IMG/VR virus record: IMGVR_UViG_3300032116_000060
Coordinates: 39,086 to 103,085 of that record
Origin: a virus
Taxonomy: Duplodnaviria > Heunggongvirae > Uroviricota > Caudoviricetes
Length of the DNA stretch: 64,000 bases
Direction: 5' to 3' (one strand)
Below, piece after piece: positions 1-64,000 of this stretch. How positions within the stretch are numbered: position 1 is the stretch's first letter; each line of letters begins with the position of its first letter. The notes under the pieces were generated by a model. The model did no database searches. It was given only the letters and a program-made list of their open reading frames with translations, and was not told the DNA's origin. A program made the translations under genes and the position numbers.

Positions 1-345
1 GGCCTCCACTTCTAATGGGTTCTTTTGGTATGAACCCTTCCATTTATTGTATTTTGTTCGACAGGGTTGTAGTTGATGTGTCCATTCGTGTATAATGGTT
101 GCTATTAACTCTCTTACATCATCTACGTTGTGGTAATAAATTGTAATTTGGTTCTCTACATCATCGTAATCACCAACTATATTTTCCATTCTTTCCGCTG
201 ATAACCCCCATACAGGGTATAAGGCCTTACGCCCATTCACACCTAAATGGTTTTTACACCAGGTGATTGCCATTGAAGCTATTCGTAACATACCGGCTCT
301 TCCTAACTCTTCGCCGGTGGTCTTTAGGTATATACGTTTTGCCAT
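1..345 (-). CDS. partial CDS (N-terminal 115 aa in window; continues past window start) with an HExxH-like motif (IIHEWTHQ); possible metallopeptidase or SprT-like protein
   Basis: ATG at 343-345 (minus); open minus-strand frame runs to position 1 with no stop; HEWTH motif. Confidence 0.4.
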   Translation of the reverse strand, partial: MAKRIYLKTTGEELGRAGMLRIASMAITWCKNHLGVNGRKALYPVWGLSAERMENIVGDYDDVENQITIYYHNVDDVRELIATIIHEWTHQLQPCRTKYNKWKGSYQKNPLEVEA

Positions 346-560
346 AATTGGTGGATTTAGAACCTTAAAGATACGAAAAATTGTTGGAAAAACCAAATCT
401 CTCTCCCAACATCTATAAATATGATGGGACGCAAGAAAATAGAGGCAGTCTTCCCTACCTCTATTGAGTATTTTGTAAGAAACTTATGTAATAAAAGAGT
501 AAAAGAGAGAATAGAACTTTACTGGAAGATGCTTCTCACACTCATTACTAATCGTAACCC

Positions 561-755
561 TTATTTTACTACTGATGTAGAATCAGTCACCGTTGCGGTT
601 GTATCAACATTTACTACTGCTGAATCCACCACTACTGCGGTTGAATCGGTTGTAGCTTCAGTTGTACCTTTACCACCACATGCTGTCATACCAGCTGCTA
701 ATACGATAATTGCGAACACTTTTTTCATCTTTGTTTGTTTATATTTACTAATCAT
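561..755 (-). CDS. small Thr-rich putative lipoprotein
   Basis: N-terminal signal peptide with lipobox-like LAAGMTAC; overlaps a less convincing plus-strand ORF 421..765. Confidence 0.35.
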   Translation of the reverse strand: MISKYKQTKMKKVFAIIVLAAGMTACGGKGTTEATTDSTAVVVDSAVVNVDTTATVTDSTSVVK

Positions 756-824
756 TAAATTTTAAGAAAAGAGTGGGGAGAAAAATCCTCCCCCCTCTTA
801 ATAATTTGGGAATCCTTATGGATA

Positions 825-1013
825 TTAACCCAATAATTCAGCTCTTACAGCCTTCGCTTTCTTCAATGAAGGAGCGTACTGAGAAAGAACTTCACCATTG
901 AAACCTACTCTTACACGGTAGTTAATAGTGCCAGAAGGTGTTGTAATCTTCTGAATGTTTGGATACACTGTTTCATACATTGTAACCGCTTTCTTCTTTG
1001 ACATCTTTGCCAT
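825..1013 (-). CDS. hypothetical protein
   Basis: 62-aa ORF in the minus-strand gene chain. Confidence 0.4.
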   Translation of the reverse strand: MAKMSKKKAVTMYETVYPNIQKITTPSGTINYRVRVGFNGEVLSQYAPSLKKAKAVRAELLG

Positions 1014-1164
1014 AGTTTAAATTATCAGTTTGAATATCCCCTACTGATGGGAGGGTTTGTTATAGTTTAGAGGTCTTATTAAGGGAGCCTCTATTCTTCC
1101 CTTTTATTTACTTCGTAAAGATACGGTAAAATTTTGATTCTACCAAGTCTTTTTTGTTCTTTTT

Positions 1165-1374
1165 TTACCAAATATTCACTTCACTTACTCTTTCCGCCTC
1201 TCTGCCCCTAAAGTATGCTATCTTCTCATTAGCTTCCTTTGCCTTTAGGTAGTTTAACTCACCATTCCTTCTATCACCCCTACCATAACATCCGATGCTC
1301 GCCTCTAAGGCCATAATATACTTTGCTTCCCAAAACTCAATTTTTGGTAGATAACCATTTGGATACTTGTTCAT
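1165..1374 (-). CDS. hypothetical protein
   Basis: 69-aa ORF; class-B promoter motif 14 nt upstream (1388-1429). Confidence 0.55.
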   Translation of the reverse strand: MNKYPNGYLPKIEFWEAKYIMALEASIGCYGRGDRRNGELNYLKAKEANEKIAYFRGREAERVSEVNIW

Positions 1375-1387
1375 AACTCTCTCTTTT

Positions 1388-1429
1388 TATTACATAGTAA
1401 AGATAAGGGAAAGTCTTGAATTTTCCAAG
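1388..1429 (-). promoter_or_regulatory. class-B motif (coding strand: CTTGGAAAATTCAAG ... CTTTACTATGTAATA) immediately upstream of the ATG
   Basis: TATTACATAGTAAAG + CTTGAATTTTCCAAG on the plus strand. Confidence 0.45.
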
Positions 1430-1445
1430 CGTTTCCCCATTTATT

Positions 1446-1688
1446 TTACCAACACATCATATTACCTGCTCTATCCCATTCCTTAGCACTACTTTCAGTT
1501 GCTTTGTGAACGGTAGTATAATCCACCTTTAGGTTAGAGTTTCCAAACTGGCGTTTCACCTCAGCCATAAACTCTATGATGTTCTTAGCCCAAATATCAT
1601 TGAACCCACCACCTATCCAATTGAATTGGTATCGGTATTGACCTTTTGAGTTCTTTAACAATTTCTCTCTCTTAACTGATGCTCTCAT
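1446..1688 (-). CDS. hypothetical protein
   Basis: 80-aa ORF, 1-nt spacer to the upstream gene. Confidence 0.55.
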   Translation of the reverse strand: MRASVKREKLLKNSKGQYRYQFNWIGGGFNDIWAKNIIEFMAEVKRQFGNSNLKVDYTTVHKATESSAKEWDRAGNMMCW

Positions 1689-1689
1689 A

Positions 1690-2268
1690 TTAAATTAAGT
1701 TTAATGCTTTCTCAATGTTAGATTCTGAATAACCATACCCTTTGGCCTTCGCAATTGCGTTTTCCAAAGTAAGGGGACCGAACACATACTCACCGGCAAT
1801 TAACCCTTTCAAACACTTAACGGCTGATGGCCAACTCCCATGCGGAGCCTGATTACTACAATGAACATACTTAGCGTAGATGTCTAACTTAGTACCATTA
1901 TCAGTTTTACCTGGCTCACTATACTCATAGATGTCATGCATACCATCATACTTACCACCGGCTAACGAATTGGTAAACCCATTGATTGTTTTCCATTCAG
2001 TAGAATCATAATCCAAATCTGAACCATCGGAGTTACACACATTAACCGAAACTGAATTACCATTAGCGAACACCTCTGAACTAGCCCACACTAATAGGTT
2101 AGGATAGTTTTTCTTAACAAAGGCCTTACTCATCGAAGCCACTTCTTTACGACCGATAGAGATGTAAGGGGTTTCTAAAGGTTTTCCCCAATAATCGGTA
2201 GTACGAAGGCAGGTAGATGGAACTTCAAACTCCATACCTACATAACTGAATTTCAATTTGTTTTTCAT
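1690..2268 (-). CDS. hypothetical protein
   Basis: 192-aa ORF; class-B promoter motif at 2281-2323. Confidence 0.6.
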   Translation of the reverse strand: MKNKLKFSYVGMEFEVPSTCLRTTDYWGKPLETPYISIGRKEVASMSKAFVKKNYPNLLVWASSEVFANGNSVSVNVCNSDGSDLDYDSTEWKTINGFTNSLAGGKYDGMHDIYEYSEPGKTDNGTKLDIYAKYVHCSNQAPHGSWPSAVKCLKGLIAGEYVFGPLTLENAIAKAKGYGYSESNIEKALNLI

Positions 2269-2280
2269 ATCTCTCTCATT

Positions 2281-2323
2281 TATTACATAGTAAATCTACT
2301 AAAAAAGATTGAATAATCCAAGC
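2281..2323 (-). promoter_or_regulatory. class-B motif
   Basis: TATTACATAGTAAA ... TTGAATAATCCAAGC. Confidence 0.45.
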
Positions 2324-2388
2324 ATTTCCTCAATTATTTTTTGGATTTTCGTAAGTCGTTGGTAATCAATGCTGTATAGACGATATCA

Positions 2389-2400
2389 ATCTGTATATAC
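2389..2400. promoter_or_regulatory. perfect 12-bp palindrome CTGTATATACAG in a divergent intergenic region
   Basis: lies between minus-strand gene start 2268 and plus-strand ORFs starting near 2471; flanking CAGTCCC...GGGACTG inverted repeat. Confidence 0.3.
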
Positions 2401-2686
2401 AGTCCCCCAATCCGAAGGGCTGGTTTAGTACAGATAGGGACTGGATTAAACAGCATTAGTTTTTCCGACCATGGAGACAGAATCCTTGCGCTTCCATGAC
2501 TCCCTCATTATCAACGAGTTACGCCCCCTTATAGGGATATACTATCCTCCCGCCCGCCCTACTAAGGTACGGCTTTTCCTCCACAAATCCAAGCAAAACC
2601 CCAACTTTTTTTTCGAAAATGGGAAAATAAATATCGGAAAACGCTTGGATATATCACTGCTTTTCCCTATGTTTGTTATGTAATAA

Positions 2687-2917
2687 ATGATAATAGATAT
2701 GAAAGTAGAAACCCTAATTGAGAGAATGAATGAGGAAAACGTAAATCGCCTCCACTCTTATTGTGCAAACTATCCTAATGTTGGTAAATACCTTATGGAT
2801 GAATTAAATACCCTATCCTATTGGACTCACCTCACTTATGAGAACATCGCAAATCTAAACGATGCATTAAATTGTGGTTGGAGACCGGCGGAGATTGGAA
2901 ACCTATTTCACAAATAA
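2687..2917 (+). CDS. hypothetical protein
   Basis: 76-aa ORF, first of three consecutive plus-strand ORFs in a strand-switch island. Confidence 0.4.
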   Translation: MIIDMKVETLIERMNEENVNRLHSYCANYPNVGKYLMDELNTLSYWTHLTYENIANLNDALNCGWRPAEIGNLFHK

Positions 2918-2938
2918 TAAACCTTAAAACATAAAACT

Positions 2939-3232
2939 ATGAGTATTGAATGGAAATTGGACAAGAAGTCCGGAAAAGAATTCACTAAGGTCTCAAACTT
3001 CCGAGTAGAACCAACCCCTCATCATGTATTTGGTGATATGGTAACTATAACTAAAGGGCCTTCATTTGGTTCTGAACTCTTTGGGAAAAGGTATGTAACA
3101 TATAATAAAGCCGTTGCCGCCATTACCCTCATTACTTCTGACCGATTAGCTAGTAAGACCTCTAAAGAAGAATCCGAAGAGAATATGGCCATTAGAGAAC
3201 AATTAATCGTTGAAGGTTATGTCGAACTTTAA
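2939..3232 (+). CDS. hypothetical protein
   Basis: 97-aa ORF. Confidence 0.45.
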   Translation: MSIEWKLDKKSGKEFTKVSNFRVEPTPHHVFGDMVTITKGPSFGSELFGKRYVTYNKAVAAITLITSDRLASKTSKEESEENMAIREQLIVEGYVEL

Positions 3233-3548
3233 AGAATTATCCGATGAGGAACTAAAAGGGCTGAGTGATGACCAGCTTTTCGATTACTTAGACCGAAAGG
3301 CCGCACATCTTCGTAACAACAACATCATCAAACCATTAGGTTCTTATCACACAAAACATTTCGCAGCATTTACTAAAGGTGAAGCCTTAACTACCGATGA
3401 GCTAAAAAAAGCAAAAGAGTTGGGTAGAGCCGGTGATGAAGCCTATTCTGAATCCCTTAAGGATGCCGCGATTGGTAAAGGTGGAGACCCTCTATACAAT
3501 GACCCAAAAATAAAAGTGAAGGTCAGAGGTGGTGGTTGGGTAGATTAA
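3210..3548 (+). CDS. hypothetical protein
   Basis: 112-aa ORF, coiled-coil / charged. Confidence 0.45.
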   Translation: MKVMSNFKELSDEELKGLSDDQLFDYLDRKAAHLRNNNIIKPLGSYHTKHFAAFTKGEALTTDELKKAKELGRAGDEAYSESLKDAAIGKGGDPLYNDPKIKVKVRGGGWVD

Positions 3549-4091
3549 TATGTAACACCGAATTTACATTTGTTACATACTATTTACAATTGTAACCGAA
3601 TAAAATTCTGCTCTCGTCGGCTGTGCACCGAATAATTTCTAACAAAAGGGGATAAAATATAGAAAAAATTTTGGTATAAACGCTTGGATATGTGAATTTT
3701 TTGTTGTACCTTTGCGTGCCAGGAAAAAATCGTTCTATGTATGGATGTGTATATGCCACTTCCTCCCACTTTCCCCCACTTTTTCACACCGTTCATAATA
3801 TTAAGAAATTAACATTAAAGAGTATAATACGGATGCTTTCACCCTCACCCCACCTTACTACACCACATAGTGAAAAGGTTTAGTACTTAATCGCTAATCA
3901 CTCCTTTTAAACCCCCATATCTCCATTTTGCCACCACATCTCCACACTCCCTATACCCATATACCCTATCTAATAAAATTCCTTTAATAGGGTGAATAGA
4001 AGGATTATCCCCCCTCTTAATACCAACCATATGGGGATTAGGATTATCAGCAGTTTGATTACCTCTATCCCTACTCTCTTTTTATTACTTT

Positions 4092-4289
4092 TTATTTTGT
4101 TAGGCATCTCCAACATATCCCCTCCTCTCCTAATGGTAGTGAACACTTATGGCATAGGGTTTGGTTCTCCTTTCTATTCAGTATGTGGTGTATCTGATGG
4201 CATAGTTCGTACTCTTCTATCTTTATGAGTGTTTCGATTAATCTTTGTAAACCTTCTCTTCTTCTCTTATCTATACTTATCTTATTCAT
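4092..4289 (-). CDS. small Cys-rich (CxxC...CxxC) zinc-ribbon-like protein
   Basis: 65-aa ORF with HKCS / CWRC pairs. Confidence 0.35.
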   Translation of the reverse strand: MNKISIDKRRREGLQRLIETLIKIEEYELCHQIHHILNRKENQTLCHKCSLPLGEEGICWRCLTK

Positions 4290-4311
4290 ACTCTATACTA
4301 TGGCTATACTC

Positions 4312-4704
4312 TTATGCTGAATTATTTTTAGTTTCCGCCAATTTTTCTAATTGGGTTACCTTCTCTTCTAAAACGGCTATCTTATCTAATAGGTTCACTC
4401 CTCCCACTACCATATTCCCCTCTACCTCTACATTACCCCATTCGGAATTCGTTTCTCCATCCCCCCTACTCTTTCGTATGAGGAGGTTAGATGCCGTAAC
4501 CCCTCCATTGATTAGGGCTGCCGATGAAGTTACCGGTCCTCTTAGGTACACCCATTGGGATTGTTGAACGATAAGGTTACCCGTTAGGGTTATATCCCCA
4601 TACATATCCAATGAGCCACTTATAAGGTAAGGTTGTCTCTCACCCGCTCCAACCCTCTTTACGGGTATGAACGCTTCCTCTCCATCTCGGATTTCTATTA
4701 TCAT
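4312..4704 (-). CDS. hypothetical protein with C-terminal coiled coil (fibre-like?)
   Basis: 130-aa ORF; Gly/Val-rich beta-like region then heptad-like C-terminus. Confidence 0.5.
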   Translation of the reverse strand: MIIEIRDGEEAFIPVKRVGAGERQPYLISGSLDMYGDITLTGNLIVQQSQWVYLRGPVTSSAALINGGVTASNLLIRKSRGDGETNSEWGNVEVEGNMVVGGVNLLDKIAVLEEKVTQLEKLAETKNNSA

Positions 4705-4934
4705 ATAGAATCTATTATCATTGTTCCTTTATTAATCCAACCCTCTCTTACCTCTATCCACATACCCTTACATATTTCCTTCACTATACTCTTCACCGCT
4801 TCCGAATTTCCGGTAATGATTTCTAATGGAGTATCGTATTGGTTTAGTAGTATCCAATTCTCTAACTCCTCCATCACTTCGGTGTGGCTCTTTCGATGGC
4901 AATCGTATGTTTTATATAATCCCCCCATATCCAA
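4701..4934 (-). CDS. hypothetical protein
   Basis: 77-aa ORF overlapping neighbours by 4 nt. Confidence 0.45.
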   Translation of the reverse strand: MDMGGLYKTYDCHRKSHTEVMEELENWILLNQYDTPLEIITGNSEAVKSIVKEICKGMWIEVREGWINKGTMIIDSI

Positions 4935-5631
4935 ATCTTTTTATATCTTCCGCAAACCAATTAGTAATGACATCGTACAAACCCGGTCTTTCACTTTGAA
5001 TGATGAATCGGATTAAGCGGGTTTCATTACTCCTATGATGAATGTTTTCTAAATTGTTCTCAACCGTTTTCCAAAAACCAATAAAGATTTGCCAATCCCA
5101 TTCACTCATTTCGATACCCAAATCATCTAATAACCCCAATCCACCCTTTCGAACTAAGGGTTCGGTAGAACTCCAATCCGGATTTGCGTTGGGGGCAGGC
5201 CAATTCGCCATTCGGTTTATCTCATCACCTATATCTTCTATTCGGTAGGTTTTACCACTAAATCCCATTTCGTTTAGTATCACACCTTGCCTTTCGTAAT
5301 GCCAATCATCTCTTATATCCCCATTTTTTGATTTCTCTATCCACCTTTCCATTTTTCGGATTATATCACCCCTCTCTACAAAATCCCAATCTCCACCTCT
5401 CGGTACCGTATGTGAATGTAAGAATCCACTAAAAAATCGGTTAATAGGATTACGGGTCACCGCAATACTTTCTCTACCTCCTATATACTCACCCGTTACC
5501 TCAATCCCTTTCCAATTAAGGAATAGTTTGAGTGTATAGGTGAAAAGGGTACTACCACCTTTGTTAAAAGTGATAATTGTTTTATCCCTATCTACTAAAT
5601 GTATTGCTTTCATAAACTTAAATACTATCAA
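4912..5631 (-). CDS. sulfotransferase-like protein
   Basis: FNKGGSTL (5'-PSB-like P-loop) and VTRNPINRFFSGF (3'-PB RNPxxRxxS-like) motifs; paralogous motifs in 9419..10273. Confidence 0.5.
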   Translation of the reverse strand: MIVFKFMKAIHLVDRDKTIITFNKGGSTLFTYTLKLFLNWKGIEVTGEYIGGRESIAVTRNPINRFFSGFLHSHTVPRGGDWDFVERGDIIRKMERWIEKSKNGDIRDDWHYERQGVILNEMGFSGKTYRIEDIGDEINRMANWPAPNANPDWSSTEPLVRKGGLGLLDDLGIEMSEWDWQIFIGFWKTVENNLENIHHRSNETRLIRFIIQSERPGLYDVITNWFAEDIKRFGYGGII

Positions 5632-5723
5632 TAAATCTTATCCTCCGAAATTTTTCGGACCCGAAGGACAAAGGGAGAACGATACCCCCAACCCCCGCCC
5701 CGCTCAACGGCTATTGTTGTGAG

Positions 5724-6230
5724 TTATCCTAAACCCTCTTCAAATATAATCGGTTCTCCTTCTTTTAAAGTAATCTCTATTTGAAAGATACTACCCTTAT
5801 CAAAATGGTATTCACTATTATTGATTTCACTATCCCAATATAATTCATATAGGTCTATCTCTTCCGCCAACTCTTCTGATAATTCTGGTGTGAAATCACT
5901 TGCTATAATTTCAGTATCACCATCACTCATATCCTCACATATAAAATGCTGAGTTAAATCCATAGAGCCGATTTCCCCTAATGGTAGATTCTCTAATGTT
6001 TGTATTAAGGAATCCAAATCATCCACATCATATCCTAACCTCACCCATTTCCAATTGGTATCCACTTCCAAATTAAAATCACTACCTTCATAGTTTCCAT
6101 AATGTTCGGTATATTCTACTAATGACCACTTTGTTAATGATAGTAATATTGAATCTATATTACCCCTTTCTTCCTTTAACTTTGTGAGGAATTCGATTTG
6201 ATTTTTCGATATGTTTTGCATTTTATTCAT
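5724..6230 (-). CDS. hypothetical acidic protein
   Basis: 168-aa ORF. Confidence 0.55.
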   Translation of the reverse strand: MNKMQNISKNQIEFLTKLKEERGNIDSILLSLTKWSLVEYTEHYGNYEGSDFNLEVDTNWKWVRLGYDVDDLDSLIQTLENLPLGEIGSMDLTQHFICEDMSDGDTEIIASDFTPELSEELAEEIDLYELYWDSEINNSEYHFDKGSIFQIEITLKEGEPIIFEEGLG

Positions 6231-6531
6231 TTGAGTAGTTAATTATTATTTTTTCTAAAACTTTTTCAAAATCATCTACTTGCTTAAAGTGTTTTAAATC
6301 TACCATTCTCCTTACTATATTCCCATCTTCTTTCCACGCCCATACTTCATATATCAACTTTTTATCACCTATTGGCAGCCTTTCGACCTGAATTGTAAAC
6401 TTTTTGAGAGTTTTAATGTTTGATACTAAAAATTGGTATTGATTATCACCTATCAATTCATAGTTCTCAACCCACCACTCTCTTAATACAACTCTATCTA
6501 TTATAGTCTCTATATTTTGAATTAGTAGCAT
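6223..6531 (-). CDS. hypothetical protein
   Basis: 102-aa ORF, overlaps the downstream start. Confidence 0.55.
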   Translation of the reverse strand: MLLIQNIETIIDRVVLREWWVENYELIGDNQYQFLVSNIKTLKKFTIQVERLPIGDKKLIYEVWAWKEDGNIVRRMVDLKHFKQVDDFEKVLEKIIINYSNE

Positions 6532-6788
6532 TACTCACCAATCTTCAAAAGTGATTTATAATCAAAACTTCTCCAACCTTCTTTATCCAAATCCCACACC
6601 ATAATCAGGTCGGTATTTGTTGTAGTTGATTTAGCTATTGTATCCGAAGTCGTCTTTGGATGTTTTTCTTCTGGTATTACATCGAATGATTTAGTGCATC
6701 TCATTACTCTATCACTACCATCTTTTTTCTTAAAGGTTACTACCACTTCACCCTCTTTCAAACTTTCTACTAATTCTTCTTTTGTCAT
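6531..6788 (-). CDS. hypothetical protein
   Basis: 85-aa ORF. Confidence 0.55.
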   Translation of the reverse strand: MTKEELVESLKEGEVVVTFKKKDGSDRVMRCTKSFDVIPEEKHPKTTSDTIAKSTTTNTDLIMVWDLDKEGWRSFDYKSLLKIGE

Positions 6789-6792
6789 AATT

Positions 6793-7437
6793 TTATTTCT
6801 TATAGTATTTCCAAACTTCTTCTAATTGTTTACGGTCTTTAATCACATATCGGTACTTATCACCCGCAATCCAATTTTTTACACCGGTTGCTTCATATTC
6901 AGATGTGATATAGTAATCCTTATCTTGAAAGAATGGTTCTTCTTCCCAATCAGCTGGAAGCATCTCTCTTGTTACATCAACATAAAATGTTTTTGGTTCG
7001 AATGGAAACTCTTTAATGTATTGTCTACTCCTAATCCCCTCAACAGTTCCGCTGAAGTTGTCCCAATTGTTTCCACTTTCACCGACCGTATCCCCTCTCC
7101 ATATAATTGCATCTAAATACCATACACCACTATCATCTTTAAACACAGCGGAGTTTCTTTTATTTTGATATAATATACCATCGGGATCACTTGATCCTTC
7201 AGACCATTCATCGTCTTCACCCGTTAATGGGGAAATGGTTTGAAATGTGCATAATTTATTGATTACCGATGAAATTATTGCGGAGGTATATGGGGCAGAA
7301 CCGCCACTTTGCCCACTTTGACTAAACTTTTTGCATATAGCCAGTATTTCATCTTTAAAATCTAATGCTATTGCATCAGGTACTACCTTACTCAAAATCT
7401 CAAATTCAACTTCGGCGTGTGATTTTGTATTTGTCAT
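6793..7437 (-). CDS. hypothetical protein
   Basis: 214-aa ORF. Confidence 0.6.
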   Translation of the reverse strand: MTNTKSHAEVEFEILSKVVPDAIALDFKDEILAICKKFSQSGQSGGSAPYTSAIISSVINKLCTFQTISPLTGEDDEWSEGSSDPDGILYQNKRNSAVFKDDSGVWYLDAIIWRGDTVGESGNNWDNFSGTVEGIRSRQYIKEFPFEPKTFYVDVTREMLPADWEEEPFFQDKDYYITSEYEATGVKNWIAGDKYRYVIKDRKQLEEVWKYYKK

Positions 7438-7606
7438 TTTATTTTTGTTTTTCTTTTATTAACTTTAAATTTAGATATGAAGCACCACCTATAAGAATTA
7501 AACCTATTCCTCCTAAACCTGGTGAGTCATCCACCTCACCAAATACAACTGCCAAAGTTCCTACTATTGTAATCAGTATTACCGATAATGCTTTTAAATT
7601 TTTCAT

Positions 7607-7924
7607 TTATTCTTCGTTTATTTCGTTTTCTATTGATTCATCACCCACTTCACCCCTTTCCTCTTCATCTTTCATCCTCAATCCATCTGCAGCAACTGCA
7701 AATCCAACAATATAACCTGCAATCCAACTATCCTTATCTAATCCACTTCCAAAATCAAAATCACCTAATGCTACATCCTTAACATTTTCAATCCAATCAA
7801 TCTTTTCTTTAATTGAATCAATCTTTGTTTGCTTTGCCCACTTACCCATACCATTTACAGGTTCTTGTGATAAGGCCTCTTGCAATTGTAATCGATAATT
7901 TTTTTCTAAATTCATATTATTCAA
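7607..7924 (-). CDS. hypothetical acidic protein
   Basis: 105-aa ORF. Confidence 0.5.
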   Translation of the reverse strand: MNNMNLEKNYRLQLQEALSQEPVNGMGKWAKQTKIDSIKEKIDWIENVKDVALGDFDFGSGLDKDSWIAGYIVGFAVAADGLRMKDEEERGEVGDESIENEINEE

Positions 7925-8147
7925 TTTTAATTTTTAATCCCATTCGTTTCAACTCACCCCTCCACTTATCCAACTCTTCAATAAATCCCTCTTTGATTAT
8001 ACACTTTCCGGTATTATGAACTATAAGAGCACATTGTTCTGCCTGATAAATGTTATACCCACACACTTCCATCAATGCCAATATAACACCATCGAAGGAG
8101 TTTACATTATCATTAAGCAAAATCAATTTTTTCTTATTCATTATCAT
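7917..8147 (-). CDS. clpS: ATP-dependent Clp protease adaptor ClpS-like protein
   Basis: 76 aa; matches the ClpS core (LILLNDNVNSFDGVILALMEVCGY..QAEQCALIVHNTGKC). Confidence 0.6.
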   Translation of the reverse strand: MIMNKKKLILLNDNVNSFDGVILALMEVCGYNIYQAEQCALIVHNTGKCIIKEGFIEELDKWRGELKRMGLKIKIE

Positions 8148-8355
8148 TCATTCTACTTTCTAACCATTTCAATCTATCTTCGATTTGTTTATCTTTTTTA
8201 TTCCACATAGCTCTAATCTTCTTTCCCAATTCCATATCATTACTCTCATCTTTGATTATCGATGAATCAATTTTAAGAAACAATCTATCTTCTAATGCCA
8301 TTTCTTTCATTTGTTTACAATATAACTTTTTTTGCTCTTCTGCATCCTTTCTCAT
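8134..8355 (-). CDS. hypothetical protein
   Basis: 73-aa charged ORF. Confidence 0.5.
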   Translation of the reverse strand: MRKDAEEQKKLYCKQMKEMALEDRLFLKIDSSIIKDESNDMELGKKIRAMWNKKDKQIEDRLKWLESRMNDNE

Positions 8356-9422
8356 ATTAAATGTGGTTTTGCTTCTATCATTCCTGCATTCGTAACCTCA
8401 ACATAATCTGGTTTAAATTCTTTTAGATTATTTGCTCCCGCATAACTTAAAGCAGATTTTACTCCATCTAATATACCATTAACGATGAACTTAACCCCTC
8501 CTTTATATGGAACTACTGTACTCTCTCCCTCAACATTTCTCGCCTGTTGGTTGTGTGTTAGTTTAGTTTCCAAAGATGCTGCACCTCTATATCTTTTATA
8601 TAAACCATTTGCCTTTTCTATAATTTGACCAGGTGCTTCGTCAGTTCCCGCCAATAATGAGCCTAACATAACATTAGATGCTCCTATTGCCAATGCCTTT
8701 GCTATATCACCGCTACTTCTTATCCCACCATCTGCCATAACCGGCACAGTTGAAACTTCTAAAACTTGTTGAAGAGAAGTAACATTTGGAATACCAAAGC
8801 CTGTTTTAACTCTTGTAGTGCAAAGAGAACCTCCACCAATACCAACTCTTAATCCATCAGCCCCTGCCCTTTCTAAATCAATAGCCGCATCCGCAGTTGC
8901 TATATTTCCAGCTATTACATCAACTTTATCATTCAGATTATCCTTACACCACTTAATCATCTGAATAACATTCTTATGATGACCATGTGCTACATCAATT
9001 AGGAGAACATTCACACCCGCATCAGTAATCATTTTTGCTCTATCCTTATCTTCACTTTGAACTCCTATGGCCGCCATAATTGGAACATAAGGTTCTTCGG
9101 CATGCCAATCATCATACATTACCCCCCAATCTTCAAATGGGCCACCAAAGCCATCTCCATAGATTCGGTATCTCAAATTCCTAATTATTTCAACTTGCTC
9201 TTCAATCGTCATAAATCGATGCACACAACCAACTCCTCCCAATAACATCATTTTATAGGCCATCTCTTCACCACATATAGTATCCATAGGTGATGCAACA
9301 ATTGGATTCAACAAACCATATCTTCTACTTAATAGGGTATTGAGGCTGATGTTTTGTCTTGATGTGATTTCCGAATAAGCGGGAACTAATTGGATGTCAT
9401 CGTAAGTTAATGCTTTCATCAT
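8352..9422 (-). CDS. IMP dehydrogenase / GMP reductase family protein (no CBS domains; GMP-reductase-like)
   Basis: 356 aa; catalytic Cys loop [19 protein letters not shown] motifs of the IMPDH/GMPR TIM barrel. Confidence 0.75.
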
Positions 9423-10273
9423 ATAAATCTATTCATATTTAAAATAAGGGAATTATCGTATCCTAACCACTTGCTTTCATTAGCCAGAATTTCATTTATT
9501 TTATTTAGGGAGAGAACTCCTTCTTTAATTTTTTCCAATCGAATTATCAACCCCCCATACAAATTATTGTGGTGGGTTTGCTTTTTTAAATTTGATTCAA
9601 CAAAGTTATAGGAAAGTAAAGAGAACATCATTTCAAAATTAGTTTTTTGTTGATGGAGTTCTTCTATAATTCCAAATGAGTTTTTGTAGTAATGATGATT
9701 ACCTACCTCTTCCAACTTATTATAGGATGGAATATAATTATCAGCAAATAGCGATTGAATTAGTGCATCGAAATTCTTTTGGAATTTTTCAATTTGAACA
9801 ATAACAATCTCACAACCCTTAAAAAACCTCTTATCGTATCTAAAATTTTTAAATTCAAACATTGAGTTTTCTCTACCATTTATGTAGTTATTCCATTTAA
9901 TCAATTCCCAACTCTGTGGTAGGAGATGCATATCATCACTTTTTTCTATTGATTGCTCTAAATTATCCGCATAGGTAATGAATTCATCTAATGGAAATTG
10001 GCTATCCTTTGATTTTATATCGAATGTATTTAACCAATAGAACGAAGTTACAACTCTCTCCAAAGGATTACGAACAAAGAAATATATCTTTGGTTTTTTA
10101 TCATATACCTTTTCTATAAAATCAATATAATCTATTTCGTTATGTAATTTTAATTCATAAGGAACTCCTAAAAATGTTATTACATTTTCAATCCACCCAC
10201 AATATAATGTGCTACCAGATTTATTAAAAAATATGATTAAAACATTTAACGTCGGTAGATAAACGAATCTCAT
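9419..10273 (-). CDS. carbohydrate sulfotransferase-like protein
   Basis: FFNKSGSTL (5'-PSB) and FVRNPLERVVTSFYW (3'-PB, RNPxxRxxS) motifs. Confidence 0.55.
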   Translation of the reverse strand: MRFVYLPTLNVLIIFFNKSGSTLYCGWIENVITFLGVPYELKLHNEIDYIDFIEKVYDKKPKIYFFVRNPLERVVTSFYWLNTFDIKSKDSQFPLDEFITYADNLEQSIEKSDDMHLLPQSWELIKWNNYINGRENSMFEFKNFRYDKRFFKGCEIVIVQIEKFQKNFDALIQSLFADNYIPSYNKLEEVGNHHYYKNSFGIIEELHQQKTNFEMMFSLLSYNFVESNLKKQTHHNNLYGGLIIRLEKIKEGVLSLNKINEILANESKWLGYDNSLILNMNRFI

Positions 10274-10277
10274 TCAC

Positions 10278-11183
10278 TTAATTTAAGAATGGTAATATAG
10301 CTAATTCTTTTGCTTTGGCCTCCACCATTATATCTATATCCAATCCATAAGTATTAGGTAATTGGTTAATATAATCGGAATGGGCTTGTGGTTTTTCTTT
10401 TTGGTTGTTTTCGTGCAATGCCTTTGATTCAGAATAATGAACCTCTTGTCGAATTCCATTAGGCCATGTGGTTGCAGCTAATCGAAGAGCCTGTTCTTCC
10501 GAAAGGTCTCCGGTACAAAATTGGTGATGATGATAATCAAATACAATAGGAATGCCGGTATTTTGATGGATATACATTAGGTCTTTAACTGAATACATTG
10601 AAGCCTTATCATCGTTCTCCACTGTCAATCTTTTCCTAACTGATGGGGAACATCTCTTAAAGTTTTCTATGAATCTATCCATTGCACTTTGCTTATCGCC
10701 ATATACACCATTACAATGTATGTTGATGTTGTTGTAGTGAGTTTTAGATAAACCCATCATATCAAATATAGTAGCATGCAATTCTAAATCTCTAATCGCA
10801 TTACTCACTACGGTTTCATTAGGTGAAGTAAGAACAACAAATGGGCCTGGATGGGAGTTGATTCTCATACCCCAAAACTTAGCAAAATCACCTGCCTTCT
10901 TTAACTCACTCTTAATCTCTTTGTAATCTTTAAGTTGTGTTATATCAATATGGTCACCCCACGGAATGATAGTGGATGATAGACGGAATAACATAATTCC
11001 ATTTAATCTATTCCACTCTAAAATCTTTATTATATCCTTTGAGTTAGCCAATGCCAAATCGGATACATAATCTAACCCCCTCGCCTCAAAAGTTCTCTTA
11101 ATCATTGCACGATTGGTAGTAACCTTTTTACCCATACTCATATTGATACAGGCATATCCTAAATTTGGTTTGTTTTCTCTCAT
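10278..11183 (-). CDS. uvdE: UV damage endonuclease UvdE
   Basis: 301 aa; UvdE-like blocks NSHPGPF, TVENDDK, FDYHHHQF, HSDYI, IDIMVEAKAKE. Confidence 0.75.
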   Translation of the reverse strand: MRENKPNLGYACINMSMGKKVTTNRAMIKRTFEARGLDYVSDLALANSKDIIKILEWNRLNGIMLFRLSSTIIPWGDHIDITQLKDYKEIKSELKKAGDFAKFWGMRINSHPGPFVVLTSPNETVVSNAIRDLELHATIFDMMGLSKTHYNNINIHCNGVYGDKQSAMDRFIENFKRCSPSVRKRLTVENDDKASMYSVKDLMYIHQNTGIPIVFDYHHHQFCTGDLSEEQALRLAATTWPNGIRQEVHYSESKALHENNQKEKPQAHSDYINQLPNTYGLDIDIMVEAKAKELAILPFLN

Positions 11184-11185
11184 AA

Positions 11186-11204
11186 TACAAATATACGAAA
11201 AAAG
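11186..11204 (-). promoter_or_regulatory. class-A promoter box abutting the uvdE start (leaderless-type spacing)
   Basis: TACAAATATACGAAAAAAG, 3 nt from the ATG. Confidence 0.4.
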
Positions 11205-11221
11205 AATGGATTTAACAAATC

Positions 11222-11794
11222 TTATTTGGAATTTAGGTCTGATTTCACATCCTCTTTAACCTTTTCCAAATAAACTAATCTTTCATTATGTGAAACAAAT
11301 GGAACACTCCAAAATTGACGAGTTTTTGTTTTAAACCAACCGAATACAAATGAATATACACCCATTACCAATCGTAACTTAACTGAATTAAGATACATCG
11401 TTAATACAGGTAGTGCAGGTGCTCCATGCGTTAGATATGTTCTTACCTTTTTATCTTTCAACAGTGGAATCGGAACACCATATTTCTTTGTTATGGGTTT
11501 AAACTTATAGGCAAAACCAGGTGTAAAGACCTGGTCAAAAAATGATTCCAAAGCAGGAGTACATCTAAACCACCAAACAGGTGAAATAAAATATATCCTA
11601 TCTGCCCAACTTACTAATCTCTTATATTCTTCAACCTTTTGTGCTTCGAATTTAAAAGTTACATTTTGTTTGTAAAGGTCTAATATGTGTATGTCCTCTT
11701 TGTTTTCCCTTAAAGTCTTTTCAATGGTTTTCATAATACCATTGTAACAAAAACTACCTTTATCGGGATGGGATACTACGATTAAGTTTTTCAT
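11222..11794 (-). CDS. flavodoxin-like NAD(P)H-dependent oxidoreductase (NQO/azoreductase-like)
   Basis: 190 aa; N-terminal KNLIVVSHPDKGSF flavodoxin-like fold signature. Confidence 0.5.
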   Translation of the reverse strand: MKNLIVVSHPDKGSFCYNGIMKTIEKTLRENKEDIHILDLYKQNVTFKFEAQKVEEYKRLVSWADRIYFISPVWWFRCTPALESFFDQVFTPGFAYKFKPITKKYGVPIPLLKDKKVRTYLTHGAPALPVLTMYLNSVKLRLVMGVYSFVFGWFKTKTRQFWSVPFVSHNERLVYLEKVKEDVKSDLNSK

Positions 11795-12167
11795 TTTTTA
11801 CTATATAATTTGTATCATAGGCCTTTACCGACGGTAGCCCACTATATTCACAAAATGCTTCATCTCTATGTCTTTTAAGTTCTTCTTTCGCATCTTCGGA
11901 AAAGTATATACCATCACTTTCCATATCAGCGATAGTTCTATGCATTGCCTTATAAATAACCTCCTTATCTTTCTTCGGAACTTTCTGGTCATCAAATAAT
12001 CGTGCCATCAAAACGAATAGGGCTTCTCTACCATATTTTTTTTCATTTGGGTCTGGATTATACCCCTCTCTACCCATTCGGCTAAACTCTCTATACATTG
12101 TAACGCCAAATACAATGAATAGGGTTGCTACAATAGATGTTAGAATGTATATATCTAAATTTTCCAT
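11760..12167 (-). CDS. membrane-anchored hypothetical protein
   Basis: 135 aa with an N-terminal TM helix. Confidence 0.5.
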   Translation of the reverse strand: MENLDIYILTSIVATLFIVFGVTMYREFSRMGREGYNPDPNEKKYGREALFVLMARLFDDQKVPKKDKEVIYKAMHRTIADMESDGIYFSEDAKEELKRHRDEAFCEYSGLPSVKAYDTNYIVKNEKLNRSIPSR

Positions 12168-12168
12168 C

Positions 12169-12345
12169 TTACTTTTTTGTTTTGTTGGTTACATAATTTA
12201 ACAAGCCTATAATAGTAGGTGGCCACAATCCAATAAAGATTGCTTTGTTTACATTATTTTCAATGAGGTAGTAATACTCCGATACGAAGATTAATACGAT
12301 TGAGATTGCTAAGATTAATAGCTCCGATGTTTTAAAGTTTTTCAT
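12169..12345 (-). CDS. small membrane protein
   Basis: 58-aa ORF (below the ORF-track cutoff); ATG 12343-12345, stop 12169-12171; abuts the next gene. Confidence 0.35.
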   Translation of the reverse strand: MKNFKTSELLILAISIVLIFVSEYYYLIENNVNKAIFIGLWPPTIIGLLNYVTNKTKK

Positions 12346-12351
12346 TTTTGT

Positions 12352-12525
12352 TTAATTTTTATCAATAAGTGCATCAACTAATACATACCCAAACACCATA
12401 ATACCAATGGGTAGATTTACCGAGTATCCAAACGATACCGCTAATCCTAATCCTATTACTAATCTTATGGCCTTTAACCCATCTTTAAGGGTTCTTTTAT
12501 ACCAATAATCAAAATATGGTTTCAT
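12352..12525 (-). CDS. small membrane protein
   Basis: 57-aa ORF; ATG at 12523-12525, 20 nt downstream of the class-A promoter box. Confidence 0.35.
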   Translation of the reverse strand: MKPYFDYWYKRTLKDGLKAIRLVIGLGLAVSFGYSVNLPIGIMVFGYVLVDALIDKN

Positions 12526-12542
12526 TTAATAATTTTTAGTTA

Positions 12543-12577
12543 TTACAAATATACGAAAAAAGGCTTGAATTACCAAG
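12543..12577 (-). promoter_or_regulatory. class-A intergenic unit: hairpin GGCTTGGTAATTCAAGCC + T6 + CGTATATTTG (Bacteroidota-type -7 TAnnTTTG) on the coding strand; doubles as the groL terminator
   Basis: read on minus strand: GGCTTGGTAATTCAAGCC TTTTTT CGTATATTTG; about 20 nt upstream of the next ATG. Confidence 0.5.
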
Positions 12578-12610
12578 CCTTTTCCCTATTATTTTACCTA
12601 TTTTTAAGGT

Positions 12611-14257
<1,647 letters not shown>

Positions 14258-14263
14258 TTAATT

Positions 14264-14539
14264 TTAAAGGATTACAAAAATATCGGATTCTTTTAATAGA
14301 AGGTATTTCTCACCTTCAATTTCAATTTCAGTTCCACCATATTTTCCGAATAGAACTGTATCACCTACTTTAACGGTTAATGGTTCATCTACTTTCCCAT
14401 TACCAATTGCAACTACTTCACCCCTTTGTGGTTTTTCTTGTGCGGTATCGGGAATGATAATACCTCCTGCGGTTTTCTCCGCCTTTTCCTCAGGTTTTAC
14501 AATAACCCTGTCGTGTAATGGTTTTACATTTACGCTCAT
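14264..14539 (-). CDS. groS: co-chaperonin GroES (Cpn10)
   Basis: 91 aa; mobile loop and GD motifs; immediately upstream of groL. Confidence 0.9.
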
Positions 14540-14605
14540 AATTTATTTTATTTTTTAGTTTTACTTTATATTACAACTGTCATACCATCAACATATTATT
14601 GACAA

Positions 14606-14622
14606 ATTGTCAGCTGTTTTGA
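14606..14622. promoter_or_regulatory. inverted repeat TTGACAAATTGTCAG between the promoter box and groES (candidate heat-shock or other operator)
   Basis: TGACAA-A-TTGTCA palindrome in the 5' leader of groES. Confidence 0.3.
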
Positions 14623-14629
14623 AATGTGA

Positions 14630-14649
14630 ATACAAATATACGAAAAAAA
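14630..14649 (-). promoter_or_regulatory. class-A promoter box upstream of groES-groL
   Basis: TACAAATATACGAAAAAAA on the plus strand = TTTTTTTCGTATATTTGTA on the coding strand; a TTTG sits about 21 nt upstream. Confidence 0.45.
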
Positions 14650-14656
14650 TATGAAA

Positions 14657-15103
14657 TTACAAAGGAATATTTTCAGTATATGCTTCTAGTATCTCCTCAC
14701 CCTTTTTGATGTCTCTTAAAGCGATTCCATCATTTGAAATGTTTGTATCACCAAAGTTAGGATATGCACTATTACAAAAACAAAATGAATTGTAGAAAAA
14801 ATTCAGTCCATTAAATAATCTAACTATCTTAAACCCATCTACTCTACTAATATAATGTTTATCTATTTGGGATTGAACCTCTTCCGGCAGTTCTCTAAAT
14901 CTTTTATTTTCTATTATGTAAAGTCCCGTTGGGTGTTCCCATTGTGGAAAAACTTCTTCTCCTGCTAATATATCTCTAATAGCAAAAACACCAATTCCAT
15001 CAATAGGAGAATGGCGTATTTCAGTTTTTATATTATGTTTAAAGTGATGAAGTAATAACTCCATCTGAACCTCTCTACTTCGTTTTTCCATATTCCTTTT
15101 CAC
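14657..15103 (-). CDS. SET-domain protein (putative lysine methyltransferase)
   Basis: N-SET-like GIGVFAIRDILAGEEV and post-SET-like IALRDIKKGEEILEAY blocks; Cys-rich stretch. Confidence 0.45.
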   Translation of the reverse strand: MKRNMEKRSREVQMELLLHHFKHNIKTEIRHSPIDGIGVFAIRDILAGEEVFPQWEHPTGLYIIENKRFRELPEEVQSQIDKHYISRVDGFKIVRLFNGLNFFYNSFCFCNSAYPNFGDTNISNDGIALRDIKKGEEILEAYTENIPL

Positions 15104-15299
15104 CGACTAATTGATAGGCCTTCCATAGATTATGCTGTGCCTTTTCTAATTTCTTCACTATATCAGAATGGTATATGGTTAAAGGATGGTCTAATAAATG
15201 GTCTTGCACATTCATCATTACAATATGAATTCTATCCATTAACTCTAAATAATGGCCATCATTAATTTCCGAATTCTTTTTTTGTTTCTTTGATGACAT
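15075..15299 (-). CDS. hypothetical protein
   Basis: 74-aa ORF. Confidence 0.45.
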   Translation of the reverse strand: MSSKKQKKNSEINDGHYLELMDRIHIVMMNVQDHLLDHPLTIYHSDIVKKLEKAQHNLWKAYQLVGEKEYGKTK

Positions 15300-15431
15300 C
15301 TGATACTGATTTAGTTGGTTCTTCTTTCATATTTCTTAATGCCCTAATGATGAATTCACTTATCTTACTCTTCTTATCTAATTTTTTTACTAACTCATTT
15401 AGAGTATCCAAATCCTCATAAAATTTGCCCA

Positions 15432-15689
15432 TTATATACCAGTTGATTTTAGCTTTTGATTTTGTATAAATGATTCATATTGAACTTTATCTAATCCCCC
15501 ATCAAAATCATTAAATAGTAAATAGATTTTACCATCTAAACCAACTTCAATTGCTGAGAATCCAAATCCTTCACATATAATTGGTTTATAATAACCTCTC
15601 GGAATACTTTCTGCTTCAGCTACTATATCAAAATCCCACGGAAATCCCGAATCATAAATTTCTGCCCATTGTTTACTAAATTCTGCCAT
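15432..15689 (-). CDS. hypothetical protein
   Basis: 85-aa ORF. Confidence 0.5.
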   Translation of the reverse strand: MAEFSKQWAEIYDSGFPWDFDIVAEAESIPRGYYKPIICEGFGFSAIEVGLDGKIYLLFNDFDGGLDKVQYESFIQNQKLKSTGI

Positions 15690-15690
15690 A

Positions 15691-16203
15691 TTAATATTGA
15701 ATTAAACTATATACGAGCTTGCCACCAATTTTGATTTCAGAATGTAAGTAAGTTAAATCTATTAAGGTAACTGCCCCAATTACTTTATATCCTGCATTAT
15801 TTAATAACTTTTCAGCTGCTATTAATGTACCCCCTGTTGCCAACACATCATCTACAATAATTACTTTATTGAATTTATCCTCACATTCTTTTACTTCTAG
15901 CATTTCAGTTCCATATTCTTTGGTGGAGAATGTTGCAACTTTTGGTGGCGGGAGTTTACCTTCTTTACGAATGGGAATGAATCCTTCTCCATTCAAAGCT
16001 GCAATTGCTGAACCGAATATAAAACCCCTACTTTCAATACCTGCTATATTTACGATTCCAAATTTATCATCTATCAAAACTGAAAGGTCATCTATTACTG
16101 ATGAAAATGCTTTTTGTGATGCTAATAGTGGTGTGATGTCTTTGAAAATGATATCCTTTTTTGGAAAATCACTTACATCTCTAATGTATTCTTTGTAATC
16201 CAT
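15691..16203 (-). CDS. apt: adenine phosphoribosyltransferase
   Basis: 170 aa; type I PRTase PRPP-binding motif VIIVDDVLATGGT and APRT-like N-terminus. Confidence 0.8.
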   Translation of the reverse strand: MDYKEYIRDVSDFPKKDIIFKDITPLLASQKAFSSVIDDLSVLIDDKFGIVNIAGIESRGFIFGSAIAALNGEGFIPIRKEGKLPPPKVATFSTKEYGTEMLEVKECEDKFNKVIIVDDVLATGGTLIAAEKLLNNAGYKVIGAVTLIDLTYLHSEIKIGGKLVYSLIQY

Positions 16204-16757
16204 TATAATTTGAAGTTTGGTAGCTTTTTGTCTTTATCGGAAACCTTTGCCAATCGATTATCGAATCCCCAATCTATATTGAGTGTAGGGTCGTTGTAAA
16301 CAATTCCACCTTCCGAATCCTTGTTATAATAATTATCAACTTTGTAATTAAAAACCGCTTCCGCTGATAAAACTGAAAATCCATGTCCACATCCTTTCGG
16401 AACAAATACCATTCTACCATTCTTATCACTCAAATCTATTGTAATATGCTTACCATAGGTTTCCGAATCATGTCTCAAATCCACAATTACATCTCTCACT
16501 AATCCATAAGAACATCTTACTAATTTCGATTGTGCCCATTCTCCTTGCTGAAAATGAATACCCCTAACCACTTTTTGAGTTGAAAACGATTCATTATCTT
16601 GTACAAACTCTATACTTTGTCCGGTGGTAATCTTAATTGCTTCTTCTAAAACCTCCTTAACGAATGGTGTAGAAAAATACCCCCTCTCATCCTTAAACAC
16701 ATCAGGCTTAATGATTAGACAATCTTTGATTTTAGTTTTTTCAATCTTATATGTCAT
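16203..16757 (-). CDS. dTDP-4-dehydrorhamnose 3,5-epimerase-like cupin (RmlC family)
   Basis: 184 aa; RmlC-like blocks (DERGYF, RGIHFQ, GxAHGF). Confidence 0.7.
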   Translation of the reverse strand: MTYKIEKTKIKDCLIIKPDVFKDERGYFSTPFVKEVLEEAIKITTGQSIEFVQDNESFSTQKVVRGIHFQQGEWAQSKLVRCSYGLVRDVIVDLRHDSETYGKHITIDLSDKNGRMVFVPKGCGHGFSVLSAEAVFNYKVDNYYNKDSEGGIVYNDPTLNIDWGFDNRLAKVSDKDKKLPNFKL

Positions 16758-16773
16758 AACACTCTTTTTATTT

Positions 16774-16916
16774 GGCTGTAGTGATGGGATTCGAACACCA
16801 TACGAGGTCTTTAGCCATAGAACATTGCCGGCATTGTGGTCAACCCATTATTCTACGTTTATCAGATGCTCCTCACCTCCGAGACAGGAAGGCTTGTCTG
16901 CCAATTTCAACACACT
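16774..16916 (-). other. atypical tRNA-like element (T-arm/acceptor 3' half recognisable; 5' partner about 140 nt away)
   Basis: GGATTCGAAC T-arm-like sequence with encoded CCA at 16774-16776; acceptor partner CACTACA at 16910-16916; internal hairpins; no canonical cloverleaf. Confidence 0.2.
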
Positions 16917-16924
16917 ACAATATG

Positions 16925-17012
16925 CGGAGAGAGTAGGATTCGAACCCACGGAACAGTTTCCCGTTCTCTTGATTTCAAGTCAAGTGCGATAGACCAACTC
17001 TGCCATCTCTCC
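16925..17012 (-). tRNA. tRNA-Ser(TGA)
   Basis: hand-folded: 7-bp acceptor GGAGAGA, T-loop UUCGAAU, long variable arm, anticodon loop CUUGAAA. Confidence 0.6.
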
Positions 17013-17017
17013 TAAAT

Positions 17018-17275
17018 TTAAAGAATTTCTTCTTTCTTCCAATCTTTTGTATCTAATGTAGTTTGGTTTCTTCTAGCTTCTTCAGCCTCCTTATATACCC
17101 TTATCCAAGTTAAGAATATATCTATTGGAGCTAGTATCCAACACATAATTAACAATGCAATAGAATCTAAGCCAGGTGATATACCCAATCCACCAGCTCT
17201 TACATCTCTATTCCATTTACGAATTGACATTATAACACAATAGATGAAACAAATTACATAATAAGTTAAAAACAT
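17018..17275 (-). CDS. small membrane protein
   Basis: 85 aa, two TM helices. Confidence 0.45.
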   Translation of the reverse strand: MFLTYYVICFIYCVIMSIRKWNRDVRAGGLGISPGLDSIALLIMCWILAPIDIFLTWIRVYKEAEEARRNQTTLDTKDWKKEEIL

Positions 17276-17277
17276 AA

Positions 17278-17697
17278 TTAATGATGTTTTTTGTGATTAT
17301 CAAATATTGGAAACTTAACTCCAAATGTTTTAAGTTCTTTATCGCTAGATATGTTATAAGTTAAAAGAACTGGACTATGTTTAAATGGTTTTACATCTAC
17401 TCCAACCATAGCCATAGTTTTGTGATTAACCATATAACAGGCTGATAACATAACTCCCAATCGGTTTTGTTTAAATCCATATCTTCCACCGACCATAGCG
17501 ATATCATACCCACCAATAGTTTTTGTGTAAGAAATGTGAGTTGCTACATTCTTTGTAATATGTTGCATTGCCTCAACTTCAATAAACCCTTTATCCTTTC
17601 CATGTAGATTAAGATTACCACCTGTAATCGAAATCATTTGAGCCTTTGTAGTTGCGGAAAGAGATACAACAAAAAGGAATGTTAAAAAATGTTTCAT
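17278..17697 (-). CDS. secreted small beta-barrel-like (OMP-like) protein
   Basis: signal peptide MKHFLTFLFVVSLSATTKAQ; alternating hydrophobic beta pattern. Confidence 0.5.
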   Translation of the reverse strand: MKHFLTFLFVVSLSATTKAQMISITGGNLNLHGKDKGFIEVEAMQHITKNVATHISYTKTIGGYDIAMVGGRYGFKQNRLGVMLSACYMVNHKTMAMVGVDVKPFKHSPVLLTYNISSDKELKTFGVKFPIFDNHKKHH

Positions 17698-17926
17698 AAT
17701 TATTTGTTTGTTTTAAAGGTTGAGTTTGTGAGGAAAGATTCCAATTTAGAGGATATCCAGGTTCATAGAGTTTTGATTGTTTTGAAATCGCCGACAAGAG
17801 ACCCTAATATAGTTGAAGTTTGTTAAGTATTCATTATCTTATTCGTTTATCCGCTATTTGGCATCATAGTTGCTTTGTAAGAATATACTAGTAAATTAGT
17901 TTCTATTCCCCACTCACTCAATATTT

Positions 17927-18355
17927 TTAGATTTGAGTTGTTGCATTATGCACATCTAATTCATTTTGCAATCCCTCAATTTGAGTTTCCAATATCGAAA
18001 CCGCTGAATCAATATCGGTTACATTTAATTCTACTTCTTTTACTGAAATGATACTTCCGTATCTTTCATTTACTTTACCTTCTTCGGTTGAAACTTTCTT
18101 CAACTCCTTAATCATCCCCTTCAATTCTGCCAATGCAAAGATTTTATCATACACCGGTTGATTTGCTTTGTGGATTTTGGTTTTCAATTCTACTAACTCT
18201 GCTTGTAGAGTTTTGATTTTTTCCAAAGTATTCGCCATAGAGTATCTACGAGGATTACCTTCTTCGATTGAGTTAAACTTTTGAAGAATGCCATAAGCAA
18301 CCTTCATTTCGGTAACCAATTTGTTTTTTTGTTTTAATGCCTGTTTTACGTTCAT
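17927..18355 (-). CDS. coiled-coil protein
   Basis: 142-aa heptad-rich ORF. Confidence 0.5.
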   Translation of the reverse strand: MNVKQALKQKNKLVTEMKVAYGILQKFNSIEEGNPRRYSMANTLEKIKTLQAELVELKTKIHKANQPVYDKIFALAELKGMIKELKKVSTEEGKVNERYGSIISVKEVELNVTDIDSAVSILETQIEGLQNELDVHNATTQI

Positions 18356-18413
18356 CTTTTATGAATTTATTTTTACAAATATACCGCTATTATTTTAATT
18401 TTCCAAATTTATT

Positions 18414-19553
18414 TTAATGTGAATCACCTACATTATGTTTTTCAGCGAAAATTAAATAGTCAGGGTTGATTACCTTTGCTATCTTCTCTCTACCTTTAGA
18501 TTGATGTTTGATTACAATACCCTCCTCTGGCACTTTAGTACCTTTGATGTAATTATTGAATACATACTTATCTTGCACTTCTTGTGACCATCTACCATAG
18601 TATAATTGTTCAACATAAGGTAATTCTAAAATATGTTCGATTAATAATTTTGAATTAATTGGGTCTAAATACTCACCTTCCTCCTTTACATCGAATCCTA
18701 CGAACTCAATTTCTTTCAACCCATAATCATATCCCTTTTGGATTCCGGCTCCATAAATCTCACCGTATAAGGTAATACCATCTCCAATTATATCATAATC
18801 GGATGATTTTACATAATCCCACAACTTTTGTTTGATGTTATATTTCTTTTCGATTTCATACCAAACATTAGTATCATAGAATCCATTAGAATCTGAGCCT
18901 TTCTCTACGTTATGAGAACCCACTACGAATTCGTATTCAGCCCATTTCCATTCCGGCTTAACCTTTTTAGCCAATGAGATTTTTAATCTATCCCAAATAG
19001 TTAATTTAGCTTTCTTAACAATACCATAACGGGCATTAGTTCCGTGAATCTTACGAGTGATTTCAACTGTATCCTCTTCGGTGAACATATTAGGCACATT
19101 CTTTAAATTAGGGAATTTGTAATAGACATGGAAGTTTGGATTGTCTTGATAACGAATTTTCTTACCCCCTGCTAATTGTACCATCTTTACAGGTGGTTCA
19201 TATTTGTAAATATCCATTACCTTCATCATATCCTTACCTTCATAGTAATTTTCCATAAAAGGAATATGTTGGATTGGAATGATTAAACATTCTGAATAAA
19301 CACCTCTTAATTTAACGGTTCTAACTCTACCACCTTTTCGTAAGTAGTTAGTAACACCCATCTTTTCAGATAATTCAAATGGAACAATAGCATCGGTTGT
19401 AGCAACCATTACTAAGTCTCCTATTTTTTGCTCACCTTTTTTAGTGATACAATTCCAACCACCAACTACTGCTAATTCAATGTTATCAGCTCCTTCGATT
19501 GGGTTAATCTCATTGATTGCTGCAATGTAGCAAACTGAATTATTATTTTCCAT
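18414..19553 (-). CDS. ATP-dependent RNA ligase-like protein (N-terminal OB fold + nucleotidyltransferase domain)
   Basis: motif I-like KIHGTN, motif IV-like EGIVIK, C-terminal KxxK; OB/tRNA-binding-like N-terminus INPIEGADNIELAVVGGW. Confidence 0.55.
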   Translation of the reverse strand: MENNNSVCYIAAINEINPIEGADNIELAVVGGWNCITKKGEQKIGDLVMVATTDAIVPFELSEKMGVTNYLRKGGRVRTVKLRGVYSECLIIPIQHIPFMENYYEGKDMMKVMDIYKYEPPVKMVQLAGGKKIRYQDNPNFHVYYKFPNLKNVPNMFTEEDTVEITRKIHGTNARYGIVKKAKLTIWDRLKISLAKKVKPEWKWAEYEFVVGSHNVEKGSDSNGFYDTNVWYEIEKKYNIKQKLWDYVKSSDYDIIGDGITLYGEIYGAGIQKGYDYGLKEIEFVGFDVKEEGEYLDPINSKLLIEHILELPYVEQLYYGRWSQEVQDKYVFNNYIKGTKVPEEGIVIKHQSKGREKIAKVINPDYLIFAEKHNVGDSH

Positions 19554-19557
19554 ATCT

Positions 19558-19974
19558 TTATAATTTTACTTCAAATCGATTTTTCATTTGTTCTAACTTA
19601 TCAGTAGGAACTCCGTGCTGATTTACTCCACCATGTCTATTTTCCATAATCAAAGTGAATACCTTATACCCATACTTTTCTGCTAACTTAAAGTATTCAT
19701 CCATTTCCCACTCTTGTGTAAATGTATTTGATACTACAATTTCAGGATAGTATTGTGGTTTTGCTTCGTTATCTTTCATACGAATTTCCACTTGCTCTCT
19801 ACACCATTGATGTGCTTGCTTTATCTTACTACCATCAAAGTTGTAATTACCTTCTTTATCATAGAAGAATTTATCAGCTTCACATATTGCATAGTCATTC
19901 CATACAAAATTAGCAAATGTACTTTTACCACTTCCTGGTAATCCTCTTAATAACACTAATGTTTTTGGTATCAT
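19558..19974 (-). CDS. P-loop polynucleotide kinase-like protein
   Basis: Walker A LLRGLPGSGKST; size and position match a Pnk kinase domain. Confidence 0.6.
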   Translation of the reverse strand: MIPKTLVLLRGLPGSGKSTFANFVWNDYAICEADKFFYDKEGNYNFDGSKIKQAHQWCREQVEIRMKDNEAKPQYYPEIVVSNTFTQEWEMDEYFKLAEKYGYKVFTLIMENRHGGVNQHGVPTDKLEQMKNRFEVKL

Positions 19975-19977
19975 AAT

Positions 19978-20235
19978 TTATTTTATTAATTCAAATACAT
20001 GCCATACAAAATATCCATCCATATAGGTTGTGATATATTTCATATTATCTTCAACCTGCCACCCAGTACCTACAATACAAATATGCCTTTCTTCCGATTC
20101 GGATGTATTAGGATTTACCAAAGCCCAAAGAGTTGGCATTTGATTTTGTAATTTCACCGTTAGAAGTTCTGAACCTTTAGGTAATTGTAAAGTACAATCC
20201 TGTGAATCTAATGTGTATTTATAAATTGTTTTCAT
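19978..20235 (-). CDS. hypothetical protein
   Basis: 85-aa ORF between the phosphoesterase and kinase genes. Confidence 0.5.
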   Translation of the reverse strand: MKTIYKYTLDSQDCTLQLPKGSELLTVKLQNQMPTLWALVNPNTSESEERHICIVGTGWQVEDNMKYITTYMDGYFVWHVFELIK

Positions 20236-20240
20236 AATTT

Positions 20241-20894
20241 TTATTTATAATTTTCTACAATCTCGTGATGGTCAAAATTGAATATAGATTTGACCGGCCT
20301 GTTCTCCATTATCCTCAATACTTCTTGCATTTGAATAGGATATAACATATTACCATCACAGCCAACATCCATCATCTTACCCACTTGCAATCTCAAATTA
20401 GGATTGAAATGAACATGCCCATGCAAATGAATTGCCCCTCTTGCCATATTGTTCCAACTGGCAATTGGGAAGTGCATTAATACAAAGTTTTGTTCACCCA
20501 TTAGAGGAGTTCCAACATTCCACTTCACATTTAATTCAACATATTTGTTTACCGAATTAAATAATGTTTGACAATTATCTCTATTGTTTTCAATATGATG
20601 GTCGTGATTACCTGTAATGATATGAATGTTATTACATACAATTTGTTCTCTAAACTTTTGTATTTGTTCAAATCCACCAAAACTCCAATCGCCCAAATGG
20701 ATTAATATATCATCTTGTCTTACAACTTCATTAATGTTCCCAACTAAATGTGAATTCATATGTTCTAATGTTTTGAATTCCCTTAAAGTTACCGGGTCTT
20801 TCCATTTTGTTGTTGCACTACATATATTAGCGTGGTTATAATGGGTATCACTTGTAAACCATAATCTTTGCCCTTTATTTAATGCTATTCTCAT
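20241..20894 (-). CDS. calcineurin-like metallophosphoesterase
   Basis: motifs DTHYNH, GDWSFGG, GNHDHH, HGHVH. Confidence 0.75.
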   Translation of the reverse strand: MRIALNKGQRLWFTSDTHYNHANICSATTKWKDPVTLREFKTLEHMNSHLVGNINEVVRQDDILIHLGDWSFGGFEQIQKFREQIVCNNIHIITGNHDHHIENNRDNCQTLFNSVNKYVELNVKWNVGTPLMGEQNFVLMHFPIASWNNMARGAIHLHGHVHFNPNLRLQVGKMMDVGCDGNMLYPIQMQEVLRIMENRPVKSIFNFDHHEIVENYK

Positions 20895-21484
20895 TTTAAA
20901 AAGTTTAGTATCTTTTCTTTAATTCCAGTTTGTTTAATACCTTCGGTGCTACGCGGTGTTTCTACAAAGTTATCCAACCCCCATTCATGCTCATATGGAA
21001 CTGAATAATCCATTCCACTCTTCCCCATTCTCAAATCATCAACTGAAACCCAATGTGTAATTTCAGGATGATCGTTTAGGTATTGTTTAATTTCAATAGT
21101 TCTAGTTTGTTCCAATTCCCAAGCTCTACTCCAAATGAATCCCGCTGGATAAGCATCAATATACCAAGTACAATTACCCAAATTAGGAGTAAAGGCAATC
21201 GGTTTCTTTTTGATTCCCTTTGATTCATAATACTCACCCATCTCCTCAACATTTGCCCATCTTTTCCAATCAGATGATATAACAATTTCAGCATCAGTTT
21301 CTTCTAAAATTTCATTTAGTATCTTAACCGCTTTCTTGTTAAAATTATCAAACCGCATTTCAACGGGCATCTCTTTAATACCCTGGCTCATCTTACGGCC
21401 AAACTCTCTTTGTTTTTTATGCCTACTACCCCATTCAGTTGATAAACATATCACACCATCGTGGTCTAAAAAAATTACTTTCAT
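20891..21484 (-). CDS. HAD-superfamily phosphatase-like protein (DxDGV motif)
   Basis: N-terminal VIFLDHDGVI (HAD motif I), SSDW and DD motifs; resembles the T4 Pnkp 3'-phosphatase / 5'(3')-nucleotidase fold. Confidence 0.5.
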   Translation of the reverse strand: MKVIFLDHDGVICLSTEWGSRHKKQREFGRKMSQGIKEMPVEMRFDNFNKKAVKILNEILEETDAEIVISSDWKRWANVEEMGEYYESKGIKKKPIAFTPNLGNCTWYIDAYPAGFIWSRAWELEQTRTIEIKQYLNDHPEITHWVSVDDLRMGKSGMDYSVPYEHEWGLDNFVETPRSTEGIKQTGIKEKILNFLK

Positions 21485-21487
21485 ATT

Positions 21488-21685
21488 TTATTTTACTAAC
21501 CAATTTACTAATCCTTTCCAATCTAATGCAAATAGAGATAATGTTCCCATAGATAATGCGATTACTGCACAACCTAATTCATTTAACTCACCGGCAAAAT
21601 AACGCTGTGGGATTGAACCATTTAGAATTGCAACTCCAATCGAAATGGAAAGAATTGAAGTTAATATAATTTGATAATTTTTCAT
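21488..21685 (-). CDS. small membrane protein
   Basis: 65 aa, two TM helices. Confidence 0.4.
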   Translation of the reverse strand: MKNYQIILTSILSISIGVAILNGSIPQRYFAGELNELGCAVIALSMGTLSLFALDWKGLVNWLVK

Positions 21686-21713
21686 AACTTTTAGTTTAAA
21701 CTTATCTTATGTT

Positions 21714-22340
21714 TTAATACTCTTTTACAATCCAATTTGAAGGATTAGCCAATCTCACTTCATAGTTCCTACCTACTTTAATTAAGTATCTTTTAGTTAA
21801 TCGATTTTTGTATGGTATTTGAAGAGATTTTAAAATATGAACAAAGCTATTTGAACCAAATGATTTCTTATAAAATTCATTCATTTTGGTAAAACTAGCA
21901 TTTCCATTTTTTTCAACAAAATCTAAAATTGATTGTGTAATACCTTTTGAATTTTTAATTGTTTCATTAACAACACCATTTCCAAAAGAAGGTAGGTTCA
22001 AAGTTTTAAATGAATACACATCAGTTACCTCATATTTTCCAAATTCAGAATAATGATTCATAACCATCATTAAAACATTAAGGTAATGGGTAAGTTGTGT
22101 AGATTTTTCACCTTTTACCATTTTAATAGTACAAATATGATGATAACCATTCTCATCATCTCTATTCACATCAAATGGAACTTCACCATCGGTTTCCCAA
22201 TTTGGTGTGGCGTAAATGGAGATTTCTCTTTCCTTATCATACCATTCCAAAGTTCCACTTCGAGAATCTAAATGACCTACATAAGAACCAATCTCCTTAA
22301 TTTCACTTAAAATTTCATTAGGGGTAATCCAATTATTCAT
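21714..22340 (-). CDS. hypothetical protein
   Basis: 208-aa ORF; class-B promoter at 22353-22394. Confidence 0.55.
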   Translation of the reverse strand: MNNWITPNEILSEIKEIGSYVGHLDSRSGTLEWYDKEREISIYATPNWETDGEVPFDVNRDDENGYHHICTIKMVKGEKSTQLTHYLNVLMMVMNHYSEFGKYEVTDVYSFKTLNLPSFGNGVVNETIKNSKGITQSILDFVEKNGNASFTKMNEFYKKSFGSNSFVHILKSLQIPYKNRLTKRYLIKVGRNYEVRLANPSNWIVKEY

Positions 22341-22352
22341 ATCTTTTGTTTT

Positions 22353-22394
22353 TATTACATAATAAAGATAGTAAAAATTGTTGAATTTTCCAAG
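22353..22394 (-). promoter_or_regulatory. class-B motif
   Basis: TATTACATAATAAAGATAGTAAA ... TTGAATTTTCCAAG. Confidence 0.45.
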
Positions 22395-22441
22395 AAAAAG
22401 GGAGAAAATAAGCCATTGGAAATCAATCGTTTATAAAAATG

Positions 22442-22512
22442 TTACCCGAGCTGGATTCGAACCAACCCTAAATGCACCAAAAACATTTGTGCTACCGCTA
22501 CACCATCGGGCA
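22442..22512 (-). tRNA. tRNA-Gln(TTG)
   Basis: hand-folded cloverleaf; T-loop UUCGAAU; anticodon loop UUUUGGU; CCA not encoded. Confidence 0.55.
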
Positions 22513-22647
22513 ATAATCTCAAGCATTCTACTCCCCGCAGTACGGAATTGTATCTTACTTAGCCCATCGTTAGCGGTATGGGTACTTGAGTTTCTGTGAA
22601 CGAAAAACATCTATTTTTCTTCTGGCCTATCCACAATGGCCCACTTG

Positions 22648-22719
22648 AGCGGATGATAGGAATCGAACCTACGTCTCCAACTTGGAAGGATGGAGTAATA
22701 ACCATTATACGACATCCGC
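22648..22719 (-). tRNA. tRNA-Gly(TCC)
   Basis: acceptor GCGGAUG/CAUCCGC, T-loop UUCGAUU, anticodon loop CUUCCAA. Confidence 0.55.
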
Positions 22720-22730
22720 TTTTGTTTGTT

Positions 22731-22807
22731 TGGTGGGCCAGATAGGAATCGAACCTATTACCTCCGCATTATGAGTGCGTTGCTCTAACCGAATGAGCTA
22801 CAAGCCC
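22731..22807 (-). tRNA. tRNA with CAT anticodon (Met or Ile2), CCA encoded
   Basis: acceptor GGGCUUG, D arm GCUC-AUUCGGUUA-GAGC, anticodon loop CUCAUAA, T arm AUAGG-UUCGAUU-CCUAU, encoded CCA. Confidence 0.55.
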
Positions 22808-22865
22808 TAACATCGTTTAATCTGATGATAAAATGAATTATCTTTTCTTTCAACGATAAATAAAG

Positions 22866-22986
22866 GTGCCGGTGAAAGGATTGGTTACCTATACGATGTC
22901 CATTTCGGATACACCCCCTATCTAGAATTCAGGACGTCTAATGGTTTCTATTCGAATTCAAACCCATTCATTCCGCCACACCGGCA
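22866..22986. ncRNA. structured tRNA-like element of unclear nature
   Basis: perfect 7-bp terminal helix gccggtg...caccggc enclosing about 107 nt containing ttcgaat and palindromic gaattcgaattc; no canonical cloverleaf found. Confidence 0.2.
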
Positions 22987-22993
22987 TATATCT

Positions 22994-23185
22994 TTAATCA
23001 ATATCTTCTACTTCAGTTATAGTGAAATCCTCACCACCTGATGTTTCCTTTTGCCAGAAATCACCATTATCTTCAATCTCACCACTCTCTACCAATTCAA
23101 TTGCATCATCTTCGGTTTCTGCTTCAACGGTGTAAGTAACATACTCATCGATTGTTCTTACGCCTGTAATTGTAAATCTTTTCAT
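22994..23185 (-). CDS. small acidic protein
   Basis: 63-aa ORF, Glu/Asp-rich. Confidence 0.45.
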   Translation of the reverse strand: MKRFTITGVRTIDEYVTYTVEAETEDDAIELVESGEIEDNGDFWQKETSGGEDFTITEVEDID

Positions 23186-23197
23186 ATTGTTTTATTT

Positions 23198-23274
23198 TGG
23201 TGGAGAATACAGGAGTCGAACCTGTGGCCTTTTGAATGCAAATCAAACGCTCTAGCCAACTGAGCTAATCCCCC
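23198..23274 (-). tRNA. tRNA-Ala(TGC)
   Basis: 5' GGGGGAUUAGCUCAGUUGG; G3:U70; anticodon loop UUUGCAU; CCA encoded. Confidence 0.65.
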
Positions 23275-23286
23275 TTAAAATTCACG

Positions 23287-23370
23287 TACCAGAGGTGGGA
23301 CTCGAACCCACACGAGCTTTCAGCTCAATTGATTTTAAGTCAATCTTGTCTACCATTCCAACACTCCGGC
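23287..23370 (-). tRNA. tRNA-Leu(TAA)
   Basis: long variable hairpin GAGCUGAAAGCUC; anticodon loop CUUAAAA; T arm GUGGG-UUCGAGU-CCCAC. Confidence 0.6.
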
Positions 23371-23413
23371 ATTATTTAAATCAAATGTACGAAAACGATT
23401 GAAAGAAAACAAG

Positions 23414-23869
23414 CTATTTTAAAATTTTATTTACAGCATACAATTTTACTTTCGTAAACTTATTCCCATCTTCATCAGGATTAATAAGTATATCTATCTT
23501 ATTTCGGAATCGTTTATTCATCAAATCCCTTACATAGTAAATACCATCTAAATTACCTGCTCCTTTAATTCTTACTTTTTCCCCAAATTTTAACTTTCGT
23601 TTAAGGTCTCTACTAACTGCTATTACCTTTTGTTTCTTTGGATTTATACTATCCAATTTGTAACCACTTGCGGTAATTAATGGAGTTGAATCAGTTTCTT
23701 CTTCGGTAATTGAATATGTCGTCGCCGTTACCAAATGATAATCTGGTCTTTTCCTTTCAATTATGTCATCTACAATTTGCTCTTCACTTTTTACCACTTC
23801 ATTATTATGTGGAATAAAGGCAATTGTTATGATAAACAAAATCAATAATTTCGTAATTGTTATTTTCAT
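23414..23869 (-). CDS. secreted 3D-domain protein (cell-wall-binding or lytic-transglycosylase-like)
   Basis: signal/anchor N-terminus; 3D-domain-like blocks TATTYS..TASG..VIAVS..GAGNLDGIYYVRDL. Confidence 0.5.
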   Translation of the reverse strand: MKITITKLLILFIITIAFIPHNNEVVKSEEQIVDDIIERKRPDYHLVTATTYSITEEETDSTPLITASGYKLDSINPKKQKVIAVSRDLKRKLKFGEKVRIKGAGNLDGIYYVRDLMNKRFRNKIDILINPDEDGNKFTKVKLYAVNKILK

Positions 23870-23883
23870 ATTTTATTTGTTTG

Positions 23884-23957
<74 letters not shown>

Positions 23958-24038
23958 ATTGCGGTCTATAAGGGTTACGCTCCCTTTACTTCACAGTGAC
24001 AGTGTGATATGATAACTACTTCACTAATAGACCTTTTG

Positions 24039-24112
24039 AGCCTCCGGTCGGATTCGAACCAACGACAACCTGATTACAAATCAGGAGCTCTGGCCAACTG
24101 AGCTACGGAGGC
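24039..24112 (-). tRNA. tRNA-Thr(TGT)
   Basis: perfect acceptor GCCUCCG; anticodon loop UUUGUAA. Confidence 0.65.
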
Positions 24113-24120
24113 CTATTATG

Positions 24121-24192
24121 TACTCGGTACGGGATTCGAACCCGTGCTACATCCGTGAAAGGGATGTGACCTAACCCCTAGTCCAACCGAGC
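24121..24192 (-). tRNA. tRNA-Glu(TTC)
   Basis: anticodon stem CAUCC/GGAUG, loop CUUUCAC; 3-bp D stem. Confidence 0.6.
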
Positions 24193-24193
24193 A

Positions 24194-24616
24194 TTAAAAT
24201 GGTAAATTTATTGAATGGGATGCAAATGTATTATTAGATGCTTTTAATTTAGTTTGTTTAAGACCACTTAAAAAATTTAAATAACTATTTACCATACTAT
24301 TTTTAACTAATTCGCTTCCCATTTGTTTCATAAATTCATTTATATCTAAAAGGTCTTTTCTTCTAAATACTCTTTTTATATTCGGAGTGATTTGTTGTTG
24401 AGGTAAATTAACACTCATTAAAAATTCATCAAACTCACCTTCTTTAAGAAACACTTCTATAAAAGTTTCCCCAACCGAATCACTATCACACATAGTAAAG
24501 CAATAGGTAGTTTTACCCAATTCATCTTCGGTGGTATATGTTGTATCAATAGCCAAATCCATACCTGCTAATATAATAAACTTATACCTTAACTTATCCC
24601 AATTGATTATCTTCAT
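24194..24616 (-). CDS. hypothetical protein
   Basis: 140-aa ORF; class-A box 7 nt upstream (24620-24638). Confidence 0.5.
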   Translation of the reverse strand: MKIINWDKLRYKFIILAGMDLAIDTTYTTEDELGKTTYCFTMCDSDSVGETFIEVFLKEGEFDEFLMSVNLPQQQITPNIKRVFRRKDLLDINEFMKQMGSELVKNSMVNSYLNFLSGLKQTKLKASNNTFASHSINLPF

Positions 24617-24619
24617 CGT

Positions 24620-24638
24620 TTACAAATATACGAAAAAT
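24620..24638 (-). promoter_or_regulatory. class-A promoter box
   Basis: TTACAAATATACGAAAAAT. Confidence 0.4.
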
Positions 24639-24660
24639 ATCTGATATATCCAAAAAAAGT

Positions 24661-25116
24661 TTAACCCTTTACGATATGGTCAGCAGCGTATGTAGCAATT
24701 GGGCCTAATGTTTTATATCTAACCGCATACCCCATTCCTTCCACCATACCAACTGCTTGTCTGAACACTTCGTTTGATTTATATCGAGGATCAGGATTCA
24801 AATCAATATCAATCCATTTAACCTTCGGTAATCCTGCATTTTTAATACTTTCAGCAACTTCAATAGCATACCAAACTTCATTTAATAATCTGGTTGCCCT
24901 TACTCTTTCTCTTTGTGTATTCCATCTTCTATAAAGAACATGCGCACCTTTACCTCTATGATATAAGGCAACTACAATGGCATATATTGTCTTATCAACA
25001 TAGTTTTGTGAATCACATCCGATAAGTATATCTACATCATTATTCGTTTGAAGATAATCATTTAGATAATCAATCAAACTAACTTTTTCTCCATCGTATA
25101 GCCGTTTGTATTCCAT
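24661..25116 (-). CDS. hypothetical protein (possible RNase-H-like fold)
   Basis: 151-aa ORF; ILIGCDSQ motif. Confidence 0.5.
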   Translation of the reverse strand: MEYKRLYDGEKVSLIDYLNDYLQTNNDVDILIGCDSQNYVDKTIYAIVVALYHRGKGAHVLYRRWNTQRERVRATRLLNEVWYAIEVAESIKNAGLPKVKWIDIDLNPDPRYKSNEVFRQAVGMVEGMGYAVRYKTLGPIATYAADHIVKG

Positions 25117-25137
25117 ATTATTACTTTTTTAGTTTTG

Positions 25138-25212
25138 TGCCCATAGAAGGATTCGAACCTTCAATTGGATGGCTTCTAAGACCATTGCGTATGCCAATTC
25201 CGCCATACGGGC
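25138..25212 (-). tRNA. tRNA with Leu anticodon TAG but class-I (short variable arm) architecture
   Basis: acceptor GCCCGUA/UAUGGGC; anticodon stem AUGGU/GCCAU, loop CUUAGAA; variable region only 6 nt. Confidence 0.45.
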
Positions 25213-25220
25213 ATTTTGAG

Positions 25221-25306
25221 TAGAGAGTAAGAGGTTCGAACTCTTGCGACTTTTACATCCTACCTGTTTAGCAAACAGGCCCCTTCACCAACTTGGGTAA
25301 CTCTCT
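25221..25306 (-). tRNA. tRNA-Ser(GCT)
   Basis: 86 nt with a long variable arm; anticodon loop UUGCUAA; acceptor AGAGAGU. Confidence 0.6.
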
Positions 25307-25371
25307 ATTTTGGTAGTTTTTAATCTCAATTCGGGTAAGAGGAGATACCAGCTCCAGAACTCGGGGTTGGG

Positions 25372-25443
25372 GGTGAATAATGGGATTCGAACCCATACTA
25401 ACAGAACCACAATCTGTCGTGCTACCCTTACACAATAAACACC
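25372..25443 (-). tRNA. tRNA-His(GTG) with G-1
   Basis: anticodon loop UUGUGGU; extra 5' G opposite C73; two U-U mismatches in the acceptor stem. Confidence 0.5.
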
Positions 25444-25451
25444 ATATTAAG

Positions 25452-25521
25452 TTGCGTGTTTGAGGTTTGAACTCAATTGGTCATCCTTATGAGAGATAAC
25501 TCTTTTCCACTAAGCCACGCA
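25452..25521 (-). tRNA. second tRNA with CAT anticodon (atypical D arm, 7-bp anticodon helix)
   Basis: T arm UUGAG-UUCAAAC-CUCAA; anticodon loop CUCAUAA; weak D arm. Confidence 0.4.
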
Positions 25522-25526
25522 GTTTG

Positions 25527-25597
25527 AGGTGGATATTGGATTTGAACCAATGTGAATGGTTTTGCAGACCACCTCCTCGCCTCTCGGACAATCCACC
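25527..25597 (-). tRNA. tRNA-Cys(GCA)
   Basis: acceptor GGUGGAU; U73 discriminator; anticodon loop CUGCAAA. Confidence 0.6.
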
Positions 25598-25603
25598 CTA
25601 TTG

Positions 25604-25675
25604 TAGCCCCTAAAGGATTCGAACCCTTACTCCAACATCCGTAGTGTTGTGTGCTATCCGTTACACCAAAGAGCC
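25604..25675 (-). tRNA. tRNA-Arg(ACG)
   Basis: anticodon stem CAACA/UGUUG, loop CUACGGA; acceptor has three G-U wobbles. Confidence 0.5.
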
Positions 25676-25679
25676 ATCG

Positions 25680-25871
25680 TTATTTCCATTGAGTCTTTCG
25701 GCTGTGTTTCCAACTTCTACACTCTCTTACTCTTACAACCTTACCACTACCATGTCTTTTTGCTCTGAACGATGATGGATGACAATCATAATACCAACTT
25801 CCATTTCGTTTGTTACAAATCATACAATAGTTGTAGATTTGATTCATTTGTTTTACTCTTTCTTCTTTCAT
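25680..25871 (-). CDS. small Cys/His-rich zinc-ribbon-like protein
   Basis: 63-aa ORF (CMICNK...DCH). Confidence 0.3.
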   Translation of the reverse strand: MKEERVKQMNQIYNYCMICNKRNGSWYYDCHPSSFRAKRHGSGKVVRVRECRSWKHSRKTQWK

Positions 25872-26074
25872 TTTGCATTAGGTTTAACTAATGCTTGTCA
25901 AATAATTGTTTCATAGTTTTACATTTATATTATTCACCGCCGTAAATAACAACTTTATCAAATTTTAATCCACCCCAATACCTTATAATAACACATTTAT
26001 TGTTGTAGCAAAATTCTATACTTGGATAATTGTTTTTTAAATCAAAGTTTATTTTCATAGTTTTATTCATTTAG

Positions 26075-26146
26075 CACCCCCTAAAAGATTCGAACTTTTA
26101 TCAACGGTTTTGGAGACCGGTATGCTAGCCATTGCACCAAGGAGAT
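26075..26146 (-). tRNA. tRNA-Trp(CCA)
   Basis: anticodon loop CUCCAAA; G73; acceptor with two G-U pairs. Confidence 0.55.
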
Positions 26147-26237
26147 AGTTAATAAGGCGTTACGCATCCATCTGTAACTTTACTTTTTTTGAGTCCGGAT
26201 GTGGCCACACCAACTCTGGGAACGATTACCTTATTTG

Positions 26238-26311
26238 TTGGAATAGAAAGACTCGAACTTTCAACTTTCACCGTATCAGGATGACACTCTAACCAATTGA
26301 GTTATATTCCA
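26238..26311 (-). tRNA. tRNA-Ile(GAT)
   Basis: perfect acceptor UGGAAUA; D arm ACUC-AAUUGGUUA-GAGU; anticodon loop CUGAUAC. Confidence 0.6.
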
Positions 26312-26317
26312 ATTTTG

Positions 26318-26393
26318 TATAGATGGTTGGATTCGAACCAACGTGTTCCACTTCCCAAAAGTGGCGAGATAAACCTGCCTCCTCTACATCTAT
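26318..26393 (-). tRNA. tRNA-Pro(TGG)
   Basis: anticodon stem CCACU/AGUGG, loop UUUGGGA. Confidence 0.55.
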
Positions 26394-26443
26394 ATGGCCG
26401 GCTCCGATTTTTGTATAGAACGTTGCCGAAGTAAACTATTTTG

Positions 26444-26517
26444 TGAACCCGAATGGACTCGAACCATTGACTTTCTCATTAAAAGTGAGAAGCTCTAACC
26501 AACTGAGCTACGAGTTC
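26444..26517 (-). tRNA. tRNA-Lys(TTT)
   Basis: D arm GCUC-AGUUGGUUA-GAGC; anticodon loop CUUUUAA. Confidence 0.65.
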
Positions 26518-26523
26518 ATTGTG

Positions 26524-26596
26524 TGGAGCCTTGAGGAATCGAACCGCATCCTTCCGCTCTTCAGGCGGACGTACGCACCAGCTATACGAAAGCTCC
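26524..26596 (-). tRNA. tRNA-Phe(GAA)
   Basis: anticodon stem UCCGC/GCGGA, loop CUGAAGA. Confidence 0.6.
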
Positions 26597-26601
26597 AATT
26601 G

Positions 26602-26683
26602 TGCCTGCAGATGGACTCGAACCACCGAACTCCGAAGAGAGGAGATTTACAGTCTCCAGCAATTGCCACTATGCGATACAGGC
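26602..26683 (-). tRNA. tRNA-Tyr(GTA)
   Basis: 82 nt with a long variable hairpin UCUCUUCGGAGU; anticodon loop CUGUAAA. Confidence 0.6.
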
Positions 26684-26691
26684 ATAAATTG

Positions 26692-26765
26692 TAGAAGATA
26701 TAGGATTCGAACCTATGACCCTTTGGATGTAAACCAAATGCTCTAACCAACTGAGCTAATCTTCT
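26692..26765 (-). tRNA. tRNA-Val(TAC)
   Basis: perfect acceptor AGAAGAU; anticodon loop UUUACAU. Confidence 0.65.
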
Positions 26766-26796
26766 ATTTTCCCACAATGTCAAAGAACCTTTCTTG

Positions 26797-26868
26797 CGTT
26801 GATGGTAGGATTCGAACCTACGACCAATAGATTAACAGTCTACTGCGCTACCACTGCGCCACACCAAC
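26797..26868 (-). tRNA. tRNA-Asn(GTT)
   Basis: D arm GCGC-AGUGGUA-GCGC; anticodon loop CUGUUAA. Confidence 0.6.
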
Positions 26869-28380
26869 ATAAACTAAAAAACCCCCTAACTTTTTCAGTT
26901 AGAGGGTTCTTCTAATATTGTTCAAAAATCTATATTTTATCCCACATCGGTATCCTCTAACTTATTCGTGCTAATATAATCCACCTTGCCTAAATTCAAG
27001 AATGACGGATTCTCTATCGCACTAAACATACTAATCCCCGTCCATTCACATCTCTGTGTAGGCAGTTGATAATCTGTATGTAAGTTAAGAGTTTTCATTT
27101 TCTTCTAATATAAGTATAACACTATTTCTTTTTAAATCAATTTAGCTAAAAAATAAGTAACCGGTCTTCAAAATACTCCATCCAAGTCATGCTCTGGTTA
27201 ATACCCGCCTCGACAAGTTACTCATAAAAATGAAAGATTTGTAGGGTGGTTCTTTCAAAAGGCCTAGCTACAGCCGTTTTTACCATCAATTAAATTCGCT
27301 TTGTTGAGATTGTTTAAGGCGAAAATCCCCTACGGAAAACCATACCATCATACATTTTTTCATTTTTTATTAAAGTGGAACTTTCAGTTGTCTAGAAGAT
27401 ACATCTAACTTTCTGCCGGAAACCACTACGAAGCTATCATCATTGGAATCGAACCAACATTAACCATTATGATAATAAAATAAGGATGAGAATACTCCAT
27501 ATTGTGAACCAGCTTTTGAAAGATTATTTGTTTCCTTTCGTTTCCACTTCCTTTTGAGAAGTACCAATTCAATGTCGGTTGGTATAGCCAACCAATCTTA
27601 GAGTTACATCTTACTCTCATCATACTCATTTTCTTCTACTCTGCCGAGCAGATTCACACTTGCGGTGTTAGAAACCTTTCAAATGAATCACATTCCCCTT
27701 GAGGAGGTCTGTGGCAGTGAACAACTCACTACTATGTAGACACCTTTCGGATGTAACTGGCAAACTCTTTTTCTTATTTTTATTTATAGTTTTTACACCG
27801 AAGTAAAAATGAGTTTGGTTTGTAGATGGTTTCAGGTAGTGGTTTGCCTTAAGCTCCGTTATCTTTTGAACAACGGAATACTTTACTACCCGATACGATA
27901 TCCCTATCGTCATACTTTAAGTCATCTTCATTTATAGGTGTTGGTACACTCTATAAAAGGATGGTAACAGCACCACCTGTACACTATCTTATCTCAAAAG
28001 GTTTCCCTAATTTGATTTTAAGATAACTTTGGTATTGAATCACGCAATGATAAAGAGAGATTAAGTCTTTACTTCTTGCATTAATTCTATGAGTTATTCT
28101 TATTGGTATTCCTACCTCAACTGAACAATCTACACTTGCCCAGTCACCTCTACTCCTCTCCTAAAGTGTTACCCTCAGATACTAAGCATTTGTGATACCT
28201 CACTTGCATACTCGAGCTCATCTCCCTTACGGGGGAGGAGCCGCAAATCGATTAAACCAAACCGATTCACTTTATCCTTCTTTCGAAGTTTATTTAACGA
28301 CCATATGCGGCCACTCTATTATGTAACACAAAGTTACTATATAGAAATTAGTTTCAATAATTTAAAGAACTTTTCTTTGT

Positions 28381-28416
28381 TGTTACAAATATACGGAAGT
28401 TTTTTTTAATTTCCAA
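28381..28416 (-). promoter_or_regulatory. class-A motif copy 1 of a tandem array in the non-coding region
   Basis: TTACAAATATACGGAAG...TTCCAAGC. Confidence 0.4.
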
Positions 28417-28482
28417 GCATTTTAACAACTTTTTTTTCCATTTGAAACCGAGTATCTTTCATCACCTATAAGTTTCAAACTT

Positions 28483-28518
28483 TAACAAATATACGAAACT
28501 TTTTTCGTATTTCCAAAT
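28483..28518 (-). promoter_or_regulatory. class-A motif copy 2
   Basis: AACAAATATACGAAAC...TTTCCAAATC. Confidence 0.4.
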
Positions 28519-28627
28519 CTTTTTTAACAAAATGAAGTAGTGGTGTCCGGCTTTATCCTACCACGCGCCGGGTAGTTACACATTCGGTTTTATTAGATGT
28601 TGGCTTCAACCACTATCTCATTTTGTT

Positions 28628-28664
28628 ATTACAAATATACGGAAGTTTTTTCAAAGTTTCAAGC
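28628..28664 (-). promoter_or_regulatory. class-A motif copy 3
   Basis: TTACAAATATACGGAAG...TTTCAAGC. Confidence 0.4.
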
Positions 28665-28757
28665 ATTTTTGTAATTTTTTTTGTGAACCTCATCCAAGCC
28701 CTGTTAAGGATACCGTCTGAATACTACTCTCACAAAAATCTAGTAGTGTAGATTTGT

Positions 28758-28825
28758 TGCAACGCCTAGGAATCGAACCTAGTTAATTTGGCTTATGAGA
28801 CCAACGAGATACCTCACCTCCCGCC
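28758..28825 (-). tRNA. tRNA-like CAT-anticodon element with defective acceptor pairing (possible pseudogene or initiator-like)
   Basis: T arm CUAGG-UUCGAUU-CCUAG; anticodon loop CUCAUAA; D arm plausible; 5' acceptor strand does not pair. Confidence 0.3.
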
Positions 28826-28854
28826 TGCTATTTTAAAGAACTTATTTTATTATT

Positions 28855-28888
28855 CTTCAAATATAAGAAAGTTTTTCCAAACTTCCAA
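28855..28888 (-). promoter_or_regulatory. class-A-like motif copy 4 (upstream of the OMP-like gene 28895..29338)
   Basis: CAAATATAAGAAAG...CTTCCAAGC. Confidence 0.35.
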
Positions 28889-28894
28889 GCTTTT

Positions 28895-29338
28895 TTATTT
28901 TAATTTGTAAGATAAACCTAAACCAGGTGTAAAAGTATCTCCTACAATGTTTCCTATCATCCAAAGTTTTAGGTCTTTAGATTTTAGTGGGTTATACCCT
29001 ATGAAGGCATTTACCTTATGCCCATCTGATGTCGGTTGAACACCTGCTCCCGCCATCCATTTATCTTGTGCGATAGTTTTAATCACACCGTATTTCATTT
29101 GGTTGGAAATCGTTCCACTTTTTGGTGATATAAGGTTATTATCGTTGTATTTACTTCCGATAAAAACTCCCCAACCATTTTTAATGTAACCCAAAGTTAG
29201 GTAACCATCTACCGCTTTGTTTGTTGCAGAAGCAAATACCTCCTGCGCTTTCGCATTGATACTTATTCCGAGTACCAAAGCCACTACTAATAATTTTTTC
29301 ATTTGATAGGTGAACCCAAAGAATCCTCTTTTGCCCAC
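28895..29338 (-). CDS. secreted OMP-like small beta-barrel protein
   Basis: signal peptide MKKLLVVALVLGISINAKAQ; C-terminal beta-strand pattern ending LSYKLK. Confidence 0.55.
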   Translation of the reverse strand: MGKRGFFGFTYQMKKLLVVALVLGISINAKAQEVFASATNKAVDGYLTLGYIKNGWGVFIGSKYNDNNLISPKSGTISNQMKYGVIKTIAQDKWMAGAGVQPTSDGHKVNAFIGYNPLKSKDLKLWMIGNIVGDTFTPGLGLSYKLK

Positions 29339-29601
29339 TTTAATTTTAAATCTGAAACCTTTTTGAAAGCAATAATTTTATTATTCAACTTTTCAATTTT
29401 TTTGTTATACTTTTCAACTAATAAATGCTTAGAAGCCGGGTCATCTTCAATTACTTCTACCCATTCAATTTTTCTATTTAAAACTTTTATTTCATTTTTA
29501 AATAATTCAATTGATTTGGTTTCATTCATTATCGAAGGGTCTAACCCAATTCCAATACTATTAAAAAATAATAACATTGATACACTCAATTTTTCAAACA
29601 T
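29299..29601 (-). CDS. hypothetical coiled-coil protein
   Basis: 100-aa ORF; overlaps the downstream gene by 40 nt, so the start is uncertain. Confidence 0.4.
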   Translation of the reverse strand: MFEKLSVSMLLFFNSIGIGLDPSIMNETKSIELFKNEIKVLNRKIEWVEVIEDDPASKHLLVEKYNKKIEKLNNKIIAFKKVSDLKLKWAKEDSLGSPIK

Positions 29602-29657
29602 CTTTTTAAAACCTTATATACATATATATAAGTTTTTTTTATAAAACGTTATTTTTT

Positions 29658-30758
29658 TTACTTTTGAATAAAATGTTTTTCCCGCCTTTTATCCAATTCC
29701 ACTATATCCCTTTTCCCATCTTTATTTACATCTACTAATTTAATCATACAAATCCAACCTTCGGTATATGAATACGGATTATCTATAAATTGAGATGTTA
29801 CATCGGTTGTTTGATTTAGTATTTGAACGCGGTAACCTTTGTAGAATGAAAAATTAATTGGGTCTCCGGTTCTAATTAGTATTAACTCTTCTTTCCCATC
29901 GTTATTTAAATCATAACACAATGCATCTATGATTACACCGAATCCAATTTTATCTTCATTTAAAGTAATAGAGTTTTCTTCGGTAAAGATTCCACTTTTG
30001 CTACCATACATAATCCTTGTCAATGCAATTTGTGATTTATCTTTTAATATAGCGTATTCATGTCCAAAGAAGATTACATCATTTATACCATCACTATTGA
30101 AATCATCAATCAATGCACCTACATAATGTGAATCTTTATATGAAGAAGGAATTACATTTGGAGTTTCTATTAACTCTCCTCCAACATTTTTAAAATAAGA
30201 TACTGAACCCGCTGTGCAAATAATTAAATCATTATCACCATCTCCATCTAAATCACCAGCAGTTCCTAAATGCCAGAAATCTTGCTTAGTATTTAGTTTT
30301 TTAGTTTCAAATTGATTATTCCCTCTATTGATAAAAACATAGGGAACTTCACCAGGATTAAATTGTAATCGCTCATCGTTGTGGGCCAATACAACGAAAT
30401 CTAAAAGATTATCACCATTAATATCGAAAGGTATAATTGAACGGGCAAAGATGAATGAAACATTTGGTATTTTGTATGATTCATATATGCCTTTTTTGTA
30501 TATCCTAATGAATACATCTCCATCAATATAAATTACATCATCCTCACCATCATTATTCAAATCCGCATAACCAATCAATCCCTTACCATTAAAATTATCC
30601 CATCTAGTCGATGTTAATCTAACTTCGTTTGATGTAAGAGTATCGTATCGGAATTCCTTTGGTTTAACTGAATTAATTAAAGGAGGTTGTATTGGTAAAA
30701 CATCACTTTTCTCACAACTAAATAAAAGTAGTGATAATGGTATTAGTAGCTTTTTCAT
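29658..30758 (-). CDS. FG-GAP / VCBS-repeat lipoprotein
   Basis: lipoprotein signal (LLLFSCEKS); at least six DxNxDGxxD calcium-binding FG-GAP-like repeats. Confidence 0.7.
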   Translation of the reverse strand: MKKLLIPLSLLLFSCEKSDVLPIQPPLINSVKPKEFRYDTLTSNEVRLTSTRWDNFNGKGLIGYADLNNDGEDDVIYIDGDVFIRIYKKGIYESYKIPNVSFIFARSIIPFDINGDNLLDFVVLAHNDERLQFNPGEVPYVFINRGNNQFETKKLNTKQDFWHLGTAGDLDGDGDNDLIICTAGSVSYFKNVGGELIETPNVIPSSYKDSHYVGALIDDFNSDGINDVIFFGHEYAILKDKSQIALTRIMYGSKSGIFTEENSITLNEDKIGFGVIIDALCYDLNNDGKEELILIRTGDPINFSFYKGYRVQILNQTTDVTSQFIDNPYSYTEGWICMIKLVDVNKDGKRDIVELDKRREKHFIQK

Positions 30759-30761
30759 TTA

Positions 30762-31220
30762 CTACCAACTAGAATGGTATTCAAAATCATCTGCTGATTC
30801 ATCTGAAAGGCAATCTTCCAAAATTTCAATAGTATTATCTATATCCTGATAATAGTATTCATCATATTCAGTTCCTCCAAAGAAGAAACCACTTTGAGTA
30901 GGTAATAATGATTCGGCCAAAGAATTATCAGCTTTGATTTTTTTACAAATCTCTAATAATGATGATAACTGCTCTCTACTTACATAATAGTTGCCACAAT
31001 CATCTTCACCTTGTTGTACCGTATCAACAAACCATTGGTGAATCTGATTCGCTTTACGCCAATAACCCGCCTCTTCAATTACATACCTAATCTTTTCAGG
31101 CTTTACTGAACTATCTACTTCACCGCCCTTCTTTACAATAACTTCTTGTTTATGTTCGGGCTTTACCCAATCACCACTCCAAATGTAGTTCTTTTTATAC
31201 AGATACATGTCTAGTCCCAT
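30762..31220 (-). CDS. hypothetical protein
   Basis: 152-aa ORF. Confidence 0.55.
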   Translation of the reverse strand: MGLDMYLYKKNYIWSGDWVKPEHKQEVIVKKGGEVDSSVKPEKIRYVIEEAGYWRKANQIHQWFVDTVQQGEDDCGNYYVSREQLSSLLEICKKIKADNSLAESLLPTQSGFFFGGTEYDEYYYQDIDNTIEILEDCLSDESADDFEYHSSW

Positions 31221-31221
31221 C

Positions 31222-31455
31222 TTAAACTAATTTATTTGTTATTTTTAAAATTGTTTCTTCATCTTCTTTGGATAATCTCCATTTGTTATTGAACAGCTTA
31301 TTCACTTGCTCATTCCACTCATCATCGGTATTTCTAGCTTCACTATCTTTTTTAGCTACATACCCCTCTTGATAAAGTTCATCTGCGAGTTGTTGCTTTT
31401 CATAACTCATCATCCCACATAGGATGTCATCAATGTCAATGTCAATACTTGCCAT
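31222..31455 (-). CDS. hypothetical protein
   Basis: 77-aa ORF. Confidence 0.5.
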   Translation of the reverse strand: MASIDIDIDDILCGMMSYEKQQLADELYQEGYVAKKDSEARNTDDEWNEQVNKLFNNKWRLSKEDEETILKITNKLV

Positions 31456-31465
31456 AATTATTTTT

Positions 31466-31813
31466 TTAAAATTGGTTAAGGTAGCAATTTGCCTTACACA
31501 TAGTTAATAAAAAGATGTGGTTTCTACATTGGGTATCGGCTCTATTCATTGCCAAATACAAATTGTTAGCCACAACTGCCTCCACAAAACCACCACCGGC
31601 GTAAGAGGATTTATCTCTGGTACACATAATCGATACCATTATATCTAAAATGTGGGAACTAACTTCCTCATATCCCCACTCTTTAGCAAATTCAATTGCT
31701 CGCTCTCTACATTGTTCTCTTATATCCATAATTTTATTCATTTCGTTTATTACTTCCATTTCTTCCTCTAACCTATCTGCCAAAACTTCAACATCATAAG
31801 AATCGTATAACAT
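31466..31813 (-). CDS. hypothetical protein
   Basis: 115-aa ORF. Confidence 0.5.
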   Translation of the reverse strand: MLYDSYDVEVLADRLEEEMEVINEMNKIMDIREQCRERAIEFAKEWGYEEVSSHILDIMVSIMCTRDKSSYAGGGFVEAVVANNLYLAMNRADTQCRNHIFLLTMCKANCYLNQF

Positions 31814-31825
31814 AACTTTTATATT

Positions 31826-32197
31826 TTAGTAAATAATATGAATTGGTTCTTTAATCTTCTTGCGCCCACCATTTCGTTTCCCCCAACCTTGATCAGGGTC
31901 TCCTTCACTTCGAGTCGTTGGTATATTGCCGGTGAAATACTTTTCTAAAATCACCGCGATTCCATCACCTTCATTTTTGGTGAACATTAAATCACATACT
32001 TCATTCCAATCCATTTTCCACTCAAATGAATCTTCTTTATCAGCGGTGAACACTCTACCATACGAATCATAATGGCCTCGCATTTCTTCCAATACCTTAC
32101 CATTTTTCAGTAAGTACATGCGAACCGCATCACCATCAAACGAAGATGAAGCAACTGGCAAACCACTCTCTTTACAAATAAAACTGAAACATCCCAT
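31826..32197 (-). CDS. hypothetical protein
   Basis: 123-aa ORF. Confidence 0.5.
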   Translation of the reverse strand: MGCFSFICKESGLPVASSSFDGDAVRMYLLKNGKVLEEMRGHYDSYGRVFTADKEDSFEWKMDWNEVCDLMFTKNEGDGIAVILEKYFTGNIPTTRSEGDPDQGWGKRNGGRKKIKEPIHIIY

Positions 32198-32232
32198 AAC
32201 TTTTATATTTTATATTTTAAAAAATTTATTTA

Positions 32233-32592
32233 TTACAATCCTTGCTCTCTACGCAAATCATATTCTTCCTTTTCGATTTCCGAATACTCTACCACTTTAA
32301 GGTAAGGTTGAAATTTAGTTTCATAATAACCTCTAAGGTTAGCGAAACTAATCATTGAATCAATGAACGATTTACGAACATATGTCATATCTGATGAACC
32401 AAACCCTTGATCCTCTGGCCAATCCGAATAATCTTCAGCCACATCATTAAGGGCCTCATACACTGCATCGGAGTAAGTAATTACTCTCTTTGTAAACTGT
32501 CCCTCAACGGGAAAAGCGTTTCTAACTACATCGAATCCTTCGATTAACGAAGCCGATGCTAATACTGAATTAAGGTTGAACGGTAAACTCAT
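32233..32592 (-). CDS. hypothetical protein
   Basis: 119-aa ORF; class-B promoter at 32609-32652. Confidence 0.55.
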   Translation of the reverse strand: MSLPFNLNSVLASASLIEGFDVVRNAFPVEGQFTKRVITYSDAVYEALNDVAEDYSDWPEDQGFGSSDMTYVRKSFIDSMISFANLRGYYETKFQPYLKVVEYSEIEKEEYDLRREQGL

Positions 32593-32608
32593 AGTTTCTA
32601 TCTCTTTT

Positions 32609-32652
32609 GATTACATAATAAAGGTAGTAAATAAATTTGGATTTTCCAAGCC
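32609..32652 (-). promoter_or_regulatory. class-B motif
   Basis: GATTACATAATAAAGGTAGTAAA ... TTGGATTTTCCAAGCC. Confidence 0.45.
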
Positions 32653-32696
32653 TTTTTGAATAATTCTTTGAAAATTTTTTATTGATTATCAATGAG

Positions 32697-33155
32697 TTAG
32701 ACCATTGGAAATCCAGCGGCTGAATTAGTGGTTGAACGATTTGATACCGAAACTGCTAATGCATCCATAGATGCCCCCATAGGTGCTTTGATTACAGGAG
32801 CCCATCCTTTGGAGTGATTACTGAAATAGGGTTTAATTCTATTGTTTATACTCATTGGGGATGGGTTACCCATACTATCCCAATAACTCTCCCATTTCTC
32901 AGGTAATACCCCTTCTTTGATGTAAACAAAGGGTGAATCCCCAATCATTCCTGTTGTGGTTATATCTTTATTAGAAACCTTACGGAAGATGTTTTTGCGG
33001 TTCTCTCTATCTACCTCAATAAACAATACCGAGCGTGCCTTAACCTTACAAACTTTAAGGATTTTAGTTCCCTTTTTACCATCTTTGGAAACTACCACGT
33101 GAACCATTTGACCAATTAAATTTTCCATATTTTCGGATTTTAAGAGTTTAACCAC
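32697..33155 (-). CDS. hypothetical protein
   Basis: 152-aa ORF. Confidence 0.5.
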   Translation of the reverse strand: MVKLLKSENMENLIGQMVHVVVSKDGKKGTKILKVCKVKARSVLFIEVDRENRKNIFRKVSNKDITTTGMIGDSPFVYIKEGVLPEKWESYWDSMGNPSPMSINNRIKPYFSNHSKGWAPVIKAPMGASMDALAVSVSNRSTTNSAAGFPMV

Positions 33156-33379
33156 ATATCGTAAACAAAATCATAAGGTTTGTTTAGTTGAGTTGCTAAT
33201 TCTTCAAAACATCTTTCTCTGATAACACTATCACTAACACCAATATATTCGTAAACATCATGTCCACCAAATAATTCGGTAACTAAACCAGCAAAAGTAG
33301 CGTTTTCATTAATTTCTACACCCAATTCATCAGTTGGGTAGTTGTTCAAATAAAATTCTCTAATAGTCATATCTCTCAT
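33140..33379 (-). CDS. hypothetical protein
   Basis: 79-aa ORF; class-B promoter plus perfect hairpin at 33383-33427. Confidence 0.5.
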   Translation of the reverse strand: MRDMTIREFYLNNYPTDELGVEINENATFAGLVTELFGGHDVYEYIGVSDSVIRERCFEELATQLNKPYDFVYDMWLNS

Positions 33380-33382
33380 TTT

Positions 33383-33427
33383 TTATTACATAGTAAAGAT
33401 AAAAAAAAGACTTGGAAATTCCAAGTC
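33383..33427 (-). promoter_or_regulatory. class-B motif with a perfect 8-bp hairpin GACTTGGA-AAT-TCCAAGTC followed by T8 on the coding strand (terminator/promoter fusion)
   Basis: TTATTACATAGTAAAGAT AAAAAAAA GACTTGGAAATTCCAAGTC. Confidence 0.5.
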
Positions 33428-33464
33428 TTTTTGTAATTATTTTAAAAAATTAAATAATTGATTA

Positions 33465-33833
33465 TCAGTTACTTATGTATTTTTTTATAACTGATGGTAT
33501 GATTTTAAAACAAAGCCCTAATCCAATAATAAACAATAGGATAGCTAACCATCTGGTATTAGTTTCGAATAACTCAGAAGCCATCCAAAATGTATTCCCA
33601 CTCAACCAACACCCTAATATGATGTTTTCTATCTTCTTAATTCCCGATGTATATCCTACCAAAATTAGGGAAATAAGAATTGTTGGAATGGCGAATAAGA
33701 GACTAATCCAACCAAACCCCAAAAACCAAGCAAAATCCTTTATAATCCATAAGGGAAAGTGTAATGATTCTATGAGAGATTTTAGTTTATACATTAAAAA
33801 TATTTCTTTATTAATCTTGCTCCCTCTATCCAT
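33465..33833 (-). CDS. membrane protein
   Basis: 122 aa, three or four TM helices; preferred over the overlapping plus-strand ORF. Confidence 0.45.
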   Translation of the reverse strand: MDRGSKINKEIFLMYKLKSLIESLHFPLWIIKDFAWFLGFGWISLLFAIPTILISLILVGYTSGIKKIENIILGCWLSGNTFWMASELFETNTRWLAILLFIIGLGLCFKIIPSVIKKYISN

Positions 33834-34639
33834 TTTTTTCCGATGGGATTGTAAATTGGTAATCTTAAAAATGTATCAATAGCCTTTCTAACCTCTGGTT
33901 GTAATGGTTTAGCCGCTGCTACTGTTTTTCCAGTTTTCTTATGTTTGAAAGTGTAGTTACCTTTTTTATATTCAGTATTATCAACAATCATAAATTTATT
34001 ACCACCTCCGAATAATTGTTGAAACTTACCTAAATTTTCCTGGCACTCTTTCCAACTTTGAGTTACTAATTCCTCACCCAAAGTTCTACCTCTTTCTGAA
34101 TTTCTAATAAGAGCTACTTCTAATGATGTATTTACGAATACCATATAGGTATCATATCCTAATGCTTCTGCTTCTTTCTTTTGTCTTGCAACTTTATCAT
34201 AGTTGTCACCAGTTCCATCGATAATCATACCCAATCTACCGGCTTCATAAAATTCCTTAAATTTAGCTACTTGTTTTTTAGCGGTTTCTCTTGGCCCTTG
34301 TGGATTCTTTGTAATAAAATCCCATAATTCGGGTTCTTCCTTTTCTATTTTTGCTAAATCTTTTGGATTAATTCCATGCTTTTTAAGTTGGGCTTCAAAT
34401 GCAGGGTCTGAATTGACTACTTTAAGACCGGATGCCGCAACTGATGTTCGAAGATTTTTATCTATTCCAAAAATTTCTTGTGCTACAAATGATTTACCAC
34501 TACCAGGTCCACCTGCCATAAAGATACATTTAAGTATACCAGGATCATCAACTCCCTCCAATACTAACTGCTCTAAAAGTTCAGCCTCTAATAAAGCCAC
34601 TTCATCTACAATATTCTTAAACTCTTTAAGTAATTCCAT
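33794..34639 (-). CDS. P-loop NTPase / kinase-like protein
   Basis: Walker A FMAGGPGSGKS; size matches nucleotide or polynucleotide kinases. Confidence 0.55.
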   Translation of the reverse strand: MELLKEFKNIVDEVALLEAELLEQLVLEGVDDPGILKCIFMAGGPGSGKSFVAQEIFGIDKNLRTSVAASGLKVVNSDPAFEAQLKKHGINPKDLAKIEKEEPELWDFITKNPQGPRETAKKQVAKFKEFYEAGRLGMIIDGTGDNYDKVARQKKEAEALGYDTYMVFVNTSLEVALIRNSERGRTLGEELVTQSWKECQENLGKFQQLFGGGNKFMIVDNTEYKKGNYTFKHKKTGKTVAAAKPLQPEVRKAIDTFLRLPIYNPIGKKWIEGARLIKKYF

Positions 34640-34679
34640 TTATTATCTTTTCTATAAATATAATATAAAAAAGAAAGGA

Positions 34680-34859
34680 TTATTCTTCGATGGGTTTAAT
34701 GAATTGTTTTTTCACCGATACCATTACATCTCTAACCTCTCTTAATCTTTGTGATGCAGCCCATTTAGGTTCTCCATCTTTCATTTTTCGTATTCTTTGC
34801 ATTAAAACACTTTCCGCTTTTTGCAACACCTCTAATGGGTAAAAATTGTTTTCTTCCAT
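34680..34859 (-). CDS. small hypothetical protein
   Basis: 59-aa ORF filling the gap; ATG at 34857-34859 abuts the upstream stop. Confidence 0.35.
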   Translation of the reverse strand: MEENNFYPLEVLQKAESVLMQRIRKMKDGEPKWAASQRLREVRDVMVSVKKQFIKPIEE

Positions 34860-35171
34860 TTAATCTATGTTTTCGTTAAATAATTTTCTAGCTTCTTCTT
34901 CCTCTTCCGCTGTTGGGAAATAAGTTGATTTATAGTATTCATCATCATATACTACATCTTCCACAAATAAACTTTCGGAAAGGTCTTCTACTGATTCAAT
35001 CTTCCAAACTTTTTGAATACAATCTCCTAATAAATCAGTAGGTGATGCAATTGCATAATTTATTCTACCATGTCTATCGAGGATTTCAAAGATTACTTCC
35101 TCATCGTTAAGAGTAATTTCAGCATCACTACATTTGTATTCGATGTAGTCGATAATAATTGATTTTTCCAT
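34860..35171 (-). CDS. hypothetical acidic protein
   Basis: 103-aa ORF. Confidence 0.5.
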   Translation of the reverse strand: MEKSIIIDYIEYKCSDAEITLNDEEVIFEILDRHGRINYAIASPTDLLGDCIQKVWKIESVEDLSESLFVEDVVYDDEYYKSTYFPTAEEEEEARKLFNENID

Positions 35172-35172
35172 A

Positions 35173-35349
35173 TTACATTATTTGATTTTTATCATTTTCG
35201 TTTTCATCTTTGTTTTCTCCCCAATTTAAGAAATCTTCACCTTTATAATCAGGATGGTTTTCTTTCATATAATCTATTGCCTTAACCCATCTCCAAGAGA
35301 TTATTGCTACAATAGTTAAAATAATTGCGAAAGCCGGTAAGTATTCCAT
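35173..35349 (-). CDS. small membrane protein
   Basis: 58-aa ORF with a TM helix (ATG 35347-35349, stop 35173-35175). Confidence 0.35.
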   Translation of the reverse strand: MEYLPAFAIILTIVAIISWRWVKAIDYMKENHPDYKGEDFLNWGENKDENENDKNQIM

Positions 35350-35361
35350 TTTTGATATAAG

Positions 35362-35787
35362 TTATTTTCCTGTTGAACCGAAACCACCCTCACCTCTTTC
35401 AGTATTCGATAATTCATCAACTTCAACGAATTCAATAGGAGGATATGGGATAATAAGAATTTGGCAAACTCTATCACCTATATTATAAGAAATAGAATCA
35501 AGACCATTTGATTTATTAAAAGTTGCTTGCAGTTCTCCTCTATATCCACTATCAATTACCCCCACACAATTACTTAATGTGAGTTCTGTATTTCGTATTG
35601 AAGAACGAGGGAATACTAGTCCAACAAACCCTTCGGGTATTTCCAAAGCAATACCCAATCCATAAGTAATTTGAAATGTAGTATTTTCTTTAATGTTCGT
35701 TGCTACCAAATCTAAACCCGCATCTCCTATTTTAGAGTATTTTGGGATTACTGCATCTTTATCTAATCTTTTAATTTTTACATTCAT
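35362..35787 (-). CDS. dut: dUTP diphosphatase (dUTPase)
   Basis: all five dUTPase motifs (AGLDL, RSS, GVIDSGYRGE, GDRVCQ, RGEGGFGSTG). Confidence 0.85.
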   Translation of the reverse strand: MNVKIKRLDKDAVIPKYSKIGDAGLDLVATNIKENTTFQITYGLGIALEIPEGFVGLVFPRSSIRNTELTLSNCVGVIDSGYRGELQATFNKSNGLDSISYNIGDRVCQILIIPYPPIEFVEVDELSNTERGEGGFGSTGK

Positions 35788-35890
35788 TTAATTAAATTTA
35801 AACTGTGCAAGAATAACACAATACCCAAAATAGTATTGCTGCTGTAAGTGCTAAGAATTTTGTTTTATAGTTTTTCATTTTTTATTTGTT

Positions 35891-36457
35891 TTAATCCCAC
35901 CAACCCCTCATATCAGTTCCATCGTATGCCCATCCAAATTTCTTTGAATTTTTAGTTCCTTTAATTATTTCCCAAAGCTCTTTCCATTCTTTTTCCTGAA
36001 TTTCATTTGCTCTTTTGAAAACCGCTTTGTTATGTTCCTTTTGTTCCGGAGTATCCTTATCAATCAGTAATCCATTTTCATCAACTTCCCACTCCCACTC
36101 ACTTAAATTTCCCAATTCAGCCTGTGCTCTATCCAAATAATTATCTTCTCTATTATTACGAAGTAGCTCTAATGCCCTTTGCATAGCTACCAACTTTGAT
36201 TCTCTACTCTGATGGGCCTCAATACCCTTTTCCCTAATCCCCTTTTCTAAAATTGAAAGTGATTTTTCTAACATATTTAGAGTGTATCGATAATCCCACC
36301 ATTGGTGATTATATAACTCCCTACGAAATCTCCATACATTCTTAAAGAATAGTGGTATATCATATCTAAAAGTTGCATAAAAACGATATAACCAATGTTC
36401 ATGCCACATTAATCTTCTCAATGAATGTGTAAACGAATCAGTAATTTTTATATCCAT
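35891..36457 (-). CDS. hypothetical protein
   Basis: 188-aa Trp/Glu-rich ORF. Confidence 0.55.
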   Translation of the reverse strand: MDIKITDSFTHSLRRLMWHEHWLYRFYATFRYDIPLFFKNVWRFRRELYNHQWWDYRYTLNMLEKSLSILEKGIREKGIEAHQSRESKLVAMQRALELLRNNREDNYLDRAQAELGNLSEWEWEVDENGLLIDKDTPEQKEHNKAVFKRANEIQEKEWKELWEIIKGTKNSKKFGWAYDGTDMRGWWD

Positions 36458-36597
36458 TATTGTTTTTTTAATAAATCTTTAAATCTTTTGGCCTTTTTTA
36501 TTATTTTTCCCGTTTGTTCATCCATATGGGGTGCTCTCCACATTTCGTATGCTATCCAAATCCATAACAAAATAAACACAAAAATAAATCCCTTCAT
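36457..36597 (-). CDS. small membrane protein (start moved to the internal ATG downstream of the promoter box)
   Basis: the ORF-track start at 36642 would place the class-A box (36611-36626) inside the CDS; ATG at 36595-36597 gives a 46-aa TM protein. Confidence 0.35.
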   Translation of the reverse strand: MKGFIFVFILLWIWIAYEMWRAPHMDEQTGKIIKKAKRFKDLLKKQ

Positions 36598-36610
36598 GCC
36601 AAATAATTTA

Positions 36611-36626
36611 TCAAATATACGAAAAA
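36611..36626 (-). promoter_or_regulatory. class-A promoter box
   Basis: CAAATATACGAAAAAT. Confidence 0.4.
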
Positions 36627-36635
36627 TATTTGATT

Positions 36636-36896
36636 TTACCAAAACTTTTTATTAACTCCTAACTTACCCTCTTTCGCCAATTCTAATGTTGATTTAGTTT
36701 TTTCCAACTTAGCTTCCTTTTGCCTCTTTTGGAAAGCCTTTTCATAGTGAGGGGGGAATTTATTTTCTACCGAAATAGGCCCATTTGGAAACTTATCTAA
36801 ATCGTATTTCCATATTGATTCTACCCCATCATCATCTTTATAGATATGCTGAAACTTACGAGGTTTTTCAGTTGATTTTTCAGGCCATCTACTCAT
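36636..36896 (-). CDS. hypothetical protein
   Basis: 86-aa ORF; class-A promoter 20 nt upstream. Confidence 0.5.
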   Translation of the reverse strand: MSRWPEKSTEKPRKFQHIYKDDDGVESIWKYDLDKFPNGPISVENKFPPHYEKAFQKRQKEAKLEKTKSTLELAKEGKLGVNKKFW

Positions 36897-36914
36897 ACTA
36901 ATACTTTTAAGTAA

Positions 36915-36950
36915 TTACAAATATACGAAAAAAAAGTGTAAATTCCAAAT
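36915..36950 (-). promoter_or_regulatory. class-A promoter box
   Basis: TTACAAATATACGAAAAAAAA...AATTCCAAAT. Confidence 0.4.
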
Positions 36951-37086
36951 AAAAAACCCCTATATAATTAAGGGGTTGATTATTAAGTTTTCTTTTTAAA
37001 GATTCCTTTTCTTTGTTGTTCTCTACGGGTCTTTTTAGCAATCCTTTTACGATTTGCATTTACCTTTTGTCTTTTTGTTTGTGCCA

Positions 37087-37959
37087 TTATTTTAATTTTT
37101 CATATAAATACTCAGCATATTTTTTATTACCAAAATAACCTAAATGGGCATCATAAACTGGCGTTTCATCCAATATTCTCCACTTTTTCTTTTCTGCTAA
37201 ATTCCATATGGTAGGTAAATTAATTACATTTTCATTTGTGGAATCAAATAGTTTTAGTTTTTTAATTAGCTCAGCCGTATTGTTTCTATCCCCAAAATTA
37301 ATAGAACTTGCAAAAATAGTTTCATTTGGGTCTCTAATGTATGAGATTTTTAATTTATCTAAAAATGAATAAAACATTGTTAATTGTCTTAATAATCTTT
37401 TCGTCTCTACATCATAATCAATATAGAAATCAACAATCTTATTTAGTAATTCATCATTCTCTTTTAGTTCCTCAAATGTTATGGTTGAATGTAGGCTAGA
37501 AAAATCTCTACTGAATGATACTTTTGAAAACCAGGAATCATGCCAATCTCTACTAATTTCAATTTCATCATATTGATTTACATCACTACCTCCTTTGTAA
37601 GAAATGGAAACGGCAAAATAATCGCTATGTTTTCGGGAATAGACCTCAAATCTGGCAGGTTGTAATGGTATATCAAATATGAAAAGGATTTTAGATAGCT
37701 CTTCTAATGTTTTAGTGCTGATGAAATCATATGTTTTTCTTATCAATCTATCTAACCCACCACCCTCTTTTGCTTCGTTAATAACTTCTAAATTCATCAT
37801 CGAACCTAATATGTTTCCATAGGATAGTTCTTTTTGAGTAGCCCAATTTTCTATATCTAATTCAGTTGTATAATACCTCCACGCTGCCGATTGGTATCCC
37901 AATGCCCCTCCACAGCTTAGACTACTTCCATTAATATATAATTGAGTGTATTTATTCAT
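37087..37959 (-). CDS. SGNH-hydrolase-like protein with variant block I (GSS instead of GDS)
   Basis: N-terminal YINGSSLSCGG and C-terminal DAHLGYFG (DxxH block V-like). Confidence 0.4.
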   Translation of the reverse strand: MNKYTQLYINGSSLSCGGALGYQSAAWRYYTTELDIENWATQKELSYGNILGSMMNLEVINEAKEGGGLDRLIRKTYDFISTKTLEELSKILFIFDIPLQPARFEVYSRKHSDYFAVSISYKGGSDVNQYDEIEISRDWHDSWFSKVSFSRDFSSLHSTITFEELKENDELLNKIVDFYIDYDVETKRLLRQLTMFYSFLDKLKISYIRDPNETIFASSINFGDRNNTAELIKKLKLFDSTNENVINLPTIWNLAEKKKWRILDETPVYDAHLGYFGNKKYAEYLYEKLK

Positions 37960-38282
37960 TACAAAGAGAATGATTCACCACATCCACAGGTTCTACTTGC
38001 ATTTGGATTCTTAAATTCAAATCCTTTTCCATTTAATCCATCAGAAAAATCTAATTCAGTTCCAAACAAATACATAAACGATTTACCATCTACTAAAATT
38101 TTTACATCTTTATCCTCAAACTGCATATCCGATGGTTTAACATCATCATCAAACGAAAGGTCATATGATAATCCACTACATCCACCACCTTTTACAGCAA
38201 CTCTTAAATAAGGTGTCGTATTACCACTTTCTTCAATAAGTGATTTAACTTTTTTAGAAGCGTTTTCTGTAACCGTAATCAT
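37959..38282 (-). CDS. iscA: A-type iron-sulfur cluster carrier (IscA/ErpA family)
   Basis: 107 aa; conserved Cys triad (GGGCSG ... CGCGESF). Confidence 0.8.
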   Translation of the reverse strand: MITVTENASKKVKSLIEESGNTTPYLRVAVKGGGCSGLSYDLSFDDDVKPSDMQFEDKDVKILVDGKSFMYLFGTELDFSDGLNGKGFEFKNPNASRTCGCGESFSL

Positions 38283-38680
38283 TATTCAAAATTTAATTGT
38301 TCTAATCCTTGTTTAACTCTATAATCATTTATCGCAGATTTAATTGCATCCTCCGCCAAAACACTGCAATGGATTTTTACAGGTGGTAAGGCCAATTCTT
38401 CAACTAAATCCATATTATCAATTGTAAGTGCCTCATCAATTGATTTACCTTTTAACCATTCGGTGGCTAATGATGAAGCTGCAATCGCCGAACCACATCC
38501 AAAAGTTTTAAACTTAGCATCAGTTATTACACCATCATTTACTTCAATCTGCAATCTCATTACATCACCACATTCCGGTGCTCCAACCAATCCCGTTCCA
38601 ACATTTGATTTACTCTTATCTAACGTTCCTACATTCTTTGGGTTTTCATAGTGCCCAAGCACTTTTTGACTATACGCCAT
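38282..38680 (-). CDS. iscU: Fe-S cluster assembly scaffold IscU
   Basis: 132 aa; GAPECGD, GCGSAIASS, LPPVK, HCS motifs. Confidence 0.85.
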   Translation of the reverse strand: MAYSQKVLGHYENPKNVGTLDKSKSNVGTGLVGAPECGDVMRLQIEVNDGVITDAKFKTFGCGSAIAASSLATEWLKGKSIDEALTIDNMDLVEELALPPVKIHCSVLAEDAIKSAINDYRVKQGLEQLNFE

Positions 38681-39282
38681 TATTTATTATGTTCTTTTGT
38701 TTCGCAAAGTTTTTCCAATTGTTCCCACTTATATTTAGGCCTTTCATTCAAAAACACAAAACATCTCCATTTACCTGATTTTTCAAAATATATGTGTTTT
38801 TCTAAATAAGCTGGAATTGCAGCGTTTGTTGCGATTCTTCTAACAGGATTATCAAAGTGTAATGTTATTAACACCGTCAGATTTTCAACATCATCCCACT
38901 TTCTTTCTTGCTCCTCTAACAATCTCCACTCTCCTCTATTAAGATATTGATCCTGTAATATACAATTCAAATAAGAGAATGTTTGCTTTAAGTTCTCCAT
39001 ATTATCGGAGAACGATGCGGCTGGTGCTCCATGTCCCTTATCATAAATGTTCTTCACATAATCTTCCGCATCCGATGTTTTAACATTAGGTTCTTTATAG
39101 AAATCCATAGTTCCCCTATTCACATTTGTAGGTCGATTTATAGAACGATACCTAATCCATAATGGTTGTTCTAATGATTGAGAATAAAGTGTTTCAAACA
39201 CATTATTTTTAATCCTTACATCTTGTGAATAACCAACAGTTGTAAAGAAGGATAATAACGAAATTAATAGCAAATGTTTCAT
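38680..39282 (-). CDS. secreted DNA/RNA non-specific endonuclease (NUC, His-Me finger) -like
   Basis: signal peptide MKHLLLISLLSFFTTVGYSQ; DKGHGAPAA (DRGH-like catalytic motif). Confidence 0.55.
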   Translation of the reverse strand: MKHLLLISLLSFFTTVGYSQDVRIKNNVFETLYSQSLEQPLWIRYRSINRPTNVNRGTMDFYKEPNVKTSDAEDYVKNIYDKGHGAPAASFSDNMENLKQTFSYLNCILQDQYLNRGEWRLLEEQERKWDDVENLTVLITLHFDNPVRRIATNAAIPAYLEKHIYFEKSGKWRCFVFLNERPKYKWEQLEKLCETKEHNK

Positions 39283-39314
39283 AAAGTTTATTTACTATTA
39301 AATATATACTACTA

Positions 39315-39617
39315 TCATTTCCAAAACTGCCACCATTTCTTTTTTTCAACCGGTTTAGAAAATGGATGTGAGTTATCCCAAATATTTACAATCCCACCAT
39401 ATCTTACCGACATCATCTGCATAAATAGGTGGTGATAGTTTGGTGGTATCTTTTCAAAATCTGCTCTTATAACCACATCTAAATCCACACTTTTATTATC
39501 CGCAACCATAAGTTTTAAATGGTCACGCATTTCTACCACAGTCGAACTTTTTACGGTTAGATGTGCTCCATCTCCTAAATGGAATATACCGGGTATTGGT
39601 TTAGGTTTAGTAGCCAT
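39315..39617 (-). CDS. hypothetical protein
   Basis: 100-aa ORF. Confidence 0.5.
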   Translation of the reverse strand: MATKPKPIPGIFHLGDGAHLTVKSSTVVEMRDHLKLMVADNKSVDLDVVIRADFEKIPPNYHHLFMQMMSVRYGGIVNIWDNSHPFSKPVEKKKWWQFWK

Positions 39618-40094
39618 TTATTCTCCTTTCATTATTTTATACCTTCTTACTCTCTCTTCTTCGGTAAGGAATTCAGTATATGTATGTTCGATTTTTGCCT
39701 TTATACAAGTTTCTGGCAATCTTTGATTTCTCAAATAATTGTTTACATATCCTAATATATTGTGAGTTCCAATTGGATTAGCAGAATGAACATAAATTTG
39801 TGGTAATGGTATGCCTCTAGTAATGCTTTCCGCCACTAAAAATCGTGCACAATCCATACCTGTCTTTTCTTCAATCCTTTTGTAATCCAATTCGTAGTTT
39901 GGTTTTACATTAGTATAGTATTCCTGCATAGCACCTTCACCTAAATCATGATCTAGGGAAATAACTTCATAATTCTCTAAACCATTTAGACGAATATGAG
40001 CAACGAACTCATCATAATTCCTAACCACTTCCCAACTCAATTCAGTTGGTATCCTTACATCATCTAGATAAAGATATATTTTTTCTTTTTTCAT
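39618..40094 (-). CDS. hypothetical protein
   Basis: 158-aa ORF; first gene of a tightly overlapped six-gene operon. Confidence 0.5.
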   Translation of the reverse strand: MKKEKIYLYLDDVRIPTELSWEVVRNYDEFVAHIRLNGLENYEVISLDHDLGEGAMQEYYTNVKPNYELDYKRIEEKTGMDCARFLVAESITRGIPLPQIYVHSANPIGTHNILGYVNNYLRNQRLPETCIKAKIEHTYTEFLTEEERVRRYKIMKGE

Positions 40095-40220
40095 AAATCG
40101 TTTCCGTATTTATTTTTTAGGTATGCATGATAACGGTAAGTTTTATTTCCATTAAATAAGAAATAAACAACATTTAAATCATACCATTTTTCAATCTTTT
40201 TTAATAAATTTTTCATTGTT

Positions 40221-40553
40221 CTATTCTGTTTGTGTGTTAAAAAAGTTTTCAAATTCTTTGGCGGCATTTGGGTTCTCCTCTTTAAGATTCTCCAAAGTCA
40301 ATTCATATCTAAAAATTATAGTGTTTAAATGGAAATTATCACCACTTAAACTATCAGTTACATTCTGCAATGAATCGATATATCTTCCCTTTACTATATC
40401 ACCCCCATTAAGATATCGTAGCTCTTTTAATTCACTTCGTAATTTGGCCATTTGTTGTTGTTGAAAATAACAAATTAATAAAACTGATACTGCACCAGTT
40501 CCAACTATCGCCTTTTGGTATTTACTTATCCATTCTTTCATAATAAAAAACAT
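40221..40553 (-). CDS. membrane-anchored coiled-coil protein
   Basis: 110 aa with an N-terminal TM helix. Confidence 0.45.
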   Translation of the reverse strand: MFFIMKEWISKYQKAIVGTGAVSVLLICYFQQQQMAKLRSELKELRYLNGGDIVKGRYIDSLQNVTDSLSGDNFHLNTIIFRYELTLENLKEENPNAAKEFENFFNTQTE

Positions 40554-40558
40554 TTATT

Positions 40559-40599
40559 CAAATATACAAAATAATTATGAATTTTCCAAATTTATTTTT
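40559..40599 (-). promoter_or_regulatory. class-A-like promoter box
   Basis: CAAATATACAAAAT...GAATTTTCCAAAT. Confidence 0.35.
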
Positions 40600-41360
40600 T
40601 TTAAGATAGATTCCGCGAGTATTATATTTCCTTTTCTATTTAAATGATAATCATAGAAAATTTTATCTTTGTATTCAATTTTTATTGGATTGTTTAAAAC
40701 CAAATTAAAAAAGGATGTATTATCATTTATTTTAATAAATCTATTTTTTTCATCAAATTCAGAGAAATCTCCTAACCAATCCAAATAGTAGCATCTCCAA
40801 CCCAATTCAGTTTCTAAATTATCAATAATTGAATCTATGGATTTATAAATTGAGTATATTCTATCTTTTAATATTTCTCTTACAACAGAATCAGGCCGAT
40901 GTATTAGTAAATTATACCTACTGAATTCTTCATCAGTAATTATACCAAAATCCTCTCTCCCCAAAGATGTAAATTGGAAAATTAAAATAACATCTCTTTT
41001 TTCAGATTCTAATTTATAAAAGTTTTCTAAAAGCTGTCTATTCGATGTTATACTCCCACCATTATATTTTTTCTTATATACTTTTCTACCCAACGATTCA
41101 CCTACTTTATTGGTAAATGATAAATTATCTTTAATAATCATTTCTTCTTTTCCAATAAATTCTTGCTGATCAATCCACTGTAAGTGTGTTTCATTTTCTA
41201 TTGTATTAGCATAAAACTTTTCAAATAGTTCTGGTCTATTTTCTTTCCAATAGTCTAAATATAGGCCCTGTCCCCAAGTGAAACTATCTCCTATAAAGAC
41301 TATTTCTTTTGAGTTATCCGAAGTGTTTGATAATTGAAGTTGATAATATATGTTGTGCAT
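40575..41360 (-). CDS. SGNH/GDSL hydrolase
   Basis: block I FIGDSFTWGQGLY and block V DYHLN. Confidence 0.6.
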   Translation of the reverse strand: MHNIYYQLQLSNTSDNSKEIVFIGDSFTWGQGLYLDYWKENRPELFEKFYANTIENETHLQWIDQQEFIGKEEMIIKDNLSFTNKVGESLGRKVYKKKYNGGSITSNRQLLENFYKLESEKRDVILIFQFTSLGREDFGIITDEEFSRYNLLIHRPDSVVREILKDRIYSIYKSIDSIIDNLETELGWRCYYLDWLGDFSEFDEKNRFIKINDNTSFFNLVLNNPIKIEYKDKIFYDYHLNRKGNIILAESILKKINLENS

Positions 41361-41997
41361 CTTTATTTAAATGTAAATCAATAATTTTATGATTATTAAT
41401 ATCGATATCTATTTTATACTCATTTAATAATGGATTGAAACAATAATGATTTTTTTCATTATATAAATACTTAACAAATTTATGTGGTTGGAATTTGTAA
41501 AAATCACCCAACCAATCCATAAAACAGTATTGAAATTTATATAGCTCTGAATAGTATTTTAGTATCCCATCGATAAATTTATAAAAGTTAAATGCCCTTT
41601 GCTCAAACATATCATTAAACGATGGGTTTATTGAATCATCATCAACGATGTTTAAATCTCTAAATTGGTATCTACTTATAGTTGTAAATTGAAATACTAA
41701 TTTTTGTATAGAATTATTATAAGTATCTATTAAAGGGATAGTATCTAATAATATATCGGTATTACTACCGCCATTTTTATTTCTTTTTATTGGTTCTAAA
41801 TTATAGTAATCGGATACTAAACCTGTAAAGGATAATTTATCTTTATATACTAAATCCTGCTCTCTAATTAAATCGGAATGACTAGGATACATACCTCCTA
41901 TATTAGTTGGTAGTTCTCTACCCTCCTCTTTCCATTTGTAAAAATACAAACCCTGTCCCCAAGTAAAACTATCACCTAAAAAAAGTATTTTACCCAT
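41314..41997 (-). CDS. SGNH/GDSL hydrolase (paralog of 40575..41360)
   Basis: block I FLGDSFTWGQGLY and block V DLHLN. Confidence 0.6.
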   Translation of the reverse strand: MGKILFLGDSFTWGQGLYFYKWKEEGRELPTNIGGMYPSHSDLIREQDLVYKDKLSFTGLVSDYYNLEPIKRNKNGGSNTDILLDTIPLIDTYNNSIQKLVFQFTTISRYQFRDLNIVDDDSINPSFNDMFEQRAFNFYKFIDGILKYYSELYKFQYCFMDWLGDFYKFQPHKFVKYLYNEKNHYCFNPLLNEYKIDIDINNHKIIDLHLNKDAQHILSTSIIKHFG

Positions 41998-43216
41998 TTT
42001 CTATTTCGTTTATGAAATCTGATTTGAATTTATTTAAAATCGTAATCATATTATTATAATTATGGTCTAAAACATCATAGTTCTCCTTCACTATATTATG
42101 TAATTCTTTTATATCTCTATCACAAATAGTTTTATATTCGTCTAATATGTAATAAAGACGATTTGTATGGTCTGCCAATTCATCATAGCTCTCATCAAAA
42201 ATAAAATCAAAAGTTTTAAAACCTAACTTTTTTAATTCACTTAACATATTAGTATATGAGAATGTAAGAAATGGTTTTTTTTGAATAAATGGTTTTAAAG
42301 TTTTTTCCGATGTTTGTATAATTTGCCCTTCACATGATTCATACATAGTTTCAAAAACCATTTCAAAAAGAGAATCACTATATCTATTTAGATTGGTTAA
42401 TAACGAATACTCCATCGTTTTAAACTCTTCATCATCAAATGGTTTTGGCTTAAAGATATATGAATCATCGATTTCCACCAATCCACCCTTACCTCTATTG
42501 TAATCATATACAATTTGTGAGTAGTTAAATCCTTGCCCTAATTCATTATTTCTATAAGTTGAAAAGAATGCCAAATTATTTTTATCCCATAGATTATTAT
42601 CATCTACAAATTTATAGTAATGCATTCTATCGGTGTTTATACTATTAGCCGCAGAATAGAAATACTTTGTTTTTTCTTTATTATAGTTAGCATCAAAGTA
42701 ATCATTTTTCAATAACTCATTATCTAATTTTTCAATTGTCATAGCATTCTGAGCTGCAAAATAACCCACATCACTATCATATTTAAATTTAAAAACAGTT
42801 GAAAATAATTTATATGGTAATTTTAATTCTGAAAAATAACTATTAAATTTAACAAAATTTTCTTTATACTCCATTAAAGTATAATTTGTCCAATCAGTAT
42901 CCATTTCCCAAAATATTACCTTTTTTATTTTGGTTATATTATTTGAAACTAAATCAGTAAAATCTTTTCTATTTGGTAATGAAAATAATTGCCTAAATGA
43001 ATCATCAAAGCCTATAATTAAATAGAATTTATCTAACCCATTTATTTCTTTTTCATTTTCTATAATATTGTAATCAGATAAAAAAGAATAAAAATAATCT
43101 TTTCTTGCTTTAAAAAATTCTCTCTCTGGTTGATGGATGGAATCTAAATGAAAATCATCAAATTCTAAATTTTCATTATGATTAGGTGCATATTTGTAAA
43201 ATACCAAATTTTTCAT
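41990..43216 (-). CDS. large paralogous protein A of unknown function (possibly glycan-active)
   Basis: 408 aa; C-terminal half colinear with 46581..47774 (LGFKTFDFIFDESYD / FGFKTFDWLVDESYD; NYDVLDHN / NYDVLEHN). Confidence 0.6.
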   Translation of the reverse strand: MKNLVFYKYAPNHNENLEFDDFHLDSIHQPEREFFKARKDYFYSFLSDYNIIENEKEINGLDKFYLIIGFDDSFRQLFSLPNRKDFTDLVSNNITKIKKVIFWEMDTDWTNYTLMEYKENFVKFNSYFSELKLPYKLFSTVFKFKYDSDVGYFAAQNAMTIEKLDNELLKNDYFDANYNKEKTKYFYSAANSINTDRMHYYKFVDDNNLWDKNNLAFFSTYRNNELGQGFNYSQIVYDYNRGKGGLVEIDDSYIFKPKPFDDEEFKTMEYSLLTNLNRYSDSLFEMVFETMYESCEGQIIQTSEKTLKPFIQKKPFLTFSYTNMLSELKKLGFKTFDFIFDESYDELADHTNRLYYILDEYKTICDRDIKELHNIVKENYDVLDHNYNNMITILNKFKSDFINEIENG

Positions 43217-43217
43217 A

Positions 43218-44240
43218 TTACTTATTTGTGATAGAATTTTTAATGTAATTTACTATTTTTACCTGCATCTCTCCATAAATCTTACCATCGGTGCTTTCTT
43301 TTGTAGGCAATAAAACTTTTAAGAATTCTTCAAATTTTAATAAATTATCTTCTTCAAAATAATCCTTTTCTAAATTTATTAGTTTTGATAAAAATGGTTT
43401 TATAACACCTTTATAAAAGATTTTATTAGAAAAGTATGATGGATGATGGTCTAATGTCAGATGGACATATCTTAAAGATTCTTCCAAATGGTTTGCGGAA
43501 TAATCTAACATCCCCCCCATATTACCTTTACATTTTTTCGTAACTATGCTGTATTTTGATTGATTTTCAAAATATGCTAGATGATTAATAGGGTATTCAT
43601 ATTCATAAGTTTGAACATAATTTTTTATATCAGATTTTCCCCATAACCTTTCAAATTCTTTTGTTGAAACATCCCAACCAAAATGTATAAAATAATTTGA
43701 ATAATTTGTTTTTAATAAATCTACAATTTCTTCTATATTTTTTATATGTAAATTATAGTAATCTTCTAAATTATCAGTTTCAACAAAATAATCATTTCGG
43801 ACATTTCCTCCTATTATATTAAATTCAGTAATGCCATACTTTTGGGATTTGGTCAAAGAGGAGTATGGTGAGGTAAATATATTTTCATAACTTTGTGTAT
43901 TTCTTAATAAAGCACTTAATTGAACAATAGCTACCCCTTCCTTTGTATTGGAGTTTTTAATTCTATTTTTAAGAATCTCTTTTATAACATGATTTCCAAA
44001 ACTACCTCCCCCAAAATTATTTACTTTGTATCCACTTTGATTATTATAAGCCAAATCAAATTCTAAAAAATTACTTACCGGCTTTGTAGATTGAGTATGC
44101 ATTGAATATAGTAGTATATCCAACTCACCTAATTTGGGATTCATTTCCCACATTGGTGCTTCGGTGAAACTACAACCAAAAAAATCTATTTGTTTCATAT
44201 TGTGGTGACACCTCTTTTTTGAACAACTTTCGTTGCACAC
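43218..44240 (-). CDS. SGNH-like protein with GCSFT block I variant
   Basis: FFGCSFTEAP near the N-terminus; DHHPS near the C-terminus; paralog of 47759..48778. Confidence 0.5.
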   Translation of the reverse strand: MCNESCSKKRCHHNMKQIDFFGCSFTEAPMWEMNPKLGELDILLYSMHTQSTKPVSNFLEFDLAYNNQSGYKVNNFGGGSFGNHVIKEILKNRIKNSNTKEGVAIVQLSALLRNTQSYENIFTSPYSSLTKSQKYGITEFNIIGGNVRNDYFVETDNLEDYYNLHIKNIEEIVDLLKTNYSNYFIHFGWDVSTKEFERLWGKSDIKNYVQTYEYEYPINHLAYFENQSKYSIVTKKCKGNMGGMLDYSANHLEESLRYVHLTLDHHPSYFSNKIFYKGVIKPFLSKLINLEKDYFEEDNLLKFEEFLKVLLPTKESTDGKIYGEMQVKIVNYIKNSITNK

Positions 44241-44929
44241 TCATTAGCGAATTTAATTGATTCCTTTAAATCCTTTGTTTCCACATATTTGAATACTAAT
44301 GATGCCATAAATGTATCACCCGCACCACTTAAATCTCTTACCTCTATATCTCTATTTACCGGAAACACTTCATTTTGATAAAGGCAACCTCTCTCACTCA
44401 TTGTTATAATAAGTTTATCTGCCCAATCAACATACTTAGCTCCTTTCTTTTCACACAACTCCCATTCAAATTCATTCATTTTTATATAAGTGTAATCTGA
44501 AAAGGTTTGTAGGTTTATCGGCTTTTTTGTATCAATAAATGTAAGAGGATGCCTTCCACTTATTGAGTGTATATCACTTTCGGTTAAGAATCCTTTATCG
44601 TAATCTGATACCACCACAGCATCAACATCCCAATTTACTCTATTAATGTCAAATGCAGATTTCACCTTATCCAATGTATCCACTCTAATAAACATTTGGT
44701 TTGATTTAACATCTACATACCTAGTTTTAGTGATTTGCTCTTTGTTGGTAATTAACTCAACCTTTGCTCCTAATGATTCTAAATTTGCCCTAACGTTTCC
44801 GGCCATACCATCGTTTGTTACCGTTCTTGATGGCTCAAATACTGGTGCAGGTGCTTCTGGACATAAACGAGTTGCGTTTCCATAAATGAATATATCGGTG
44901 CAACTATCTCCTATAACTAAAATTCTCAT
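44195..44929 (-). CDS. PfkB-family sugar kinase, RfaE/HldE (heptose-7-phosphate kinase) -like
   Basis: RILVIGDSCTDIF...CPEAPAPV...GMAGNVRANLESLG and GAGDTF signature. Confidence 0.6.
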   Translation of the reverse strand: MRILVIGDSCTDIFIYGNATRLCPEAPAPVFEPSRTVTNDGMAGNVRANLESLGAKVELITNKEQITKTRYVDVKSNQMFIRVDTLDKVKSAFDINRVNWDVDAVVVSDYDKGFLTESDIHSISGRHPLTFIDTKKPINLQTFSDYTYIKMNEFEWELCEKKGAKYVDWADKLIITMSERGCLYQNEVFPVNRDIEVRDLSGAGDTFMASLVFKYVETKDLKESIKFANECATKVVQKRGVTTI

Positions 44930-44942
44930 AATGATATATATT

Positions 44943-45347
44943 TTACCAACTGATTTCCCAGTCTTTAAATTCTGATGCTAAACAATCAATCTTATAATCC
45001 TTTCTACCACCTACTACTTCTTGTATCCGATTCTTAGCGGTGTTTCGAATACCATTTAAGCCATGCGTTAGAGCTAACTTATTTGGCCCTTCCGAACCAT
45101 TTCTCACATTAGTTTCGTTTGTCCATATGTGTAGATTCATTTGTGATAAAACAACTATTGCTCTTATCGTTTCCCCTGTCAATTCCTCTTTACTTTCTTT
45201 CAAACATAGGTTTATATCATGCACAATGTCTGCAATTTCTTTTGCATATTCTTCCTTATGTTCGGTAATGAAAACTTCCTTTAACTGAATTATACTCAAT
45301 CTATCAATTAGTTCAGCCAATGTTGGTAAATACTTTCTTTGTTCCAT
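44943..45347 (-). CDS. hypothetical protein
   Basis: 134-aa ORF. Confidence 0.5.
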   Translation of the reverse strand: MEQRKYLPTLAELIDRLSIIQLKEVFITEHKEEYAKEIADIVHDINLCLKESKEELTGETIRAIVVLSQMNLHIWTNETNVRNGSEGPNKLALTHGLNGIRNTAKNRIQEVVGGRKDYKIDCLASEFKDWEISW

Positions 45348-45349
45348 AG

Positions 45350-46588
45350 TTATAAAAATTTATGTAAATGTTTTGGTATCGGTAGGTTATTGTAAAGTGA
45401 AGACCAATTTAAGTAATTTTTTAGATTTGTTAAGTGTTCTTCTTTATCACCCTCTATCCCTTGTTTAATATGTAATAAGTAATTTTTTATATCTCCCAAT
45501 AAATAAGGATTCTTTTCAACTCCTTTTATTTCAGTTCTACTAAAATACTCTTCTATTTCAGCTTCTAATCCAAAGTTTTTAGCATCTAAATGTTTCGGCC
45601 AACTTACTATTTGTAATCTAATGTTAGAATAATCTGCTATATACCCATTATCAATTAGGTAATCATAGGTTTCAAAAAATTGAAATACATTTAATAAAGT
45701 TGCGGTAAAGGTAAAATCATAGCTAATGTTAGGATTATTCTTTACCTCTTCGTTTAATTTTTTTAGATTAGATAAGAAGTTTTGTGTTTTAAAATTAGTT
45801 CTTTGAAATTCCCCCGTCTCAAACAATCCATCTAATGATATAGAATAAACTACATTTTTAAATCCTTTTGTGAATTCAAAAATAGAAGTATCTTTGTATT
45901 CTAATATAGAAAAGTTTGTTTGAAATTGTAGTGTCACATTTTTAGGATGTGGTATAATTTCTATGAAATCCCATACTTTTCTTGTGTACAATGGTTCTCC
46001 TCCTGCTAAATAAACATATTCCAAATGCTCTAATTCTTCTTTATTAAAATCATTTTTAAGAATGTGAAGTTTCTTTTTATTAAATGGAGCAATGTGTTCA
46101 TATACTCTGTGGTCTAATTTCCATTGTTTAAGTTTTTCTCTCACAGGATCTACAACTTCCTTTTCCCAATACTCAGCTCTTTCATCATACCAACTTGTAG
46201 AATCCCTCTCTCCACACATTCGGCATTTAAAATTACATTGATTAGAAAATCTTACATCTAAAAATACCAATTCGTTTTTATCAGATTCACCTTTTATAAG
46301 TTTATCATATTGTTTTTGAAAATGTGTATTCTTTTCTTGCCTAAAACTTCTCCCACCTCTTTCTTCGGTTTTCCAACAGGCATCACATATCTTATTCTTT
46401 ATTCCACTTTTTAAATCCTCTCTTAATTTTTCATAAGATTCGTTTTTATAAAATTGTTCAAAATCAACATAATCATTAAAGTTCTCTTCAAAGAAATCAC
46501 TTGCCATACAACACGGCTTTACCTTTCCATCCTGAAAAACGGAAAAGTGCATAAACGGCATCACACAAAATGTTTCTTTATTATACAT
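45350..46588 (-). CDS. radical SAM domain protein
   Basis: CNFKCRMCG (CX3CX2C) plus additional Cys clusters. Confidence 0.65.
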   Translation of the reverse strand: MYNKETFCVMPFMHFSVFQDGKVKPCCMASDFFEENFNDYVDFEQFYKNESYEKLREDLKSGIKNKICDACWKTEERGGRSFRQEKNTHFQKQYDKLIKGESDKNELVFLDVRFSNQCNFKCRMCGERDSTSWYDERAEYWEKEVVDPVREKLKQWKLDHRVYEHIAPFNKKKLHILKNDFNKEELEHLEYVYLAGGEPLYTRKVWDFIEIIPHPKNVTLQFQTNFSILEYKDTSIFEFTKGFKNVVYSISLDGLFETGEFQRTNFKTQNFLSNLKKLNEEVKNNPNISYDFTFTATLLNVFQFFETYDYLIDNGYIADYSNIRLQIVSWPKHLDAKNFGLEAEIEEYFSRTEIKGVEKNPYLLGDIKNYLLHIKQGIEGDKEEHLTNLKNYLNWSSLYNNLPIPKHLHKFL

Positions 46589-47774
46589 CGAATAATTTAT
46601 ATATTTTATCTATTTCTGATAAGGCAAATTCATTTACCATTTTATGATTATGCTCTAATACATCATAATTTTTTTCTATTTTAGATTTAAGTTCATCGAA
46701 TGGTGTATCTAATAATTTTTTAGTTTCCGCTAAAACCATTTCAAATCTTTTCTTATCATCCAATTCATTATCATAACTCTCATCTACCAACCAATCAAAT
46801 GTTTTAAACCCAAATTCTTTGAGTAATTTAATTACACCATATTGAGCAAAAACTATAAATGGAGACTTGTAACAAAAACCCTTAAAAATCTTTTCACTTA
46901 ATACAATGCCACAAGGAGAATGATAACGGGTTTCAAAAATTACTTGAAATAAAGATTCAACACTATCATTTAATGCTAAGTTTTTTACTTGATTGAAATC
47001 ATCATATTTTAATTTTTTGGGATGATACCCAATACTTAAATCCAATTCTCCCAAATGAGAAACAAAAGAGTTCGTATTTCCGGTATTTGCATGTAAAAAT
47101 TTTTCATTTACAAAATCTGAAATTTCAAACCTTTTTTTATTCCTATTATATAATGGAAGAAAAAACGATGTATTTACTTTATCCCAATAATTCCCCTTTT
47201 GTAAAAATTGATAAAAATGGAGTCTTTCTTCTTTTACATTACAATTTGCTGAAAATAAATGAAACTGCTTTTCTATCTCATAATTAAAATCTAAAGTTTC
47301 CGAATAGTTATGGAATAATTGAAATGGAAAACATCCAAATGTATATGTAGCATTTATTTTAGTGAAGTTAAATCTAGATTTGAAAATGTTTCTAACAAAT
47401 ACAAATCTTTCATCATCTCCAAAAATTTCGTAAAAAAAATCTTCTATTTCCAGTATTTTATGAAAAGTATCCCAATTTACTTCATTTTGATAAACTACAA
47501 CCTTTTTATAATTACCACTATCTAATTGCCTCTTAACATCTAAAAACCATTGCCTTTCAGAAATTAATGATTCGGCCATACCATTATATGTAAGAAACAA
47601 TATGGTATTATCTTCGGAATAATTAAATGTAAAGTTGTATATCTTTTCTAAAAATGGATACCAATAAATGTTGCCTAACACCCAATCTTTATCTTTAAAA
47701 TCGGTTGTCTTTACAAATTTACCATTTGCATTTTCATCAAAATCTATTGGATATATGTTTATAATATTTCCCAT
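46581..47774 (-). CDS. large paralogous protein B (paralog of 41990..43216)
   Basis: 397 aa; shared C-terminal blocks with protein A. Confidence 0.6.
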   Translation of the reverse strand: MGNIINIYPIDFDENANGKFVKTTDFKDKDWVLGNIYWYPFLEKIYNFTFNYSEDNTILFLTYNGMAESLISERQWFLDVKRQLDSGNYKKVVVYQNEVNWDTFHKILEIEDFFYEIFGDDERFVFVRNIFKSRFNFTKINATYTFGCFPFQLFHNYSETLDFNYEIEKQFHLFSANCNVKEERLHFYQFLQKGNYWDKVNTSFFLPLYNRNKKRFEISDFVNEKFLHANTGNTNSFVSHLGELDLSIGYHPKKLKYDDFNQVKNLALNDSVESLFQVIFETRYHSPCGIVLSEKIFKGFCYKSPFIVFAQYGVIKLLKEFGFKTFDWLVDESYDNELDDKKRFEMVLAETKKLLDTPFDELKSKIEKNYDVLEHNHKMVNEFALSEIDKIYKLFDV

Positions 47775-48778
47775 TTTACGATTTCAGATTTTACAAAATA
47801 ATCCCAATAAAAATAAGAGGGATGGCCATTTGGATTGAATGTATTGTTTTCTAATTTCTCAAATACTCTTTCTATTGGATACATAGGTTTTATTTGGGTA
47901 GGAGTTCCATCTATATCCTCAACCACTAATGGTGTATATTCACTATCACCATTTCTATAAATGTTTTTCAGATAAACCCATTCCGTTATTCCACCATATT
48001 TACAATTTTCATCATCTAAAAACCAAAAATTATCTAAATCCAATAATCCAAATAAATTCTTAATATATGGATCCGAATTTACAAACGATAATCTTTTTTT
48101 AGTGGCAAATTGTTTATTAATAAAAATAGATCTAAATTGTGAATCTATTGTTGTATCATCAATATAGAATAGAGGGGCAAATGGCAAACTAAATGATTCA
48201 GTTTTGCAAAATACTTTATATGGTATTTTGTTAGCCTTACAATAATTTTGTAGTAATAATATGTGTATAATTGAATCTATATAAGTTGATTCAATGCTAA
48301 ACAAATTTTCTCCGATACTTTTCGCTATCTCTACTAAATTTTTATTTGTTGAAAAATTTGGCGATACGTCACTTAATGTTCCGAATTGAAAAAATCCGTT
48401 TTCACTTCCATCAAATAAATAATTATTATTGCGAACTGAACTATTATCACTTGCAATGTTTTTAATAATCTGAAAAGAGGTTGGAAAATAATGTGATTTT
48501 CTTGTGAATTCGGTGCATTGTAAGATAATAGAAATTTTCTTACCTTCTTTTAGTAATCTATCTGCAATCGATAATATAGATAATACCGAAGTAGATATAT
48601 TATTACCAGCCATTCCCGCATTATATACTTTATTTCTATAATTACGATGAATTGCTTCCGGATACGAACCTAATGGAGATACACCATCTATATCAGGTGT
48701 CATCCCATTTAAAACCATATCCTCATTAAGAGTATTAAAATTAGTGAAGGAACACCCTGCACAAATTATCTCTCTCAT
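47759..48778 (-). CDS. SGNH-like protein with GCSFT block I variant (paralog of 43218..44240)
   Basis: ICAGCSFTNF near the N-terminus; GHPSYF near the C-terminus. Confidence 0.5.
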   Translation of the reverse strand: MREIICAGCSFTNFNTLNEDMVLNGMTPDIDGVSPLGSYPEAIHRNYRNKVYNAGMAGNNISTSVLSILSIADRLLKEGKKISIILQCTEFTRKSHYFPTSFQIIKNIASDNSSVRNNNYLFDGSENGFFQFGTLSDVSPNFSTNKNLVEIAKSIGENLFSIESTYIDSIIHILLLQNYCKANKIPYKVFCKTESFSLPFAPLFYIDDTTIDSQFRSIFINKQFATKKRLSFVNSDPYIKNLFGLLDLDNFWFLDDENCKYGGITEWVYLKNIYRNGDSEYTPLVVEDIDGTPTQIKPMYPIERVFEKLENNTFNPNGHPSYFYWDYFVKSEIVKWEIL

Positions 48779-48784
48779 TAAAAA

Positions 48785-49057
48785 TTAATAGATTGGTGAA
48801 ACAAATAATTGGACTGATGCGAAGTCTTTATATTGGGTATCTTCTTGTATAATGTTGTGAATATACCAATCCAATTTTTCAAATTTAATTTTACCCCCAA
48901 CGTTTAAACAAGGTCCACCCTCAAAATCAAACATTGTGATTCCCTCACTATCGGAGGATTTTCTGATGAAAGCAGAGTTTCCCATAACTCTAACTCTATC
49001 ATGTGAAATTCGCTCTATGGTTCTTTCTTCACCATTGCGATTAATAAGATTTTCCAT
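48785..49057 (-). CDS. hypothetical protein
   Basis: 90-aa ORF. Confidence 0.5.
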   Translation of the reverse strand: MENLINRNGEERTIERISHDRVRVMGNSAFIRKSSDSEGITMFDFEGGPCLNVGGKIKFEKLDWYIHNIIQEDTQYKDFASVQLFVSPIY

Positions 49058-49103
49058 TTTTATAACTTTTGTTGAAACACTATTTTATATAAATACAGAG
49101 ATT

Positions 49104-49337
49104 TTACTTTTTATCTAACAATTTCGAAAAGTATATATAAAAACCAAAAAAACATCCCGCTATACAATACAAAACGAAGTTCGCTTTCCATAAACTTCCT
49201 GTCAGTAATATAAGGGAATACTGCACGGCATCGAATCCAAATGGATTGAAGAATAGAGCCATCATTAAGGCCATATCCTTGTACAGCATTATTCTGTTTT
49301 GCTTGTTTTTTAATTTGTTGATTGTTTCTACTATCAC
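49104..49337 (-). CDS. small membrane protein
   Basis: 77 aa with TM helices; preferred over the alternative frame 49111..49347. Confidence 0.35.
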   Translation of the reverse strand: MIVETINKLKNKQNRIMLYKDMALMMALFFNPFGFDAVQYSLILLTGSLWKANFVLYCIAGCFFGFYIYFSKLLDKK

Positions 49338-49375
49338 CTTCGTCCATCTGTGGTTTATTTAGTTGAAAAATATAA

Positions 49376-49879
49376 CTATTTAAATTTAATGATTAATTCA
49401 CCTAATACTTCAATTAGACCAACTAATCTTTGGAAATGAATCGGCCCCATATCATCGGAAACGCTACATAATTCATCCAAATATTTTTTTAATTCGATTT
49501 GGGCTTCATCTAAATTAAAGCTACCTTCCGATGCTTTTTTATAGTATGGTAGTTTAACTACAAAGTGGTGATATGTTAGTAGAGCGGCTCCACCCTTTTC
49601 TTTCGCATCACCTGAAATTTTAGTTGCTCCTTCTAATCTTTTTGCTGCAAATTCTTCGAATGAAAGGTCTTCTGGATACCCACCTTCGTTTATACCACTT
49701 AATTTAAGAAATGAATCTTTATCAAATTCAACATCTTCTAAATCGAATTTATCCATCATTTGATTTGCTATATCTTTACGATTTTCTTTATCATCCACTT
49801 TAGTTAAAATGTCAGCAACGCCATTTACCATAGCAGTATCGGCATTTCCTTCTTTTAATATGCTTTTTAATCGTATCAT
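49376..49879 (-). CDS. hypothetical protein
   Basis: 167-aa ORF. Confidence 0.5.
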   Translation of the reverse strand: MIRLKSILKEGNADTAMVNGVADILTKVDDKENRKDIANQMMDKFDLEDVEFDKDSFLKLSGINEGGYPEDLSFEEFAAKRLEGATKISGDAKEKGGAALLTYHHFVVKLPYYKKASEGSFNLDEAQIELKKYLDELCSVSDDMGPIHFQRLVGLIEVLGELIIKFK

Positions 49880-49896
49880 CTTCTATAAATATATGA

Positions 49897-50556
49897 TTAT
49901 TTATTTAGTGTGTAATCCCAATTTGTTTCGGATGGTCTCCATTTACCAAAATCTTCACATCTCCAAATTTTCGTGGAATACCTAAAGTATGGGATTTCGG
50001 TGATTGATTCGGTTCTACTCGGTTGATACCATCTTGTACGATTATTAGGTTGGGCAGAGAATTGACCGTTTGTTAGCTTAGAAATGTTGTATGATTTGTG
50101 TTCATTTGGGGTTTCACTCCAACCCGCATCTATTTCATTCGGGTCTGAATGTGCAGTATCTACTGTAAATAGGTATTCCCCTTCAATAGTTGTCTGGTCT
50201 TTGAGTGTTGTAATCGTTTTAGAACCCCTTAGCACCCTTTTCTCTATTACTGATATGTTATATGATAGACAATCCCAAAGTTGTAAGAAATCCAACGGAA
50301 ACACCCTGTCGTTTGATTCTAATTCTCTCCAACGGAAAGCGTGTAATGGTAGCTTATCATATACCGCACCGAACTTATCTATGTAGGTTTCAAATAGTAA
50401 GGCCCTATTCGGTATGGATTTAACTGTCACCCAATGCCCTTTCTCATATTCCCCCTCTCCCAATAATTTACCTTTGGAATCGGTTTGAAAATCGTAAAGA
50501 AACCTTTTATCTACTAAAACCTCAATTGGTGGGATGTTCGCTACTAAATAACTCAT
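49897..50556 (-). CDS. hypothetical protein
   Basis: 219-aa ORF. Confidence 0.55.
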   Translation of the reverse strand: MSYLVANIPPIEVLVDKRFLYDFQTDSKGKLLGEGEYEKGHWVTVKSIPNRALLFETYIDKFGAVYDKLPLHAFRWRELESNDRVFPLDFLQLWDCLSYNISVIEKRVLRGSKTITTLKDQTTIEGEYLFTVDTAHSDPNEIDAGWSETPNEHKSYNISKLTNGQFSAQPNNRTRWYQPSRTESITEIPYFRYSTKIWRCEDFGKWRPSETNWDYTLNK

Positions 50557-50592
50557 CTTATGTATTTAAATTCATATATAAGTATGAATTTT

Positions 50593-51084
50593 TTAGATAA
50601 GATGTTCCAATCCAATAGTGTTTGGTCTTCGGTATTTTATATCAAATTCTGATGTGGTTGTTCCTTGTTTTACCTGCTTTTTATACCACACATATAGGTC
50701 TTCTAACGTTCCCTTTCCTCTCTGTCTTTCCATTGCTTTATCCCACAAATCCTTTTCGAATTCTTTTTTTAACTCACCCCTCAGCCTCCACAAAATCATT
50801 TCCTCATCTCTTGCAGCTTCCATTTCCAATTTGAGTGCTTTTACTCTTTTCATTCTACCGGCTTCTAATGCCGCCTGTTCCCTATTCTTTTCATCAGTTC
50901 CACCATAGTTAGAATAAGCCTCAGAATACGCCTTCTCTGCCGATTTCCTAACACTTTTAGCTTCACTAAACATATAAGAATAATCAAAGTCACCATTTCG
51001 TATCTTCAATAGTAAAGGAGCATCTGCTTTTAGTGGTTTATTAGGTCTACCTTTTGTCCACCATCTATACGGATTATATCCCAT
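50593..51084 (-). CDS. hypothetical basic coiled-coil protein
   Basis: 163-aa ORF. Confidence 0.5.
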   Translation of the reverse strand: MGYNPYRWWTKGRPNKPLKADAPLLLKIRNGDFDYSYMFSEAKSVRKSAEKAYSEAYSNYGGTDEKNREQAALEAGRMKRVKALKLEMEAARDEEMILWRLRGELKKEFEKDLWDKAMERQRGKGTLEDLYVWYKKQVKQGTTTSEFDIKYRRPNTIGLEHLI

Positions 51085-51086
51085 AA

Positions 51087-51347
51087 TTAAAATTTTTGTA
51101 TTACTAACATCGCATCGGTTACATCTTCCTCTCTCAAATAACCAACAACATCTCCATTTGCAACCGAATTATCATAATGAATTTCCCCATCTTTCCAAAC
51201 GGCTAATTCATACAACCCTTTATCACCACCATAGGTGTAAGGTGTCATTACAACAGTAACCCCAAAACCATTATCGAAATCTTCTCTCGCTAGGATACCC
51301 ATACCCATAGGATGAGTTCCAAATTGTAAATCTTTAAATGTTTTCAT
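51087..51347 (-). CDS. hypothetical protein
   Basis: 86-aa ORF; class-A promoter 20 nt upstream. Confidence 0.5.
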   Translation of the reverse strand: MKTFKDLQFGTHPMGMGILAREDFDNGFGVTVVMTPYTYGGDKGLYELAVWKDGEIHYDNSVANGDVVGYLREEDVTDAMLVIQKF

Positions 51348-51366
51348 AAGTGATTTAATTATAGGT

Positions 51367-51400
51367 TAAATATACGAAAAAAATGGCAATTTACCAAATA
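51367..51400 (-). promoter_or_regulatory. class-A promoter box
   Basis: TAAATATACGAAAAAAA...TTTACCAAAT. Confidence 0.4.
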
Positions 51401-51458
51401 AAAAAGGGGGTATTTCTACCCCCCTAAAAACCTCCATTTGAGAGTTAGAGTTATGAAA

Positions 51459-52379
51459 TTATTGGAGATTTTTGAATAACTGAGGAACTTGTCCATATAC
51501 CGGTAACTTACCATCCCATTTGTTAATGTACTCTAATTGTAACAACAATGGTGTCAATGTTTGTTGCTTCATTCTATTTGATTCAGCTTCTGCTTTTGCT
51601 GATGTCAACATAGCCTGAGCGTTACCTTCCGCAGTTGCCACCTTAATCTTAGCCTGTGCTTCTGCCGTTTTAACTTCGTTCTCTGCTCTTAATGCTGCCT
51701 GAACTGCATTATTCTTAGCTTCAATTGATTTCTTAAATGTTTCAGGATAAATCAAATTCGATGTGAACTGATTGATAACAAATCCTTCTTTTAGTAATTG
51801 TGCATCTAATAATCTACGAACTTCGATTTCGAATACTGCTCTATTACTAATCAATTCATCTGCCGTATATTTGTTAGTTGCTAATCTGAATGCATCATAT
51901 ACTGCTGTCTTTAAGAATCCTTCCTCAATATCAACCAATGGTCTACGATACTTACTAAATATAGCCGGTACTTTTTCTCTTTGTACTGAATAGTTCATAA
52001 TAGGCGATACACTAAACTCCGAACCATCCTTTGAGTTTACAATGAATGAATTATCCTCATCCTCTGTCTTTCTATATTCTTTGTGTTGAATAAATGTAGG
52101 GAACTCATAAATTGCAGTTGTGATTGGATTATAAAATACCATTCCCGTAACTGCTACTACATCATCCACACCTTTGTTATCACCATAAAGATTTACTTTG
52201 ACACCCACATGCCCTGCATCAATTCTTTCACAAGATTTAAAAAAGATAATTGATAATAGGAATACTCCGATTCCAATGATTGTTGTTTTGACCATTTTTT
52301 TGATTTTTAATTGTTGTTTTAATTGTTGTTCCTCGCGTTCTTTAGTTTGGCGAGCATACCTTTCTTCAAATGATTCCAT
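51459..52379 (-). CDS. SPFH/band-7 (prohibitin/stomatin-like) membrane protein
   Basis: N-terminal TM helix, SPFH-like core, Ala/Glu-rich coiled-coil tail. Confidence 0.65.
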   Translation of the reverse strand: MESFEERYARQTKEREEQQLKQQLKIKKMVKTTIIGIGVFLLSIIFFKSCERIDAGHVGVKVNLYGDNKGVDDVVAVTGMVFYNPITTAIYEFPTFIQHKEYRKTEDEDNSFIVNSKDGSEFSVSPIMNYSVQREKVPAIFSKYRRPLVDIEEGFLKTAVYDAFRLATNKYTADELISNRAVFEIEVRRLLDAQLLKEGFVINQFTSNLIYPETFKKSIEAKNNAVQAALRAENEVKTAEAQAKIKVATAEGNAQAMLTSAKAEAESNRMKQQTLTPLLLQLEYINKWDGKLPVYGQVPQLFKNLQ

Positions 52380-52484
52380 ATATTATATTATTTATTTTTT
52401 CTTTGTTCTCTATCGTATATCAACTTACCAAAAAATACTAATACAGAAATTGAAATAACCCACACCATTATACTATCTATCATA

Positions 52485-53021
52485 TTACTTTGTTTTAGTT
52501 TTATTCACTGCAATATTTTTAATTTTTGAAAAGTTTACTTCATTTTTTTCCAATTGCCTCTGAATATCATCCTTAGCCATTTGAGCAATCAATTTTTTTG
52601 TTTCATCTGATACTCTACTCATTGGAATTGCAGCCAATGGATCAGCATCTTCTAATTTCTCTCTCCAGCTATCCGCCATTTCTTTTAATATTTCAGGTGG
52701 TATATTTTTTGATTTATAAAAATCTCCCTTAATACCTGCTTTAATTTGAAATTCATCTTTTTGAGCAAATTCTTCATTGGATTGTTCCATCATTTGCTTT
52801 GCCTCTTTTAATTCTTCGGAATCAACTAATCCTTCCGAATTCTTTACATATTCATAAAGAGAAATACCACCCCATAAAACTAATAGTAAAGTGCCTATTC
52901 CTGCCATAATATTTAAAAAAGTATTAGCAGTTGTAAGACCAGGAAAAATTACAAATTCTATAATTAGAAAAATTGTAATGAAGTTGAAAATTGCGGTTTT
53001 GTATTTTTTTAATGTTTGCAT
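52485..53021 (-). CDS. membrane protein
   Basis: 178 aa, two TM helices plus a charged tail. Confidence 0.5.
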   Translation of the reverse strand: MQTLKKYKTAIFNFITIFLIIEFVIFPGLTTANTFLNIMAGIGTLLLVLWGGISLYEYVKNSEGLVDSEELKEAKQMMEQSNEEFAQKDEFQIKAGIKGDFYKSKNIPPEILKEMADSWREKLEDADPLAAIPMSRVSDETKKLIAQMAKDDIQRQLEKNEVNFSKIKNIAVNKTKTK

Positions 53022-53026
53022 TGTTA

Positions 53027-53689
53027 TTAATTTAAAAATGAATTTAAAGTTTGTTTATAAAGTTTACTAAATTTTGTTATTTCTTTTTTATTTGTTTTTT
53101 TACTGAATGAAGTGGTTTCCCAATTAGTCATTAGGTATGCCTGAATTTCATCATCCATAACTTCTAATGTATAACCATAATCAACCAAATTGGTTACAAA
53201 TTGATTATATAATTTTGTAGGTATCATTTGCGTTATTTCATCTGCTAATTCTTTATATAAAGGATTAGTTGAATAAAGACCATGACAAACTTCATGCTTA
53301 AATGTTTCTCCTACTAAATCTCCTGCCCCAATGATATACCCATCACAACTATAATCATTCATTTCATATACCTTTTGAACTATCTCCTCCATTATATTAT
53401 CATATGGTGTGTATGGTTCGGTAAGAGTATCATAGCAGGTGTATGCAATTTCTAATGGTATATTGAACCCACCCCAATCAAATGCGTATGTAAAGGCATC
53501 GCTGTGATTTCTACTATACCATTCAATATAATCCCACATATCGAAACTCTTTCCCTTAAATTGCGGATTAGGTGATTCATAGTATTCCTGCACTCTACAA
53601 AATAGCATTGGCCTATGATAATCATCTGGCACAATTACCGCGAATAGTTTGGGTTTTACTTCTATTATTTTATAATCTATTAGTATCAT
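53027..53689 (-). CDS. hypothetical protein with HExxH motif (HEVCH)
   Basis: 220-aa ORF. Confidence 0.45.
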   Translation of the reverse strand: MILIDYKIIEVKPKLFAVIVPDDYHRPMLFCRVQEYYESPNPQFKGKSFDMWDYIEWYSRNHSDAFTYAFDWGGFNIPLEIAYTCYDTLTEPYTPYDNIMEEIVQKVYEMNDYSCDGYIIGAGDLVGETFKHEVCHGLYSTNPLYKELADEITQMIPTKLYNQFVTNLVDYGYTLEVMDDEIQAYLMTNWETTSFSKKTNKKEITKFSKLYKQTLNSFLN

Positions 53690-53690
53690 T

Positions 53691-54290
53691 TTAAATGTTT
53701 TCGGTTTGGAATATTTTTTCCAATTTAGGAGTTAGTGAGTCGTATTTCATATTAAACTTACTACTCATTGCGTTTACCAAATTTTTATTCTTATATGGAG
53801 AATTTTTAGGTTTACTCCACCTTCTAGTTATCAACATCCAATTGTAAAACTGAACATAAGCATTTGCCTTTTTTACATAATGTTCTAAATCAACCTTCAA
53901 TCCAAATTTCTTAATTATCTTTACTGCCCTTTTTTCATTATCCAATTCCAAATCTCTCGCAACCCCAATATGCTTTTGGATACTTCTGCAATTTTTACCA
54001 TCTAACCACTCCCACACTTTCCCTAATGAAACTTCTGCCTTTTTCCATATCGGAACTTGTTCTACCCATTGTGTTAGATGCCCATATTCATGTGCAAGTA
54101 TTTCAATCCAATCGGGTCTATTTGTAGCAACAACTAATTCCGGTACTTCTTCATCAAACCAACCACTACATTTTACATTTCCATCCATTATAACATACTT
54201 TGAAGGTCGGAGCGAACATTTTACATTATGTTTTTTACACTCATCTTTTACAAACTGAATAAATTGTAATTCCTTTTTAGTTTTAATCAT
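53691..54290 (-). CDS. putative zinc metallopeptidase (HEYGH motif)
   Basis: 199 aa; ILAHEYGHLTQW. Confidence 0.5.
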   Translation of the reverse strand: MIKTKKELQFIQFVKDECKKHNVKCSLRPSKYVIMDGNVKCSGWFDEEVPELVVATNRPDWIEILAHEYGHLTQWVEQVPIWKKAEVSLGKVWEWLDGKNCRSIQKHIGVARDLELDNEKRAVKIIKKFGLKVDLEHYVKKANAYVQFYNWMLITRRWSKPKNSPYKNKNLVNAMSSKFNMKYDSLTPKLEKIFQTENI

Positions 54291-54348
54291 AGGTTGGGTT
54301 TATAAGAAAAGAGGGGATTACTCCCCCCAATTCCCGAGTTATGAAAAA

Positions 54349-55590
54349 TTACCACACAATAGTTTCTTCATTTTCTACCTTCTCATCTTTCATTTCATTG
54401 AAAAGATTTTGGTCAGTTGTTTTGATGTATTTCTGAACCAACTGCTTCACATAAGTTCTCTCACTTTCCAATCCTCCATCATTAGAGAAGAAAGGTAAGA
54501 TAGCAACCTCTGCGGCCTCCATAAGGGAGAATCCATCGTAAAGTAATCCTGCCATTTCTACCGATGCTCTCGTTGAAACCATATTACTCAACTTAGCAAC
54601 CTCTGAACGGCTCACCTCTCTTGTGTTGTGAGCAATCTCACCAATCGCTTTAAGGTCATCATCACTCACCTCAGGATACATCTTTTTAAGTAGTGTGAAT
54701 TCTTCTTCACTATTCAACACATCCATTTCAATTGTAACAAAACGGTCTAAGATAGCTCTATCCAATACCCTAGTCGCGGTGTATTCATTACCGATGTTTG
54801 CGGTAGCGATGAAAGTAACACCTTCTGCCACCTTTACAATCGGTGAACCCTCTGCCTCATCCAAACGAAGGTATCGTTGGTTTTGGTCTAATACTGTCAT
54901 CAAAATGTTCCAAGCATCAGGGTGAGCTCTACTTAACTCATCCAAAAGGATAATTGCGTTAGGAGTTTTAATTGCCTTAACGAAAGCCGATTCAGAGAAG
55001 TAAGTTCCTGTCTCTTTATTGAATTGGGTATTACCAACCAAAGTTGCTCGCGGGTCTTGCGTTGAACCTAAGTTGAAGTAAAAATCAGGTCGTTGTAATT
55101 GGGTAACTAAGAATTTAGCCGCCATAGTTTTACCACAACCCGCCGGCCCTGTCATCATAATGTTCTTACCTCTAACGGCAGAACGAATAAGGTATTTCCA
55201 TTTTATATCCTTGATAATTAGATTATCAGGTTTTAATTTGATTGAATCCTCGTGGATAATACGAAGTAATTCAGAGTGCTCACTTGTGGCCTCAATGTTC
55301 ACCTCACCATTTTCTTTTAATGGTTTAACAAGCATATTGTATTCGGCCATCTCAACCATTCTAAAAGAATTACTACCCTTTGAATTTACATAGCCTCTAA
55401 TTGCTTTACCATTTTCACCTGCTTCACGTCTCATTACCGAGCCAACAAATGTATTGGAGTATTCACCTTCGGTATTTACCAAAAGGTATCGATTTCCAAC
55501 TTTTTCGATTTTGTAGATTTCATTAGTGAAACCTGCCTCATAAACTTTTTGTGATTTTTTCATAACTCTATTTTTGTTTTTAACTCTCAA
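54349..55590 (-). CDS. cobS: MoxR-family AAA+ ATPase, CobS-like
   Basis: Walker A MMTGPAGCGKT and Walker B ILLDELS. The track start is a TTG at 55588-55590; an ATG lies at 55561-55563. Confidence 0.75.
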   Translation of the reverse strand: MRVKNKNRVMKKSQKVYEAGFTNEIYKIEKVGNRYLLVNTEGEYSNTFVGSVMRREAGENGKAIRGYVNSKGSNSFRMVEMAEYNMLVKPLKENGEVNIEATSEHSELLRIIHEDSIKLKPDNLIIKDIKWKYLIRSAVRGKNIMMTGPAGCGKTMAAKFLVTQLQRPDFYFNLGSTQDPRATLVGNTQFNKETGTYFSESAFVKAIKTPNAIILLDELSRAHPDAWNILMTVLDQNQRYLRLDEAEGSPIVKVAEGVTFIATANIGNEYTATRVLDRAILDRFVTIEMDVLNSEEEFTLLKKMYPEVSDDDLKAIGEIAHNTREVSRSEVAKLSNMVSTRASVEMAGLLYDGFSLMEAAEVAILPFFSNDGGLESERTYVKQLVQKYIKTTDQNLFNEMKDEKVENEETIVW

Positions 55591-55593
55591 ACT

Positions 55594-55636
55594 GATTACA
55601 TAGTAAAACTACGAAATAATTCTGAATTTTCCAAGC
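55594..55636 (-). promoter_or_regulatory. class-B motif upstream of the cobS-like gene
   Basis: GATTACATAGTAAAAC ... TGAATTTTCCAAGC. Confidence 0.45.
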
Positions 55637-55701
55637 AATTTATCAATTATTTTGAAAATTTTCTTATTGAGAATCAACGGTTTATAGCCGTTGATAATCA
55701 A

Positions 55702-57777
55702 TTATTTAGAAAGGAACATTTTATTTAGCGTGGTGGTTACTTCACCGATTGAGTTGATGTTAATAAACCTCGCATCAGCCCCATACATCGTTTTAAACTT
55801 AGTTTTAGAACCTTCGGAGTAGTAATCGTTATCTGAAACGAAGTAAGAAAGAACTCCAATACCATTTGCTTTAATCTTATTAACCTGCTTCTTAGTGTGC
55901 TCACAGGCTGCCATTCCACCATACTGAATGTTTCTATTACCAAAGGTAGGTTCACCATCTGATATATTTACAAAGAATGAATCCACATCGTTTGATGCCG
56001 GAACTAACATCTTTTGGATTGCTTCGAATGTCAATCCCTCTGGCGTAGTCCCACACTCTTTAAGATAAGGGAAGATACTTTTGATTTTCTGAAATGAATC
56101 TTTTCTACTATCGTAAGCGAATACAATTACCGGCAAATCATTATCTGAATACCTAAATGTAATTTGTAATTCTAAATTCGAAATCATTGAGGTAGCCTTT
56201 GCGAGTGCAATTGCGTTAATCATCGTTTCTCTCCATTTTCTACCTCCCATTGAGCCACTAGCATCGATAGAAAGGTGAATGTTAGCTTTCTTAAACTTAT
56301 CAACAAATGTTTGTGAGAAAACATTTTCATTATCGAATCCCAAAGTAGCAATCATTCTACCATCAATCTTACCATTTTTCTGGCGATTAAAGATGGTGTT
56401 ACGGGATTCGTTACGAACCTGCAATTTTTTACCCATTACGGTTCCCATCATCTCTGCCTTTGAAAAATCATCAGATTTGATTACTTGATTTAAACTCTTT
56501 TTACCTGTCTTCCAATCTTGATATGCGTATGCCATACCGAAAGAATCATCTTCAAGCATTTTTTTGGTAAGGTTTTTAAGAACGATTACATCACAACCTT
56601 TGGAGTTATGAAGTCCCTCACCAACATGCACAATCTCAGCACCCTGCGATTCAACCGAAGTAATCTCATTCTCTAATGTTTTAGTGATTTTCTTTTTCTT
56701 AACATCACCATCTAAAAACTCTTTTTGTTGTTTGATGATTCTATTAAGTTTCTTCAAAGCACTATCTGAAAGTGAATTAGATGATTTTCCTTCATTAGAA
56801 TCGGATTCACCTTCGGAAGATTCACCTTCGGAAGATTCACTCATACTATTACCACCATCAGCGTCAGAACTCATTGAAGGCCCATTTGAAGAGGGTGTTT
56901 CATTTTCATCACCTTTCATATCCCCAGCATCACCATCTTGTTGATTACCCTCACCCTGCTCATCAGGCTCACCCTGTCCGGCAGATTGATTATTATTTTG
57001 ATTCTCAACCACATCGATGTTTGTAAAGATTACGCTAGCGATTTCTAAGGCCACATTATGTGTATCGATAGAGTTTTTTAATCTATCTATGTTTTTCAAA
57101 TCCAATAGTTTCCAAATCTCTTTTAAACCTTTAAGAGAAGTCAAATCTGATTTTTTATTCATTAGGTTAATCAACCTAAACATATATGATTCACAATTCT
57201 CTTTTTTGAAATCATCACTTTCCAAACCCTTTTCGATGGCCTTATCACCAAAGTAATGTTCGTAAAGTTTAAGGTAATACTCTCTATATCCAGGTGCATT
57301 TTTGTAGATATAGTTGTCAATTCTTCTATCTTCTACAATGTTACCTAAATTCTTCACCATATCAATCACTTGGTATCTACCTAAATTTTTAGTAGCCGCC
57401 AATTCAAACAACGAAGTTGGAATTTTAGAATCCAAATTTCGAAGTAATTCAAAATCCGAAAGAAGAATGTGAGAACCCTCATGCAATGCCAAACCAACAC
57501 CAATGTCAAATTTCTCTGCCTTATCAATGTCACCACTAATAACAACCGATTTACCATCGGTATAGGAGTTGTTAGTAGCAAATGTGACCGGAATGTTTTT
57601 TCCAGTAGCAATTGAAACGAAATTGGAGATGGCCTTACGAGCAGAAGATAAACGATATTTTTTAATAGTATCTACACTTTGTTCGGAAAGGGATGAGAAA
57701 ACGATATCCTCATCAAAATCATGTTCCTCTAACCAGAAGGAGGAGTGGTAGTTGTTGTATTTTTTCATAACTCTCAA
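55702..57777 (-). CDS. cobT: VWA-domain protein, CobT-like, with a long acidic Ser/Glu/Asp-rich insert
   Basis: MIDAS DASGSM; acidic low-complexity region (GEGNQQDGDAGD...SESSEGESSEGESDSNEG). Confidence 0.7.
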   Translation of the reverse strand: MRVMKKYNNYHSSFWLEEHDFDEDIVFSSLSEQSVDTIKKYRLSSARKAISNFVSIATGKNIPVTFATNNSYTDGKSVVISGDIDKAEKFDIGVGLALHEGSHILLSDFELLRNLDSKIPTSLFELAATKNLGRYQVIDMVKNLGNIVEDRRIDNYIYKNAPGYREYYLKLYEHYFGDKAIEKGLESDDFKKENCESYMFRLINLMNKKSDLTSLKGLKEIWKLLDLKNIDRLKNSIDTHNVALEIASVIFTNIDVVENQNNNQSAGQGEPDEQGEGNQQDGDAGDMKGDENETPSSNGPSMSSDADGGNSMSESSEGESSEGESDSNEGKSSNSLSDSALKKLNRIIKQQKEFLDGDVKKKKITKTLENEITSVESQGAEIVHVGEGLHNSKGCDVIVLKNLTKKMLEDDSFGMAYAYQDWKTGKKSLNQVIKSDDFSKAEMMGTVMGKKLQVRNESRNTIFNRQKNGKIDGRMIATLGFDNENVFSQTFVDKFKKANIHLSIDASGSMGGRKWRETMINAIALAKATSMISNLELQITFRYSDNDLPVIVFAYDSRKDSFQKIKSIFPYLKECGTTPEGLTFEAIQKMLVPASNDVDSFFVNISDGEPTFGNRNIQYGGMAACEHTKKQVNKIKANGIGVLSYFVSDNDYYSEGSKTKFKTMYGADARFININSIGEVTTTLNKMFLSK

Positions 57778-57853
57778 ACTTTATACGTCTAAATTATGAA
57801 AAATAATCGAAAAAAACAAGCTTTTTCTAAAAAACTTTTATATTGAAAATCAA

Positions 57854-59044
57854 TTAGTTATGAACTAAATTGTATAAAAATGTATTTTTTTTGTAATATG
57901 AATCCAATATATCCTTATTTTTATCGGCCAGATTCTTCAATTTTTCGATTAAAACCTCAAAATACTGAATTTCCATATTGAGTATCTTTTTAATCAATTT
58001 AGGCTTATCCACCTCAATACTATCAAAAATTTCCTTATTGTAATTATAAAATCCAAATCGTTCTAAAAATTCATCAACATTTTTTGTCATATGAATGAAT
58101 GGTTTTCTAACATTTAATAAATCGATAGTTTTTTCGGTAATCAAATGATTCATAGTATTAAGAATGCCAGGCTTTTCCCTAGCAGTTTCAAAATAGATTG
58201 CTATGTCGGATGAAAGGGTGTTATAAATTAATTTGTTTACCGGCCATGCTTCGTATCCAGCTTTTGGATTTAATAATTCATCAAAACTAAAAAATCTTCT
58301 ATCTAACTTTATCAATTCTAAAAAAAGAGAGTAATTTTGTTGTGATTTAAAAAACTCTTCAACATCTTTATAATAAGTTTCGTTATTTAAAAATCCACCA
58401 TGCATAGAAACTTTTATTTCCTCTATCTCCTTTTCATCTAATGTATTTATTAAATCAAATAAAAATTTTACTCTATTTTCTTTTTTAACTTCTCTAAAGG
58501 TATAATCCAATCTATACGCTTTTTGATTAATTGCTTTAAATAATCTATCTGCTGCAAAATGATACTTACCCCAATTACCGCTATGATTATTCAAATTTAA
58601 AACCAATGATAAATCAAATATCTGATTTTCGCTTTGATATAAATTAGAACCCAAAAACTTTAGATTAGGATATAATGATTCTGCCCATTTAACTTTATTT
58701 TCACTTTTTGAATCTAATGTTGATTCTGGCCACCTACTCATTATGAATGGGTCGGAAATGTTAAAATCTATGGGAGGTATAAAATAATAAACCGATGTTG
58801 TATTGTGTATATTATAATCGGATAACTCATCAATTATTATAACACTATACTCACTTTCGTTCTCTATCTTTTTCCCACTTGCGATTTTAATGTTATACCC
58901 TTCTAATAAATTTGTTATTTCATCAGTTGAATAAGAGTAATAATCTTTTTCTAAAAATGGAGAATTATTTAGAAGGGCATCAACGAACTTCTTTTCACAG
59001 TGGATTAAGATGTTTTTCATTTGTTTAATCTTCGTAATCACCAA
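57854..59044 (-). CDS. hypothetical protein
   Basis: 396-aa ORF. Confidence 0.55.
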   Translation of the reverse strand: MVITKIKQMKNILIHCEKKFVDALLNNSPFLEKDYYSYSTDEITNLLEGYNIKIASGKKIENESEYSVIIIDELSDYNIHNTTSVYYFIPPIDFNISDPFIMSRWPESTLDSKSENKVKWAESLYPNLKFLGSNLYQSENQIFDLSLVLNLNNHSGNWGKYHFAADRLFKAINQKAYRLDYTFREVKKENRVKFLFDLINTLDEKEIEEIKVSMHGGFLNNETYYKDVEEFFKSQQNYSLFLELIKLDRRFFSFDELLNPKAGYEAWPVNKLIYNTLSSDIAIYFETAREKPGILNTMNHLITEKTIDLLNVRKPFIHMTKNVDEFLERFGFYNYNKEIFDSIEVDKPKLIKKILNMEIQYFEVLIEKLKNLADKNKDILDSYYKKNTFLYNLVHN

Positions 59045-59259
59045 ATTGATCTTCCATTTCTAATTTTTCATACAATTCTTCCAACTTACCAATTGCATGT
59101 TGAACCAAAGACCAATCTTCGGAATCTACGGCATCTTCTAATGCTATTAAAATTTTGTTTAGTTTATCTAACATAATAATTCAATTTTATATCTATATAT
59201 TATAAAAATAAAAAAAAATGGCTATTTGTTAATAGCCATTTAAATTATTTTGTTCTTTG

Positions 59260-59913
59260 TTATTTTTTTAATTTAATCTTCCAATAAACTCCGGCTCCAA
59301 TATATGGTGATAAAGAACCATTTGTTCCATCGATTGTTCTATTTGCCACACCTACTCCTAACTGATACAATTTATCTTTTTTAGTTTTAAGAACCAATCC
59401 TGTTCCAATATGTGATACAACATCTGCTTTGTTAAATCCGCCATCAAATCCAAAATATAATTGGTTCTTTGGTAATTCCTTAACAATTGTAGTTTCTTTT
59501 ATTGTTCTTTCCTTTACTTTCGCATCAAAGGTTCTACTTTCGATTCGGTTTTTATGGATTATATCAGTTACCGCCACAGTTCCTAATGAATCAGGCAATA
59601 CTAATACATCTTTGTAAGTTACTTTTGCTAAATAGTCTTTAAGGATTGCCAAACTATCAACTGATTGTAGTTCTTTTAAAACTAATGTATCAACATCCAC
59701 AACTTCATGCACAATGTCTTTACCTTGTTTAGTTACAACTTTTACTTTCTCAACTTCCACAGTATCAATTTCATGTTTCACAACTTCGTATTTCTTTCCA
59801 TCTATTTTAATTGTTCTACCCGGTATAATTCCATTTGGGTTGATAAATTGTAATAAGATGATAATTACTAAAACCGCAATAGCGATATTTTTAATGTTCA
59901 AGTACTTTTTCAT
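59260..59913 (-). CDS. membrane-anchored or secreted protein with a beta-rich C-terminus
   Basis: N-terminal TM/signal; C-terminal OMP-like strands. Confidence 0.5.
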   Translation of the reverse strand: MKKYLNIKNIAIAVLVIIILLQFINPNGIIPGRTIKIDGKKYEVVKHEIDTVEVEKVKVVTKQGKDIVHEVVDVDTLVLKELQSVDSLAILKDYLAKVTYKDVLVLPDSLGTVAVTDIIHKNRIESRTFDAKVKERTIKETTIVKELPKNQLYFGFDGGFNKADVVSHIGTGLVLKTKKDKLYQLGVGVANRTIDGTNGSLSPYIGAGVYWKIKLKK

Positions 59914-60172
59914 AATTCTATTTTTGTGTATAAATATGTAATTGTATAATTTTATGAACTTTTATCAACTTCTTAGGAAAATACAATTTTTGTTATATTT
60001 TCAATTTTTTTACAAATATATATATTAAAATAATATAATATATGATAAACTTAATTTTTGGTATTCTAGCAATTTGTAGCTCATTTGGTATCTTTATTTC
60101 TAAAAATCAAACCGAATCTGGTGTAAAGAAACAAAGGCAACACACACAACCTTTACAATTAGATAAGGAAAT

Positions 60173-61603
60173 CTAAAGTATCATTCGGCTTCCTATCATA
60201 AACATATGGGTAGCCTTAATACCCCCCATAGTATTCACATTTAATTTGTAGTTTGCACTAAATCCAAATCTTTTACTTATTCTATAATCAAAAGATGTTC
60301 CAACTAATCCACCAAAATGTCTATTTACTAAAGTAGTTCCATTATAAGTATCATAATTTATAGGGGAATTCATAATAAATACTTGTGGAGATAGTGTAAG
60401 TTTTTTGCTGAATGAATAAGGTTTTGTCCAAAATACAACTGCTGATGTTGATAGAGATGTTGTGAATTTGTTTTCAGCATTTTTTAACAACAATACTATC
60501 GCACCAACATTATATCCATATGTTCCCCATTTAGGGTGTGGTTTAATCCAAGTGTATCCCAATAAACCCATCCAATTACCTTTAAGATACGCACCGGTAG
60601 AAGAATACGAACTGATTGAATTTAACTTACCATCTTTAAAATCCATCTTTGTAGTTCCGGTAGTAAGTGCAAATTGATTAAGAGTGCTCCACACCATTAG
60701 GTTAGCACTATAAGATTTATCACCCATTAGAGATGATTTAGAAACACCTACTGATGCAATGGTTGTAAATTTACCTTCCTGATCATCTGCCACCGTTAAA
60801 TCAGAAGCTACTAATAGTGGGTTTAGATTTTGTTGCTTTTTTGTTTCCTTTTTCTCTTCTTTCTTTTCTTCGGATTTAGATTCTTCCTTTTTTTCTTCTT
60901 TGCTTTCAGATTTGCTCTCCTCTTTCTTTTCCTCACTTTTAGTTTCAGTTTTCTTCTCTTCGGTTTTAGATTCACTCTTTGTTTCTGATTTAGTTTCTGC
61001 CTTCGTTTCAGTTTTGGTTTCTGATGATGAAGATGAACTACTACTCGATGATGAAGATGATGAACTATTACTGCTCGAAGATGAACTTGCAGGCGGTGTA
61101 GATGATGTTGAAGATGATGTGGGTGGTGGAGTTGATGCAGATGAACTCGCGGCGGTTGAAGCCGAAGAACTTGCAGCAGAACTCGCTGATGATGATGCCG
61201 CAGAACTTGCTGCACCACTAGCAGCACTACTCGCCGCTGATGAGGCCGCTGAACTTGCCGCCTGTGAAGCTGCGGCACTTGCAGCCTGTGATGCTGCTTG
61301 TGAAACGGCTTGCTGAACTGTTTGTTGAACTACAACAGCAGTTGGGCATCCCATTTGTTGGTATTTTAATTGTATGGCTTTAATCCAAACTTGTGTAGCT
61401 CCACTCTGAACTTCAAATGGTGAAAAACTTCTTACTTCATTATAAAAAGAAACTACTGCATTACCATTAATAAAAGTTGTAGTTGCAACCTTAACCTCGC
61501 CGGTACATTTATCGATATAAGTTTGTGTATAAGTCTGCCCAATCGCATTTTCAGCGAATAGACATATAACAATTATCAGTAAAGGTAGTATCCATTTTTT
61601 CAT
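60173..61603 (-). CDS. secreted low-complexity protein (Ser/Ala tract then Lys/Glu/Thr/Ser repeats) with an OMP-like beta-barrel C-terminus
   Basis: signal peptide; about 120-aa S/A-rich tract, about 90-aa KE(S/T) repeats, beta-strand-rich C-terminus. Confidence 0.55.
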   Translation of the reverse strand: MKKWILPLLIIVICLFAENAIGQTYTQTYIDKCTGEVKVATTTFINGNAVVSFYNEVRSFSPFEVQSGATQVWIKAIQLKYQQMGCPTAVVVQQTVQQAVSQAASQAASAAASQAASSAASSAASSAASGAASSAASSSASSAASSSASTAASSSASTPPPTSSSTSSTPPASSSSSSNSSSSSSSSSSSSSSSETKTETKAETKSETKSESKTEEKKTETKSEEKKEESKSESKEEKKEESKSEEKKEEKKETKKQQNLNPLLVASDLTVADDQEGKFTTIASVGVSKSSLMGDKSYSANLMVWSTLNQFALTTGTTKMDFKDGKLNSISSYSSTGAYLKGNWMGLLGYTWIKPHPKWGTYGYNVGAIVLLLKNAENKFTTSLSTSAVVFWTKPYSFSKKLTLSPQVFIMNSPINYDTYNGTTLVNRHFGGLVGTSFDYRISKRFGFSANYKLNVNTMGGIKATHMFMIGSRMIL

Positions 61604-62473
61604 TTAGAAATTCACACCAAAACCAAAAGTTCCGGTATTAATTATAGGGTCATAATCACCCTTTATTGTGAAATTTTTATAATCATGTAACCCACCTATT
61701 TTGAATGTAGTAAATCTATCTAAATATTTTGGAAAAGTAATGTATCCCAAATCATCTCTACCTCTCCATTTCACATCTTCAGAAACAGTTCCAACCATAA
61801 AGTGAATACCCGTTCTCTTTATTCTTTTACCTGCACCGATGTAAAAACTATTTCGTTGAACTAAATCATTTACCAATGGAAAATCAATTTGTGTTATATT
61901 ACCATATGGGAAGAATGTTGAATTATCTCTTTCAACACTTGAATTGTATTCCATTATAAAGTATCCCTTATTTCCTATTGTAAAAAATCCTCCAATTTGT
62001 TTATCAGTTGTTTTCTGAATACCAAAACTAATTACAGGTTTTTTACCTCTAATGGTATCTCTTTTACCATCATCATAAACATAAATTCTTTGTGGTTGAC
62101 GGTATCCCCAATCGTTCCAATACCAAGATGGTTGCCAAAAGTTCCAACCAAATGCAGGTGCACCCCACATATCCCATCTATTCCAACCCCAACCCCAATT
62201 GTTCATACCCCAATATGGGTCTCTAATAATAATATTAGAACCAGGTCTTGTTCTGTTCGGTCTATTATACTCTCTAGGTGATTCGTTTCTCCAACTACTA
62301 ACATCGTTTCTTTGTGGAATTGATTGTTGTACTGATGGTGTACTTCTTTGTGGTTGTGGTGGATTACTTCTCCAATTACTAACTTGTGAAAAAGTTAAAC
62401 TTGGAACTAAACACAATAATATAATTAAATTTTTCATAGTGTTATCTTTGATATAAATATACCTTTCCGGCAT
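61604..62473 (-). CDS. secreted Trp-rich repeat protein with an OMP-like C-terminus (ends ...FGFGVNF)
   Basis: signal peptide MKNLIILLCLVPSLTFSQ; WGWGWNRWDMWG...WYWNDWGY repeats; C-terminal aromatic residue. Confidence 0.55.
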   Translation of the reverse strand: MPERYIYIKDNTMKNLIILLCLVPSLTFSQVSNWRSNPPQPQRSTPSVQQSIPQRNDVSSWRNESPREYNRPNRTRPGSNIIIRDPYWGMNNWGWGWNRWDMWGAPAFGWNFWQPSWYWNDWGYRQPQRIYVYDDGKRDTIRGKKPVISFGIQKTTDKQIGGFFTIGNKGYFIMEYNSSVERDNSTFFPYGNITQIDFPLVNDLVQRNSFYIGAGKRIKRTGIHFMVGTVSEDVKWRGRDDLGYITFPKYLDRFTTFKIGGLHDYKNFTIKGDYDPIINTGTFGFGVNF

Positions 62474-63164
62474 TATTTATACAAATAGCACTCATATTTT
62501 CAATCCAATCCCCACTATTAAAATATCGTTTTCCAGCAATCATTCTATCAGCTGGTTGATGGATATGCCCACAAATAACTCCATTACACCCTTTTTTAGT
62601 GGCCATGCTCAATGCGGTAACTTCAAAATCGTTTACATAATTTGTTGCCACCTTAACACTTTCTTTAATTTTTTGGGATATGGATATATAGGGTAACTTT
62701 CTCCATTTACGATATGAATTATATACTCTATTTAACCAAAGTGCAAAATCATATCCTACCGCACCTATCTTTGATAACCATTTGTATTTGGTTATAAAAA
62801 CATCAATAACATCTCCGTGGAAAATATAGTAACTCTCCATAGTATTATTGATGTCCAACTTATAATCTTCTCTAATTTCAATCGAACCCAAATGTGTTCC
62901 GATAAATTCTTGTATAAATTCGTCATGATTCCCCCTTATCCAGATAATTCTGGTTGTATTTGATAATTGTAATAATTTAGATATAACTTTAGTATGTTGT
63001 TTTTTCCATTTAGTTCCTCTATTCAAAGCCCACCCATCGACTATATCTCCATTAAGAATTAGTAAATCAGTTGGATGTGTTTCCAAAAATTCTATAAATT
63101 CTTCTGCTTTAGAATCTTTAGTTCCTAAATGTAAATCTGATACTATAATAGCCTGATAATTCAT
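62442..63164 (-). CDS. calcineurin-like metallophosphoesterase (LpxH-like)
   Basis: DLHLG, GDIVD, GNHDE, GHIHQP motifs. Confidence 0.7.
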   Translation of the reverse strand: MNYQAIIVSDLHLGTKDSKAEEFIEFLETHPTDLLILNGDIVDGWALNRGTKWKKQHTKVISKLLQLSNTTRIIWIRGNHDEFIQEFIGTHLGSIEIREDYKLDINNTMESYYIFHGDVIDVFITKYKWLSKIGAVGYDFALWLNRVYNSYRKWRKLPYISISQKIKESVKVATNYVNDFEVTALSMATKKGCNGVICGHIHQPADRMIAGKRYFNSGDWIENMSAICINNAGKVYLYQR

Positions 63165-63263
63165 ATTATCTTTTTTTAGTTATATTATCTACAATCAATC
63201 CAATTATACACAAAGATACAACGATAGCAATTGAGAAAATCCAAGGAAATATAGTGCCCATTT

Positions 63264-63959
63264 TTAATTCCAATAATTGTGATGTTGTTTAAAAAATTCA
63301 GAATTGTTTCTATTAAAGTAACATTTAATACTCAACCAAAACATATAAAAAAATCCTTTATTCCTAAATCTTCTTGCAGATGTCCATACACCTTTTGTTT
63401 TGTGTATTTTCATTACATCTACTTTTTGTGAAACCCAATAATCTTCTGCGAATAAATGTGTTTCATCATATCCACCGGTCTTCCAATATGCTTCGGTTTT
63501 CCACAATTGAAATCCACCAACTGCAAATGGAGTGCCCAACCAATTACTCAATCTTTGTTGAATATCGAATAACCTAAATATCCAATTAAATCCCGTTTCA
63601 GTTTGAAATGGAACAGTAACTAAATCCGTATTATACTCTAAACATTTTTTCAAAACAGATTTATCTCTTAACATTATATCAGCATCCAAAAATAGTATGT
63701 AAGGAGTGGTTACTAATTTACTAGCCTCTAAACGGGCTTTTGCAGGAAATCCACCTTCAATTAGTTCAATATCTAATGAATATCGGTAGTCTCTTTTCGT
63801 ATATTCAATAAAATCTAAACTATCTCCCTCATCGGAAGTATCTGCAATAATAACTTTAAGTCCTGCACTTCCAACTTGCTTTGCAATAAATGAAATACAT
63901 TCATAAATGTTATCTTTTTCGTTTTTACAAGGGATTACAATAGTTAGTAAATCTTTCAT
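63264..63959 (-). CDS. family 2 glycosyltransferase
   Basis: N-terminal IVIPCKNE and LDADIM (DxD) motifs. Confidence 0.7.
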   Translation of the reverse strand: MKDLLTIVIPCKNEKDNIYECISFIAKQVGSAGLKVIIADTSDEGDSLDFIEYTKRDYRYSLDIELIEGGFPAKARLEASKLVTTPYILFLDADIMLRDKSVLKKCLEYNTDLVTVPFQTETGFNWIFRLFDIQQRLSNWLGTPFAVGGFQLWKTEAYWKTGGYDETHLFAEDYWVSQKVDVMKIHKTKGVWTSARRFRNKGFFYMFWLSIKCYFNRNNSEFFKQHHNYWN

Positions 63960-64000
63960 AGATATAAATAATAAACCCCCACTTTTAAGTGAGGGTTATT

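Follow-up and report, generated by a model that had tools for sequence, protein, structure and literature searches.

Apparently host-derived IscU and ErpA-like carrier genes as a conserved pair among accessory genes of a predicted large Bacteroidota phage

Analysis of a 64-kb stretch of viral DNA (hereafter the window) revealed two genes for Fe-S cluster assembly lying side by side within a tightly packed series of genes. All six open reading frames of a previously suggested operon were confirmed on the minus strand, and these are given below in the direction of transcription, together with neighboring features that bear on their interpretation.

45350..46588, minus strand: N-terminal-twitch radical SAM protein (NF033640), about 6.7 kb upstream of the Fe-S pair, in a glycan-like gene cluster
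40560..40572, minus strand: promoter-like motif differing from TTTTCGTATATTT at 1 position, where the transcription unit putatively starts
39618..40094, minus strand: cREC_REC domain protein, 158 aa (PF20274, phrog_1479), accessory
39315..39617, minus strand: orphan protein of 100 aa with no Cys (g39315 family), often upstream of IscU, family-free in Pfam, PHROGs, NCBIfam and PADLOC
38680..39282, minus strand: Serratia-type non-specific nuclease, 200 aa (Endonuclease_NS), putatively exported, accessory
38282..38680, minus strand: iscU, Fe-S cluster assembly scaffold, 132 aa (NifU_N, TIGR01999, phrog_8429)
37959..38282, minus strand: A-type Fe-S carrier (ATC), ErpA-like, 107 aa (Fe-S_biosyn, TIGR00049, NF010147)
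37087..37959, minus strand: SGNH/GDSL-fold protein, 290 aa, SGNH alpha/beta/alpha fold found by fold search, accessory
36983..37087, minus strand: mini-ORF, 34 aa, very basic, overlapping the SGNH stop codon (TAATG), putative coding
36957..36974, minus strand: terminator-like hairpin with T-run, where the unit putatively ends; an exact copy of the promoter-like motif comes next (36919-36931)

That this DNA belongs to a phage, as the earlier note had presumed, was upheld by several features: 1) the window carries a single array of 23 tRNA genes, and all of its genes share one strand; 2) most of its genes matched PHROG families, and it contains phage-type genes for an RNA ligase, cREC and a phage GroEL like those of Flavobacterium, Cellulophaga and Bacteroides phages; and 3) the same IscU was found on >590 IMG/VR contigs at 84-94% identity, with contigs reaching 335 kb and some exceeding 200 kb. 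The gene arrangement was the same across 6 independent assemblies of the phage. When the 5-kb region was compared with the phages in GenBank by megablast, no match was returned, hence the phage has no close cultured relative there. No phage structural gene was found within the 64-kb window, which probably represents only a portion of a full genome of >200 kb; as a result, a desulfurase or further clients may sit elsewhere in the phage genome.

The six genes had been described as an overlapping operon. This was borne out for the four genes from nuclease to SGNH, where the junctions nuclease to IscU, IscU to carrier and carrier to SGNH each consist of TAATG with a 1-nt overlap, but not for the upstream part, where the cREC gene abuts the orphan gene (0 gap) and a gap of 32 nt separates the latter from the nuclease. 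The overlapping run thus comprises four genes, or five if the mini-ORF (present in 4 out of 6 independent gene predictions and identical in 7 strains) is counted, within a longer putative transcription unit. Compact packing is typical of this genome, with 56 of 116 gene junctions at 5 nt or less; given that TAATG junctions number only 7 across the window, a run of 3-4 consecutive ones is still distinctive despite the compactness. From the promoter-like and terminator-like signals at its two ends, we infer a transcription unit from ~40572 to 36957 whose genes are probably co-transcribed. The motif TTTTCGTATATTT has 7 exact occurrences, all on the coding strand, and in related loci it occurs 88 times on the coding strand vs. 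17; in 12 relatives it precedes IscU by <100 nt, and just 1 relative has it between IscU and ATC. The shorter TANNTTTG alone was not enriched, strand specificity being confined to the longer TTTTCGTATATTT, and a scan for sigma-70 promoters was uninformative (87 sites vs. 95 expected).

The product of 38282-38680 matched Pfam NifU_N (PF01592) at 2e-49 and surpassed the equivalog cut-off of NCBIfam TIGR01999 (213.3 vs. 192.4 bits, residues 3-124 of 132), and with all its ligands intact its earlier naming as IscU was confirmed. Upon alignment with H. influenzae IscU (1q48), the residues Cys37, Asp39, Cys63, His105 and Cys106 (numbered as in E. coli/H. influenzae) as well as the LPPVK motif were all in place, with the segments APECGDVM, GCGSAIA and LPPVKIHCS matching column for column. 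Judging by these residues, the protein is a bona fide IscU, with a predicted scaffold function. The adjoining carrier (37959-38282) matched Pfam Fe-S_biosyn (PF01521) at 5e-21 and TIGR00049 at 125.6 bits (cut-off 58.8), and its three invariant Cys, in GGGCSG and CGCGES, aligned with those of HI1723 and E. coli IscA. The proposal that it is IscA holds insofar as it is an A-type carrier with all ligands; the name itself did not survive, as the protein scored 106.1 bits against the IscA equivalogs TIGR02011 and NF007049, below their cut-offs of 150.6 and 181, and is ErpA-like or a generic ATC by NCBIfam. Its score against the ErpA equivalog NF010147 was 126.7 bits with a cut-off of 117, while the copy in the related viral locus L009 scored 118.5, the copy in megaphage LR756504 114.7 and the host neighbor 98.5. 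Because the margin to the ErpA cut-off is small, we prefer ErpA-like ATC, which seems a safe name from these scores. With ligands conserved in both proteins in the Cys-ligand alignment, the notion of a phage encoding an intact scaffold together with an A-type carrier stands.

To what extent the neighbors belong with this pair can be judged from 80 related viral loci. IscU is followed by the carrier in 74 of these loci, and likewise in 79 of 80 host loci. The other proposed partners were mostly absent: the nuclease, as detected by HMM, was present in 3/80, cREC in 2/80 and the radical SAM gene in 1/80. The conserved unit is therefore the IscU-carrier pair only, and the view of the six genes as a conserved functional operon has to be given up. 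Between IscU and the carrier, 27 of the 80 relatives harbor a 2x[4Fe-4S] ferredoxin, a homolog of which was searched for within the window and not found. Neither the window nor 980 kb of related loci yielded an IscS homolog, and no HscA/HscB-like match emerged among the scanned window proteins; a complete ISC system (IscS-IscU-IscA-HscB-HscA-Fdx), in which the desulfurase and dedicated chaperones accompany the scaffold, was thus not recovered from the part of the genome covered.

As for the origin of the pair, the phage IscU is 81-87% identical to IscU of Bacteroidota (Chitinophagaceae/Sphingobacteriales), and its nearest cellular sequences are all from Bacteroidota. The ligands and the LPPVK chaperone-binding motif are kept in both the phage and the host consensus, the sole difference between the two being a 2-aa loop deletion in the phage. 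In a neighbor-joining tree with midpoint root, which tests single capture only roughly, all 81 phage IscU sequences formed one pure clade, and host ATCs formed a separate clade. These data show the pair to be of host origin, with a Bacteroidota iscS-iscU-iscA operon as its source. The host is likely a freshwater member of the Bacteroidota, based on IscU similarity, the promoter motif and the style of signal peptide. The dN/dS values against L009 were 0.09-0.30 with synonymous sites saturated; on account of this saturation, 7 near-identical strains were compared, among which IscU and ATC had zero differences. Both proteins are under purifying selection. Certain "phage" database matches for IscU/ATC, namely those from Acinetobacter MD-2021a contigs and from induced-lysate contigs (Listeria, Staphylococcus, Salmonella), were set aside as they look like bacterial DNA.

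The nuclease (38680-39282) matched Endonuclease_NS (PF01223) at 1e-18 (68.2 bits, gathering cut-off 23). The catalytic His of its DKGH motif and the metal-binding Asn and Glu aligned with those of the Serratia nuclease 1g8t, with Lys replacing the Arg of DRGH, and its N-terminus MKHLLLISLLSFFTTVGYSQ displays the charge, hydrophobic core and small-residue end that are also seen in 5 homologous phage nucleases. These features agree with its prior description as a secreted nuclease of the NUC type, for which activity and export are predicted; among strains its dN/dS was 0.09. The three related loci that contain it do so at three different positions and with 27-30% identity. A nuclease of the same family with a signal peptide also adjoins IscU/ATC in L009 and lies 1.6 kb from an ATC in LR756504, whereas the Flavobacterium phage immuto protein (gp12), to which ours is 47% identical, adjoins RNR and replication genes, with no IscU or ATC match found in that phage. 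Exported non-specific nucleases recur as accessory genes among Bacteroidota phages, in varying contexts, and a placement beside Fe-S genes that had been called odd and unexplained needs no Fe-S explanation.

The remaining neighbors are similarly disparate. The gene at 39618..40094, initially listed as unknown, encodes a cREC_REC domain protein (PF20274, 3e-20, 73.1 bits, gathering cut-off 27; phrog_1479, 2e-24). The 290-aa protein had been called SGNH-like, which the fold search corroborated; Pfam SGNH models gave no match, and a BLAST link to neighbors of the 'GDS' type was rejected at E = 0.03. Its invariant residues are N10-G11-S12-S13, G48-N49, G66/G68, D270 and H272, with N-G-S-S in block I and the D-x-H spacing both non-canonical, and it is a probable carbohydrate esterase or acyltransferase. 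The gene occurs in 22/80 related loci at variable positions, and by fold it groups with the carbohydrate-type genes upstream. The 100-aa orphan lies just upstream of IscU in 40 of the 80 loci, but searches of Pfam, PHROGs, NCBIfam and PADLOC returned no match, nor did Pfam with longer members of the family; a profile search gathered 87 clusters, all of them ~100-aa orphans, and the AF2 model (pLDDT 56) was too poor for a structure search. A role as a frataxin/IscX-like accessory was unsupported, the protein having no Cys and a predicted order of secondary structure that we take to differ from that of frataxin, and so was one as nuclease inhibitor, with 40 loci vs. 3 for the nuclease. PADLOC found no defense-system match among the non-Fe-S genes. 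We conclude that the nuclease and the other neighbors are unrelated passengers with roles of their own.

The radical SAM protein had been proposed as the obvious client of the Fe-S pair. It is a genuine Fe-S protein in the same genome, with 264.6 bits against NF033640 (N_Twi_rSAM, cut-off 170) and the CxxxCxxC motif CNFKCRMC, and remains a plausible local client. However, no more than 4 viral loci were found to carry it vs. >590 contigs for IscU, and among the relatives it is linked to IscU only in L009; its presence therefore cannot be the reason why the pair has been retained. The count of 4 comes from an IMG/VR scan of limited sensitivity, using a two-sequence alignment and only two N-terminal patterns; a single-sequence scan had no match.

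The best explanation of these findings, to which we assign a probability of roughly 0.75, is that iscU and the A-type carrier gene constitute a host-captured module supplying Fe-S clusters during infection, acquired a single time, in the common ancestor of a large clade of phages with big genomes (often >200 kb), and kept since. Given that no phage desulfurase is present, we infer that the phage IscU would rely on the host cysteine desulfurase IscS for sulfur. It would then build [2Fe-2S]/[4Fe-4S] clusters, which the phage carrier may hand to apo-proteins, with the supply presumably sustained as host gene expression declines, for the benefit of phage clients and/or needed host Fe-S enzymes. 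The likely phage clients would be the N-twitch radical SAM protein here and the 2x[4Fe-4S] ferredoxin in many relatives. We surmise that cREC, the orphan, the nuclease, the SGNH enzyme and the mini-ORF are interchangeable accessory genes outside the Fe-S pathway.

A more ambitious version, in which IscU-(ferredoxin)-ATC would be a virus-run maturation line for a conserved, replication-essential viral Fe-S enzyme with the ferredoxin as reductant, and in which the nuclease-carrier link would also be real in three lineages (this phage, L009 and LR756504), we regard as unlikely. Somewhat harder to defend is the idea that IscU and ATC are decoys that sequester host IscS or clusters, thereby starving Fe-S-dependent defenses or regulators such as radical-SAM antiviral enzymes, Fe-S nucleases or IscR-type sensing. 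A scaffold and carrier devoid of a desulfurase must indeed engage host IscS, and no clade-wide client was found, the radical SAM gene being rare and the ferredoxin not in the window. Yet the ligands, LPPVK and the N-terminal region are kept in a phage consensus near-identical to that of the host, a pattern of functional equivalence rather than of a dominant-negative; in addition, these phages encode Fe-S proteins of their own, and no neighbor matches a defense or anti-defense family. We thus deem a decoy role quite unlikely.

Also at odds with a supply module of two genes is a single dedicated system of six, with the nuclease, SGNH enzyme and unknown proteins aiding IscU/IscA (e.g. by scavenging or remodelling) and the radical SAM protein as designated client. 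The consecutive TAATG overlaps from nuclease to SGNH, the identical arrangement in the 6 assemblies, the nucleases near IscU/ATC in L009 and LR756504 and the recurrence of radical SAM with IscU in L009 would all fit such a system. Synteny largely refutes it: the few nuclease-bearing loci differ in position and sequence, and their rate (~4%) is, by our estimate, that of random placement of one gene in a ~240-kb genome within +/-8 kb; the immuto nuclease keeps company with RNR and replication genes instead; cREC, SGNH and radical SAM are infrequent or variably placed, with SGNH siding with the carbohydrate-type genes; and overlapping junctions are common genome-wide. This reading is very unlikely, and the locus corrects the impression given by the earlier note: where a phage genome is so tightly packed, overlapping genes need not act together. 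Least probable is a non-viral origin, i.e. a Bacteroidota chromosomal or prophage-remnant segment bearing the cell's own isc genes, as the closeness of IscU to its Bacteroidota counterparts, the shared gene order with the carrier and the missing structural genes are outweighed by the tRNA array, the single coding strand, the lack of IscS beside IscU unlike in host operons, the phage-type genes, the sharing of the locus by so many viral contigs and the separate clade of phage IscUs.

The captured supply module has precedents. Viral genes for iscU, erpA and sufA, along with the idea that their products serve radical SAM enzymes of the virus itself, have been reported before (Nishimura et al. 2017, PMC5332604; Du 2022; POV viromes), from marine viromes and environmental viral genomes, with the Fe-S assembly AMGs of the Pacific Ocean Virome summarised in PMC6359870; iscU and erpA occur in HMO-2011-type phages (PMC9038755), and viral IscU/ATC have been described alongside radical SAM genes under the same supply hypothesis. 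Viral orthologous groups include one recognised for ErpA; PHROG 8429 and 17776 and VOG07561 belong to this class of genes, and a lake viral fraction is rich in HesB/IscA/SufA transcripts. Viral Fe-S assembly genes are thus a known class, of which the pair in the window is a real and ordinary member.

Among the passengers, the nuclease shares with Serratia-type nucleases (immuto gp12, PHROG 14168) the active-site His, Asn and Glu of the beta-beta-alpha-metal type and the signal peptide-like N-terminus; it differs in being short, in its Lys for Arg and in having Fe-S genes rather than replication genes as neighbors. The SGNH-fold protein departs from its superfamily (carbohydrate esterases, peptidoglycan O-acetyl enzymes, phage tail-fibre esterases) in having N-G-S-S for G-D-S and D-x-H for D-x-x-H, and in a large insertion (residues ~100-200) within a protein that escapes Pfam SGNH detection.

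Compared with the iscS-iscU-iscA operon of Ferruginibacter paludis, the pair has the same order of IscU and ATC, the same ligands and LPPVK, and an IscU with the same 213 bits on TIGR01999. In contrast to Bacteroidota ISC operons, the phage carries no iscS, overlaps the two genes by 1 nt and has the 2-aa deletion in the IscU loop; its ATC also lacks the ~40-aa N-terminal extension of the host's and scores just above the ErpA cut-off, whereas the host protein is generic. With the published viral Fe-S AMGs it has in common an IscU and/or ATC without desulfurase, a host derivation, radical SAM in some genomes and a proposed role in cluster supply. The published examples are marine, with an IscU that groups with gammaproteobacterial ones (e.g. 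SAR86), whereas ours is of a freshwater type akin to Chitinophagaceae/Sphingobacteriales, in large, often >200-kb phages whose clade retains IscU and ATC as a pair throughout, in many cases with a ferredoxin in between. Accordingly, the locus adds a well-sampled case from freshwater Bacteroidota phages to earlier ones mainly from marine phages with proteobacterial-type genes, and a clade of >590 contigs with an invariant pair, an optional ferredoxin and no desulfurase offers a convenient natural system for studying the limiting step of Fe-S supply in phages.

All six ORFs named in the earlier note are present on the minus strand where it had placed them and, with the features that follow, they read from upstream to downstream:

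39618-40094, minus strand: cREC_REC domain protein (PF20274 3e-20; phrog_1479), previously listed as unknown
39315-39617, minus strand: g39315, a 100-aa orphan protein with no match in Pfam, PHROGs, NCBIfam or PADLOC
38680-39282, minus strand: Serratia-type non-specific nuclease (PF01223 1e-18)
38282-38680, minus strand: IscU scaffold (Pfam NifU_N 2e-49; NCBIfam TIGR01999, 213.3 bits vs. a curated cut-off of 192.4; phrog_8429)
37959-38282, minus strand: ErpA-like A-type Fe-S carrier, ATC (PF01521 5e-21; TIGR00049, 125.6 bits vs. 58.8)
37087-37959, minus strand: 290-aa protein with no sequence family match
36983-37087, minus strand: very basic 34-aa mini-ORF (MAQTKRQKVNANRKRIAKKTRREQQRKGIFKKKT) with a TAATG overlap with the stop of the 290-aa gene
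36974-36957, minus strand: terminator-like hairpin with a T-run, after the mini-ORF

The proposal that this phage encodes IscU and IscA holds for IscU and for an A-type carrier, but not for IscA proper. In NCBIfam, the ATC narrowly passed the ErpA equivalog (126.7 vs. a cut-off of 117) and, at 106, fell below both IscA equivalogs (cut-offs of 150.6 and 181); because of these scores, 'ErpA-like ATC' is the more accurate name. The loss of Cys ligands that the earlier note had named as a refutation is not seen, the ligands being intact in both proteins: IscU matches H. influenzae IscU (1q48) column for column at APxCGDVM (Cys37, Asp39), GCGSAIA (Cys63), LPPVK and HCS (His105, Cys106), and alignment of the ATC with HI1723 and E. 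coli IscA shows that the cysteine of GGGCSG and the pair in the C-terminal CGCGES are retained.

Among cellular IscU sequences, the nearest (81-87% identity) all belong to Bacteroidota: most come from Chitinophagaceae (Sediminibacterium, Ferruginibacter) and Sphingobacteriales (Pedobacter), and some from Cytophagales. The phage gene order, with an ATC directly after IscU, is shared by 79 of 80 of these genomes; the operon of Ferruginibacter paludis reads IscS-IscU-ATC, then unrelated genes. All 81 phage IscUs grouped in one pure clade of a neighbour-joining tree and the 79 bacterial ATCs in another; as a rough test, this is the pattern expected if a single ancient capture was passed on vertically. 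Systematic differences between the phage and host consensus were limited to an IscU loop shortened by 2 residues and a substitution of the final ATC residue, and this near-identity argues for IscU and ATC as functional equivalents of the host proteins rather than decoys. Neither the window nor 980 kb of related loci encodes an IscS-like protein. In the best-supported reading, the host-derived scaffold and carrier pair would be expressed in infection, with sulfur for IscU coming from host IscS and clusters presumably assembled on IscU; the ATC would then hand these clusters to phage apo-proteins (radical SAM here, ferredoxin in relatives) and/or host apo-proteins, so that Fe-S supply would be sustained as host expression drops or demand rises. 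In comparison with L009, the closest syntenic relative, dS was saturated and dN/dS was 0.09-0.30 for every gene; among seven near-identical strains, IscU, ATC, g39315, the 290-aa gene and the mini-ORF (predicted in 4 of 6 independent gene calls on assemblies) were invariant, and the nuclease had a dN/dS of ~0.09. Judged by these values, every gene of the locus is maintained, with no decaying passengers among them.

Among 80 related loci (IMG/VR viral loci, +/-8 kb each), ATC follows IscU in 74, mostly directly adjoining and sometimes with an insertion between them. About 40 have g39315 just ahead of IscU, and members of the 290-aa family occur in 22 at varying positions, cREC in 2 and radical SAM in 1. 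A 102-aa protein with two CxxCxxC...CP motifs, a 4Fe-4S dicluster (2x[4Fe-4S]) ferredoxin by Pfam, sits between IscU and ATC in 27 of these loci (e.g. 8468-8776 of L069, one such locus); the window has no ferredoxin gene of that kind. A generic sigma-70 scan of the window was uninformative for promoters. A strand-specific, promoter-like motif that includes the Bacteroidota -7 element TAnnTTTG is present in seven exact copies, each of them on the coding strand:

11189, 12547, 14634, 24624, 36613, 36919 and 51368, minus strand: exact copies of TTTTCGTATATTT(G/A)

In the related loci, this motif has 88 copies on the coding strand vs. 17 on the other; 12 loci have a copy <100 nt ahead of IscU and only 1 has a copy separating IscU from ATC, which points to the IscU-ATC pair as a conserved, predicted co-transcribed unit preceded by variable genes. 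In the window, one exact copy (36919-36931) is just past the terminator and a 1-mismatch copy lies at 40560-40572; from these positions we infer a putative transcription unit of ~3.6 kb, roughly 40572 to 36957, comprising two small ORFs, cREC, g39315, the nuclease, IscU, ATC, the 290-aa gene and the mini-ORF.

Within this putative unit, TAATG (1-nt overlap) joins nuclease to IscU, IscU to ATC and ATC to the 290-aa gene, as described for a six-gene overlapping operon, but cREC and g39315 are separated by a 0-nt gap and g39315 and the nuclease by a 32-nt spacer. Tight packing is normal for this phage genome, with 56 of 116 junctions in the window at <=5 nt (simple ORF set, somewhat inflated by the longest-start ORF convention). 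The run of three or four consecutive TAATG junctions is distinctive, since the window has only 7 of this type, and it is consistent with translational coupling inside that block. The earlier observation was real and largely accurate, and its operon interpretation was over-read.

The window nuclease aligns with Serratia nuclease at the catalytic His (DKGH vs. DRGH), the metal-binding Asn and the Glu, and its N-terminus (MKHLLLISLLSFFTTVGYSQ) is signal-peptide-like in form, as are those of five other phage homologs (L009, the related loci L068 and L076, megaphage LR756504 and the cultured Flavobacterium phage immuto). The immuto homolog is 47% identical and, unlike that of the window, lies beside ribonucleotide reductase and replication genes; in L009 a 28-30% identical nuclease gene follows IscU instead and precedes ATC; in L068 and L076 the nuclease is 2.4 kb upstream; and LR756504 (L002 6883-7563) has a signal-peptide NS nuclease 1.6 kb downstream of an ATC, its signal peptide ending in '...GYSQ' as in the window nuclease. 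By profile HMM recount, only 3 of the 80 related loci have the nuclease, a rate close to the one we estimate for chance insertion of a single gene of this type into a genome of ~240 kb. Given this varied placement at near-chance frequency, we read the nuclease as an accessory gene that recurs among Bacteroidota phages at independent positions. Because the nuclease is predicted to be exported, it would not be a host-chromosome-degrading enzyme, and we infer that it likely digests extracellular or released DNA or attacks incoming competitor DNA in the periplasm. A nuclease of this predicted exported type near Fe-S carrier genes has been seen three times, whether by coincidence or more.

Upstream of the putative unit lies a cluster (40575-48778, minus strand) with low GC (24-31%), orphan genes and a carbohydrate flavour, which may be a glycan- or DNA-modification pathway:

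40575-41360 and 41314-41997, minus strand: two 'GDSFTWGQG' paralogs (E = 2e-26 to each other)
41990-43216 and 46581-47774, minus strand: two ~400-aa paralogs (E = 4e-32 to each other)
44195-44929, minus strand: HldE-domain-I-like pfkB kinase
45350-46588, minus strand: N-terminal-twitch radical SAM protein (NF033640, 264.6 bits vs. 170; CNFKCRMC motif)

The 290-aa protein belongs to an orphan family with 57 metagenomic homologs, whose invariant residues are N10-G11-S12-S13 towards the N-terminal end and D270/H272 towards the C-terminal end. Its confident AlphaFold model (pLDDT 85, pTM 0.84) supports the earlier 'GSS-variant SGNH-like' label at the level of predicted fold, with non-canonical motifs, and its function seems to fit better with this carbohydrate-type cluster than with Fe-S assembly. 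The radical SAM protein, the sole clear Fe-S protein found in the window, needs at least one cluster and, from its twitch domain, probably two. Having been called the obvious client of IscU/ATC, it is a genuine Fe-S protein and a plausible local client, but it is too rare to explain the retention of IscU/ATC by the clade: a non-exhaustive, alignment-based IMG/VR scan with only two N-terminal patterns recovered it at four loci (the L009 contig, a copy with 63% identity and two with ~32%), none of them on the IscU-bearing contigs of at least 200 kb.

All substantial ORFs of the window are on one strand, and 23 tRNA genes form one array (16924-26868, minus strand) with small ORFs interspersed. 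No capsid or terminase gene lies within the 64 kb of the window. It codes for GroEL, RNA ligase, dUTPase, UvdE and IMPDH/GMP reductase, the majority of which match PHROG families, and its host-like genes include:

8352-9422: IMPDH/GMP reductase, host-like gene
10278-11183: UV endonuclease UvdE, host-like gene
12611-14245: GroEL (phrog_5725), host-like gene
16203-16757: dTDP-4-dehydrorhamnose 3,5-epimerase, host-like gene
29658-30758: FG-GAP repeat protein, host-like gene with a lipoprotein-like N-terminus

Flavobacterium, Cellulophaga and Bacteroides phages commonly encode GroEL homologs. The RNA ligase (18414-19553), and the cREC_REC protein elsewhere in the window (39618-40094), suggest a capacity for tRNA repair. 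No near-identical relative was found among GenBank phages; IscU proteins 84-94% identical to that of the window occur on >590 IMG/VR viral contigs, several of 209-335 kb, the exact IscU protein is in 164 blocks of a public assembly collection, and six independent assemblies contain the same locus, 98.8-100% identical in nucleotide sequence and unchanged in gene layout. In two phages, one gene of the pair occurs without the other next to it: 1) Phage C48C1 (L001, OQ984149.1, 40804-41175), a 156-kb Kyanoviridae (T4-like) genome, has a 70% identical IscU between the DnaB helicase and endolysin regions, with no adjoining A-type carrier; 2) the 636-kb megaphage locus L002 (LR756504.1 388370-398693) has a 57% identical ErpA-like carrier at 5001-5327 without adjoining IscU. 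Other GenBank 'phage' records matching IscU/ATC (H1, H2, H9-H16, H19-H22) were set aside, as they look like bacterial chromosomal DNA with full isc genes and host-like identity; they include Acinetobacter phage MD-2021a contigs and many Listeria, Staphylococcus and Salmonella induced-lysate contigs.

Fe-S assembly genes of viruses are an established class of auxiliary metabolic genes (AMGs), to which the IscU-ATC pair described here adds. ErpA is a recognised viral orthologous group, PHROGs families already exist for both IscU and ATC, and HesB/IscA/SufA-family transcripts were among the most numerous in a viral fraction from Lake Baikal. Nishimura et al. 2017 (PMC5332604), citing earlier virome reports of sufA and iscU, found IscU and/or ATC genes in complete genomes of marine viruses; many of these genomes also have radical SAM genes, as many as 12 in a single one, and the authors suggest that the viral assembly proteins serve proteins of this kind; iscU and erpA are also found in HMO-2011-type phages (Du et al. 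2022, PMC9038755), and a review lists nine Fe-S AMGs in the Pacific Ocean Virome (PMC6359870). Specific to the phage clade here are the Bacteroidota origin of IscU/ATC, the large size of the phages, the abundance of the clade, and the fixed adjacency of IscU and ATC with an optional ferredoxin.

Follow-up and report, generated by a model that had tools for sequence, protein, structure and literature searches.

A nine-gene phage operon with predicted glycan-building and glycan-tailoring functions

Organization of the island

The 64-kb stretch of DNA analyzed here, hereafter the window, derives from an uncultured large freshwater phage and includes an operon of nine genes, g1 to g9, all encoded on the minus strand. 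The genes are listed below from the first of the operon to the last, together with a further SGNH-like reading frame.

g9, 47759..48778, minus strand: 339-aa SGNH-like protein of the G-C-S variant (MREIICAGCSFT ... NGHPSYF); first gene of the operon
g8, 46581..47774, minus strand: 397-aa divergent GT-B glycosyltransferase (predicted), paralog of g3
g7, 45350..46588, minus strand: 412-aa radical SAM enzyme with an N-terminal twitch (auxiliary Fe-S) domain
g6, 44943..45347, minus strand: 134-aa helical protein, DUF4254-like
g5, 44195..44929, minus strand: 244-aa compact PfkB-family sugar-phosphate kinase of the HldA/HldE-domain-I type
g4, 43218..44198, minus strand: 326-aa SGNH-like protein of the G-C-S variant (MKQIDFFGCSFT ... 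DHHPSYF); start revised from 44240
g3, 41990..43216, minus strand: 408-aa divergent GT-B glycosyltransferase (predicted), paralog of g8
g2, 41314..41997, minus strand: 227-aa SGNH-like protein of the G-D-S type (GDSFTWGQG ... DLHLN)
g1, 40575..41360, minus strand: 261-aa SGNH-like protein of the G-D-S type (GDSFTWGQG ... DYHLN); last gene of the operon
Fifth SGNH-like ORF, 37087..37959, minus strand: 290 aa (G-S-S-L-S ... DAHL), 2.6 kb downstream of the island and a possible outlying member

The initial annotation described nine co-directional, tightly packed genes, and nine minus-strand reading frames are indeed found, with junctions that range from -47 to +13 nt and overlap at five of eight positions, g9 and g8 by 16 nt. 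The start of g4 is most likely the ATG at 44198 rather than the GTG at 44240, because gene callers take that ATG on identical contigs. The island had also been called A/T-rich, which holds for g1-g4 and g7-g9 (GC 0.24-0.28, as compared to 0.336 +/- 0.036 in 52 other genes) but not for g5 and g6, which at 0.34 are typical of the genome. All nine proteins are acidic and soluble, and the catalytic motif of the SGNH-like proteins of the island begins at residues 7-24. No transmembrane segment or signal peptide was found in any of the nine, which argues against action in the periplasm or at the outer surface, and against seroconversion of the Gtr/Oac type.

Glycosyltransferase paralogs

The two proteins of about 400 residues, g3 and g8, had been singled out as sharing colinear C-terminal blocks and as candidates for a new kind of enzyme. 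The paralogy survives alignment: a stretch of 240 residues in the C-terminal part (175-405 of g3, 162-391 of g8) is 35% identical (E 7e-33), and each protein is reciprocally the nearest non-orthologous relative of the other. The N-terminal halves cannot be aligned, leaving only the C-terminal, donor-side half in common; in GT-B enzymes, the C-terminal half is the nucleotide-sugar side. The suggestion of a new kind of enzyme was rejected, as structural matches place both proteins among divergent GT-B glycosyltransferases, albeit in a family with no Pfam model: Pfam glycosyltransferase models matched none of 61 family members, the family profile matched no PDB sequence, and homologs are absent from the cultured phages in the collection examined.

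Many of the best structural matches (PimA, PimB', WlaC/PglH, WaaG and WaaB) act on lipid-linked or membrane acceptors. Like GT4 enzymes such as PimA, WaaG and PglH, the T4 alpha- and beta-glucosyltransferases and the GT10 alpha-1,3-fucosyltransferases, the island family has a conserved Arg, Glu and Glu-Lys in the C-terminal domain, namely R184, E281 and E294-K295 (F-E-T ... S-E-K), which we take to resemble the GT10 donor-binding pattern with its 'FENS...TEK' motif. Unlike those enzymes, it possesses an invariant D-E-S-Y-D signature of its own, and its identity to the structural matches is only 6-13%, the GT10 enzymes being highest at 11-13%.

A divergent superfamily of SGNH-like proteins

Judged by weak profile matches and by motifs, the proteins g1, g2, g4 and g9 are assigned to a single divergent, phage-rich SGNH-like superfamily, sampled here as 84 members in 36 loci. 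Among PDB entries, the superfamily profile matched almost exclusively GDSL/SGNH esterases (best E 0.002). In common with SGNH/GDSL hydrolases, which include carbohydrate esterases of the sialate O-acetylesterase type, the superfamily has an N-terminal G-x-S-x-T-x-G motif, an N-x-G...G segment and an invariant C-terminal His, often with an Asp before it; over the 75 members used to count conservation, the Gly is found in 75, the Ser in 74 and the His in 75. It departs from those hydrolases in that the Asp of the GDS motif is replaced by Cys in 59/75 members (Asp is found at this position 9 in 13/75), in an aligned Arg invariant across all 75, in a block V of DxH or xGH rather than DxxH, and in the length of g4 and g9, which exceed typical hydrolases by about 100-150 residues. 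All members in the window fall below Pfam thresholds, and the superfamily corresponds in part to DUF6071, which 16/75 members match, as compared to 7/75 for Lipase_GDSL(_2). The fifth SGNH-like ORF is matched by both the family and the superfamily HMMs, with the aligned G, S, R and H conserved.

The initial annotation regarded g1 and g2 as two canonical GDSL/SGNH hydrolases in tandem. They are paralogs (30% identity, E 2e-27), but the canonical assignment was rejected: g1 matches Pfam Lipase_GDSL at E 0.053 with 14.1 bits against a cut-off of 23.6, g2 has no Pfam match at E<=1, and block V of both is DxH. A duplicated two-gene module, consisting of g9 with g8 and g4 with g3, had also been described. 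The glycosyltransferase half is a clear duplication, whereas the SGNH-like half would be at best a very old one, because g4 and g9 are linked at the profile level only, with no detectable BLAST similarity (E 0.14), an hhalign probability of 91.5% over 44 columns between their families, and one superfamily HMM that captures both. The g9 family consists of 31 clusters with no Pfam match, in which G8, H319 and many other positions are invariant and C9 and S10 nearly so.

Kinase, radical SAM enzyme and a small conserved protein

Two further assignments made by eye, a PfkB/RfaE-like sugar kinase and a radical SAM enzyme, are borne out by profile searches. The kinase g5 matches Pfam PfkB above threshold (E 1.8e-19) and phrog_8133 (3e-81), and among PDB entries it is best matched by 4e84, a D-beta-D-heptose 7-phosphate kinase that has the same PEAPxPV and SGAGDT motifs (E 3e-11). 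It is a compact relative of HldA/HldE-type heptose-7-phosphate kinases, although heptose itself is suggested by analogy, because the match to TIGR02198 rfaE_dom_I (2.4e-35) scores 122 bits, far below the equivalog cut-off of 345, and the protein is about 70 aa shorter. Its orthologs in phages S-SM2 and P-TIM68 lie among genes for GmhA, an HldE-domain-II nucleotidyltransferase, NDP-sugar epimerases, a transketolase and glycosyltransferases. In the island, no nucleotidyltransferase, GmhA or GmhB was found, so that the kinase product has no obvious NDP-sugar route unless host or distant phage genes supply one. The radical SAM protein g7 scores 264.6 bits (E 1.5e-78) with NCBIfam NF033640 N_Twi_rSAM, for which the cut-off is 170, and has the CxxxCxxC motif at C118/C122/C125 and N-terminal cysteines at 8, 26, 27, 68 and 71.

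Between these enzymes lies the most conserved gene of the island, g6, which is 90% identical in the related contigs L001 and L092, as compared to 38-62% for its neighbours. Its family is very large (clustering at 90% identity gives at least 8000 clusters, and clustering at 50% gives 521) and includes chromosomal homologs, 75% identical, in marine Flavobacteriales, with none in cultured phages of the collection examined. The product is possibly an all-alpha NTP-pyrophosphatase-like protein: weak matches to DUF4254 recur in 13/42 family members (best 1.8e-4), and the sole PDB profile match is the dimeric dUTPase of C. jejuni (E 0.11). A low-confidence structure model (pLDDT 63.5) gave no informative match in a fold search. 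In two unrelated contigs, homologs of g6 adjoin a radical SAM gene (L094) and a kinase resembling g5 (L096), and one in a deltaproteobacterial MAG lies in an NDP-sugar locus amid RmlC, two epimerases, an aldo-keto reductase and a multi-GT2 protein.

Related loci

The whole cassette is kept in order in L001 and L092 (38-90% identity; 38-41% for the g4 orthologs). Beyond these relatives, 83 loci were chosen for carrying the glycosyltransferase family, and the neighbour frequencies are thus conditional on its presence and are raw counts, with no background comparison. The NF033640 family lies within 10 kb of the glycosyltransferase family in 50 of these loci, often in multiple copies, and other neighbours include UDP-Glc/GDP-Man dehydrogenase (32), GDP-Man dehydratase/epimerase (29), cytidylyltransferase (16), transketolase (16), carbamoyltransferase (15) and B12-radical SAM proteins (14). 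This nucleotide-sugar neighbourhood, along with the kinase and the glycosyltransferase-fold paralogs, upholds the original reading of the locus as a sugar-modification island.

A proposed pathway and its acceptor

The most likely role of the island is to produce unusual sugars within the infected cell, transfer them and trim them, and we consider it probable that it constitutes a self-contained cytoplasmic operon for building and tailoring glycans in a large lytic-type phage. We infer the following substrates, order of steps and acceptor. The kinase g5 would phosphorylate a sugar phosphate, by homology one resembling heptose 7-phosphate, at C1 to feed a pool of activated sugar, upon which g7 and g6 would jointly carry out radical modification of a sugar or sugar nucleotide, whether epimerization, deoxygenation or C-C/C-H chemistry. 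With a common donor-binding C-terminal domain and unrelated acceptor-side N-terminal domains, g8 and g3 may transfer related sugars onto two acceptor positions. Each transferase has a G-C-S-type SGNH-like partner with which it is translationally coupled (g9 and g4, respectively), and these partners, with the G-D-S-type g2 and g1, may add O-acyl groups to the sugars or remove them.

Our tentative preference is for an acceptor that is a phage-made macromolecule, most likely a virion protein, because structural relatives of g8 are present in giant viruses of eukaryotes and because a 2200-aa ORF adjoins the cluster in loci L004 and L005. Giant viruses of eukaryotes have no LPS to remodel, and the occurrence of these relatives there counts against the alternative of host surface-glycan remodelling, whereby LPS, capsule or EPS precursors are altered at the cytoplasmic face of the membrane, blocking superinfection or changing recognition. 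A host envelope-glycan precursor at the inner membrane face is a possible acceptor that we rank only slightly lower. In its favour are the orthology of g5 to the kinase of cyanomyovirus LPS-type clusters and the lipid-linked or membrane acceptors of the structural matches noted above, but no membrane protein, flippase, polymerase or initiating phosphoglycosyltransferase is encoded in the island, nor is any exported enzyme, and the SGNH-like proteins, having no signal peptides, cannot act on mature surface glycan. To our knowledge, a surface-glycan function of the cyanophage clusters has never been demonstrated experimentally. Proposals that the 'LPS' clusters of cyanomyoviruses and pelagimyophages serve such remodelling are long-standing (PMC7029224; PMC12801897), and in Flavobacteria a link between DUF4254 and the heptosyltransferase RfaF has been reported (PMC9425974).

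Phage DNA is an unlikely acceptor. Here the GT-B enzymes would glycosylate a hydroxylated or hydroxymethylated pyrimidine, with the kinase, radical SAM and SGNH-like proteins supplying and tailoring the sugar, as protection of the genome from host nucleases. The cytoplasmic nature of all island proteins fits such a role, a reconstituted set of phage enzymes comprises a kinase-like enzyme, a cytidylyltransferase and GT-B enzymes that add mono- and di-heptose to 5hmC (bioRxiv 10.1101/2023.12.21.572611), and heptose-pathway-like enzymes are used in arabinosyl-5hoC pathways (PMC13326640). Against it, a search of the window (ORFs >=120 aa, E < about 4e-6) detected no ThyA-like hydroxymethylase, TET/JBP dioxygenase or C5-methyltransferase, the enzymes that define published DNA-glycosylation clusters; the T4 glucosyltransferases score no better as structural matches than GT4 enzymes acting on lipids or small molecules; and oligosaccharide assembly is a better fit for some loci, in which up to seven glycosyltransferases occur with enzymes for carbamoyl and methyl tailoring. 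The strong acidity of g3 (net charge -20, pI 4.9) and g8 (-12), in a family of median pI 5.9, is also unlike a DNA-groove-binding enzyme, a weak heuristic. Least probable, to the point of being improbable, is that dense packing lends the look of a module to a loose set of unrelated, fast-evolving accessory genes. The island is indeed poorer in GC than its flanks and diverges faster (38-62% vs 51-91% identity to L001/L092), unrelated genes for a heme oxygenase and a bilin reductase are inserted mid-cassette in relatives, and g5 and g6 differ from the other seven genes in composition and conservation. Phages whose proteins are only about 60% identical nevertheless keep the gene content and order, dozens of viral contigs that are otherwise unrelated have these families together, 33/80 sampled SGNH-like genes (41%) directly adjoin a glycosyltransferase-family gene, and the g6-kinase and g6-radical SAM adjacencies recur in distant contigs.

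Comparison with known systems

Islands of this kind are already known from aquatic phages, while four of the protein families in this one are uncharacterized, yet very common in viral metagenomes. The cyanomyovirus 'LPS / cell-wall synthesis' clusters (P-SSM2, S-SM2, P-TIM68, S-CAM1/3) possess an orthologous 244-aa HldE-domain-I-type kinase (36-48% identity, phrog_8133), and these, like the hypervariable host-recognition clusters of pelagimyophages, belong to the accessory part of large aquatic phage genomes, as the island does, and combine a kinase, glycosyltransferases and sugar-tailoring enzymes, with radical SAM cassettes in pelagimyophages (PMC7029224). The marine clusters have their own recognizable NDP-heptose route (GmhA, nucleotidyltransferase, epimerases, transketolase) and GT-A/GT2/GT11-type transferases, none of which occurs in the island. 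Its genes encode instead the GT-B family that has no Pfam model, four SGNH-like proteins, g6 and a radical SAM enzyme of the N-twitch kind.

DNA hypermodification clusters (T4 glucosyl-hmC, the 5mYOX/ThyS-associated glycosyltransferase, and arabinosyl-5hoC of RB69/DLP3) likewise consist of cytoplasmic GT-B and sugar-activating enzymes, and heptose is one of the known DNA-linked sugars (bioRxiv 10.1101/2023.12.21.572611; PMC13326640). The search of the window found neither their pyrimidine hydroxymethylase or hydroxylase nor their combination of C5-methyltransferase and dioxygenase, and radical SAM and SGNH-like genes are unmentioned in the text of either source. In virion glycosylation, the island differs in that it adjoins no recognizable structural genes within the window. 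It would resemble the systems that glycosylate mycobacteriophage capsids and tail tubes and those behind the fibril and capsid glycans of giant viruses, which also contain structural relatives of g8, in that soluble virus-encoded glycosyltransferases and tailoring enzymes act in the cytoplasm on virus-made proteins (PMC12619734).

Organization and genomic setting of the island

The window, with a GC content of 0.33, derives from a large uncultured phage, and between positions 40575 and 48778 it carries nine open reading frames, all on the minus strand, which are listed here in the order of transcription.

47759-48778 (-): g9, SGNH-like protein with a G-C-S motif
46581-47774 (-): g8, one of two paralogous proteins of about 400 aa
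45350-46588 (-): g7, radical SAM enzyme
44943-45347 (-): g6, 134-aa protein
44195-44929 (-): g5, PfkB kinase of 244 aa
43218-44198 (-): g4, SGNH-like protein with a G-C-S motif
41990-43216 (-): g3, the second 400-aa paralog
41314-41997 (-): g2, SGNH-like protein with a G-D-S motif
40575-41360 (-): g1, SGNH-like protein with a G-D-S motif

The genes are tightly packed: neighbours overlap at five of the eight junctions, by as much as 47 nt, and no gap exceeds 13 nt. Contigs identical to the window are present in JGI and NCBI metagenome assemblies, and the gene calls on these contigs start g4 at the ATG at 44198 (MKQIDFFGCSFT, 326 aa), which puts the G-C-S motifs of g4 and g9 equally far from the N-terminus. 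This ATG is most probably the true start, and the coordinate in the initial annotation needs correcting. Scans of the 39.5-50 kb region found 72 promoter-like sites where 73 are expected from shuffled sequence, and four terminator-like sites where 2.7 are expected; with neither in excess, the scan is uninformative on operon boundaries. The island had also been described as A/T-rich, a description that fits g1-g4 and g7-g9 (GC 0.24-0.28, versus 0.336 +/- 0.036 for 52 other genes) but not g5 and g6, which at 0.34 are typical of the genome.

Megablast of the island with 14 kb of flanking sequence against 50,697 phage records gave no match, and tblastn of g8 and g6 in the same collection found nothing; the phage thus has no cultured relative in this collection. 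The order of the nine genes is kept whole in two related phage contigs (L001 and L092), where the genes flanking the island are 68-86% identical. Conservation of these flanks shows that the cassette sits in a fixed genomic slot, bordered in the window by the following genes.

39618-40094 (-): cREC_REC-domain protein
51459-52379 (-): Band_7/SPFH protein
54349-55590 (-): MoxR/CbbQ-like AAA ATPase

In both relatives a heme oxygenase and a ferredoxin-dependent bilin reductase (Fe_bilin_red) lie between the orthologs of g4 and g3 (L001 14450-15696, L092 10110-11356), an insert that the cassette of the window phage does not carry.

The window also encodes 23 tRNAs (16924-26868, all on the minus strand), of which 22 form a dense 4.4-kb block at 22441-26868 covering most amino acids. 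Two further carbohydrate genes lie away from the island, and a Pfam census of the remaining ORFs of at least 120 aa outside it placed several others.

16203-16757 (-): RmlC-like dTDP-sugar 3,5-epimerase (Pfam 1.1e-61, placed by tblastn)
63264-63959 (-): family-2 glycosyltransferase (6.4e-13)
8352-9422: IMPDH/GMP-reductase-type protein
10278-11183: UV endonuclease UvdE
11222-11794: flavodoxin-like protein
62442-63164: one of two calcineurin-like phosphoesterases

The census likewise identified a Tad3-type Thoeris inhibitor (Pfam 3e-26), a GroEL-type chaperonin (Pfam 5e-77), an RNA ligase, a trimeric dUTPase, a dCTP-deaminase-like protein, a SET domain and an FG-GAP repeat protein.

The 400-aa paralogs are predicted glycosyltransferases

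The C-terminal blocks of g3 and g8 had been noted as colinear, and they do align, with 35% identity over the C-terminal 240 residues (E 7e-33), while the N-terminal approximately 160 residues cannot be aligned. In a sample of 199 family members the two proteins are each other's closest non-orthologous relatives, and each has an ortholog of about 60% identity in the related phages, so their duplication predates these phages. The family is obscure by sequence: 142 homologs of g8 in a collection of 5.8 billion proteins include none with a name and none with a Pfam domain, Pfam glycosyltransferase families do not match g3 or g8 at E<=1, Pfam models match none of 61 aligned members at E<=0.01, and a PDB search with the family profile is negative at E<=10.

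An AlphaFold2 model of g8 built on the family alignment is confident (pLDDT 84.1, pTM 0.85) and consists of two Rossmann-like alpha/beta domains separated by an interdomain cleft, the arrangement of the GT-B fold. Among predicted viral structures it is matched best by uncharacterised proteins from uncultured Caudovirales, of which one is fused to a UDP-glucose/GDP-mannose dehydrogenase, followed by a protein of Mimivirus LCMiAC02 and a 'fucosyltransferase C-terminal domain' protein of Bodo saltans virus. The proteins g3 and g8 are therefore divergent members of the GT-B glycosyltransferase fold, with a putative activity of sugar transfer from an activated donor. Singled out by the initial annotation as a possible new enzyme family and its main candidate for novelty, the 400-aa proteins instead belong to a very well-known fold, and are in this respect the most ordinary part of the island.

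GT-B enzymes bind the nucleotide-sugar donor with the C-terminal domain and the acceptor with the N-terminal domain. This division explains why only the C-terminal blocks of g3 and g8 are colinear, and predicts that the two enzymes use related donors and different acceptors. Conservation in the family extends to R184, E281 and E294-K295 and to an invariant D-E-S-Y-D signature, which by itself occurs in at least 582 confirmed stretches in IMG/VR. The R184/E281/E294-K295 pattern is reminiscent of what we take to be the donor-binding pattern of GT10; the family lacks the pairing of a Pfam Glyco_transf_10 match with the FxxxFENSxxxxYxTEK motif that marks GT10 alpha-1,3-fucosyltransferases, the Pfam model giving no match.

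A G-C-S superfamily of SGNH-like partners

The four SGNH-like proteins retain the N-terminal serine of block I, within GDSFT in g1 and g2 and within GCSFT in g4 and g9, where the aspartate of the motif is replaced. Block V departs from the D-x-x-H consensus in all four, being D-x-H in g1 (DYH), g2 (DLH) and g4 (DHH) and N-G-H, with no aspartate, in g9. Sharing GDSFTWGQG and 30% identity (E 2e-27), g1 and g2 are paralogs that were at first taken for canonical GDSL/SGNH hydrolases; with g1 scoring 14.1 bits against a Lipase_GDSL cut-off of 23.6, no match in g2, and D-x-H in place of D-x-x-H, that label is not tenable. Neither g4 nor g9 matches Lipase_GDSL or Lipase_GDSL_2. Relationships among the four are distant. 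The G-C-S proteins g4 and g9 share GCSFT and HPSYF and have no BLAST similarity (E 0.14), and are linked at the profile level with a probability of 91.5% over 44 columns (hhalign), as compared to 71% for the g9 family against the g1/g2 families. Thus, of the duplicated two-gene module that had been proposed, the glycosyltransferase half stands (35% identity, E 7e-33), while the SGNH half does not stand by BLAST and has a profile link only.

Iterated HMM searches over the ORFs of 95 fetched loci collected 84 distinct superfamily members from 36 loci, nearly all of which begin with G-[CD]-S-x-T just past the initiator methionine. In an alignment of 75 members the glycine, one arginine and a C-terminal histidine are present in all 75 and the serine in 74, and the residue between glycine and serine is cysteine in 59, aspartate in 13 and serine in two. 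Pfam DUF6071 matches 16 members (best 9.6e-14) and GDSL models match seven (Lipase_GDSL_2 in four, best 3.9e-5, and Lipase_GDSL in three). Against the PDB at E<=10 the superfamily profile retrieves 32 sequences that are mostly GDSL/SGNH esterases, the best match being weak (E 0.002); the g9-family profile retrieves nothing meaningful. Although individual matches are weak, these comparisons support a superfamily of SGNH-like Ser-His enzymes in which G-C-S is the rule. The invariant arginine lies outside the four classic SGNH blocks, at position 93 of g9 (TEFTRK) and within FTSLGR of g1, and may have a role in catalysis or substrate binding that is specific to the family.

Because 33 of 80 members adjoin a gene of the g3/g8 glycosyltransferase family in the same orientation, no more than 60 nt away, usually overlapping it and in either order, the pairing of an SGNH-like protein with a glycosyltransferase is a recurrent two-gene unit well beyond the window. 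A fifth SGNH-like member is encoded in the window itself, at 37087-37959, outside the island range of the initial annotation.

The kinase and the radical SAM enzyme

The reading of g5 as a PfkB/RfaE-like sugar kinase was borne out: the protein scores 70.6 bits against a Pfam PfkB cut-off of 25.8, and its best curated family is domain I of HldE (TIGR02198, E 2.4e-35). Its SGAGDT sequence, the C-terminal GAGD catalytic motif, aligns with that of the heptose-7-phosphate kinase HldA, which is also the best PDB match (4e84, E 3e-11) and shares an N-terminal PEAPxPV. The 244-aa protein is short relative to the 315-position TIGR02198 profile and falls far below the equivalog cut-offs (122.2 bits versus 345 for TIGR02198, 81.9 versus 521 for PRK11316). 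It is 36-48% identical to a 'putative carbohydrate kinase' of phages S-SM2, P-TIM68, P-SSM2 and S-CAM1/3, and in the two neighbourhoods examined, those of S-SM2 and P-TIM68, the kinase is accompanied by phosphoheptose isomerase, an HldE-domain-II nucleotidyltransferase, NDP-sugar epimerases, transketolase and glycosyltransferases.

The identification of g7 as a radical SAM protein is likewise upheld by a match above the curated cut-off to NCBIfam NF033640, the N-terminal twitch (N-twitch) radical SAM family (264.6 bits versus 170, profile positions 2-377 of 398), and by CxxxCxxC at C118/C122/C125. Additional N-terminal cysteines are found at C8, C26, C27, C68 and C71, Pfam SPASM matches residues 8-72, and a single-sequence PDB search gave no match. 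Two kilobases downstream of the island, at 37959-38680 on the minus strand, the window encodes an IscA/HesB-like protein (107 aa, Pfam Fe-S_biosyn) and an IscU/NifU_N-like protein (132 aa), a pair that is absent from the fetched parts of L001 and L092. It could serve g7 as a two-cluster enzyme.

The setting of the glycosyltransferase family was compared across 83 non-identical loci, all chosen for carrying the family, so that the counts are conditional on its presence. N-twitch radical SAM enzymes occur in 50 of these loci, in up to six copies, UDP-Glc/GDP-Man dehydrogenases in 32, GDP-mannose-dehydratase-type epimerases in 29, cytidylyltransferases and transketolase halves in 16 each, carbamoyltransferases in 15, B12-radical SAM enzymes in 14 and SGNH-like genes in at least 35; some of the loci lie in T4-like phages with gp32, gp59 and PhoH. 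We also considered a role of RiPP type for the twitch enzyme; it is less likely, given that across loci the enzyme is consistently surrounded by genes for nucleotide-sugar enzymes. A literature search on the NF033640, DUF6071 and DUF4254 families found no functional study.

The 134-aa protein

The least explained gene of the island is g6, which the initial annotation passed over. It is 90% identical between phages, as compared to 38-62% for the other island genes, and its family comes to 8000 or more clusters at 90% identity, the best 120 of which are all 81-99% identical, and 521 clusters at 50% identity, with no tblastn match in cultured phages among the 50,697 records. In an unrelated 233-kb phage contig g6 adjoins a different radical SAM gene and an SGNH-like gene, and in another contig a g5-like kinase comes directly after the g6 homolog. 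One deltaproteobacterial MAG has the g6 sequence as the C-terminal part of a protein encoded among RmlC, two epimerases, an aldo-keto reductase and a 925-aa multi-GT2 protein. Six family members of about 610 aa (P0371, P0389, P0391, P0399, P0415 and P0420) contain two g6-like stretches each, P0389 with an additional weak methyltransferase-like region.

Homologs 71-75% identical to the phage protein are found in SAGs and MAGs of marine Flavobacteriales/Bacteroidota (L097-L102). In the one neighbourhood examined, that of SAG contig L099 (g6 homolog at 5974-6384), the neighbours are Obg, an M61 peptidase, a pyridine-nucleotide disulphide oxidoreductase and MetK, and the context is plainly chromosomal. 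This similarity suggests a recent exchange of g6 with Bacteroidota and is a possible hint to the host, at odds with the pigment genes of cyanophage type in the relatives. Assignment to the cyanophages was considered on account of the heme oxygenase and bilin reductase of those relatives, but against it stands the 75% identity of g6 to chromosomal genes of marine Flavobacteriales.

DUF4254 scores 15.1 bits on g6, below the gathering threshold of 27 (E 0.021), and matches 13 of 42 diverse family members weakly (best 1.8e-4), so that g6 is probably a distant relative of DUF4254 and not a member. The g6-family profile has a single, weak PDB match, to the dimeric dUTPase of Campylobacter jejuni (E 0.11), and E12, E37 and D40 of g6 align with what we take to be the metal ligands of that enzyme. 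The AlphaFold model, of low confidence, has four helices, and a fold search with it gave nothing informative. We regard g6 as a putative component of nucleotide-sugar metabolism, and possibly as an all-alpha NTP-pyrophosphatase-like enzyme. Its candidacy as the missing nucleotidyltransferase was rejected, the protein being all-helical and without a CTP_transf_like match. For DUF4254 itself, a link with the heptosyltransferase RfaF has been noted in Flavobacteria (PMC9425974).

A proposed pathway and its acceptor

Taken together, the predicted activities most likely make up a pathway in which the g5 kinase would form a sugar 1-phosphate resembling heptose-1,7-bisphosphate, g7 with g6 would carry out a radical modification of the sugar or sugar nucleotide, g8 and g3 would transfer related sugars onto two acceptor sites, and the SGNH-like g9, g4, g2 and g1 would add or remove O-acyl groups. 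The scheme is weakest at the activation step, as the island contains no nucleotidyltransferase, GmhA or GmhB.

A virion protein is the leading candidate for the acceptor of these sugars, albeit a tentative one; an acceptor made by the virus is favoured by the structural relatives of the glycosyltransferases in giant viruses and by a locus in which the glycosyltransferase cluster adjoins a 2200-aa ORF. A precursor of the host envelope, modified at the inner face of the membrane, ranks just below it and is about as tentative. The maximum Kyte-Doolittle 19-residue mean is at most 1.18 in all nine proteins, none of which has a membrane segment or an N-terminal signal-like segment, so the chemistry of the island is cytoplasmic; surface modification of the Gtr/Oac type, with its GtrABC/Oac membrane transferases, flippase or acyltransferase, does not fit nine genes without a membrane protein among them.

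DNA ranks last of the three and is improbable as the acceptor, even though glycan hypermodification of DNA has a precedent in heptosylated 5hmC (bioRxiv 10.1101/2023.12.21.572611). Published DNA-glycan clusters are defined by partners of the pyrimidine hydroxymethylase, dioxygenase or C5-methyltransferase type (bioRxiv 10.1101/2023.12.21.572611; PMC13326640). By Pfam the island has no pyrimidine hydroxymethylase or hydroxylase, C5-methyltransferase or 5mYOX; the 47 ORFs of at least 120 aa outside it, in a family listing where every single-member family has E<=3.7e-6, include no ThyA homolog, C5-methyltransferase or 5mYOX; and no ThyA-like, TET/JBP or C5-methyltransferase gene is detectable in the 64 kb of genome covered. 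The strongly acidic glycosyltransferases (net charge -20 for g3 and -12 for g8) also count against DNA.

A broader reading, speculative and on balance unlikely, is that the island is one instance of a widespread viral glycosylation system making radical-modified, O-acylated glycans on virions or DNA. Its parts would be pairs of a D-E-S-Y-D GT-B enzyme and a G-C-S SGNH-like protein, an N-twitch radical SAM enzyme, and g6 as a small all-alpha NTP-pyrophosphatase-like protein, a new nucleotide-sugar enzyme shared almost unchanged (75% identity) by phages and Flavobacteriales chromosomes.

Relation to known carbohydrate islands

Few accessory regions in large aquatic phages are as common, or as little understood, as carbohydrate islands, and to our knowledge their function, whether change of the host surface, coating of the virion or protection of DNA, has never been tested. 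The present cassette, both compact and conserved, combines four protein families without experimental characterisation, all abundant in viral metagenomes: the GT-B, G-C-S SGNH-like, N-twitch and g6 families. Assignment of one substrate and one acceptor here would provide annotation for thousands of viral genes, and would show what role radical SAM chemistry plays in phage glycan pathways.

Carbohydrate or 'LPS' islands and radical SAM cassettes have been described in accessory regions of cyanomyoviruses and pelagimyophages (PMC7029224; PMC12801897), and thus this kind of feature is already known and the cassette overturns no concept. What is new as compared to those islands is its composition, namely a GT-B family without a Pfam model, the G-C-S SGNH-like superfamily coupled to it, an N-twitch radical SAM enzyme and the highly conserved g6.
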